A stretch of 38,443 nt of DNA, taken from the IMG/VR virus record IMGVR_UViG_3300022930_000017, positions 1 through 38,443 of that record; one strand, given 5' to 3'. The DNA is from a virus. Lineage: Duplodnaviria > Caudoviricetes. Positions 1 through 38,443 of the stretch are shown in pieces. A program made the position numbers and the translations under genes. The notes beneath the pieces were generated by a model. That model was given only the letters and a program-made list of their open reading frames with translations. It ran no database searches and had not been told where the DNA came from. Each line of letters starts with the position of its first letter. The first letter of the stretch is position 1.

Positions 1-137
1 TGATAATAAGAATTGCGAGTTAAAAAGACTGGAAGAAGAACAACAGCGTCAAGAACAACAGAACGAGTTCCAGAGTAAATTGCAAGCAAAGAGCGAGATT
101 ATTGAGAGTTTAAATACCCAGCTACGCCAGAAAACAG
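1..137. repeat. Terminal direct repeat, left copy (circular overlap)
   Basis: Identical to 38307-38443 except position 3 (a vs c) and 128 (c vs a); the i-spanin ORF reads through the join. Confidence 0.95.
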
Positions 138-256
138 CTAATATACAGAAAAGGTTAAATGATGATATTAAAATTGATGACAGTTATAAGCCCACTCTGC
201 CTGTTAATGGGATGCAACTCAGAGCCGAAGCCATTGCCAATATTTATTCCCGCTAA
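1..256 (+). CDS. i-spanin (Rz-like), 3' part; gene starts at 38224
   Basis: Frame continues from 38224: ...ELKRLEEEQQRQEQQNEFQSKLQAK...AIANIYSR*; coiled coil; overlaps a lipoprotein ORF as Rz/Rz1 pairs do. Confidence 0.75.
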   Translation, partial: DNKNCELKRLEEEQQRQEQQNEFQSKLQAKSEIIESLNTQLRQKTANIQKRLNDDIKIDDSYKPTLPVNGMQLRAEAIANIYSR

Positions 257-404
257 TTTAAAGAGCGAATGCGAAGTATTGGTTGATAGCAAGCCAGTTA
301 ATATAGGTGAGCTGTTACAAGCCGATATAGAGTTGATTAGAATGTATGGCGAATGCGCAAATAAGCATAAAGCATTAATAGAGGTTCTTGATGCTAAACA
401 GTGA
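159..404 (+). CDS. o-spanin (Rz1-like lipoprotein)
   Basis: Signal peptide with lipobox LLMG-C, Pro-rich stretch PKPLPIFIP, two further Cys; starts inside the i-spanin gene in another frame. Confidence 0.8.
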   Translation: MMILKLMTVISPLCLLMGCNSEPKPLPIFIPANLKSECEVLVDSKPVNIGELLQADIELIRMYGECANKHKALIEVLDAKQ

Positions 405-471
405 TTGGTTTGAAATACTAGCATGGGTATTATTATTTATAGCAATGCTATATATGGTATGGAGAAAGTAA
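391..471 (+). CDS. 26-aa single-TM peptide in lysis cassette
   Basis: MLNSDWFEILAWVLLFIAMLYMVWRK*; GAGG upstream; its stop overlaps the endolysin ATG (TAATG). Confidence 0.55.
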   Translation: MLNSDWFEILAWVLLFIAMLYMVWRK

Positions 472-893
472 TGGACATCAAGAAACTCACAGAAGAATTG
501 AAAAGAGACGAGGGCGTTGTTTTGCATGCTTATACTGACTCGCTGGGCTTCCTTACAATTGGCGTTGGAAAATTAATCGACGCACGTAAAGGCGGCGGCA
601 TATCAATGGAAGAAGCCGAATATTTACTAGCTAATGATATTAAACGCGTAATGAATGAACTAGATAGGCGTTTATCCTGGTTTAAAACGCAGCCTGATGG
701 GGTTCAACGTGGTTTATGTAATCTTGCTTTTCAAATCGGTGTTACTGGCTTATTGGGCTTTAAAACCACTTTAATGCATATTGCCAGTGGTAACTATAAA
801 GAAGCTGGTAGAAGTGCTAGGCAGTCATTATGGTATAAGCAGACTAAGGATAGAGCAGAACGCACTATTGCATTGATTGAAGCTGGGAAGTAG
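471..893 (+). CDS. Endolysin, T4-like lysozyme (GH24)
   Basis: LKRDEGVVLHAYTDSLGFLTIGVG gives the E-x8-D-x5-T triad; NLAFQIG and SLWYKQT motifs. Start placed at ATG 471 after GGAGA. Confidence 0.92.
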   Translation: MDIKKLTEELKRDEGVVLHAYTDSLGFLTIGVGKLIDARKGGGISMEEAEYLLANDIKRVMNELDRRLSWFKTQPDGVQRGLCNLAFQIGVTGLLGFKTTLMHIASGNYKEAGRSARQSLWYKQTKDRAERTIALIEAGK

Positions 894-1019
894 ACGTTAA
901 AATAAAGCGCTCAAATTAATTAGAGTCTCAAAATTCATAATATATTAACATCAAAGGTCTATCGGAATTCCGATAAGCCCCAGACATATAGTCCGAGGCG
1001 CACCCTTATAGGGCGGGAG

Positions 1020-1059
1020 AAATAAAAAGCCCCTATCAACGGGAGTCAATAAGGGGCTT
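1020..1059 (-). terminator. Intrinsic terminator
   Basis: AAGCCCC...GGGGCTT stem followed by TTTATTT on the minus strand. Confidence 0.75.
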
Positions 1060-1127
1060 AGTTCACTTAAGTATATAACTGAAGATTAACGTGCTTTAAG
1101 GCGTTAATCGAAAGTGGCGGCCACCAT
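1020..1127 (-). ncRNA. Putative structured small RNA, antisense to early-gene RBS motifs
   Basis: Own promoter (1134-1163), four consecutive hairpins; the last has G-U pairs that form only on the minus strand, a UCCC loop and a U tract. Confidence 0.6.
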
Positions 1128-1133
1128 TAAGCC

Positions 1134-1163
1134 ATTATACCACAACTACACAGGGACTTTCAA
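1134..1163 (-). promoter_or_regulatory. Sigma70-type promoter for the small RNA
   Basis: TTGAAA-N18-TATAAT with extended -10 TG (TGGTATAAT). Confidence 0.65.
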
Positions 1164-1409
1164 GTGTTTTTGTTTAGTAAGCCTTATGCGGTTAGCTAGA
1201 TAGATATTATCCAACTCAACACGTTTAAGTTCTTCCCTAAGTAATTTATTCTTAGCTTTGGAGTATTTAACCTGTTTACGCAGTTCTGGACTACCTTGAT
1301 TAATAACCAGTAGTTGTTCATAGCATGGCACTACATGCATGTGTTCTTTACGGTACCAGTGCATAAATCTCATTGGCATAATTAAAATTTCACTCCGCTG
1401 TTCTGCCAT
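1146..1409 (-). CDS. Hypothetical protein
   Basis: 87-aa ORF co-oriented with and overlapping its neighbour. Confidence 0.55.
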   Translation of the reverse strand: MAEQRSEILIMPMRFMHWYRKEHMHVVPCYEQLLVINQGSPELRKQVKYSKAKNKLLREELKRVELDNIYLANRIRLTKQKHLKVPV

Positions 1410-1672
1410 ATCTTATCAGCAATAAAGCTATCATATAAGGAGAGCTTTGGTTTAGGCGGTTGTTTCTCTGCATGGCGTTTATTGCATAGCTTTCTATGCC
1501 TTTCGCTAGTTTTATACTTCTTTACATAATCAGGCATTTTAGTGCGGATAATAGTACCTACACGCTGCTTGCATAAACCGTTCATATCACCTATTTCTGC
1601 AAAGCTATACCCGTCTTTATACTCTTGCATTATTTTATTATCTCTTTCTGTGTTATCTGTAAATCTAGGCAT
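1382..1672 (-). CDS. HTH DNA-binding protein (sigma region 4-like)
   Basis: YKDGYSFAEIGDMNGLCKQRVGTII helix-turn-helix; AAGGA RBS. Confidence 0.7.
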   Translation of the reverse strand: MPRFTDNTERDNKIMQEYKDGYSFAEIGDMNGLCKQRVGTIIRTKMPDYVKKYKTSERHRKLCNKRHAEKQPPKPKLSLYDSFIADKIWQNSGVKF

Positions 1673-1686
1673 ATTCTTCCTTTAGT

Positions 1687-1780
1687 TGGTAGGGATGGGT
1701 GGTGTTGACTATCCACTCGCTTAATTTCACATAAATCATTATTATGTTATGCCCTGTTTCCGCAGTGCGCCGCCATCCCT
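1687..1780 (-). ncRNA. tRNA-like cloverleaf RNA ending in ACCA (non-canonical)
   Basis: 8-bp AGGGATGG/CCATCCCT stem then ACCA; three internal stem-loops; lacks TTC loop and U33. Confidence 0.6.
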
Positions 1781-1790
1781 GTAGTGTTAT

Positions 1791-2306
1791 TTATTCCCGC
1801 CCTTCCTTATATGAATTATATTGTGCTGCTAAAAGTTTCTCGTTAGTTGCAGCAAACTCGCCAAAATACAGTAAAGCGGCAGCATCGTAAGCTTGTGCAG
1901 CTTCTTTTTCATCAACAAAAAGCCCAAGATGTTTATGTTTATAATCCACTTTAATATATGCAATCCATTTTCTAGTAGCTTTATGCCAACCTACTCCCTT
2001 AAATTTTGAAGTAGTGTTTTTTCTGAGTTTGGAGTTCTGTTGGTTTTGAGCATGGTTTGCCAATCTTAAATTACTTTTGGAATTGTTTAGCGGGTCGCCG
2101 TTTATATGGTCAACATGGAATCCCTTATCTGCGCTTAGTATAACGCGATGCATGAGTAAAGTTTCATCTCTTGCGTTTCTAGCTGCGCAACCCCAAGCGG
2201 AACAAAACCACTTCCATTGCATCAAATGGTCGTAATCATCGGCATCAACTATTGCGAATTTGCCTTGCGTAAGCGGTATCAATTTGGTATCTTGGGAAAT
2301 ATCCAT
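1791..2306 (-). CDS. HNH homing endonuclease with C-terminal AP2 domain
   Basis: MHRVIL...VDHINGDPLNNSKSNLR (HNH); SKFKGVGW...KWIAYI...HLGLF...AAQAYDAAA (AP2). GGAGGT RBS places the start at 2306. Confidence 0.93.
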   Translation of the reverse strand: MDISQDTKLIPLTQGKFAIVDADDYDHLMQWKWFCSAWGCAARNARDETLLMHRVILSADKGFHVDHINGDPLNNSKSNLRLANHAQNQQNSKLRKNTTSKFKGVGWHKATRKWIAYIKVDYKHKHLGLFVDEKEAAQAYDAAALLYFGEFAATNEKLLAAQYNSYKEGRE

Positions 2307-2386
2307 GACGCACCTCCAGTGCTTTATGGTTGGGCAGTCGAGAACCTCATATTCTTGCTGCCCTTTATTTTTACCAATTTTTATAG

Positions 2387-2674
2387 CTATTTGCAAGACT
2401 TTAATTCCTTATTTTCCAAAGTTAACGACTCAACCTTCGCCTCAAGGCTGCGGATTATGTCTACCATTTCGGGTGCGGCGGCGATAAAAGCTGCATCATG
2501 GAATGAATTGGCAGTCGCAACTATTTCTTGGGGAGTTTCTGGGAAGTTATCATCATACACCGCATGTGCATAAATAATAACACCTACATCGCTCCAATTC
2601 CCTCCTGTAAATTGCGTCCTTGCCTCGTCTAAAGCATAAATATTCTTTATTTTATTTTCTAGTTTGCTAGTCAT
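2387..2674 (-). CDS. Hypothetical phage protein
   Basis: DAAFIAAAP motif common in small phage early proteins. Confidence 0.7.
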   Translation of the reverse strand: MTSKLENKIKNIYALDEARTQFTGGNWSDVGVIIYAHAVYDDNFPETPQEIVATANSFHDAAFIAAAPEMVDIIRSLEAKVESLTLENKELKSCK

Positions 2675-2822
2675 TTTTACCCGCTTTTATTTTATGCTCA
2701 AGCAATGTTTTCGAGCTTTCAATTACTAAATTAATCCCAGCTTTAACGCCCGATTCCCAGCCTTCTTGGTAAGCTTTTGTGATTGCTTCGCTAATAAGTT
2801 TTTCCATATCTTCTTTAGTCAT
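2667..2822 (-). CDS. Hypothetical protein (51 aa)
   Basis: MTKEDMEKLISEAITKAYQEGWESG...; GAGG RBS; AYxEGW motif. Confidence 0.6.
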   Translation of the reverse strand: MTKEDMEKLISEAITKAYQEGWESGVKAGINLVIESSKTLLEHKIKAGKND

Positions 2823-3084
2823 TTAAGCCTCGCTGTTTGGTTGTGTTAGTTTTTAACTTCACTTTCTTTAGTCCTTTTTTTGCCGCATTCTTGCAAGCCG
2901 CATCCCATTGTTTGCGGACTTTAGCGTTTGTTTCATATTCTGCAGGCACAGCAACAAATATTTTCTGATTATTGCCATCCATGAACATCTGCCAATAATC
3001 TGTATTATAATCAGGCTTGATAGTAAAAACATCGCCATGCTTTACAATTTCCCTTTCTTCCATAGCTATTGGATAATAATTCAT
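2815..3084 (-). CDS. Hypothetical protein
   Basis: 89-aa ORF, ATGA-coupled to the upstream gene. Confidence 0.65.
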   Translation of the reverse strand: MNYYPIAMEEREIVKHGDVFTIKPDYNTDYWQMFMDGNNQKIFVAVPAEYETNAKVRKQWDAACKNAAKKGLKKVKLKTNTTKQRGLND

Positions 3085-3428
3085 ATATTCTCGCTGTTTG
3101 GTTCAGCTAGTTGCTTTGCTTTTTCTAGCAATCTTTCTGCCAATTCCAAGCTCCTTTTGCGAGTTTCAACATTTTTTATATGCTCGCTAACTAGCCAATC
3201 TTTAGCTTCTTGGAAAGTCTTAAAGAAACAAACATTTTCAGATATTCTATTTCTTCTCTCAAACTCGCCTTTGCGATAAAATTTCTCTACCCACACCGAT
3301 TTATCAGTTTCCCTATTGACCAAAACTTTATTAATTTCGCCCATATAATAGTTTTTTGCTTCATAATATTCCATATCACTCCTTATCCGCGCTCTGGGTT
3401 GGTTTCTCCAATCGTTTTTGCATATCAA
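3081..3428 (-). CDS. Hypothetical protein
   Basis: 115-aa ORF with RETDKSVWV motif; start uncertain. Confidence 0.65.
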   Translation of the reverse strand: MICKNDWRNQPRARIRSDMEYYEAKNYYMGEINKVLVNRETDKSVWVEKFYRKGEFERRNRISENVCFFKTFQEAKDWLVSEHIKNVETRKRSLELAERLLEKAKQLAEPNSENI

Positions 3429-3684
3429 CTGATTGCCTAAAACACACTTTTAAATGCGTTACTGGTAGTTGTTTGCCATCTGCGCCAAGATACACAACTC
3501 CCATCAAGTCGTTTCTATCGGCTTGAAATGCCAAAGCATTAAACCAAGGAATATCACGAAATCTAGCTTGCATAGAAGCGTTATCAATTACAAAATCACC
3601 TACATGCTTAACGGCGTATTTCTTTTCCTTTTTTGGTTTTTTCTTTGTAAGCTCTTCTTTTTTCTTTTTCTCAAATATTTTCAT
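3376..3684 (-). CDS. Hypothetical protein, Lys-rich N-terminus
   Basis: AGGAG RBS; 102 aa. Confidence 0.65.
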   Translation of the reverse strand: MKIFEKKKKEELTKKKPKKEKKYAVKHVGDFVIDNASMQARFRDIPWFNALAFQADRNDLMGVVYLGADGKQLPVTHLKVCFRQSVDMQKRLEKPTQSADKE

Positions 3685-3692
3685 AGTTTCTC

Positions 3693-3833
3693 CTATTTCG
3701 CCTCTTCCACTAACTTCCTAATCTTCATTGATACATTGCCCTCAGTATCACGATTGGCAAGCTTTTTAATCTTTTCCTCGTGGTGGTGTTCCCATTGTAT
3801 TTCACGGCGATATTTCTTTGGTTTTTTAGTCAT
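3693..3833 (-). CDS. Ribbon-helix-helix-like small regulator (46 aa)
   Basis: MTKKPKKYRREIQWEHHHEEKIKKLANRDTEGNVSMKIRKLVEEAK; strand-helix-GNVS-helix pattern; AGGAG RBS. Confidence 0.55.
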   Translation of the reverse strand: MTKKPKKYRREIQWEHHHEEKIKKLANRDTEGNVSMKIRKLVEEAK

Positions 3834-4025
3834 TTATTCTCCTATAAAAGCTACTTGGTTAGAATCCACATACTCAGGTATAAAGCCTAGCTGTTGCAGG
3901 TCTTTCTTCCCCTCGCTCATACCTACCAACGTTTCAGCCCGTACCATGCGTTCTGTTATGTGATACGTACCAGCACACGTTGTTATTGCGGTTAGTAGTA
4001 TTAAAAATATATTTGTTAGTTTCAT
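3834..4025 (-). CDS. Small membrane-anchored/secreted protein
   Basis: N-terminal hydrophobic helix; CAACGGGAG RBS. Confidence 0.65.
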   Translation of the reverse strand: MKLTNIFLILLTAITTCAGTYHITERMVRAETLVGMSEGKKDLQQLGFIPEYVDSNQVAFIGE

Positions 4026-4041
4026 TTGTTTTCTCCCGTTG

Positions 4042-4329
4042 TTAATCTTCTATTTCATTAATTTCCCAAATCTCAGGGTCGTCGTATCCTGAGAACTCTT
4101 CCAATGCTTTGGCTTCTGCGTCATCTTCATCATAAGCCTCTACAATTGTTATTTCATAATCTACCGTTACTAGGCGAACTTCTACCTCATACTTTTTTAA
4201 GACATCGCCTTTTTCATTGCCAAAGGTTTTATCAAGCTTTTGGCGTATTAGTTTCGTCGATTCGCCATAATATTTAGTTTCGTTTATTTCCGGCAAGACC
4301 TCTAGGTATTTCTTATGTATTTCATTCAT
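4042..4329 (-). CDS. Hypothetical protein, acidic C-terminus
   Basis: KKYEVEV...IVEAYDEDDAEAKA motif typical of small phage proteins. Confidence 0.7.
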   Translation of the reverse strand: MNEIHKKYLEVLPEINETKYYGESTKLIRQKLDKTFGNEKGDVLKKYEVEVRLVTVDYEITIVEAYDEDDAEAKALEEFSGYDDPEIWEINEIED

Positions 4330-4331
4330 CC

Positions 4332-4583
4332 CTAAGCCTCTTTTACGTTAATTATTTGTTTTTGTTTCTAAGATAAACTTCCCACGCATCGCCTTCTAGT
4401 GTGCGAATGACTGAGCTGATTTGAGCATCTAAGCCTTGGTCTTCTTCACCGCCGCCAATCATGTCATGCAGTAGCCTTATTGCTTCCTTGACGTTATCTT
4501 GTATCTTAGCCATATCGTCTAAATCATCGTTCTTAACTGCGGTATATTCCATTCTATCTAACATTCTAAGCCTCTTTTACGTT
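4332..4583. repeat. 18-bp direct repeat CTAAGCCTCTTTTACGTT flanking one gene
   Basis: Exact copies at 4332-4349 and 4566-4583; each contains the RBS of the next minus-strand gene. Confidence 0.9.
4352..4564 (-). CDS. Hypothetical protein
   Basis: 70 aa; GAGG RBS within the repeat. Confidence 0.7.
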   Translation of the reverse strand: MLDRMEYTAVKNDDLDDMAKIQDNVKEAIRLLHDMIGGGEEDQGLDAQISSVIRTLEGDAWEVYLRNKNK

Positions 4584-4703
4584 GTTAATATTCTTTTCAA
4601 TTTCTTCATTTACACTTTGCGCTCTATCCAAACTTAGAAAAACATAAGTACCTATTAATAATGCGGCTAGTGTAGTTAATGCGAATATATCTGTTATTTT
4701 CAT
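4566..4703 (-). CDS. Small membrane-anchored protein (45 aa)
   Basis: MKITDIFALTTLAALLIGTYVFLSLDRAQSVNEEIEKNINNVKEA; GGAG RBS. Confidence 0.6.
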   Translation of the reverse strand: MKITDIFALTTLAALLIGTYVFLSLDRAQSVNEEIEKNINNVKEA

Positions 4704-4704
4704 A

Positions 4705-4914
4705 TTACTCTCCGTTGGTTAAATTAACTATTTTACAAGGTGGATTATTCTTTCTTTTCTCTGTTACAAACTCATGATGCGTCATAATAGTTTCGTATAT
4801 TACTATGCCTGCAAGAGCCTCTGCAAACTTCCTATGCAGTTCCGGTACATAAGATTGTAGTATTGTGGCGCATTTAGCTTCAATACAATCAAGCAACTCT
4901 TGCTCTTGTTCCAT
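4705..4914 (-). CDS. Hypothetical protein
   Basis: Start placed at MEQEQ after AGGAGG. Confidence 0.6.
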   Translation of the reverse strand: MEQEQELLDCIEAKCATILQSYVPELHRKFAEALAGIVIYETIMTHHEFVTEKRKNNPPCKIVNLTNGE

Positions 4915-5056
4915 TTTTAGCCTCCTGCATGCGTGCCTCATTTATATCTAACCAGTTTTGCCCTAATATTGGGTCTACCCTGCCTGTTTGAATACCTAGT
5001 GCTATATCTGCTCTTGCTTTCAAATAGCGTTCTATAATTGTGTTTTTAACTAGCAT
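4889..5056 (-). CDS. Hypothetical protein (55 aa)
   Basis: MLVKNTIIERYLKARADIALG...; AGGAGG RBS; fills the gap in the operon. Confidence 0.55.
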   Translation of the reverse strand: MLVKNTIIERYLKARADIALGIQTGRVDPILGQNWLDINEARMQEAKNGTRARVA

Positions 5057-5285
5057 AAGCCTCCTGAACTGTATTGCGGATAAACTCTAATGTTTGGCTA
5101 ATACCATTTGAATGCGGAACGTATTTATATTCCTTACCGTCGCTAACAACATCTGCGTCACCTGTATATAGTTCAGCCGCGCCAGTAAAAATAAATTTTT
5201 CAGCAGCGTGGTGCATCATATCAGTTACGTCACCTTTTTTATAAAGGTGATAAAATCTGTCATCTTGTAAAAATCTAATTTTCAT
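5046..5285 (-). CDS. Hypothetical protein, first gene of leftward early operon
   Basis: MKIRFLQD...YKKGDV; CAACGGGAG RBS directly after the promoter. Confidence 0.7.
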   Translation of the reverse strand: MKIRFLQDDRFYHLYKKGDVTDMMHHAAEKFIFTGAAELYTGDADVVSDGKEYKYVPHSNGISQTLEFIRNTVQEAYAS

Positions 5286-5310
5286 TTTAATCTCCCGTTG
5301 TTATAAGTAT

Positions 5311-5339
5311 ATCTTACGTAAGTTTTACGTAAAAGTAAA
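5311..5339 (-). promoter_or_regulatory. Leftward early promoter with tandem TTACGTAA palindromes
   Basis: TTTACT-N17-TAAGAT; CTTACGTAAG (5313-5322) and TTTTACGTAAAA (5323-5334) cover the spacer. Confidence 0.7.
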
Positions 5340-5380
5340 GGGAAAAATACACTAAGGAGAAAGAATTATTTGGGTGTGTG

Positions 5381-5728
5381 TTATTTGGGAGACAGTTCAC
5401 CAAGTGCTTTTTTGGCAGTCATTCTATACCAGTCTACATTACTAGATGCACCTAAAGCAAGGTTACGCAAAGCTCCTTCTAGCTCTGAAATGCGCTGGGC
5501 TTGGGTAACTACTATATCTTTTGACCATAAGCGAGGTTTAGGCAAATCTTCTTCCCACTTTGCGGTAATGTCATTTTCTGGGGGTGCATTAAGCCTTCTG
5601 CCGTCATCATGGTAAAAGTTATGGTCTGCGCCTATCCAATTATAGACATCGTCTTTGTTAATAATCTCCACCTTCTCACCATTTCTATTGCGATAAAGCC
5701 CCACCGAATCAATGCGAAAATCACTCAT
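5381..5728 (-). CDS. Hypothetical phage protein
   Basis: GLYRNRNGEKVEII...DITAKWEE motif; AGGAGAGGG RBS. Confidence 0.7.
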   Translation of the reverse strand: MSDFRIDSVGLYRNRNGEKVEIINKDDVYNWIGADHNFYHDDGRRLNAPPENDITAKWEEDLPKPRLWSKDIVVTQAQRISELEGALRNLALGASSNVDWYRMTAKKALGELSPK

Positions 5729-5739
5729 CCCCTCTCCTC

Positions 5740-6093
5740 CTATTTACCCTGTTGTTGGGCGGTTAATAATAAATTCATATCCTCTACACTTCTAACTACA
5801 CCTGCTATAGCGCCCATTTTAAGCATCTGATTAATAAAATCCTGTTGGTGCATCTTAATCATACCCGTTGGAGTCTTAACCTCAGCAAATACAGCTACCC
5901 CTATTTGCTTTCCCACCATCTCAGGTGTTATAGTAACGGTATGTACACCAACTAAATCAGTAGTACCCACACCTAAGCCGTATCTAATAGTACGGTCTCC
6001 AATATTAGCAACACCTTGATCGTTAACGAATAGGCGGGTGTTACCTCGTGAGCAGTTAAGCCGTATGTTGTTCTGAATGTTTCTTTCTTTCAC
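5740..6093 (-). CDS. VRR-NUC family nuclease
   Basis: ERNIQNNI, GTTDLVG, FAEVKTPTG, QQDF, GAIAGVVRSVED (PD-(D/E)xK). GTG start after GGAGG. Confidence 0.88.
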   Translation of the reverse strand: MKERNIQNNIRLNCSRGNTRLFVNDQGVANIGDRTIRYGLGVGTTDLVGVHTVTITPEMVGKQIGVAVFAEVKTPTGMIKMHQQDFINQMLKMGAIAGVVRSVEDMNLLLTAQQQGK

Positions 6094-6406
6094 GCTTCCT
6101 CCCACGTGTTAATTTCACTGCTTCTCTTGTTATATTTATATGTTCTTTAGGGGAAATTAAATCTAAATGCTCAGGATTTATGCAATAATCATTATTACAA
6201 GTGCTCTTAGTAATTAAGTCATCAATAATCTCACCTACATATAATTGGAAAGCAAAGCGACGAGCATTCACACTTTTACGCCCATGATAAAAACGTAATA
6301 TTTTGCGTTCTCTATCTGTATTTACAGACCCTGTCCAAATCCAACAACCAGTATTAGGCTCTAGAATATAATATTTATTAAATTTCTCCTCTAAACTTAG
6401 TTTCAT
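6056..6406 (-). CDS. HNH (His-Me finger) endonuclease-like protein, probably inactive
   Basis: GCWIWTG...CNNDYCINPEHL scaffold, but AHR is ARR and the DH position is KS. Confidence 0.8.
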   Translation of the reverse strand: MKLSLEEKFNKYYILEPNTGCWIWTGSVNTDRERKILRFYHGRKSVNARRFAFQLYVGEIIDDLITKSTCNNDYCINPEHLDLISPKEHINITREAVKLTRGRKRERKKHSEQHTA

Positions 6407-7749
6407 CTCCCACCTCTTGCCTTATATATAATACCTGCCCAGTGGGTAGGATTCTTATAACCACGTTTAATAGCCAATGCTTTAAGCTCCTCGAACGTCC
6501 TAGCAGCGCCCTGCTCCTGTTTCTTTATTTTCTCTTCCTGTGCTTGCTGCTCCTTAATAAGCTCCAACTCACCAGCTATTTCCTCAACAGTACGTTCACG
6601 CCTTAAATTAATATGACCACACTCAGGGCATTCCTCTGCTGGTGCATAACAAGCCTTGCACTTCTCGCATTCCCTAACCGCTATAGTCGCTTCTTTAGCA
6701 GCTCTCGCTTTCTTTCCCTCTAAACTCCACTCAATAGGCGTATCAGGTAACCCATGCCGCTTAAAGTTATTTACATGGTCTAATATAATACAGGTCTTAT
6801 CCGGTATATAACGCAAGCCCCTACCATTTCCTTGCCGCACCACAATTAAACTAGCGCTAGGTCTGCGCCATACTACACACTCAATAGCCGGTAAGTCGTA
6901 ACCCTCCAATATCATAGAAACCGATACAACAACCAGCAACTCACCAGCTTTAAATTTATTGCTTATATCGTCGCTCTCTTCACTATTTAAGCTACTCTCT
7001 AAGCTCGCAGCAGGAATACCAGCCGCACAGTAAGCCTGCGCTACTTCCTGTGCGGCTTTAATAGAGTGAGCAAATACTACAGCGCGCTTTCCATTAGCAT
7101 ACTTCTTATACGACTCAATACAGTCACCAGTTATAGTGCTTTTCTCGTATAACTTATCTATACTGGCAGTAGTATACTCACCGCCTGCTTTTCTAAGCTG
7201 AGATGTATCTATTCCAGAAGGTGCATAATATTTATATGGGCTTAAACGCTTGTTATTAATCAGCCATTGCATATCAGGCGCTTGTATCATGTGGTTAGCA
7301 TAAGCACCCAATCCTTTGCCATCAGTGCGCTCAGGTGTAGCTGTAAGCAGCAGCCTATAAGTGCCCTTAGTAGATATAACATCGTATGTTTTAGCACCTA
7401 TGTTATGTGCTTCATCTACTACAACTAAATCAGGTTCAGAGAAACGATGAATGCGGTTAGCTAATGTTTTTGCCATACAGATATATATACGTTTATTAGG
7501 GTTGTATGGCTTGCGGGCTGCAATAAATCCAAAATCAATACCTTCTCTGGTAAAAGCATCAATAACATCACTGAACAACCGCTTACGGTGAACAACAAAC
7601 CACGCTGTACCTTTAAGTGTGGAAAATATATCAGCCGTAAGCGTAGTTTTCCCAAAACCAGTAGGAGCTACTAATAGCACTGATTTATGCTCAAGAAGTG
7701 CCGCACGCAACTTCTCTTTAACTTCTATCTGGTCTGGGAATAACTTCAT
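6403..7749 (-). CDS. SF2 DEAD/DEAH helicase with C-terminal Zn finger
   Basis: APTGFGKT, VVDEAH, LTATPER, QGNGRGLR, CEKC/CPEC. Confidence 0.95.
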   Translation of the reverse strand: MKLFPDQIEVKEKLRAALLEHKSVLLVAPTGFGKTTLTADIFSTLKGTAWFVVHRKRLFSDVIDAFTREGIDFGFIAARKPYNPNKRIYICMAKTLANRIHRFSEPDLVVVDEAHNIGAKTYDVISTKGTYRLLLTATPERTDGKGLGAYANHMIQAPDMQWLINNKRLSPYKYYAPSGIDTSQLRKAGGEYTTASIDKLYEKSTITGDCIESYKKYANGKRAVVFAHSIKAAQEVAQAYCAAGIPAASLESSLNSEESDDISNKFKAGELLVVVSVSMILEGYDLPAIECVVWRRPSASLIVVRQGNGRGLRYIPDKTCIILDHVNNFKRHGLPDTPIEWSLEGKKARAAKEATIAVRECEKCKACYAPAEECPECGHINLRRERTVEEIAGELELIKEQQAQEEKIKKQEQGAARTFEELKALAIKRGYKNPTHWAGIIYKARGGR

Positions 7750-7751
7750 AA

Positions 7752-8171
7752 TTAAAACAGTGGAATACTATCTGCTAGGTCATCAGCAATATTAGGATTG
7801 CCCTTATCTATATAGCTAGCCACTACATTCTTAGGTGTAAAGTCACCCTGTGCAGGCTGAGTTTTAATAGAAGCCTTGCCAGCCTTACCTTCAAAGTGAC
7901 CCGCGCTTAGGTTGCCTGTGTCGTACTGACTAAGTAAGCCCATAGCTTTAGCAGCAGCTTTAAGTTTAAAATCCTGTGTGCTGGTGATATAATCTTTAAT
8001 AGTCTTTGTTTTCTCGTCATCATCAAAGAAACGTAGCTCAAGAACTACCATATCATTGCCGCTGGATTTACTTACAGCGTCCTCAGCACTTACAACCTCG
8101 AAGTCGTAAATACCGTCTTTCCATAGTCCCGCTTCCGCCAATTCATTATCTGTTTTAGGTTTAAATTGCAT
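7752..8171 (-). CDS. DUF669-like ssDNA-binding protein
   Basis: DGIYDFEVVSAE..SKSSGNDM; acidic tail DDLADSIPLF; lies between AAA ATPase and helicase. Confidence 0.8.
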   Translation of the reverse strand: MQFKPKTDNELAEAGLWKDGIYDFEVVSAEDAVSKSSGNDMVVLELRFFDDDEKTKTIKDYITSTQDFKLKAAAKAMGLLSQYDTGNLSAGHFEGKAGKASIKTQPAQGDFTPKNVVASYIDKGNPNIADDLADSIPLF

Positions 8172-9028
8172 TATTTTCCTTCCTTTATGTAGTTAATTAT
8201 TTTATCCAGCTTATCCGAATCCATATCATCTAGCTTGTCGCACTTAGCGGCAGCCAGCCATTTATCCATAACTCCCTCTTTCAACTTATACGTCTCAAGA
8301 AGTATTTTAACCTCAGCTAACTGCTCAGGTGTGGCAAGTTTAATAGGCGCAGATACACGCTCAATAACAGCCCTGCCGTAACGCTCTGCAAACTCCTTGT
8401 ATGACCACTCGAAGTTACCGCCATCAGGAAAACCCTCTAATCTGGATTTCTTAATAAATGCCTTTCTAGAATCGCCCTGTTTCTTAATATTGAGCGTAAG
8501 GTCTAATATATACTCCAGCTTTTCCCATGCATCATAAGTTACGCCTACCTGCTTCTCGTTAGCCCACTCTGCTTTTTCGTGAGCAATAAGAATAACATTC
8601 ATATCCAGCCTATCTAACCAGTTAACTAAGCTGCGCTGATAAGCAATAGCTGGCTTCTTGCTGGCACCGAATGCGTCCTTATCACCTAAGCGCTCTGCTT
8701 CTTTAGCTATCTCGATGTTAGCGAGATGCGAGATACTATCTATAATAAGTGTTTTATATTCATGCTTCTCTGTAGCTAAAGCTTTAACCTGCTCTATAAC
8801 TTCTTTGAAATTATTAGCCCCTTGCTCAACGCCTAAATATACACCGCCTGCACGGCTTAATTTATCTGTGTAGTGGTTACGTGTTGCACCAGCTTCACTA
8901 TCTATATAATAGCAGTTAGGGAAGTCTAATGATGTGAACGTTTTACCTGCTCCGGCTTTGCCGAATATAATAAGCTTCGGCTTTTGTGGGCTAACCGTCT
9001 GTGGACATACTGCTTTTAATCTACTCAT
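8171..9028 (-). CDS. AAA ATPase (Sak4/AAA_24-like recombination protein)
   Basis: Walker A GKAGAGKT, IDSE, TLIIDS, LIAHEK. Confidence 0.88.
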   Translation of the reverse strand: MSRLKAVCPQTVSPQKPKLIIFGKAGAGKTFTSLDFPNCYYIDSEAGATRNHYTDKLSRAGGVYLGVEQGANNFKEVIEQVKALATEKHEYKTLIIDSISHLANIEIAKEAERLGDKDAFGASKKPAIAYQRSLVNWLDRLDMNVILIAHEKAEWANEKQVGVTYDAWEKLEYILDLTLNIKKQGDSRKAFIKKSRLEGFPDGGNFEWSYKEFAERYGRAVIERVSAPIKLATPEQLAEVKILLETYKLKEGVMDKWLAAAKCDKLDDMDSDKLDKIINYIKEGK

Positions 9029-9288
9029 TTTCTATTTCCTATATAATAATCGTTTAATGCCTGTAATACCGTTAGTAAATCATCATATGCATCTTGAGTT
9101 TTTTCTACTACATACTCATCTAAGGCACACGCAACACGATGTTTAATAAAAGCTTCCTCACCAATAGAAGGTTTATTTAAATGCTCTGTAAAAGCATCTT
9201 TTACACCATCGTAAATAGCAGCTTGCACATCAGTATAATGCGGCAAACAACTAACGAACGCTTCCTGTGTTTCTTTTTTATTTAACAT
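9025..9288 (-). CDS. Hypothetical protein
   Basis: AAGGAG RBS; first gene after the leftward promoter. Confidence 0.7.
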   Translation of the reverse strand: MLNKKETQEAFVSCLPHYTDVQAAIYDGVKDAFTEHLNKPSIGEEAFIKHRVACALDEYVVEKTQDAYDDLLTVLQALNDYYIGNRK

Positions 9289-9298
9289 AATTTTCTCC

Positions 9299-9338
9299 TT
9301 GCTAACAACTTTATAACATGCTAAATTTCCGTAGTCAA
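9299..9338. promoter_or_regulatory. Overlapping opposed sigma70-type promoters
   Basis: Rightward TTGCTA-N17-TAAATT (9299-9327); leftward TTGACT-N17-TATAAA (9338-9310); both have extended -10 TG. Confidence 0.7.
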
Positions 9339-9366
9339 CTAATTTTTTAACACAGGAGGAAAATAA

Positions 9367-9645
9367 ATGACATATTCAGAAATGATTAAACAAGCCCGCA
9401 AAGACTCTGGCCTTACGCTAGAATATGTAGCTGAGAAGCTTAATACAAGCGCATCTTACTTGCATGATATAGAAAATGGAAAGACTAAAACGCCTAAAAT
9501 GACATTACTTACCCAGTTAGCAGGGTTCTACTATATGGATAGAGACAAGTTATTAGTAGCAGCCGAAAGAATACCTGATGATGTGTTTTATAAAATCATT
9601 CGTAATCCACAATTAATTCAGGTCATCAGAGATGCAAACGTTTAA
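9367..9645 (+). CDS. XRE/Cro-CI family HTH regulator
   Basis: IKQARKDSGLTLEYVAEKLNTSASYLHDIENGK; AGGAGG RBS. Confidence 0.93.
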   Translation: MTYSEMIKQARKDSGLTLEYVAEKLNTSASYLHDIENGKTKTPKMTLLTQLAGFYYMDRDKLLVAAERIPDDVFYKIIRNPQLIQVIRDANV

Positions 9646-11560
9646 CCAAGCTGTTACTGATTTTGGTATAATAGCTAACCATATACCTGATGACGGAGTT
9701 ATATATCGTTATCCAACTTATGATAAGCCGCGCAGCCTGAATGGCTGGGCTGTCTTATTCGAGGGCGCAGAAGGCGGAGTATATGGAGATTGGCAAACGG
9801 GGGAGCAGTGCAACTGGCAAGCTGATTATGCTGACCCCGTTCGATTAAAAAAGAGTAGAGAAGATTTTAAAATAAAGCAAGAAAAAGCTTATGAAGAGGC
9901 CGCACAAGAAGCTAACAAGTTATGGAATAACTATGATTTAGAAGGTGAGAGTCTTTATTTAACTAGAAAGAAAGTTAAAGCCCACGGTATAAGATTTAAT
10001 AACGGCCTTATAATAGTGCCGTGTTTGCGGGATAATAAAATAGTTACATTACAGACTATCTATCCAGACGGATTTAAAAGCTTTATGAGCGGTGGCGGAT
10101 TTAAAGGCAGTAGTTTTGTTATACAAGGCGATAATAGCAGAATTATTATATGTGAGGGCTACGCTACCGGAGCAAGTATATATGAAGCTACCGGATTTAC
10201 TGTAGTTATAGCATTTAATGCTGGTAATATTCCAAATGTAGCTAAGAACTATAAGGGTAAGCCGGTAACTATAGCCTGTGATAACGATGCGAATGGAGTA
10301 AGTGTTAAGTTTGCTAAGAAGACGGAATTCCCGCATATTATGCCAAAAGAAGTTGGCAAAGATTTTAATGATATAGCCAGAGATATACCAAGTTATTTCT
10401 TTGATTTATCACCGGCATTTAGTTTAAAGCATTATTTAGAAGATAAATCACCGATACCTGTAGATTTAATATCACCACGTATATTAACTCCTAATGGTTT
10501 AATGGTATTTGGTGGCGCACCTAAAGTCGGTAAGTCTGATTTCTTAGTTAATATGCTAGTTGCTATGGCAGGTGGTCAGCAATTCATGGGCATGACTCCA
10601 GCTAAGCCTCTGCGTATATTTTATCTTCAAGCAGAGGTAGAGTATCACTATTTAAGAGAACGTTTAAAGTGCATTGAAAACGTAGGTTCAGAGGCTGAAA
10701 ATAATCTTTTCATTACGCCGCACTTAAAGATGATTCTAAATTCAGATGGTGTTCAGCGCATAGCCCGCACTATTAATGCTCATTTTAAAGATGGTATAGA
10801 TATTATAGCTATTGACCCCCTAAGAAATGTTTTCGATGGCGAAAATGAAAACGACAATAATAGCATGATGACTTTTTTAAGAGAGCGCATAGAGCTGCTA
10901 AAGGAGCTTACAGGTAATCCTGCCGTAATAATAGCCCATCACACCAAGAAAATAAGTAAGGAAGCATTGGTTGAAGACCCGTTTCAAAGCCTCAGCGGTG
11001 CAAGCGCATTGCGTGGATATTATACTACAGGCATTATTATGTACCGCCCCGAAGAAACCTGTTCAGAGCGCAGAATAACATTTGAGCTTAGAAACGGTGC
11101 TAAAATTGATGATAAAAATATAGATAAAATTGAAGGTAGATGGTGTCAGATTGATAAAGAGTCTAGCCGTCTAGTAGGCCAACATCATGGCGAAAGATTA
11201 GATGCCGAGCGTCTACGCAAACGTGATGCTATACTAAATATTATAGCCACAGAAGCCGAAGAAAAAGGTCTGTTATATACTTCCAGACAGTTCAGAGAAA
11301 CGTTCGAGGGACGCGATGGATTAGGTGGAAATACGACAATAAGAGATAGAATTAGCGTTCTTGCAACTAAAGGATATATTAAATTTCGTAGCATAAATGC
11401 AACGCACGGTGTGAAAAATGAGCTTATTATCGAAGGTATGCAACTTTTAGACACTATAACAGGGGAGCTGTTGCCGGTGAGTGCAACCCATTGTAAATCA
11501 AAGACAAATGGACGAATTGTCGAAGACCCGAACCCAGATACGTGGATTTACGAAAATTAA
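9632..11560 (+). CDS. Primase-helicase (Toprim + RecA-like AAA_25)
   Basis: Toprim CEGYATG...IACDND...KDFND; helicase GAPKVGKS, LQAE, IDPL, HHTKK, SGASAL. Confidence 0.92.
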   Translation: MQTFNQAVTDFGIIANHIPDDGVIYRYPTYDKPRSLNGWAVLFEGAEGGVYGDWQTGEQCNWQADYADPVRLKKSREDFKIKQEKAYEEAAQEANKLWNNYDLEGESLYLTRKKVKAHGIRFNNGLIIVPCLRDNKIVTLQTIYPDGFKSFMSGGGFKGSSFVIQGDNSRIIICEGYATGASIYEATGFTVVIAFNAGNIPNVAKNYKGKPVTIACDNDANGVSVKFAKKTEFPHIMPKEVGKDFNDIARDIPSYFFDLSPAFSLKHYLEDKSPIPVDLISPRILTPNGLMVFGGAPKVGKSDFLVNMLVAMAGGQQFMGMTPAKPLRIFYLQAEVEYHYLRERLKCIENVGSEAENNLFITPHLKMILNSDGVQRIARTINAHFKDGIDIIAIDPLRNVFDGENENDNNSMMTFLRERIELLKELTGNPAVIIAHHTKKISKEALVEDPFQSLSGASALRGYYTTGIIMYRPEETCSERRITFELRNGAKIDDKNIDKIEGRWCQIDKESSRLVGQHHGERLDAERLRKRDAILNIIATEAEEKGLLYTSRQFRETFEGRDGLGGNTTIRDRISVLATKGYIKFRSINATHGVKNELIIEGMQLLDTITGELLPVSATHCKSKTNGRIVEDPNPDTWIYEN

Positions 11561-11569
11561 CTAATATTC

Positions 11570-12060
11570 CTATATTTAATTAAAATATTAACCTTTTTTA
11601 AAAGAGGGGTTGAAACCCGCATGAATACTGGGGTGTTTTTTTAAGAGCCGCGCTGGCTGGGCTGGGCGCGCTAGTACCTCGTTTTTAGGGTAAAATAGGC
11701 CTCAAAGTGGCTGTAGCTGGGCTGGGCGTTTTTTGCCCGGGTCTGGAAGGCGCAGAAACCCTAGGTCGTGTTTTTGAAAAGGCCTATGGCTGGGGCGGGC
11801 GCTCACTTCTAACACCAAAATGCATAAGTCGTTGAAATATAAGGGAAATGGGTGGGCAACTTTTGTTTTTATTTTTGGACTATGAAATCATAATGCCCGC
11901 CCCTATGGCTGGGGCTTTCAGAGCCTAAAATAAAAAGTTGTCAGTACACCTTCCCCCTAAAGGGGGAAGAAAACCGCTAGGGTTTTTCTTTTCCCCCTTA
12001 GAGGGTAATTTGCGTTTTCTGTATAAAAGTTTCATAAAGATGATATAAATAAATTCGCAA
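11570..12060. other. Probable replication origin
   Basis: Non-coding region after the primase; GCTGGGCTGGGCG x2, CCTATGGCTGGGGC x2, GC hairpins, AT-rich flanks. Confidence 0.65.
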
Positions 12061-12076
12061 GTAGCGAAAATAATTA

Positions 12077-12105
12077 TTGACTAGCTAGTTTTGTTACGCT
12101 ATATT
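12077..12105 (+). promoter_or_regulatory. Rightward early promoter
   Basis: TTGACT-N17-TATATT, palindrome ACTAGCTAGT, then CAACGGGAG leader. Confidence 0.75.
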
Positions 12106-12131
12106 CAGAATACAAACAACGGGAGAGGGAA

Positions 12132-12323
12132 GTGGATAGATTAAAAGAAGATTACCTAAAAGCTTTGGTTGACCACATAGGGCGTGTTAATTACCAAATA
12201 GGTGGAAATGATGCTACCGGTTATGGTGGTAGCCCGAACAATCAAGCTTTACAAAAAGAGCGGGAGAGTTTGCAAAAAAGGTTTAATTTGTTTTTAGATT
12301 CAGAAAAGGTAATGCCTAGATAA
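12132..12323 (+). CDS. Hypothetical protein
   Basis: GTG start after GGGAGAGGGA. Confidence 0.6.
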   Translation: MDRLKEDYLKALVDHIGRVNYQIGGNDATGYGGSPNNQALQKERESLQKRFNLFLDSEKVMPR

Positions 12324-12357
12324 ACAATAACCCAGACTTGGGTGGGGAGTGAGTAAG

Positions 12358-12687
12358 ATGGGAGTAGATTTAACGTTGGGCGTAATGGACTGGGAAGATG
12401 ATAAAACAGCTTATTGTTTTTCACGTTTAAATTTAGAGCGCCGTAGAGAGTTGTGGCCTGAAATTAACGGAAAGCCTCTAGGCAAGAAGGTAAGTGGTTA
12501 TTTTAAAGATAATTATGGCGAAATCACAGAAGATTGTTATGGCGGTAAAATTACATACTTAGAAGCTGGAGAATTGCTTGAACTGAAAAACCACGAAAGT
12601 GTCAGAGATAATTTTACTAACAGAGCTATTTGGGCTTATTTGGCTGAGTTGCCCGCAGACCACAAGATTATTTTATACTGGAGTTGA
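12358..12687 (+). CDS. Hypothetical phage protein
   Basis: MGVDLTL...IILYWS; ATG after GGGGAG. Confidence 0.7.
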   Translation: MGVDLTLGVMDWEDDKTAYCFSRLNLERRRELWPEINGKPLGKKVSGYFKDNYGEITEDCYGGKITYLEAGELLELKNHESVRDNFTNRAIWAYLAELPADHKIILYWS

Positions 12688-12688
12688 T

Positions 12689-12847
12689 ATGAAAAACAAC
12701 AATAACGACATAGACCAATTAATGGAAGAATGGCTCGAGGAATTAGAGGTGGAACATGCGCAGAGTATGGCACGGTTACGCTCTTTGGGTGGATGGCTCT
12801 TAGTGGGATTCGTGGTTTGGTTAGCGTTTGTGGCAATTAATTGGTAG
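12689..12847 (+). CDS. Small membrane protein
   Basis: C-terminal TM LGGWLLVGFVVWLAFVAINW; GGAG RBS. Confidence 0.55.
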   Translation: MKNNNNDIDQLMEEWLEELEVEHAQSMARLRSLGGWLLVGFVVWLAFVAINW

Positions 12848-12853
12848 GTGGGT

Positions 12854-13027
12854 ATGGAGCCTGATTTGAACAGAAGAATTGATGAGGCTATGATTAAAGC
12901 TGATAGAACCTCTAAGGAAGCAGAAGGTTTATTGGATGGCCTAAAAGACTCGAAATATTATTACTTTAAACTTGGTTACGATGCAGGATTAGAAGAAGGA
13001 AGGAAAAATGAATTTAGAAGATATTAA
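12854..13027 (+). CDS. Hypothetical protein (57 aa)
   Basis: MEPDLNRRIDEAM...FKLGYDAGLEEG; fills the operon gap. Confidence 0.55.
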   Translation: MEPDLNRRIDEAMIKADRTSKEAEGLLDGLKDSKYYYFKLGYDAGLEEGRKNEFRRY

Positions 13028-13328
13028 GAAACAAGCTAAGATTGCTGAACAATGGCTAGAACTCGGGGCTTTTTATACTGACCAACTCCCTTTCCCTAAA
13101 GCACTCATTGCCGCCGCTCGTTTATTAGAGCAGGTTGAGGTTGTAAGAAGTGACGAAGTGAAGCAAATGGGAGATTTGTTAGAGGTTAAATATGGAGAGC
13201 GTGGGGAATTTACAGATTATATAAAATGTAAAAACGATGGCGGCCTTCCAGCAGTAACGCTTTCAACGCGAGTAATAATGCGTAACAACAAACCAGCTAT
13301 TTATTTACCAAAGGAGATTGCAGAATGA
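13008..13328 (+). CDS. Hypothetical protein
   Basis: 106 aa; GGAAGG RBS. Confidence 0.65.
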   Translation: MNLEDIKKQAKIAEQWLELGAFYTDQLPFPKALIAAARLLEQVEVVRSDEVKQMGDLLEVKYGERGEFTDYIKCKNDGGLPAVTLSTRVIMRNNKPAIYLPKEIAE

Positions 13329-13534
13329 GTGATTATATAGAAGATGTTATCTGGAGGTGGAATAAGGCTTGCGGTAATATGGCTGGTGTTCCTACGCAGT
13401 TCTGGAATGACTTGAAGTGCTTTCTAGCCTCTTTATTTGGGTTTGCTTTTTTTATATCAGTTCTGCCGCTAGTTCTTCTAATTCCTATTGTATCAGGCGT
13501 TTATTGTATACTAGGTAAATTAAACCACAAATGA
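13325..13534 (+). CDS. Small membrane protein
   Basis: Long hydrophobic C-terminal half; AAGGAG RBS; ATGA coupling. Confidence 0.6.
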   Translation: MSDYIEDVIWRWNKACGNMAGVPTQFWNDLKCFLASLFGFAFFISVLPLVLLIPIVSGVYCILGKLNHK

Positions 13535-13561
13535 AACAAACACTCAATCAAGCGAGGGAAT

Positions 13562-13744
13562 ATGACTGATATAGAAAATTGTCCATTCTGTGGCAAGCAA
13601 CCAGAGTTAAACCATACCTTTGGCAAGCTGGTTATAGAATGCAGATATAAGAAATGCACAATTAGACCAAGTACGTGGTTGGCAGTATCAACAGATAAAC
13701 TCAAAGTGGTTATCAAAGCTTGGAACACACGAGGAAAGATATGA
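13562..13744 (+). CDS. Lar-like (restriction alleviation family) Zn-finger protein
   Basis: CPFCG...C..KKC...IKAWNTR signature. Confidence 0.75.
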   Translation: MTDIENCPFCGKQPELNHTFGKLVIECRYKKCTIRPSTWLAVSTDKLKVVIKAWNTRGKI

Positions 13745-14052
13745 AACAAACACCAGAATTTAATAGGCATCGGCATAATAAATTAATTTGTTGTGATTGC
13801 AATGAACGCCATGCAGAAATTGGTTCGATTGCATGCAGTCATTGTAACAATAAGACGAATAAAATGGTGTTAGAAAAAGTTAGTAAGGAAGCCAAGCTGC
13901 AACAACGCATTGCATCGCTTGAGGAAACTTTGGCTATAGCAATGGGGGATATTGTCTATTTAACTCATGAAAGAGCCGATAAAGACCGCTTTGGCGACAC
14001 AATACACGCAATTGAAACTCTTTTAAACAAAAAGGATACCCATGATAAATAA
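13741..14052 (+). CDS. Hypothetical Zn-finger/coiled-coil protein
   Basis: CCDC...CSHC; ATG 13741 after GAGGA. Confidence 0.6.
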   Translation: MKQTPEFNRHRHNKLICCDCNERHAEIGSIACSHCNNKTNKMVLEKVSKEAKLQQRIASLEETLAIAMGDIVYLTHERADKDRFGDTIHAIETLLNKKDTHDK

Positions 14053-14392
14053 CGTACTGCAAGAAATTAGGGGAGCTTTAGCTATGGCATGGAATGCACT
14101 TGATTGGTACACCGAGAAAAGTGGTCATGAAGCATGCGTGAGTGTAGGTAAGGCAATTAAAAAACTCGATGCTTATATCGCTGATAATGGGTGGTTGCCG
14201 ATTGATTGCGCACCGAAGGATGGAACATTGATTTTAATCTGTTTTAAGAGCGAACTACTGTCTGTATGGTGGCAACAAACTACGTTTTGGAGCAATGAAG
14301 AATGCTGGGAGGGCCTGCCTAAAGACATCATACCCACCCACTTCCAATATTTACCCCTCCCACCAACAGGAAACACTAACAAAGGAAAGTAA
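14042..14392 (+). CDS. DUF551-like protein
   Basis: WLPIDCAPKDGTLIL...PTHFQYLPLPP. Confidence 0.8.
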   Translation: MINNVLQEIRGALAMAWNALDWYTEKSGHEACVSVGKAIKKLDAYIADNGWLPIDCAPKDGTLILICFKSELLSVWWQQTTFWSNEECWEGLPKDIIPTHFQYLPLPPTGNTNKGK

Positions 14393-14784
14393 TGGATATT
14401 AACAATGCAAAACAAATACTCTATATGGAAGAGCGGAGAGAATATACTAAGAATTGTTTTAAAAGGCAGTTAGATGAAAACATCGCTAGAATTGCGGAGA
14501 TAGCTAACCATGAGTGGATAAAGAGAATGCCTCTAGTAAGGAAGGTAGACGAATGCTGTGAGGATTTCTTAGAGCGGGTAGAGGATGAGAGGTTGGTAGT
14601 TATGGTAGAAGAAAGGCTTTTGCAAGGATTTAAAAAATCTAAGGGGTGGTTTTTGATAGACCAAGACAAGAAACAAGAATATAGGGAAGATTATATCGGA
14701 AGCGATAGAGACTACCACTATGTGATAAAGCGGGTAGAGCCTACACCATACGAATCATTAACCCATCTTTTTAACGGAGCGTAG
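14392..14784 (+). CDS. Hypothetical protein
   Basis: 130 aa; TAATG coupling. Confidence 0.65.
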   Translation: MDINNAKQILYMEERREYTKNCFKRQLDENIARIAEIANHEWIKRMPLVRKVDECCEDFLERVEDERLVVMVEERLLQGFKKSKGWFLIDQDKKQEYREDYIGSDRDYHYVIKRVEPTPYESLTHLFNGA

Positions 14785-14785
14785 G

Positions 14786-15061
14786 ATGAGATTTGAAGGA
14801 CAAGTATATATAGGCGAAACACCAGTTAATGAAATTAAGCATGGTGATGTTATTACTTACCGCGGTAAAGATGGTGGTGAGGGTGTTATGGAAATTGACC
14901 CGATAACTAGGAAAGTAAAAATACCAAAAGCATTCCAGAGATTTAGAGCTGAAGTTAAAAATGGTGTGGTAGAATTAAAGATTGTTCCTTCTGAATTGGC
15001 GGTATCCCCCATTAAAAGGAAACATAGCCACGTTAACAAGTATGAGAGAATAGGGAAATAA
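14786..15061 (+). CDS. Hypothetical protein
   Basis: 91 aa; GGAG RBS. Confidence 0.6.
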   Translation: MRFEGQVYIGETPVNEIKHGDVITYRGKDGGEGVMEIDPITRKVKIPKAFQRFRAEVKNGVVELKIVPSELAVSPIKRKHSHVNKYERIGK

Positions 15062-15062
15062 C

Positions 15063-15188
15063 ATGGAACAAATGAGTGCCATAGAACTGTCTTACTACAT
15101 TTCAGAGCATTACCCGCATTACGGTGATTTAAAGCTAAGGAACTGGCAACAAGTATATGAATATTTAATAACGGGGAAAATAACATGA
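15063..15188 (+). CDS. Hypothetical protein (41 aa)
   Basis: MEQMSAIELSYYISEHYPHYG...; ATGA-coupled to the next gene. Confidence 0.5.
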   Translation: MEQMSAIELSYYISEHYPHYGDLKLRNWQQVYEYLITGKIT

Positions 15189-15319
15189 TAGACTTTATTG
15201 AATGGCTCTTAGGAGCGATAATAGTGACTGCGTTTCTATGTGCAGTTGGCGCTTTATTCGGTGGATGGGGATTAGTCCTTGTAATCACTGGATATTTTAT
15301 ATTAGGGGCAAGATACTAA
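15185..15319 (+). CDS. Small 2-TM membrane protein (44 aa)
   Basis: MIDFIEWLLGAIIVTAFLCAVGALFGGWGLVLVITGYFILGARY; AACGGGGA RBS. Confidence 0.55.
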   Translation: MIDFIEWLLGAIIVTAFLCAVGALFGGWGLVLVITGYFILGARY

Positions 15320-15431
15320 TAGAATCTTTATGCAGATAAGCGCACCCTTAAACTATGACACACGAACAAATAATTCAGATGTTGTTGAGAATCCACTTCA
15401 AACTAGCAATGGTTGCGAGATGATTAAAGTA

Positions 15432-15460
15432 TTTACAAAGCGTGAAAGATACCGTATAAT
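15432..15460 (+). promoter_or_regulatory. Sigma70-type promoter
   Basis: TTTACA-N17-TATAAT, 9 nt before ATG 15470. Confidence 0.7.
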
Positions 15461-15469
15461 ATTGGAATT

Positions 15470-15640
15470 ATGGAAGTTATCCCGCAACAAGATGTAACCA
15501 TTGGTGATAAAATCACACATAACGGCGTTACCTACGTTGTTGATGAGCATTTCTCACAAGGTAAAGATTTAGTGGGTTCTAAATATACGCATATTATGTA
15601 TTCAAACAAAGGTGCATTTGGGATGGTGGAACATGTTTAA
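15470..15640 (+). CDS. Hypothetical protein (56 aa)
   Basis: MEVIPQQDVTIGDKITHNGVTYVV...; directly after the promoter. Confidence 0.55.
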   Translation: MEVIPQQDVTIGDKITHNGVTYVVDEHFSQGKDLVGSKYTHIMYSNKGAFGMVEHV

Positions 15641-15863
15641 TGAACAATTAATTGACAGTTACCCGAACTGGGAAGAGCCTGTTTTCTCTATTAGGGAAGA
15701 TAATTATAGAGTGGATTACAAGAGTAAACAAACTGATAGAAAGCTTGGAGTAGAATTGCCAATCAAGTCTTTTGAAACTACAGACGAAGCTCAAATAGCT
15801 GCTTTGCATAAAAGTATGAATATATGTTTAAGCGATATGATAGGACAGGTAGAAAATGCTTAA
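15633..15863 (+). CDS. Hypothetical protein
   Basis: MFNEQLIDSYP...; overlaps the previous stop. Confidence 0.55.
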   Translation: MFNEQLIDSYPNWEEPVFSIREDNYRVDYKSKQTDRKLGVELPIKSFETTDEAQIAALHKSMNICLSDMIGQVENA

Positions 15864-15965
15864 CTGGATATTAAAACCATTGCGTCCATTAGCTAGATGG
15901 ATATTGTTTAAGTCCGAAAGAACGGATGACTAGTATGTTAAAAATTAACCAGTATAATCAATAAC

Positions 15966-16235
15966 ATGGCAGCACGTACAAGAAAAATAACATTAAGCGA
16001 TGAATGGAAAGAGAAAATACGCATCTCCCATATCATAAATAGATTATCACAAAGCTTTGATGGTGAGCTAGAACTAACTGCAGACCAGATAAGAATAGCT
16101 GATATGTTGTTAAAGAAAGTTGTCCCTGATTTAGCTAGAGTAGATGGAACTATGGAGCATAGCGGCGAAATAGATATTATAAATGTGGTAAAGAAACTAG
16201 ATGGACAAAGCTCAGGCTTACCAAAGATTGAGTGA
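15966..16235 (+). CDS. terS: Terminase small subunit
   Basis: KEKIRISHIINRL...ELTADQIRIADMLLKKVVPDL..EHSGEI; directly upstream of TerL. Confidence 0.8.
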   Translation: MAARTRKITLSDEWKEKIRISHIINRLSQSFDGELELTADQIRIADMLLKKVVPDLARVDGTMEHSGEIDIINVVKKLDGQSSGLPKIE

Positions 16236-17733
16236 GTATTTAGGCAACCAGCAATGGCGCTTAAACAACCTGTACCATATACGCAATAAGGATGGCCAGA
16301 AGACGTTGCTTAAGTTCAACTGGGCGCAGCATTCTTTTATGAGGGCTATTTGGTACTTCAATGTTATCTTAAAAGCTAGGCAGTTAGGCTTTTCTACAAT
16401 GATTACAATATACTTCCTTGATTGTGCTTTATTCAACAGCAACCATAAATGCGGTATTATTGATAGCGGTATTGATGACGCTAAGAAGAAACTTAAGATG
16501 ATTAAGTATGCTTATGACAATATCCCTGACTATGTAAAGAATGACCCTAATGTTGGTTTGCCTAACATGACTACAAACGCTGCAGAGCTGGTTGAGTTTG
16601 ATAACGGCTCCGGTATATCAGTTGGAACATCACATCGTGGTGATACATTGCAGAAGCTATTGATTAGTGAATATGGTAAAGTATCAGCAGCTACACCAGA
16701 GAAAGCACGTGAGATTAAAACAGGTGCGTTGAATGCTGTTGGTATTGGACAGCAGATATTTGTAGAATCCACAGCAGAAGGTAAATCAGGTGAGTTCTAC
16801 GATTTATGTCAATCAGCTATTAACCTAAACAATATTGGCAGGCCTTTAAGCAGGTTAGAGCCTAAGTTTCATTTCTACGCATGGTTTGATAATCCAGACT
16901 ACCAGTTGAGTGATGAAGAAACACTTGGTGTTGTTATACCTATTGGAACAGCTGAGTATTTAGCTAAGTTCCCTCAGCTCACAGCTAATCAAAGAGCTTG
17001 GTATGCTGTTAAAGAACGCTTGATGGGTGAAGATATGAAGCGTGAGTATCCTTCAACACCTGCAGAGGCGTTTGAAGGCTCAATGGAAGGCGCTTACTAC
17101 AGCAAAGAGATGGCTCAGGTGAGAAGGCAAGGACAACTAACAAACGTAGCTTATGATAGCTCTTATCCTGTTAATACCTATTGGGATATTGGGCAAGGCT
17201 CAGACCAGATGTCTATCATCTTCTACCAGAAGATTAACAACCGCCATAACGTTATCAATTATCATGAGTCTAGCAATGAAGGCTGGGCTTTCTATGCTAA
17301 TCTGTTTAAATCATTTGGATATACATACGATACGCATTACTTCCCGCATGACGGCAATAAGAAGATTATAGGTACGGAAGTATTCACAACTAAGCAATTA
17401 GCTGAGCAGGTAGGTATTAGACCGATTAAGATTGTCCAAGTTACTAAGTCAGTGCATCTTGATATAATGAACTATTGCAAACCTTTGCTTCCTAATGTAT
17501 GGTTTGATGAGTCTAAGTGTTCGTTACTGATAAATAGGTTAGATAATTATTCACGTAGATGGGATAGAATTAACGGTATGTGGTTGAATGACCCTAGACA
17601 TGACGAAGCATCTCATGGTGCTGATAGTTTTAGAACTATGGTTATGGCAATACACAGCCACAAAGAAGAAACGGTTGAAAAGGTAATACCTCCCGGGTAT
17701 TTTGCTACAACATCATACAGTCGTAGGAACTAA
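16201..17733 (+). CDS. terL: Terminase large subunit
   Basis: ILKARQLGFST, LLISEYG, ESTAEG, REYPSTPAEAF, YWDIG, FPHDG, SHGADSFR. Confidence 0.96.
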   Translation: MDKAQAYQRLSEYLGNQQWRLNNLYHIRNKDGQKTLLKFNWAQHSFMRAIWYFNVILKARQLGFSTMITIYFLDCALFNSNHKCGIIDSGIDDAKKKLKMIKYAYDNIPDYVKNDPNVGLPNMTTNAAELVEFDNGSGISVGTSHRGDTLQKLLISEYGKVSAATPEKAREIKTGALNAVGIGQQIFVESTAEGKSGEFYDLCQSAINLNNIGRPLSRLEPKFHFYAWFDNPDYQLSDEETLGVVIPIGTAEYLAKFPQLTANQRAWYAVKERLMGEDMKREYPSTPAEAFEGSMEGAYYSKEMAQVRRQGQLTNVAYDSSYPVNTYWDIGQGSDQMSIIFYQKINNRHNVINYHESSNEGWAFYANLFKSFGYTYDTHYFPHDGNKKIIGTEVFTTKQLAEQVGIRPIKIVQVTKSVHLDIMNYCKPLLPNVWFDESKCSLLINRLDNYSRRWDRINGMWLNDPRHDEASHGADSFRTMVMAIHSHKEETVEKVIPPGYFATTSYSRRN

Positions 17734-20033
17734 TGGCTAAAGAAAAACTAGCAGAAAACAAGATAGTCAGTGACATGCTGAAAGACTTTAGGCTATCTGC
17801 CGACGCTGAAGCTGACAACAGAACACGCGCATTAGAAGTTCTAGACTTTACAAGACCCGGTGCTGACCAATGGACTGCTAATCAAGTTAAAGCCCGTGGC
17901 AACCGCGCTACATATTCATTCAATCAACTACCTAAGTTTGGCCGTCAGGTTATTAACGACCAATGGCAGAACGCACCACAGATTAAATATATCCCTAAGA
18001 ACGGAACTAACGTAGATAAAGCTGAATTACTTGAAGATAAGGTTAGAGAGGTTCAAGCTAGTGGAAGCGCACAAACAGCTTATAAGCTAGCTATTGCATC
18101 ACAGGTTAATATCGGTTGGGGTTATTTCGCATTCGGTACATGTTACGATAATGATGAGAATAACGACCAGAACGTATATATCCGTCAGATAGAAAATACA
18201 TTCCAGATTTATGATGACCCTACAACAAGAGAGCAGGATAGAAGCGATAGACGCTTCCTAATTGAAATTGAGGATATGCCTCGCTCTGAGTTCAATTCAG
18301 GCCATGAAGATGTAGAATATTCTGCTAGTGACTTAGTGTCTATTGGTGATGATTATCCTGATTGGGCTAATGTTGGCAAAGATATTGTTCGTGTAGCGCA
18401 TTACTGGCGCATTGAATATGATAAGTCTAAGCTTTGGTCACATAAAGAAACCGGTGAAGTAACTAAAGAAAAGCCTAAGAACAAAGACGACTACAATGAG
18501 CGCGAGATTAAGAAGCCGCGTGTAATGTATTACAAATGCACAGCATTAGATAAGCTTGAGGAAAGACAATGGGAAGGCTCTTATATTCCATTCTGCTTTG
18601 TTGAAGGTGTTAAGACCATTGTTGATGGAAAGGTTTATTACACTGGTATCTATGAAGATATGCTATCAACTCAGGTGTTGTATAACTACGCAACTAACAC
18701 AGCTATTGAGCTTGCAGAATCTGCACCTATCTCTCCGTTTGTAGGAGATAGCAGAGCATTTAAAGGCTTTGAAAAGTACTACGATGAGGCAAATACTAAA
18801 AACTTCGGCTATTTACCTTATAACGGCGTAGGAGATAACGACCAGCCTATCCCGCCACCACAACGCTTACAAAACTCTGCTGACCTTTCCAGTGCTGTTA
18901 ATCTTATCCAAATGGCTGAGCAAAACTTCTATGGTACATCAGGTATTTATCCAGCATCATTAGGACAGGAGAGCAACGAAAAGTCTGGCAAGGCTATTAT
19001 TGCCCGTCAACGCGAAGGTGATGTATCTACATCTAACTATTCAGACGCATTTGCACGTGCTTTGCAATATGGTGGCGTGATATTCAAAGATTTAGCTAAG
19101 AAGATTTATGATGGTGCGAGAGAAATACAGGTAATGAGCGAGGATAAGAAAACCCGCTCAGTTAAGATTAACAAACGCTACAAAGATGAAAAGACTGGCA
19201 AGCCAATGCATTTCGACCTCACTGAGGGTGATTACGAGGTAATGGTTACAACAGGTGCAAGCTATACAACTAAGCGCGAAGAAGCTAGGGAAGCACAAAT
19301 ACAGCTATTCCAAGCAGCACCTGCCGCAATGTTGCCTGCTTTACCTATGATTATCCGTAATATGGATTGGCCGGGTGCCGATAAAACAGCAGATGCAGTT
19401 GAACGTGGATTACCACCTGAGCTTAGAGACCCTGAGCAGATGGAAGAACAAATGCGTGATATTCCACCTATTGTTGCTCAGCAATTACAGCAAGCTCAGC
19501 AGATTATTGAGCAATTAGGCGCTCAGTTGCAGCAATCACAACAGGAATTAGCAGATAAACAGGCAGATTTACAGCTTAAAGACGCTGATTTGCAGTTGAA
19601 ACAGCAAGAATTGCAGAAAGATATGGCAAGCGATACCATGAAAAACCAGACTGACCAAATGAAATTACAGGTTGATATGGCTAAAAACCAGCTTGAAATG
19701 GAAAAGATAGCGTTTGAACGTGAAAAGCTAGAGTTAGACAATACACGCAGAATGGAAGACTTCCAGCGCAACCTAGAAAAAGTACAGGGCGAAGTAGAAT
19801 CATTAGCTCAAGATACAACATTACAAGCTCAGGAACTATCAGAACAAGATGGCGGCATGGATGAAGAACAGGCTCAAGAGTTGAATGGGCAGGTTGAGGT
19901 TATTGGTATTCTTGCTCAGCAAGTAGCTGGATTACAGCAATCATTTGAACAATTCGCAGTTGCAGTTAATGCTCCTCGTCAGATAGTACGCGACCCTAAT
20001 ACTGGTTTAGTTAGCGGCGTTGTTACAGTGTAG
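17733..20033 (+). CDS. Portal protein (P22-like)
   Basis: DQW...FNQLPKF.RQVIND, SGKAIIARQREG, GASYTTKREEA; long C-terminal coiled coil. Confidence 0.93.
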   Translation: MAKEKLAENKIVSDMLKDFRLSADAEADNRTRALEVLDFTRPGADQWTANQVKARGNRATYSFNQLPKFGRQVINDQWQNAPQIKYIPKNGTNVDKAELLEDKVREVQASGSAQTAYKLAIASQVNIGWGYFAFGTCYDNDENNDQNVYIRQIENTFQIYDDPTTREQDRSDRRFLIEIEDMPRSEFNSGHEDVEYSASDLVSIGDDYPDWANVGKDIVRVAHYWRIEYDKSKLWSHKETGEVTKEKPKNKDDYNEREIKKPRVMYYKCTALDKLEERQWEGSYIPFCFVEGVKTIVDGKVYYTGIYEDMLSTQVLYNYATNTAIELAESAPISPFVGDSRAFKGFEKYYDEANTKNFGYLPYNGVGDNDQPIPPPQRLQNSADLSSAVNLIQMAEQNFYGTSGIYPASLGQESNEKSGKAIIARQREGDVSTSNYSDAFARALQYGGVIFKDLAKKIYDGAREIQVMSEDKKTRSVKINKRYKDEKTGKPMHFDLTEGDYEVMVTTGASYTTKREEAREAQIQLFQAAPAAMLPALPMIIRNMDWPGADKTADAVERGLPPELRDPEQMEEQMRDIPPIVAQQLQQAQQIIEQLGAQLQQSQQELADKQADLQLKDADLQLKQQELQKDMASDTMKNQTDQMKLQVDMAKNQLEMEKIAFEREKLELDNTRRMEDFQRNLEKVQGEVESLAQDTTLQAQELSEQDGGMDEEQAQELNGQVEVIGILAQQVAGLQQSFEQFAVAVNAPRQIVRDPNTGLVSGVVTV

Positions 20034-20039
20034 GTAAAT

Positions 20040-20441
20040 ATGTTTGGAGGCTTCCAAAGTAGCGGATTCCAGAGCGGTTATCAAATTGTTATTGCTGGCA
20101 ATGTAGCTCCAATACCTGCTTATAATGGAAACAGCATTGAAGAATATAAATCTTCAGCTCATGAACTGGCAAGAATAGCTAAAGAAACAGCATTCTATGC
20201 TAATAAAATCCAAGAGACTAAGAACGAACAACGCGCCATTGAGTACAAACTTGATGATTTAGAATTTCGCAGATTAAGAGATTTAGCTGACGAGCAAATG
20301 CAACTAGAGTTGTTAATGTTGCTGCAAGAACAGCAGAGACTGCAGCTATTACTGATTCAACTACAGCAAAAAGAATTAATGATACTGAGAGACGAGGACG
20401 ATATTCTCACTATCTTAATGAGCCTACCATTCTACGCTTGA
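20040..20441 (+). CDS. Hypothetical head-module protein
   Basis: FQSSGFQSGYQ N-terminus, coiled coil, EDDILTIL end. Confidence 0.7.
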   Translation: MFGGFQSSGFQSGYQIVIAGNVAPIPAYNGNSIEEYKSSAHELARIAKETAFYANKIQETKNEQRAIEYKLDDLEFRRLRDLADEQMQLELLMLLQEQQRLQLLLIQLQQKELMILRDEDDILTILMSLPFYA

Positions 20442-20467
20442 CAAACCCAAAACATAAGGAATATAAT
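20438..20467 (+). promoter_or_regulatory. Consensus sigma70-type promoter abutting scaffold start
   Basis: TTGACA-N18-TATAAT immediately followed by ATG 20468. Confidence 0.55.
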
Positions 20468-21334
20468 ATGAATGAAGATACAGAAGTAGTTATCGACTCT
20501 ACGGTGACACCAGATGTAACAGACAGATTTGAGGTTGAAACTAATATAGAGCCTGAACCGAAGCAAGAAGTAGCCGAGGAAAGCCCTAAAGAAGTTATCG
20601 ACAAGCCAGAGACGGAACCTAAACAGGAACCGCAAGAGCCAAAATCTACAATTTCCCGTAATGCACAGAAAAAGGCTGCAAGAGAGCTTTTAATTCGTGA
20701 GAATGCCATAAAAGATGAGCGTATTAGACATCTTGAAGCAGAGTTCGCTAAATTAAATCCTCAGGAGCCTAAGCCAGAAGTTAAGCAAGAGCGGGATTAC
20801 TCCAAAGAACCTAACATCACAGATTATGAAGATGTCTTAGAATACAACCGCGATATTGCTAAGTATGAAGCACGCCAAGCATTCCAAGAAGAAACATCTA
20901 AGTTAAGTAAGCAGAAACAAATTGAAGCTTTTGAAGAGAAAGCGGATGTATTGAGAGCTGAAAAACCTGATTTTGATGAGAAGTTACTAGCAGTGCGTCA
21001 AAGCGGTTTAGTAGAGCCTCAAGTAGAAGATGCAATTATGTCTTCTGGTATGAGTGCTGAAGTTCTTTACCATCTAGCGCAATATCCTAGTGATTTGGTT
21101 CAATTAAGAGGTCTTCCAAAAGAATTACTGCCTAAAGCTATGAAGACTATTGAAGCTTTCATAAAACAGGGCGCAACAGTAGAAGAAAAACCAAGAGTAA
21201 CAAAGGCACAACCTCCAATTACTCCTCCGGGCAATACAGCTAAAACCGATAGGTCTATAAACTCGTATACTCAGGAAGAAATAGAAAACATGCCTTTGGA
21301 TGAATACAACAAACGATTTAACGTAAAACGCTAG
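20468..21334 (+). CDS. Scaffolding protein
   Basis: Acidic/Pro-rich N-terminus, EVLYHLAQYP, TKAQPPITP, MPLDEY; between portal and coat. Confidence 0.85.
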   Translation: MNEDTEVVIDSTVTPDVTDRFEVETNIEPEPKQEVAEESPKEVIDKPETEPKQEPQEPKSTISRNAQKKAARELLIRENAIKDERIRHLEAEFAKLNPQEPKPEVKQERDYSKEPNITDYEDVLEYNRDIAKYEARQAFQEETSKLSKQKQIEAFEEKADVLRAEKPDFDEKLLAVRQSGLVEPQVEDAIMSSGMSAEVLYHLAQYPSDLVQLRGLPKELLPKAMKTIEAFIKQGATVEEKPRVTKAQPPITPPGNTAKTDRSINSYTQEEIENMPLDEYNKRFNVKR

Positions 21335-21375
21335 GTGGGTAAAATCCCCTAGCATAACAACTAGGGGACTGCCAC

Positions 21376-22614
21376 ATGCCGAATATTGTACCAATTCAAA
21401 CAATCATTGCTAAGCGTATGCTTTCAAGATTGCAAAACAAACTACCAATGACAACTTATGCTAATAAGGATTTCCAAGCCGATTTAGCTAACCGTGAACG
21501 TCGTGACGGTGGTATCATCAACATTACTAAACCACCTCTATTTGATGTGCGTTCTGGTGAGGTTATGGAAGTTCAATCAACTGTAATTCCAGCTATCTCA
21601 ACAAACTTGAACATGTTTGGTGTTGATATTTCTGCTTCACAACTAGACCTACAGATTTCTTATGATGCTGTAGAACAAGGTATGATTGACGGTGTTCTAG
21701 ACGGTGCTGCGGCAGCTCTTGCTGCTAAAGTTGAGTCAGACGGTTTCAACCTAGCTCTTAAAGTTGCTAACGTAGTTGGTACTCCGGGTACTGCAGTTAC
21801 TGACCCGGGTGTTTTAGCAACAGCTGGTGCTTTAATTACATCTAACGGTGGTTTGATTGGTTCAAACACACGTATTGGTCTATTGAACAGCTTCCAGAAT
21901 GCTAACTTCGCTACTGGTGTTAAGAACTACTTTAATCCAACAGGTGTTGTAAGCAAAGCTTATGCTGACGGACGTTTGGGTGAAGGTTATGGCTTTGACT
22001 TGTATGACGAGCCGGTTGCTTCAACATTCACTTCAGGTACATACGGTGGTACTCCACTAGTTAACGGTTCATTGCTAGGCGGTGGTAACGTTATCGTAAC
22101 TGACGCATGGACTGCAGCTTCATTCTTGAACGTTGGTGACACATTCACAATTGCTGGTGTATTTAACCGTAACCCACAATCTAAAGCGTCAACAGGTAAC
22201 TTGAAGCCTTTTGTAGTAGCTGCTTTGTCAACTGCTGATGGTTCAGGTAACATGACAATCACTATCGGTGAAGATGGTATTATTGCTTCTGGCCCACGTC
22301 AGAACGTAGTAATCACTGCTGCAGCCGGTGCTGATAACTCACCACTAACTGTTACATCTGGTGCATCAAACACAACATCAAAACAATCATTGGTGTATGA
22401 CAAAAATGCATTCACATTTGCAATGGTTCCATTGGCGAAAGTACCTACAAACCTAGGTGTTGAGTCAACTGTTGTTAACGACAAAATGAGTGGTCTGTCT
22501 ATCTCTATGAAAGAGTTTTATGATGGACGTACTAACCAACGTATGGTGCGTTTCGACGTATTGTATGCATGGTTAGAAACATACCCACAAATTGCTGCTC
22601 GTATTCTAGGTTAA
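21376..22614 (+). CDS. Major capsid protein (P22 gp5-like)
   Basis: LNVGDTFTIAGVF..NPQSK.STG.LKPF, LVYDKNAFTFAMVPL, RFDVLYAW. Confidence 0.93.
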   Translation: MPNIVPIQTIIAKRMLSRLQNKLPMTTYANKDFQADLANRERRDGGIINITKPPLFDVRSGEVMEVQSTVIPAISTNLNMFGVDISASQLDLQISYDAVEQGMIDGVLDGAAAALAAKVESDGFNLALKVANVVGTPGTAVTDPGVLATAGALITSNGGLIGSNTRIGLLNSFQNANFATGVKNYFNPTGVVSKAYADGRLGEGYGFDLYDEPVASTFTSGTYGGTPLVNGSLLGGGNVIVTDAWTAASFLNVGDTFTIAGVFNRNPQSKASTGNLKPFVVAALSTADGSGNMTITIGEDGIIASGPRQNVVITAAAGADNSPLTVTSGASNTTSKQSLVYDKNAFTFAMVPLAKVPTNLGVESTVVNDKMSGLSISMKEFYDGRTNQRMVRFDVLYAWLETYPQIAARILG

Positions 22615-22637
22615 TATAAATATAAAAGGAGACTATC

Positions 22638-23033
22638 ATGGCTATTGCTACAACAATTAATAAAACATCGTTGCTTCAAAACAACGCTAATCCACAACCA
22701 GACACACTACGTAACACATTCAATGTTGTTACACTAGCTGCAGCTGGCACAGTTCAGGCTGATGCTACTGCAATTGGTAACGTAGCGCCTTTCGTTATCG
22801 TAAGCAATAATACTGCTGCTAACGGTTTGGTTTTACCAGCAGCTGCTTACATCGGACAGGAAATTACTATCTATCCAGCATTGATTACTAATGCTCCTAA
22901 GATATATCCTCCAGTAGGCGGTACTATCAATTCTGGTGCAGTAAATGCTTCAGTTGCGACAACAGCTCGTAAAGCGGTGCAATACACCTCTATTGACCGT
23001 ACTGGTCTAAACTGGGTAACTAACGGATTATAG
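22638..23033 (+). CDS. Probable capsid decoration/minor virion protein
   Basis: AAAGTVQADATAI...GLVLP...IYPPVGGTIN; follows the coat gene; AAGGAG RBS. Confidence 0.6.
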   Translation: MAIATTINKTSLLQNNANPQPDTLRNTFNVVTLAAAGTVQADATAIGNVAPFVIVSNNTAANGLVLPAAAYIGQEITIYPALITNAPKIYPPVGGTINSGAVNASVATTARKAVQYTSIDRTGLNWVTNGL

Positions 23034-23041
23034 GAGTTATT

Positions 23042-23365
23042 ATGACAATTAAGAAAACAGAGACTAAGACTATTGAAGAACGTAAAGAAGAAGCACAAAA
23101 GATTGCTGACACTATTGTTCCTAAAAGTGCAGGCGCATTGCTAGAAGCTGCTCGTAAAGCAGATACTCGTGCAGAAGCTGACGCACAAACTAACAAAACA
23201 ACTGACCCTAATGAAGTTAATATTGTTAAGCAACTTGACCCTGAAACTGAGGCTCAACTAACTGCTAAGCAAAAGCCTATTTCTGATGCAGAGTACGAAC
23301 GCCGTACAAAGCTAGATGTAAGTGATGCTAACTATATTAATCCTTCTCTAGAACACGGTAAATAA
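23042..23365 (+). CDS. Hypothetical protein
   Basis: 107 aa; AGGAG RBS. Confidence 0.7.
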   Translation: MTIKKTETKTIEERKEEAQKIADTIVPKSAGALLEAARKADTRAEADAQTNKTTDPNEVNIVKQLDPETEAQLTAKQKPISDAEYERRTKLDVSDANYINPSLEHGK

Positions 23366-23367
23366 AA

Positions 23368-24081
23368 ATGGCATATACCGCCCTAAATCTAATAACTGAT
23401 GTGTTGCTAGATATGGGCGTTATTGCTGATGAGCAAACTCCTACGGCTTCACAGGCTGTGGGAGCGCTCACAAAGCTTAACGACCTTATTGAAGCTTGGA
23501 ATCTAGACACACTGAAAGTATACGGTGCCAAGCAGTATATCTTACCTCTGGTTCCAAATCAGGGGACATACACGATAGGTACAGGCGGTAACTTAGATGT
23601 GCCGCGCCCTATTCTTATTACAAAGGCTTTTATTCGTCAAAACACCGGTGTTCCTGCTAATCAATATGATTACCCTGTGGAAGTGTTGACTAACGAAGAA
23701 TGGTCTGAATTACCAAACAAAGCTATAACGGGGACATTTCCTTATGCTGTTTGGTTTAATGAAACATATCCATATATTCAATTAAACGTATCTCCGGTTC
23801 CTACGGGGAGCAATTACAGTCTGATTTTTTGGGCAGACGGTATGGGCGGAGAGTTGACTTTAAATACAACTCTCCAACTGCCTCCGGGATATAAACGTGC
23901 GCTTAAATACGCTTTGTTTATGGAGTTAGCACCGGGTTATCAGATTGAAACACCTGCAGCTATTGCAGCTTTAGCATCATCATCAAAGCATCAAATTGAT
24001 GTATATAACTTACAACTAAACGAATTAAATATAAACCGTGGTTACTGGTTTGACATCTACTCTAATAGAATAAGGGGCTAA
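23368..24081 (+). CDS. Head-tail adaptor (P22 gp4-like)
   Basis: TALNLITDVLLDMGV...ALTKLNDLIEAW...LPPGYKRALKY.L..ELAP.Y. Confidence 0.8.
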   Translation: MAYTALNLITDVLLDMGVIADEQTPTASQAVGALTKLNDLIEAWNLDTLKVYGAKQYILPLVPNQGTYTIGTGGNLDVPRPILITKAFIRQNTGVPANQYDYPVEVLTNEEWSELPNKAITGTFPYAVWFNETYPYIQLNVSPVPTGSNYSLIFWADGMGGELTLNTTLQLPPGYKRALKYALFMELAPGYQIETPAAIAALASSSKHQIDVYNLQLNELNINRGYWFDIYSNRIRG

Positions 24082-24083
24082 TT

Positions 24084-25487
24084 TTGGAAGCAGGGGTAGT
24101 CGGAGGTAGTTCACAAGAACTTTCTTTACCGTTTAACGCGGAAAGAACCGTCAATATGTACGCAGTTGTAGACCAGCGCGGCAAGAAACCTGCATCATTA
24201 TATGCAAGACCGGGTAATAATCTATTCGCTACTGTTGGTGTTGGTGCAGGACGTGTGGGATTTGCATCTACTAATGGTCGTGTGTTCGTAGTATCTGGCG
24301 CTGTTTTATATGAAGTAAACGTTGATGGAACAAGTATTTCACGCGGTAGCTTATTACAGAGCGCAGGCAATATAACTGTTGCAGAAAACGGTTTTCAACT
24401 AGCTATATGTGATGGAACTGATTTATATATCCTGAAATACTCTGATAATACATTCCAGCGTGTGGTTAGTGCTAACCTTCCAAGTGCTGCAAGTGTTATA
24501 TTTCTTGATGGTTATTTCATTGTTAACCGCGCATTAAATAGCGGTATCTTTCAAATATCTGCACCTTATGACGGAACTACATGGGCTGCATTAGACTTTG
24601 CAACTGCCGAGTCATCACCTGATAGCTTGGTTAGGGTTGCTAATATCTATGGTCAATTATGGTTGTTTGGTGCGTTTTCTATAGAGATATGGAGCAATAC
24701 AGGTGCTGCATCATTCCCATTTCAGAGGGTTAATAGTTCTGCAAAGCTTTCTGTTGGTACTGTAGCCCCTTTTTCAGTGTTAGAACTGGATAATACGGGC
24801 TATTGGATAGGTAAAGATATAAACGGTGTTGGTATAGTATATAAAGCTAATGGATTCACTCCTGAGCGGGTTTCTACTGAGCCTATTGAGCTTAGATTGC
24901 AGAGTGCGCCAGACCCTTCGTCATTAAAAGCTTTAGCATATCAGGAAGCAGGGCATATATTTTACATGATAACAGGCGGCGGCATGGAAACTGCGCTTGT
25001 GTTGGATATTTCAACTAAATTATGGTCTGAATGGTCTTATCTGAATAGTTTTGGTGAGTATGAGCTGCCACTGACTAACTATTTATTCTTTGCATTTGGT
25101 AAAACGCTAGGATTAGACAGAAATAACGGCAATATTTATCATCAAGCACAGCAATATTATTCTGATAATGGTGATGAAATAGCAAGGGATAGGACATTCA
25201 CGCATATATTTGATAACGGCAATCCTTTCTTGATTAAGAATTTGACAATTAACTTTGAAACAGGTGTGGGTAATGCAAACCTGCCAGACCCTAAAGTTAT
25301 GCTATATCTATCAAATGATGGCGGGCGTTCATTCTATACTTATTTTGAATGCCAATTAGGTAAAATAGGTAAATTCCTATCACGTGTTGTATTCTGGAGA
25401 TTAGGTCGTCATAGACAATGTACTTTCAGAGTAAGGGTAACTGATGCAGTTAAATGCGTTATAACCGGTGGGAGTTTTAACGACTGA
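24084..25487 (+). CDS. Packaged DNA stabilisation/tail hub protein (P22 gp10-like)
   Basis: FLDGYFI, LDFATAESSPD, LWLFG..SIEIW.NTG, SNDGGRSF, WRLGR; TTG start. Confidence 0.9.
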   Translation: MEAGVVGGSSQELSLPFNAERTVNMYAVVDQRGKKPASLYARPGNNLFATVGVGAGRVGFASTNGRVFVVSGAVLYEVNVDGTSISRGSLLQSAGNITVAENGFQLAICDGTDLYILKYSDNTFQRVVSANLPSAASVIFLDGYFIVNRALNSGIFQISAPYDGTTWAALDFATAESSPDSLVRVANIYGQLWLFGAFSIEIWSNTGAASFPFQRVNSSAKLSVGTVAPFSVLELDNTGYWIGKDINGVGIVYKANGFTPERVSTEPIELRLQSAPDPSSLKALAYQEAGHIFYMITGGGMETALVLDISTKLWSEWSYLNSFGEYELPLTNYLFFAFGKTLGLDRNNGNIYHQAQQYYSDNGDEIARDRTFTHIFDNGNPFLIKNLTINFETGVGNANLPDPKVMLYLSNDGGRSFYTYFECQLGKIGKFLSRVVFWRLGRHRQCTFRVRVTDAVKCVITGGSFND

Positions 25488-25900
25488 TGTTTAATGAAGC
25501 GCCAATTTCGGAGAGAGTAGTAGATGAAAATGATAAGGCACGTCCTGCATGGGTTGAGTTCTTTTCGCTATTAACTAGAGGTGATATAGGTACAACATGG
25601 AATCCAAACATAGTCAATTTAGGCTCTGTTGGAGCGCCGACAATTACAGGTGTTTATTACCAGAATAATGGATTTACAGACTTTGCTATAAAGATAGTTC
25701 CTACAACTAATACAAGCTCTGTGTTGGGCAGTACATCAGTATTATTGCCGTTTAACGCTACGGTTGATACAGGTGCTTTTGTTATAGCAGGAAATACATC
25801 ATCAACAGCAATTGTTAACTCATCAAGTGATACGTTGTTCTTTCCTACATGGACTAACATAACAAGTACAATAAGTATTACAGGACGAGTAAAGAACTAA
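25487..25900 (+). CDS. Virion protein (position of the P22 tail needle gene)
   Basis: EAP...VD....RPAWVEFF N-terminus; follows the gp10-like gene. Confidence 0.6.
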   Translation: MFNEAPISERVVDENDKARPAWVEFFSLLTRGDIGTTWNPNIVNLGSVGAPTITGVYYQNNGFTDFAIKIVPTTNTSSVLGSTSVLLPFNATVDTGAFVIAGNTSSTAIVNSSSDTLFFPTWTNITSTISITGRVKN

Positions 25901-25944
25901 TGGATTATTTGAATTAATTTAGCTAATATAATTACGGGGAATTT

Positions 25945-27339
25945 ATGGAAGAAGAACTGCAAGAAACGTCTAATACACCAGAATCTGCAGGACGCGGGAC
26001 TGATACGGTATTAGCCCACATGTCACTAGGTGAAATTGTAATCCCTCGTGCAGTGCAGGATGACCCAGAAGTCCAACAGATGTTACAAGCTATCTTTGAG
26101 AAAGCAGGTGCTAATATCAATGAATTTACTGTTGGTGACCAAGCAAACAAGATTAACCCTGAAACAGGTTATCCTGAGTTTGGTTTCGGCTCTTTCCTGA
26201 AGAAAGCGTTTAAAATTGCAGCTCCGTTAGCTTTGTCTTATTTCGGTGCGCCTGCTGTACTTGGTTCAACTACTTTGGGCGGTGCATTAGCTGGTGGTGG
26301 TATCGGTGCATTGACAGGTGGTGGATTAGGTGGTGCTTTACAAGGTGCAGCATTAGGTGGTTTAGCTCCTAACCTTAAAGATATTGGTTCTTATGCTAGC
26401 GGTGCATTAAAAGATTTCGGTAATGCTAGCGGTTTAAGTGATGCTTATAATACAGCTTCTGGTGCGTTAGGTAATGCATATAGAGGGATTTCAGACGCTA
26501 TTGGCGGTGCTTATAACGGCAGTGCTTTACAGGATGTTTACTCCAGCGGTAGTAATGCTTTAAAATCTATTACTGGTTTGGGTGAAAGTACAAGCAATAT
26601 TGGTTCTGCACCACAAATAACAGGCGGTGGTGGCTCATCTTATTCAGGCGGTTCAGGAAGTATAGCAACTGATTTCGGTAATCAATCACGAGATATTTTA
26701 AACAATGCCGGCACAGGTGGATTAACATCTAGTCTGGCAAGCAATCCATCAATATTAAATACAGGAGCAGACGTGGCAAAATCATCAAATAGTTTCTTAT
26801 CACCGGCAGTAAGTGCATTGCTAGGAACTTATTCAAACAACAAAGCAGAAGATGCTTTATTGTCTCAACAACGTAACAATCAGGCGTTGCTATCACCTTA
26901 TTTGAACTTCAAGTTTGACTCTACTGATTTGCAGAATGACCCGGGTTATCAGTTCAATCTATCACAAGGCAACCAAGCCCTTGATAGACAACAACTTGCA
27001 AAGGGTGGTTATTTCTCAGGTAATGCGTTGAAAGAAGCTCAAACATTCGGACAAGGTCTAGCCGATAATACATACAACACAGCGTTTAATCGTGCATTAC
27101 AAACTAATGGTGCTGGTTTACAGGGTGCATTAAGCATGGCTGGTATTAATGATAATATTGGTAATATTAAAGCTAATTCAGTTACTAACACTGGAAACCT
27201 TTATAGCGGTGCTTTAGGTTCTATATTACCGGGTAATTCATTCGATAACACAGGTGCTTTGCAGGGCGGTGCTGGGAATGATATTCTAACACAGCTTTTA
27301 AGACTCCAACAGAAGCAAGGAAGTATATATGGCAGTTGA
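25945..27339 (+). CDS. DNA ejection protein (gp7-like C-terminal part)
   Basis: GRGTDTVLAHMSLGEIVIP...INPETGYPEF, Gly/Ala-rich middle, DPGYQFNLSQG...GGYFSGNALK. Confidence 0.8.
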   Translation: MEEELQETSNTPESAGRGTDTVLAHMSLGEIVIPRAVQDDPEVQQMLQAIFEKAGANINEFTVGDQANKINPETGYPEFGFGSFLKKAFKIAAPLALSYFGAPAVLGSTTLGGALAGGGIGALTGGGLGGALQGAALGGLAPNLKDIGSYASGALKDFGNASGLSDAYNTASGALGNAYRGISDAIGGAYNGSALQDVYSSGSNALKSITGLGESTSNIGSAPQITGGGGSSYSGGSGSIATDFGNQSRDILNNAGTGGLTSSLASNPSILNTGADVAKSSNSFLSPAVSALLGTYSNNKAEDALLSQQRNNQALLSPYLNFKFDSTDLQNDPGYQFNLSQGNQALDRQQLAKGGYFSGNALKEAQTFGQGLADNTYNTAFNRALQTNGAGLQGALSMAGINDNIGNIKANSVTNTGNLYSGALGSILPGNSFDNTGALQGGAGNDILTQLLRLQQKQGSIYGS

Positions 27340-28201
27340 TTTAAGCGTATTTGGCAGACAAAAGACCGTTATTGACCAACAGCAATTGCAGGCAGCGTTT
27401 GAGGCTAAGAAACAAGCTCAACAGTTGCAAGCATTGGGTACTGTTGCGGCTCTACAGCAACAATTAAGTCCGCAGCTAAGTCCTAAAGACCTTATTGGTT
27501 ATCAAATGCAAATGCAGAATCATCAGGATGCTATGGATATTAAAAAGCAATCTATGGCAAGTACTGATGCTTATAGAAATGCTACGCTTGACGCAAAGAA
27601 AGATACTAAGCAGGAAAAAATAGACCAAAAGAAGCTTGTAGACCAAAATCTATTAAGTACTGCATTAAGCGCAAATCAAGAGCAGATTAACAAGATTAAC
27701 GAGCTGTTTGACCCTGAAGGCAATTTGAAAGAAGATGTCGCAGCTAACTACGGAACAACACTAGGTATGCAGTTGCCAGTTGTTTTTCAAAGCACTGCTG
27801 ATGCTCGTTCTAAGTTAAATAATGTAAACGCTAATAGTTTTATTAGAGCTTTGGGAGATATGAAAAGTCAGTCTGCTACAGGCGCTAGTGGCCTAGGTGG
27901 TTTATCAGAGAAAGAAGGTGATAAAGTTCAAGCTGCTTCTAATGCTGCTGCAGATACTCGTCAATCTCCAGAGTCTGCAAAGGCGAATTTTCTAGCATAC
28001 AAAAAGAGCTTAGAAGACAGTAATACAAGACTGCAGAATGGCTTTTATAATATCTATGGGGCGCAAACTGGTAATGTAGGATTGCCCTCAACTGGTACAT
28101 CTCCAGTAGCACCAACTGCTGCACCCGCAGCTCCTCTTACAGCAATAGGAGCAAACGGACAAAGACTTCAACTAATAAACGGAGCATGGCAACCTCTATG
28201 A
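27329..28201 (+). CDS. DNA ejection protein
   Basis: Gln-rich, GASGLGGLSEKEG motif, ends NGAWQPL; lies between ejection genes. Confidence 0.7.
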   Translation: MAVDLSVFGRQKTVIDQQQLQAAFEAKKQAQQLQALGTVAALQQQLSPQLSPKDLIGYQMQMQNHQDAMDIKKQSMASTDAYRNATLDAKKDTKQEKIDQKKLVDQNLLSTALSANQEQINKINELFDPEGNLKEDVAANYGTTLGMQLPVVFQSTADARSKLNNVNANSFIRALGDMKSQSATGASGLGGLSEKEGDKVQAASNAAADTRQSPESAKANFLAYKKSLEDSNTRLQNGFYNIYGAQTGNVGLPSTGTSPVAPTAAPAAPLTAIGANGQRLQLINGAWQPL

Positions 28202-30126
28202 TTCCAACGCCACAACTATTAGCTAGTTTAGAACAAAAGAACGGTTTGCCGCAAGGCCTGTTATCTGCTGTTATGCAGCAAGAAAGTGCTGGTAATCCTA
28301 ATGCTGTATCACCTATGGGCGCAAAAGGTGCGTTTCAATTTATGCCAGAAACGGCAGCGCAATACGGAATAGACCCATTTAATCCAGAGCAAGCAGCAAC
28401 CGCCGCAGCTCAAATGTTTGGTGAGTTATCTCAGAAATATCAAGGCGATATACCTTCAATGCTTGCCGGATATAATTGGGGACAGGGTAACGTAGACAGA
28501 AAAGGCTTGCAAAATGCGCCTGAAGAAACAAGGAATTATATAAAGAAGATTCAACCACAACTTGGCCAGCAATATGCAGATAGCGGCCAGATTATGAATG
28601 ATGCTAGCAATATTCCGCCATTACCTGAAGGATTTACTTTAGAGCAGCCTACAGCAACACCTTCTCAGGGTATTCCACCTTTGCCAGAAGGCTTTGTTCT
28701 AGAGTCTGAAGTACAACAACCTGCTTCGCAACCAGTAACACAAGAACCTTCTTTAATGGAGACGTTTGACCAATCTCCTTTTATGGGGCGTATGCAAGCT
28801 GATTTCGCTAAAAGAAAACAACAAGCTAATGCTATTGCTAATGCAGACCAGTCAGGTATAGAAAACCTAATCCAAACTGCAGGACTAGGCGTTAATCTCT
28901 TGGGTGACGCGGCAGGTAATGTTATAGGTTCTGGTGTAAGATATATAAATGAAGCTATTCCAGATAACTTGGTTAAACGCACGCTTGTTAATGGTGCAAC
29001 TAATCTAGCTACCGACAATCCAGTATTGCAAGCTTTCGGTGAAGGTGCTGGTGCTGTTAGCGAGTTCGCAAAAGAACATCCAAGATTAGCACGTAATCTA
29101 CAAGCAGTTGGCTCTCTAGGTAACGTGTTGCCTGCAGTGGGTGCAACTGAGAAAGCAGTTCAAGGTGGTTTATACGCTGCAGAAAAAGCAGGTTCAGGTG
29201 CAGCTAAAGTAGCTGCTGCTCCAGTTAAGGGCGTTGCATTAAGGGCTAAAGGATTTAATGCGCTAGCTGGTGATGACTTAAAAGCTCTTGTAAGAGAAGA
29301 GGGAAAGAAAACTACTGCAGCCTATAAGGCGGTTGATAAAACTGGTACTGTAGTTAGCAAAGACTCAACTAAATCGCTGCAAGATAAAATTAATTCTAAG
29401 TTGGCAGAAACAGACTTAGATGCAGAGTTCCAGCCTAAGACTATTGCAGCTTTGCGCGTGTTAAAAAACAACATTAAAGACAAGGCAACTGGTTCAGGTC
29501 AAATAAATTTGGGTAAATTAGACCAATTTAGACGTTTACTAGGACGTGCAGTATCACCGGAAGATAAGTTGGTTGCCGCACAGTTGCGTGATGTTTTAGA
29601 TAATCATCTAGATGACTTAGCAGATACAGATTTAGTTGGTGGTACAAAAGATTCTATTAATGCTTTAAATGAGGCAAGAGCTACTGCTTCTCGTGGTTTT
29701 GCAGTAGAGAAAATAGCTAAGATTATTAAAAAGGCTGATGGAGATGATAACGCTATTCGCAAAGGTTTTACCAAGTTTTTAGAGGACGATAAGAATTTAC
29801 GAGGATTTAGCGGCGCAGAAATAGAGGCGTTCAAACAAGCGTCTAAAAACACTGGCGCTCAGGCTGTTGAAAAGTTCATAGGTAGATTCGGTATTGATGG
29901 CAAAGGCGGTGTATTGCCGACTTTAGCTGCTAGCACTACTGCTGGTGTTGGGTCGTTAGCCGTTCCTGCCGCTATTCCTGCCGTTGTTGCAGGTACCGCT
30001 GCTAAATACACAAGAAAGCTTGCAGCTAGAGGAGATGCCCAGAAAGCGTTAGAAACTGTCTTAAATAGAAAAGTAACTAAAGAAGAATTACAGAAAGCAT
30101 TTGAAGCTAGAAAGGGGAATAAATAG
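28186..30126 (+). CDS. DNA ejection protein with lytic transglycosylase (SLT) domain
   Basis: QQESAGNPNAVSPMGAKGAFQFMP, AGYNWGQG, ETRNY. Confidence 0.9.
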   Translation: MATSMIPTPQLLASLEQKNGLPQGLLSAVMQQESAGNPNAVSPMGAKGAFQFMPETAAQYGIDPFNPEQAATAAAQMFGELSQKYQGDIPSMLAGYNWGQGNVDRKGLQNAPEETRNYIKKIQPQLGQQYADSGQIMNDASNIPPLPEGFTLEQPTATPSQGIPPLPEGFVLESEVQQPASQPVTQEPSLMETFDQSPFMGRMQADFAKRKQQANAIANADQSGIENLIQTAGLGVNLLGDAAGNVIGSGVRYINEAIPDNLVKRTLVNGATNLATDNPVLQAFGEGAGAVSEFAKEHPRLARNLQAVGSLGNVLPAVGATEKAVQGGLYAAEKAGSGAAKVAAAPVKGVALRAKGFNALAGDDLKALVREEGKKTTAAYKAVDKTGTVVSKDSTKSLQDKINSKLAETDLDAEFQPKTIAALRVLKNNIKDKATGSGQINLGKLDQFRRLLGRAVSPEDKLVAAQLRDVLDNHLDDLADTDLVGGTKDSINALNEARATASRGFAVEKIAKIIKKADGDDNAIRKGFTKFLEDDKNLRGFSGAEIEAFKQASKNTGAQAVEKFIGRFGIDGKGGVLPTLAASTTAGVGSLAVPAAIPAVVAGTAAKYTRKLAARGDAQKALETVLNRKVTKEELQKAFEARKGNK

Positions 30127-30190
30127 CTATGAGGCTAAATAGCACTAACAAAGAAATTGTAAATTTAAGCTCGCCATATCTATCCATCAT
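30107..30190 (-). CDS. Leaderless antisense 27-aa membrane peptide
   Basis: MMDRYGELKFTISLLVLFSLIAIYSPF*; ATG at the predicted +1 of its own promoter. Confidence 0.5.
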   Translation of the reverse strand: MMDRYGELKFTISLLVLFSLIAIYSPF

Positions 30191-30196
30191 AACCAT

Positions 30197-30255
30197 ATAT
30201 TAACACACTTTAACAATTAAATCAACTTGAAAAACACAAAATAATAATATAGGAT
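30197..30255. promoter_or_regulatory. Back-to-back promoters
   Basis: Leftward TTGATT-N17-TAATAT (30225-30197); rightward TTGAAA-N17-TAGGAT (30227-30255). Confidence 0.55.
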
Positions 30256-30262
30256 TTCCACC

Positions 30263-32389
30263 ATGTCAGTATTGCTTTTACCGCCAATCTTCCAGTTCTT
30301 TGATGACAATGGCGACCCATTAGCAGGCGGTAAGATTTACACTTATGCTGCTGGAACAACCACACCTCTTGCAACTTACACAAGTAATGTTGGTAATATA
30401 GCTGCTCCTAACCCTATTCAGTTAGATGCTGCAGGCCGTCCAGAGTCAGGTAGTGGTGCTATTTGGGGCGAAGGTGCTTATAAGTTTATCGTATTTGATG
30501 CTAATAACGTTCAAGTTGGTGACGTTCTAGATAACGTAGTTTCATTCAATTCACTTGTAGATGCTGCTAACGCTTATGCTGAAACATTCTCAGGTAATGG
30601 CGTACAAACAGTATTTACTACAAGTCAGACACTAGGCACAGAAGAAAAAGGCTTGATGATTTTCATCAATAACGGTTTACAGCAGATTGTAACTAACGGT
30701 GATTTCGCTACAGATACTGTATGGAGTAAGGGAGCGGGTTGGACTATTGGCTCGGGCGTTGCAACGGCCACAGGCGCTATTTCTACAGCTATATCACAAG
30801 TTCCAACTATTCCGCTGGTAATAGGACAAGCTTATTCAGTGGTTTATACTATTCCTACTTTATCTGCCGGTACGCTAACAGCTTCACTTGGCGGACAATC
30901 CGGCACTCCAAGAACTGCAACAGGTACTTATCGTGAAGTAATTATCGCTTCTAATACCACTCCTATTGCTTTCACAGGCGCTGGTTTCACAGGTACGCTA
31001 GATAATGTTTCTGTTACTGCAGCGGTATCTGCTGGTGGTGATTTAGTTCCTGTAACTGGATATACTATTAATGGAACAACATTAACATTTGCCTCACCCC
31101 CTCCAATTGGTGTGAATAATATTGATGTTCGTGCACCTTCTTTATTGTTAGGCGCAGCATCACAGGCAGCTTCATTGGCGCAAGTATACGCAGCTCAGGC
31201 TTTAACATCACAGAACGCAGCCGCAGCAAGTGCTGCAAGTGCTGTTGCTTACCAGACTAAGAATAAATGGACATATTCTACTAACCCTGCAATGGCAGAC
31301 CCTACAAGCGGTTTTGTTCGTTTCAACAACACAACTATTTCACTATCAACGGCTATGGCTATTTCTGACTTATCCAGTGACACGGGTTTGCCAGATTTAA
31401 GCGCATGGATTAATACATGGGATGATGGCGCAGGTTCAAACAGAGGTACTCTTTATATATTCAAAGATACTGCTAATTTTGCACTATTTACAGTGAATGC
31501 TGCAAGCGTTGATGGCGGTACATGGAATCAAGTTTCTATTGTATATCTAAGCGGAGCTGGTTCTTTTGTTAACGGCGACCCTTTATATTATGGTTTTGCA
31601 GCTTCTGGGCAAACATCTGTTGTAGGTGGTATTACTGCTTTAACAGGCGCAGTGACTGCTAGTGGTTCTGGTTCTGTAGTTGCTACAATTGCTACGGATG
31701 CTGTAACAACAGTTAAGATTTTAAATGATGCTGTTACTACTGCTAAGATTCTAAACGCTAACGTAACCAATGCTAAGCTTGATACAACAGGTGTTTCTGC
31801 GGGTTCTTATACATCTGCTAACATTACAGTGAATGCTCAAGGTAGAATTACAGCGGCAGCTAACGGTTCTGGTTCTGGTGGTGGTTTAACTGTAATTGGT
31901 ACATCTACACCAACAGGAGTTGCCACGGTTACTTTCAGCTCCATTCCACAGACATATAGAGGTTTATATCTTGTATGGGATAACTTGAGCAATGTTTCTG
32001 CTACACGTAATTTGATTGTTAGAGCAGATGAAGGTAGTGGGTTTACTGCGAATTCTCAGGCAAAGAAATTCAGTTCTACTACATTTACAACTTCATCAGG
32101 TACTGATTTACTTCAAACCTCAGCTACTCTTACTTCGGCTGCAGATTCTATATCTGGTTTTATAAAAATCCTTCCATATCAGTCAATGACTATGGCTGCA
32201 GCTCTTTTAGGTGCTGCAAGGGAATATACAGGCATGTATTATGACTCTGCCACAGGCGTGTTCGTACAGCTTAACGGCTTCCTAATTAACAACGGCGCAA
32301 GTGATGTTGGTGTAACCGGCCTTAGACTGGAATGGAACTTATCAGGTAACTTCGATGCAGGAACAGTAACTTTATATGGGATAAACTAA
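30263..32389 (+). CDS. Tail fibre/tailspike with N-terminal virion-anchoring domain
   Basis: QFFDDNGDPLAGGKIYTYAAGTTTPLATY...NPIQLDAAGR; DAVTTAKI repeats; AGSYTSANITVNAQGRITAA. Confidence 0.85.
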   Translation: MSVLLLPPIFQFFDDNGDPLAGGKIYTYAAGTTTPLATYTSNVGNIAAPNPIQLDAAGRPESGSGAIWGEGAYKFIVFDANNVQVGDVLDNVVSFNSLVDAANAYAETFSGNGVQTVFTTSQTLGTEEKGLMIFINNGLQQIVTNGDFATDTVWSKGAGWTIGSGVATATGAISTAISQVPTIPLVIGQAYSVVYTIPTLSAGTLTASLGGQSGTPRTATGTYREVIIASNTTPIAFTGAGFTGTLDNVSVTAAVSAGGDLVPVTGYTINGTTLTFASPPPIGVNNIDVRAPSLLLGAASQAASLAQVYAAQALTSQNAAAASAASAVAYQTKNKWTYSTNPAMADPTSGFVRFNNTTISLSTAMAISDLSSDTGLPDLSAWINTWDDGAGSNRGTLYIFKDTANFALFTVNAASVDGGTWNQVSIVYLSGAGSFVNGDPLYYGFAASGQTSVVGGITALTGAVTASGSGSVVATIATDAVTTVKILNDAVTTAKILNANVTNAKLDTTGVSAGSYTSANITVNAQGRITAAANGSGSGGGLTVIGTSTPTGVATVTFSSIPQTYRGLYLVWDNLSNVSATRNLIVRADEGSGFTANSQAKKFSSTTFTTSSGTDLLQTSATLTSAADSISGFIKILPYQSMTMAAALLGAAREYTGMYYDSATGVFVQLNGFLINNGASDVGVTGLRLEWNLSGNFDAGTVTLYGIN

Positions 32390-32511
32390 TGATTGAACAA
32401 ATTATAGATTGTAAAACAGGCGAGATAGTTAACGTAGATTCGGAAACTGGATTCGTAGTAGAAGTAATTCAAGAAGCAACAACCAACGGAGAAGAAGATG
32501 AAACTATATGA
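32389..32511 (+). CDS. Small acidic protein (40 aa), possible fibre accessory
   Basis: MIEQIIDCKTGEIVNV...; TAATG-coupled to the fibre gene. Confidence 0.5.
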   Translation: MIEQIIDCKTGEIVNVDSETGFVVEVIQEATTNGEEDETI

Positions 32512-32623
32512 TTTAGGTGTAACTGCAGTATTATTGACGTTCCTGATTGGCGCGCTATTCGGTACTGCTATTGAAGAAGAAAGAGACGTAATTGACGTTG
32601 TAAAAACAAAAGATAAGGAATAA
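32498..32623 (+). CDS. Small membrane protein (41 aa)
   Basis: MKLYDLGVTAVLLTFLIGALFGTAIEEE...; GGAG RBS. Confidence 0.5.
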   Translation: MKLYDLGVTAVLLTFLIGALFGTAIEEERDVIDVVKTKDKE

Positions 32624-32625
32624 CC

Positions 32626-32931
32626 ATGCAAACATATACTAAAGTAATTACAGCTAACGGAAACTATCCAATTGGCACAACTGCAGGAACAATATCGCTT
32701 GTTCAATCTGGAACGGGAACATGGGCGCTTAACTACAGCCCTGATAACGGTACTACGTTAATTCCTATGAGAGACCAAGGTGGCGCTGTTGTAACAGGTA
32801 CTGCAAGCGGTGGATTCAACTATCAGCTAGCTAACGGTACCAGCAATACTAATGCCTCTGGTGCTTTACAGGTTTATGTAACTGTAACTGGTGCAAGTGG
32901 TTTGACTCTAACGGTATATGTTCATGGTTAA
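32626..32931 (+). CDS. Small beta-rich virion protein
   Basis: Thr/Gly-rich, YSPDNGTT motif; AAGGA RBS. Confidence 0.7.
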   Translation: MQTYTKVITANGNYPIGTTAGTISLVQSGTGTWALNYSPDNGTTLIPMRDQGGAVVTGTASGGFNYQLANGTSNTNASGALQVYVTVTGASGLTLTVYVHG

Positions 32932-33784
32932 TTCAATTATATCCAATCCTGTTTGCAATCCAGTTTGGAATCCAGTTTCTAATGCTGCTGGAAGCGGTGA
33001 CTTAGACGTAAATAGCTATGCTTCCCGTGTTGCGGCTAATGGTGGAACTATATCTCCTTCCGCACTTGCAGAGGTTAGTAAGTTTATTCTAGGCACTAAA
33101 GCAGACGGTACATGGTCTAAACTATATGATGTTGGATTATTTGTAGGCGTTGGAAATAGACAAGCAGCTAATGTTAAAATCAAAGCTTTCCCGGGTAGTC
33201 CAAGTACGTTTGTAAGCAATGGGTTTGTTGATGCTGATTTCACCTCAACTGGTGCAAGTGCTGGTTTGAAAGGTGATACAACAGGAACTAAATATCTAGA
33301 ATGTGGATGGTTTATTCCTAATCTAGTTATAGGCGATAATCATCTGGGTATTTATAACACGGTTGTTAATGATGGCAATAGAGCGCCATGCGGAGCTGTT
33401 ATAGCGGGCTCAAGCGCATACTTCTTTATGCGTTCATCTCAAGCTGATGTTGGGCCGGATGGTTCAGATATTTCTCTTGGTAGAACTGCTGGTGGTAATA
33501 ATGGCTTCAGAACAGGTTACACGTTTGGTTCTAATCAAGGTGGCAGTCTATATGGTAATATTAATAACTCACAAATATTTACCTCAGCTACTAGTGGCAT
33601 TATGCCTGCTGACGTGATGATTCTATTTAACGTGAAAGTCAGTGGTGTTATTGCTGCTGCTCAAGCGTATAACGGAACTTTATCTTTTTATCATTCTGGA
33701 TTAGGATTAACTCCTGCCGAATCTATATCGCTTGGTGTAAGGGTTAACACATTAATGACAGCTTTCGGTGCTAACAAATATTAG
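32918..33784 (+). CDS. Tail-associated protein
   Basis: YASRVAANGGT...FILGTKADGTWSKL; GLKGDTTGTKYL; lies in the tail cluster. Confidence 0.7.
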   Translation: MFMVNSIISNPVCNPVWNPVSNAAGSGDLDVNSYASRVAANGGTISPSALAEVSKFILGTKADGTWSKLYDVGLFVGVGNRQAANVKIKAFPGSPSTFVSNGFVDADFTSTGASAGLKGDTTGTKYLECGWFIPNLVIGDNHLGIYNTVVNDGNRAPCGAVIAGSSAYFFMRSSQADVGPDGSDISLGRTAGGNNGFRTGYTFGSNQGGSLYGNINNSQIFTSATSGIMPADVMILFNVKVSGVIAAAQAYNGTLSFYHSGLGLTPAESISLGVRVNTLMTAFGANKY

Positions 33785-33790
33785 GTAATA

Positions 33791-36583
33791 ATGGCTTCAA
33801 TCAAGCATAAAAAGGTTAATACAGTGCCAGCTTGGAATCAGGCTGATTTAGATGCTGCTATTGCCGGAGCTGCTGCACCTCCTCCGCCGGGTACTTTAAT
33901 ATCTGGATTTACCACTACTCAAGACTGGAATGATGACCATGATATTGATTTATCTGGATTGATTTCTGCTGGTATGAACACAACTGTTACAGGTTCTGGC
34001 ACCGCCGGAAGTCCTTTTGTTGTATCTACTATAGACGGCACAATAAACTCTGGTACAGCGGCGAATGCTTTTGGTGATTCATTTACTGTTGGAGTGGGCG
34101 CTAGTACTCCTAGCCTTGCATATATACCTTTATTGGCCGCTGATAAAGACTGGACAATCTCTAATTATGCTGTAAGTGGTTCTATGGCTGCAGACCAAGC
34201 TAGTGCTATATATGCGCAAACTATAGGAGATAATACAATATCCACCTATGGAATAGGTTTAAACGATGAGCGTATTTATTTTACTGACACTGGTAAGTTA
34301 AAGGTCTTTCAGTCTATTCATCAGGCAGAGCTTGCATATATGGCAATACCTAACGCAAATAAGGTGTTAGGTCTTTCTTCTGCTGTTACTTATACAGGAA
34401 CATGGAATAATACGCTTGTTTATGGCTTGGGCAAATCTTCTTCTCAGTCTGGTGCTACAGCCGCATTTACATTATATGGAAGTAACCTGCTTATAGCAAT
34501 GATTCAGCAGGATAGTAATATTGGTACTTATACAATAACTGTTGATGGTGTGTTGGTAGATTCTTACACCACGCTAGGCGAAGGACAGATACTTACTTTT
34601 CTTGGAACACCATACGCACCTAAGTTAATAGTAGTGCCTAACTTAACAGAGGGCGCTCATAATGTTGTAATTACTGTAACATCATCCGCACCCGGTGTAG
34701 TTTATTTTGATTGGGCGGCTGGAACTAATGATTCCCTTAAAGCTGGTGGCCCATCTGTATATGTATCTAACATAGTTCGTAGAACAGCAGCATCTTATAC
34801 AATTTACGGTGGTAGTCCTGCTAACGTCATTACTTACAATGTGGCAATTAAAAATAACATAGCTTATCTTGCTTCGTTAGGACTAAACATAACTCTTGTT
34901 GATATAGCTTCAATGCTAAACATCACAACTGATTTAAGTGTTGATGAAACACATCCAAGTGATGCTGGGCATTCTAAAATCAGGGATGGATTTGTAACAG
35001 CTACTAATAGGTTAATATATCCACGAGAAAGACAGGTGGCACTAACACCTGTTATTAATCTTCAGTCAAATCTTCAAGAGCTAGGAGTATTTACTCAAGG
35101 CGCTACTGATGGCTGGCAGAGAAGGGTTTTGATAGATGACGAAGGGATAGAAGTTATTAATGGTAATGTTGAGGCAGATGCATTAATAACGAATGGAGGC
35201 ACATCAAGCCAGTTCGTCAAAGGCAATGGCACATTAGATTCTTCGGTGTATATAACCTCTTCTGCATTAACTGGGTATGTCCCTTATACTGGAGCTACTA
35301 CAAACGTTGATTTGGGCGCTTTCGGGGCAACCTCTAGCTATTATAGAACGCCATCTACGTTAGTTGAGGTTGGTAATACTAACACTATCGGCACAGGAAC
35401 AAACCGCATTACTGTGGGTATTGGTAACTCACTGACGGCAAACAGCTCTTTTGCTATTGGGCAAACAAATAATATCACTGGTGCGTCTTTCGGTATCGGC
35501 TCTACAAATACAGTTAATGGTACAAATTCATTTGCTTTGGGTTCGGGAAATTTTTCCTATGGCATTGCTTGCGCTGCCATTGGCGCTAATGCTCAGGCAG
35601 GACAAGCAAGCTCCTTAAGTACTGCACTTATTGGTGCGGTGGGTGTTAACGCTAAAGCCTATACAGCTAGTGCTTTTTCTGTTGGTGTTTTAGCCACTGC
35701 TAACGCCCCCGCATCTTTAAATGTGTCTGCAACAGCAACAGGTTCGGTTTGCTTTCGTCCTAGTTTAGCTAGAATCCAAAACACGCTAAACCTGATTAAC
35801 GGCAATACTAGCGCAGGTGATAACCTCAATCCACTAGAAAGATTGCATTCAACTGGCAATGTTCTTGCATCAAATATCGCAGTATTAGGCGCTGAGAAGG
35901 TTTCTAATCCTACATTCACAGGAACTACATCTTGGACTTATGGCGCAGACTGGGCAAATACGGGCGGTACAGTTGCGCAAAAAACAGGTACAGGAACTAC
36001 CACGTTAACGCAAACTATTGCAAATATGGTTAGCGCTCCTGTTATAGGTGAGTATTATCAAGTCTCCTTTACCGTGGCAGCTTTTAACGCAGGTACGGTA
36101 GGTACAGTTGCTGAACTCAGCTTTAGCTATGCTGGTGTAAATATACTTAATTTCACAGGCGCTCCAAATGCTCTTACACAAGGTGCTAGCGGTGCGATAA
36201 GTTTTGTTATAAAAGCCGTAAATACAACAGGTGATTTAACATTTACACCTACTGCAAATTGCCGCGTTACTATAGATAATATTTCTATTAAGCCTATATT
36301 GGGCGGTGATTTACAAGCTATAGGCGGTTTAAAGTTAGCAACAGGCAAAACATCTTCTACTTCAGGAACTGGAACTTTAGTAGCTGGAACAGCAACAATA
36401 GCTACAACTGCGGTGGCTACTAATTCAATGGTATTTGCAACTTCTACAAACAACTCATTAACTAACGTAGGAGCCTTAACAGCGCCTTTATCTGGTATAA
36501 CGGCAGGAACATCATTTACGGTAACAAGTACTAACGTATTGGACACTAGTACATTTAATTGGTTTATCATTAACCCGCTCTAG
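33791..36583 (+). CDS. Tail protein with SGNH/GDSL esterase, YadA-like repeats and beta-sandwich domain
   Basis: AFGDSF, AVSG, GLND, DETHPSDAGH; S(F/A)AIG..N repeats; C-terminal GTGTLVAGTATI. Confidence 0.85.
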   Translation: MASIKHKKVNTVPAWNQADLDAAIAGAAAPPPPGTLISGFTTTQDWNDDHDIDLSGLISAGMNTTVTGSGTAGSPFVVSTIDGTINSGTAANAFGDSFTVGVGASTPSLAYIPLLAADKDWTISNYAVSGSMAADQASAIYAQTIGDNTISTYGIGLNDERIYFTDTGKLKVFQSIHQAELAYMAIPNANKVLGLSSAVTYTGTWNNTLVYGLGKSSSQSGATAAFTLYGSNLLIAMIQQDSNIGTYTITVDGVLVDSYTTLGEGQILTFLGTPYAPKLIVVPNLTEGAHNVVITVTSSAPGVVYFDWAAGTNDSLKAGGPSVYVSNIVRRTAASYTIYGGSPANVITYNVAIKNNIAYLASLGLNITLVDIASMLNITTDLSVDETHPSDAGHSKIRDGFVTATNRLIYPRERQVALTPVINLQSNLQELGVFTQGATDGWQRRVLIDDEGIEVINGNVEADALITNGGTSSQFVKGNGTLDSSVYITSSALTGYVPYTGATTNVDLGAFGATSSYYRTPSTLVEVGNTNTIGTGTNRITVGIGNSLTANSSFAIGQTNNITGASFGIGSTNTVNGTNSFALGSGNFSYGIACAAIGANAQAGQASSLSTALIGAVGVNAKAYTASAFSVGVLATANAPASLNVSATATGSVCFRPSLARIQNTLNLINGNTSAGDNLNPLERLHSTGNVLASNIAVLGAEKVSNPTFTGTTSWTYGADWANTGGTVAQKTGTGTTTLTQTIANMVSAPVIGEYYQVSFTVAAFNAGTVGTVAELSFSYAGVNILNFTGAPNALTQGASGAISFVIKAVNTTGDLTFTPTANCRVTIDNISIKPILGGDLQAIGGLKLATGKTSSTSGTGTLVAGTATIATTAVATNSMVFATSTNNSLTNVGALTAPLSGITAGTSFTVTSTNVLDTSTFNWFIINPL

Positions 36584-36590
36584 GAAAAGC

Positions 36591-37082
36591 ATGGCATACG
36601 GAACAATAACACAACCTGTCTTTTGGGTAGATACACCGGCAGAACTAAGCCCTAGCTGGCCTGACATGTCTTTGGCATGGAGTAGAAGCGATAAAAGGCT
36701 ATATGAATTAAGCTCTGGAGTATGGGAAATGGTCAATGATATGGCTCTAGTAGCTGACTGGATTCCTAGAATATGGGTAGGTAAAGCAAGAAAGTCTTTA
36801 GTTAAAGAAATTAATATTTCTGGTACCGTTGGTAGTTCTGGTAATGTAACTTTTGATTTAACTGATATAACCAATACTGCGTTATTTTCTACGGTATATA
36901 AAGAAAGTGCGAATTTCTGGATAGATAGCGCAGTATCTTACAACTTCTCTAACTATACTCTAGCGTCTGATAAAAAGAGCTTAACAGTAAAAGTATCGAA
37001 CCCGATATTATCTGCACTTGTAATAGTATATGCAAATGCGCCTAGCGGAACGGTTGTAAATCTAACAATTAAAGGAGAATAA
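36591..37082 (+). CDS. Tail-associated hypothetical protein
   Basis: 163 aa, beta-rich; AGGA RBS. Confidence 0.65.
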   Translation: MAYGTITQPVFWVDTPAELSPSWPDMSLAWSRSDKRLYELSSGVWEMVNDMALVADWIPRIWVGKARKSLVKEINISGTVGSSGNVTFDLTDITNTALFSTVYKESANFWIDSAVSYNFSNYTLASDKKSLTVKVSNPILSALVIVYANAPSGTVVNLTIKGE

Positions 37083-37083
37083 A

Positions 37084-37209
37084 ATGAAACTTACTGAAAG
37101 AAAGCGCGGTATTTACATTAATAAAGATGTTTTTAGCCCTAAAGCATGGTGTGTTTTGTTATTCACAGGCTTTATGGGATTAATAGTTAGCATCAAAAAG
37201 GTGGTATAA
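37084..37209 (+). CDS. Small membrane protein (41 aa)
   Basis: MKLTERKRG...AWCVLLFTGFMGLIVSIKKVV; AAGGAG RBS. Confidence 0.55.
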   Translation: MKLTERKRGIYINKDVFSPKAWCVLLFTGFMGLIVSIKKVV

Positions 37210-37476
37210 ATGGCACTTACAAACATTGAAAAGAAAATCCTACGCCGTGTTGTTAAAACAAAAACCGATGATGAGCAAGACGCTATCGGCCTTGATGACA
37301 ACTTGGCTAAACAGCTCATTAAAGATTACTCTCTTGCAATGAATGCTAGTTTTGATACAGAGATGGCTATGATTGTAAATAGAGAAAATTTCTACACGCA
37401 AGGATTGCAGGAGATTTCTTTAGAAAAAGCTGATAGAATAAAATTAAACAACTGGACTAAAACAATAGGGGTATAA
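37210..37476 (+). CDS. Hypothetical protein
   Basis: 88 aa; AGGTGG RBS. Confidence 0.65.
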   Translation: MALTNIEKKILRRVVKTKTDDEQDAIGLDDNLAKQLIKDYSLAMNASFDTEMAMIVNRENFYTQGLQEISLEKADRIKLNNWTKTIGV

Positions 37477-37477
37477 T

Positions 37478-37606
37478 ATGTTAGATATGATTTTTATAGT
37501 GGCGTTTCTGGTATTGGAAATATTGGCAGCAATTTCAATTCCATCAGGCAGAGTTAACTTAATAGCGGCAGGCTTAGCTTGCTATGCGGCTTCCTTGCTG
37601 GTGTAG
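37478..37606 (+). CDS. Small 2-TM membrane protein (42 aa)
   Basis: MLDMIFIVAFLVLEILAAISIPSGRVNLIAAGLACYAASLLV. Confidence 0.6.
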   Translation: MLDMIFIVAFLVLEILAAISIPSGRVNLIAAGLACYAASLLV

Positions 37607-37612
37607 GTAAAT

Positions 37613-37864
37613 GTGGCATCTCCTAAAGACAGTATAAATTACTTATTGGGTCAAATTGACTCAAACGTAACCGTATTAGTTAAAAACCAAACCGTCATCA
37701 TGGAAAACCAAGAAGATTACGAGGAAGATACTAAGAAGCGTTTTGAGGTGCTAGAAAGAGAGATTAAAGAGCTGCAACATTCCAGAATGTATATTAAAGG
37801 CGTTTGGGCTGTTATATCTGCTTTATTTGGCGTAATAGGCGGGTTACTGCCTAAATTATTCTAA
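37613..37864 (+). CDS. Coiled-coil + C-terminal TM protein (XhlA-like/holin candidate)
   Basis: LLGQIDSNV...KRFEVLERE...GVWAVISALFGVIGGLL. Confidence 0.6.
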   Translation: MASPKDSINYLLGQIDSNVTVLVKNQTVIMENQEDYEEDTKKRFEVLEREIKELQHSRMYIKGVWAVISALFGVIGGLLPKLF

Positions 37865-37871
37865 GGATAGT

Positions 37872-38240
37872 ATGTTGATTATAGATTGGATAAATAATGC
37901 AGCAGAAGCAATAACAGGGGTAACAGTAGCAGGAACTGCATTAAGTACTTCAATTATAGCTTGGATTGTTTTCTGGACGCGCATGGCTAAGCTAATCCCC
38001 ACAGAATGGAACAACCCGTTTCTTGCAATAATATTTAGAACTTTGAATCTTTTATGCCGTATATTAGGATTTGACTGGCCTGATATTGCAAAAATAGACT
38101 GGAAGAATATGCGTGTTATTACTAAGCAGGAATTAACAGCTAATCAGGTAGTTGCAGCAGCAGTGGTGCCAGAAGCTATTGTTGAGAACCCACAACCTCC
38201 TGCAACATTAGATGAGGACAAAAATGATTCAACAATATAG
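37872..38240 (+). CDS. Holin candidate
   Basis: N-terminal TM helix, amphipathic second helix, charged tail; directly upstream of the spanins. Confidence 0.55.
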   Translation: MLIIDWINNAAEAITGVTVAGTALSTSIIAWIVFWTRMAKLIPTEWNNPFLAIIFRTLNLLCRILGFDWPDIAKIDWKNMRVITKQELTANQVVAAAVVPEAIVENPQPPATLDEDKNDSTI

Positions 38241-38443
38241 GATATATATTATAGTTGTAGGTGTGATTCTATTAATAGGCAGCGTATACGCTTATGGCGT
38301 GCACAATGCTAATAAGAATTGCGAGTTAAAAAGACTGGAAGAAGAACAACAGCGTCAAGAACAACAGAACGAGTTCCAGAGTAAATTGCAAGCAAAGAGC
38401 GAGATTATTGAGAGTTTAAATACCCAGCTACGCAAGAAAACAG
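38224..38443 (+). CDS. i-spanin (Rz-like), 5' part; ends at 256 after the join (112 aa)
   Basis: MIQQYRIYIIVVGVILLIGSVYAYG TM anchor then coiled coil; GAGGA RBS. Confidence 0.75.
   Translation, partial: MIQQYRIYIIVVGVILLIGSVYAYGVHNANKNCELKRLEEEQQRQEQQNEFQSKLQAKSEIIESLNTQLRKKT
38307..38443. repeat. Terminal direct repeat, right copy
   Basis: Matches 1-137 with two mismatches. Confidence 0.95.

Follow-up and report, generated by a model that had tools for sequence, protein, structure and literature searches.

The gap at 894-1145 of this phage genome may encode a trans-acting repressor RNA. Its terminator loop appears to be seeded on a tag, CAACGGGAG, that lies over the ribosome-binding sites (RBSs) of three early genes, and the RNA would damp early translation as delayed negative feedback; judging from sequence and structure modelling, we consider the case for this reading to be about evenly balanced.

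The window that was analysed (38,443 nt) is the whole virus record IMGVR_UViG_3300022930_000017. Its ends share about 135 bases, thus the genome is likely circular. It encodes a terminase, a portal, a P22-type coat protein, ejection proteins, an endolysin (471-893) and a spanin, as well as a helicase, an SSB, a Sak4-like annealing protein, an HTH protein and a primase-helicase. Cultured relatives are distant (coat protein ~30% to VvAW1, PBR31 and P26218). Two blocks of small genes, one running leftward from 5333-5306 and the other rightward from 12077-12105, are probably early operons, as suggested by their layout. The late and lysis genes and the leftward block converge in the gap 894-1145, which contains no predicted gene and holds the locus of the RNA.

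5306..5333, minus strand: leftward early operon, promoter-like site (9/12 match)
12077..12105, plus strand: rightward early operon, promoter-like site (10/12 match)

Other features of this layout were recorded in passing. The palindrome TTACGTAA is found twice (5314-5321 and 5325-5332), over the spacer and the -35 of the leftward early promoter, and both copies are candidate operator sites. The gap past the primase gene (11560-12050) contains GC-rich direct repeats (GGCTGGGCTGGGCG and CCTATGGCTGGGGC, two copies each) and nested inverted repeats at about 11950-12000, and is likely the replication origin. The penultimate gene of the leftward operon (1382-1672, minus strand) encodes a product resembling a small helix-turn-helix protein (weak Pfam UPF0122; HTH look-alikes 0.89-0.91), a candidate late activator. 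The AAA part of the primase-helicase (9632-11560) has 50% identity with a protein of Wolbachia phage WO, which hints, though weakly, at an alphaproteobacterial host.

The elements of the predicted RNA are all on the minus strand:

1134..1163, minus strand: sigma70-type promoter-like site (-35 TTGAAA, 18 nt, extended -10 TG-N-TATAAT), from the sequence
1020..1127, minus strand: predicted 108-nt RNA with four hairpins, from promoter, terminator and fold prediction
1027..1059, minus strand: hairpin 4, terminator-like (terminator-like hairpin 1055-1030), with a UCCC loop and a G-U-weakened upper stem, from the fold and the terminator call
1026-1020, minus strand: U tract after hairpin 4, from the sequence

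A preliminary description of this DNA had proposed the promoter TTGAAA-N18-TATAAT with extended -10 (1163-1134), an RNA running from 1127 to 1020, and a fold of four hairpins ending in a terminator with a UCCC loop; all three hold. The promoter, which overlaps the final codons of ORF 1146-1409, is the only 11/12 site and the best of 37 promoter-like sites in 1-14000, a total that is at chance level (39.3 +/- 5.5). The RNA sequence agrees with the one described, and the fold is recovered by folding 1015-1130 on the minus strand (-33.1 kcal/mol, z -4.57, none of 200 shuffles equally good) and by the call of a terminator-like hairpin. Hairpin 4 has a lower stem of 8 bp with UUUUUAUUU and is rated a good terminator. 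No variants were found in one DNA run that is possibly the source. Because no terminator was called on the plus strand of the gap 894-1145, late transcripts may extend into it and base-pair with the RNA.

Apart from hairpin 4, no terminator was called on the minus strand between 894 and 5330. This would suit a simpler explanation, in which hairpin 4 just terminates the leftward early operon, with an incidental promoter and a C-rich loop that matches the tag by chance or because it remains from an inverted gene junction. We consider this explanation unlikely overall; one point against it is that the best promoter of the region lies 80 nt upstream of the terminator call, with three other hairpins in between.

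The preliminary description had further assigned three segments, (a), (b) and (c), to pairing with distant start regions. For segment (a), pairing at nine of nine bases with three RBSs was recovered exactly where proposed:

1037..1045, minus strand: seed CUCCCGUUG, made of the loop and the 3' upper stem of hairpin 4, complement of CAACGGGAG (9/9 match)
5292..5300, minus strand: tag CAACGGGAG at the RBS of ORF 5046-5285, the first gene past the promoter-like site 5333-5306
4033..4041, minus strand: tag CAACGGGAG at the RBS of ORF 3834-4025, within the leftward small-gene operon
12117..12125, plus strand: tag CAACGGGAG at the RBS of ORF 12132-12323, the first gene past the promoter-like site 12077-12105

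The three targets have the 12-mer AACAACGGGAGA in common, which was detected in 3 of 32 early starts and in none of the 36 replication and late starts. The 9-mer CAACGGGAG itself is found in three of the 68 start regions of this phage, listed by hand, versus none of 2,642 starts called automatically in other phage contigs. Shuffled versions of the RNA rarely match any 9-mer common to at least three own starts (P=0.0015, 20,000 shuffles), and the real 9-mer sits on the loop, which argues against hairpin 4 being only a terminator. The pairing of segment (a) is predicted to be favorable (hybrid -14.6, opening 5.5, net -9.1 kcal/mol), and in an accessibility-aware scan the tagged starts rank first to third of 68 (-8.2, -7.6 and -6.7), all of them bound through RNA positions 83-91, followed by start 12358 (-5.2). 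The suggestion that many early genes are targeted is thus narrowed to three direct targets, perhaps with a fourth.

What stands out is that the match to a private tag is exact, and not that binding is unusually strong, because tests that rely on energy, ignore position or tolerate G-U pairs are weak. Compared with shuffled controls, the targets stand out by the exact 9-mer and not by binding energy: on energy alone, 774 of 975 shuffled RNAs reach the third-best own target of the real RNA, a result due in part to the weaker folding of the shuffles, and three of the 24 foreign start sets equal or surpass the own set. That shuffles and foreign starts match on energy, and that any UCCC loop binds GGGA, are points in favor of an ordinary terminator with a fortuitous loop. 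The position-blind k-mer test found 9-mers at three of 32 early starts (P=0.074) and at four of 36 other starts (P=0.036), and no signal at 7 or 8 bases (8-mers, P=0.14). If two G-U pairs are tolerated, the hairpin comes only sixth among the 281 terminator-like hairpins surveyed (p=0.007). Whole-length duplex energies do not rank the tagged starts first; these were set aside because they ignore structure. The tag is present in three copies only in this phage.

The two remaining segments fall within stems of the predicted fold:

1081..1090, minus strand: segment (b), the 3' arm of hairpin 2, buried in the fold
1051..1061, minus strand: segment (c), the 5' arm of the terminator stem, buried in the fold

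The matches reported for them are real (10/10 at 4041-4050 for segment (b); 10/11 at 4332-4342 and 4566-4576 for segment (c)), but neither segment offers a usable site, with net energies of -1.7 kcal/mol for (b) (hybrid -10.1, opening 8.4) and +1.0 kcal/mol for (c). Because both sit in stems, the two-site pairing in the manner of C4 and CI that had been proposed is unsupported, and so is the targeting of the AAGAGGCUUAG genes, which relied on segment (c). The genes matched by (c) score -1.1 or worse in the accessibility-aware scan of 68 starts, and its match has P=0.034 with all repeated 11-mers allowed. The site of segment (b) adjoins only one of the three tags, overlapping that (a) site by one base in a non-colinear order, and is one of 14 perfect matches of at least 10 nt in the window, most of them intragenic; its closeness to an (a) site has P=0.008. 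The order of (a) and (b) is swapped relative to the junction at 4033-4050, unlike a simple inverted copy, which counts against a leftover of an inverted junction. An alternative fold that pairs RNA positions 68-75 with 974-981 was rejected, as it costs 13 kcal/mol. We also observed a perfect match (11/11) to RNA positions 70-80, which are buried in the terminator stem, at 24069-24079 in the start region of the late gene 24084. Other motifs repeated in start regions, AACGTAAAAGAGGCTTAG and AACCAAACAGCGAG (two copies each; 4332-4349, 4566-4583, upstream of 2822 and 3084), look like gene-junction repeats.

If the locus does encode a repressor, the promoter-like site and the terminator-like hairpin would yield a stable 108-base RNA, whose open UCCC loop would pair first with the GGGA of the Shine-Dalgarno site. 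The CAAC of the target would then displace the G-U-weakened upper stem, giving a 9-bp helix over the RBS. Three early RBSs would be blocked in trans in this way, two belonging to the genes that open the early operons and one to an internal gene; because of the leading position of those two, polarity would also lower downstream genes. The RNA would accumulate from the host-type promoter, possibly also from the leftward early transcript, whose 3' end uses the same terminator, and its build-up would produce delayed negative feedback, with early expression damped as infection proceeds. With a consensus sigma70 promoter, transcription would begin as soon as the phage enters, consistent with a timer but not with a late-only switch.

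The minus-strand structure goes on past the U tract to about 938, a feature that is not in the preliminary description, and comprises eight hairpins in total across 1127-938:

1015-1001, 999-977, 976-959 and 953-938, minus strand: four further hairpins, with G-U pairs favoring this strand
1014..1022, minus strand: second anti-RBS stretch UUUCUCCCG, a single-stranded linker past the U tract, present in a read-through RNA only

The working molecule could therefore be a read-through RNA of about 190 bases and eight hairpins, in which the linker UUUCUCCCG serves as a broad anti-Shine-Dalgarno, or which acts as a protein-binding scaffold or restrains the converging lysis transcript by antisense pairing. 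Four observations favor it: positions 935-1019 fold strongly on the minus strand only (z -4.31 versus -1.46 on the plus strand); CGGGAGA, the complement of the UUUCUCCCG linker, is found five times in the window (the linker, the three tagged RBSs and one in-gene copy); two CUCCCG copies in 193 nt have P=0.002; and the long form binds 16 of the 68 starts at -4 kcal/mol or better, early and late, versus five for the short form. However, nine of these 16 predicted targets are not early genes (the endolysin among them), U tracts match A-rich spacers by default, hairpin 4 is a good terminator by virtue of its 8-bp lower stem with UUUUUAUUU, and no terminator call closes the long form. We find this longer RNA improbable as the working molecule. 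The core of hairpin 7 is a perfect 16-base palindrome (960-975), which from its sequence could be a protein-binding site in DNA.

Several known RNAs resemble the predicted RNA in part. In staphylococcal RNAIII and RsaE, which are host regulators of Firmicutes, a UCCC loop is the anti-Shine-Dalgarno seed. The loop is the only trait in common; Rfam covariance models gave no match at E<=1 over the whole window, and the pairing predicted here, unlike theirs, extends into a phage-private tag. The C4 RNA of phages P1 and P7 is a structured phage RNA that controls phage genes via short antisense pairing. The CI RNA of P4, according to the accessible part of PMC4825925, ends transcription early by antisense pairing, is processed from the leader that it controls and pairs with adjacent seqA and seqC; the RNA described here would be alike in controlling phage genes by short antisense pairing from a structured phage transcript. 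It differs from C4 and CI, as far as the available text describes the latter, in its single accessible site instead of two accessible segments, in its location at an operon 3' end, with targets 3-11 kb away (4033, 5292 and 12117), instead of in a leader, and in the lack of a covariance-model match.

Given the P4 CI precedent (PMC4825925, in the part available), the same pairing might be made constitutively, holding both early operons off during a carrier or plasmid-like state and countering superinfection. The near-consensus host-type promoter, the targeting of the gene that heads each early operon and an HTH_3 gene at 9367-9645 are consistent with such immunity. Against it, no integrase or partition gene was detected among the 69 ORFs scanned, and the replication genes (5381-11560) have their own predicted starts and no tag. 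In addition, the analogous hairpin of the Cluster K mycobacteriophages described below is in the late-start region, and not in the region that PMC11373665, in its accessible portion, reports as lysogenically expressed. A constitutive immunity role appears quite improbable to us.

OppZ and CarZ of Vibrio cholerae are sRNAs from operon 3' ends that pair with their own transcript and block translation, and OppZ pairing also triggers Rho-dependent termination (PMC7398697, available in part). Likewise, the repressor RNA proposed here is at an operon 3' end, on the same strand and directly past ORF 1146-1409, and by predicted pairing is complementary to the own-operon RBSs at 5292-5300 and 4033-4041. 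OppZ and CarZ are cut out by RNase E, whereas the promoter-like site here points to primary transcription; the phage RNA also differs in having its seed in the terminator loop and in that a divergent second operon bears the same tag.

No homolog of the RNA was found in 50,697 phage records, in IMG/VR with two exact patterns, in five capsid relatives, or by blastn and nhmmer over 270 loci. A covariance model built from the one sequence found none in 93 sources (1.6 Mb; best other match E=0.79), and a helicase scan of IMG/VR and a capsid scan of GTDB genomes found nothing. Coat-protein clusters at 70-92% number about 90, and the 13 fetched relative records have mainly the structural module in common (capsid relatives at 72-80%). 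The closest complete relatives have no such match between loop and starts, as expected if hairpin 4 were a plain terminator. Since there is no cultured host and no homolog was found, the RNA of this phage adds support as an example but would not be the first choice for a test.

Similar layouts were found in other metagenomic phages. A loop screen that was blind to the seed (5,829 intergenic loops, 43 records) had G047 among the matches listed. In this phage a terminator-like hairpin directly follows a gene block with the RBS tag AAACGAAAGG (seven copies, all forward), its loop UUUUUCGUUU is complementary to the tag, and an extended -10-like hexamer is found upstream of the hairpin. A pattern built from the hairpin described here and that of G047 then picked out G048, G049 and G051, a selection biased toward the trait. 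The G051 hairpin has the same loop and tag as that of G047. In G048 and G049 the hairpin closes a leftward early operon and has the loop UUUUCGUUUCC, and the tag AGGAAACGA marks the first leftward gene and four genes of the opposite, rightward early operon; no conserved promoter is evident at this hairpin. G047 has two proteins in common with this phage, and G048 and G049 have none at E 1e-3. As these phages are not close kin, the likeness is read as shared design and not as homology. None of the G047-G049 loci matches Rfam at the gathering score.

Broader scans show how rare the layout is. The first pattern scan returned 120 loci from 19 of 64 collection parts, 80 of them with long flanks, and two were significant at p<0.001. 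A narrower pattern run over all of IMG/VR gave 27 loci, of which four, from these two lineages (G047/G051 and G048/G049), match 6-9 own starts (p<=4e-5); the other 23 look-alike terminators match no own start, a point in favor of hairpin 4 being a plain terminator. In a survey of 281 terminator-like hairpins from 25 phage records, a strict Watson-Crick 9-mer over the loop matches at least three own starts in three hairpins only, those of this phage, G048 and G049. The controls gave one such match in 6,710 cross-genome pairings and none among 228 hairpins from unselected records, and the latter result counts against a plain terminator. At 8 bases, G051 joins (6/73 starts), and one of the 228 unselected hairpins matches. 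By analogy, these layouts in unrelated phages support the design of a loop matched to a tag.

Some other loci were recorded in the course of these scans. A candidate analog in G027 (promoter, loop UUUGUUCCUUU) was rejected, since it matches 3 of 52 own starts and 6 of 42 foreign sets do equally well. G027 has two promoter-to-terminator units with pyrimidine-rich open stretches, 1474-1539 (plus strand) and 28993-29121 (minus strand), at both of its gene convergence points; matches of the first unit to own starts are not above controls. A family of hairpins on the strand opposite structural genes keeps a similar terminator loop, UUCCCGUU, while the stems vary (L434:10001-10038, L441:5199-5236 and L442:10001-10036); no matching starts were found in the fetched flanks, which counts against the repressor reading. 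One AAACGGGAGA start was found in G052.

A further parallel is offered by start-associated sequences (SAS) of Cluster K mycobacteriophages, 13-base motifs that lie at the RBS of non-structural genes and of which each K1 genome carries a single reverse copy (PMC3203893). In the sections available, that paper leaves open whether RNA or protein binds SAS, their role was still termed ill-defined in 2024 (PMC11373665), and neither text ties SAS function to the reverse copy. In Anaya (25001-60835) we counted 16 forward copies, and the single reverse copy forms a 10-base hairpin loop in the gap between genes 96 and 97. This gap matches 193 phage records; its counterpart in Adephagia is the 92-93 gap, where late transcription appears to begin (PMC11373665, accessible portion). 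The anti-SAS hairpin loop is present in 4 of 14 Cluster K regions checked (Anaya, Adephagia, Validus and Amelie), and in Amohnition and Phrank the loop has drifted with SAS unchanged, so the device is not required in all SAS phages. In TM4 (20001-52797) there are 11 SAS, and no reverse copy was detected with up to two mismatches allowed. The Cluster K stems covary at 10 of 34 pairs, in seven sequences chosen for a pyrimidine loop, and Rfam has no family for these loci. A conserved multi-hairpin region at the late start was noted in L461:34740-34960 and its Cluster K relatives.

SAS and the tag of this phage are alike in being phage-specific, in lying over the RBS of non-structural genes with conservation beyond the 16S-pairing core, and in having one reverse copy away from starts that forms a hairpin loop. 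They differ in size and number (13 nt and 11-19 copies per genome for SAS versus 9-12 nt and three copies here), and CAACGGGAG has no sequence likeness to SAS. The K1 hairpin also differs in lying in the late-start region.

We tentatively propose, with somewhat less than even confidence, that RNA-only switches for turning off early genes, each composed of a private RBS tag and one complementary hairpin loop, have arisen repeatedly in unrelated tailed phages; the RNA of this phage would be one example, and the same device would explain the Cluster K SAS, unexplained since 2011. The shut-off of early genes in phages is generally attributed to proteins. In our searches of the open-licence literature, no antisense RNA directed at a tag common to early genes was described, and the accessible part of a 2025 review (PMC12197685) contains no RNA aimed at such a tag. 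The reverse SAS copy, as a loop in a conserved structured late-start region, could be mutated in Adephagia on M. smegmatis. If the proposal is true, one small RNA that addresses a class of genes via a common RBS tag would constitute a compact and retargetable switch.
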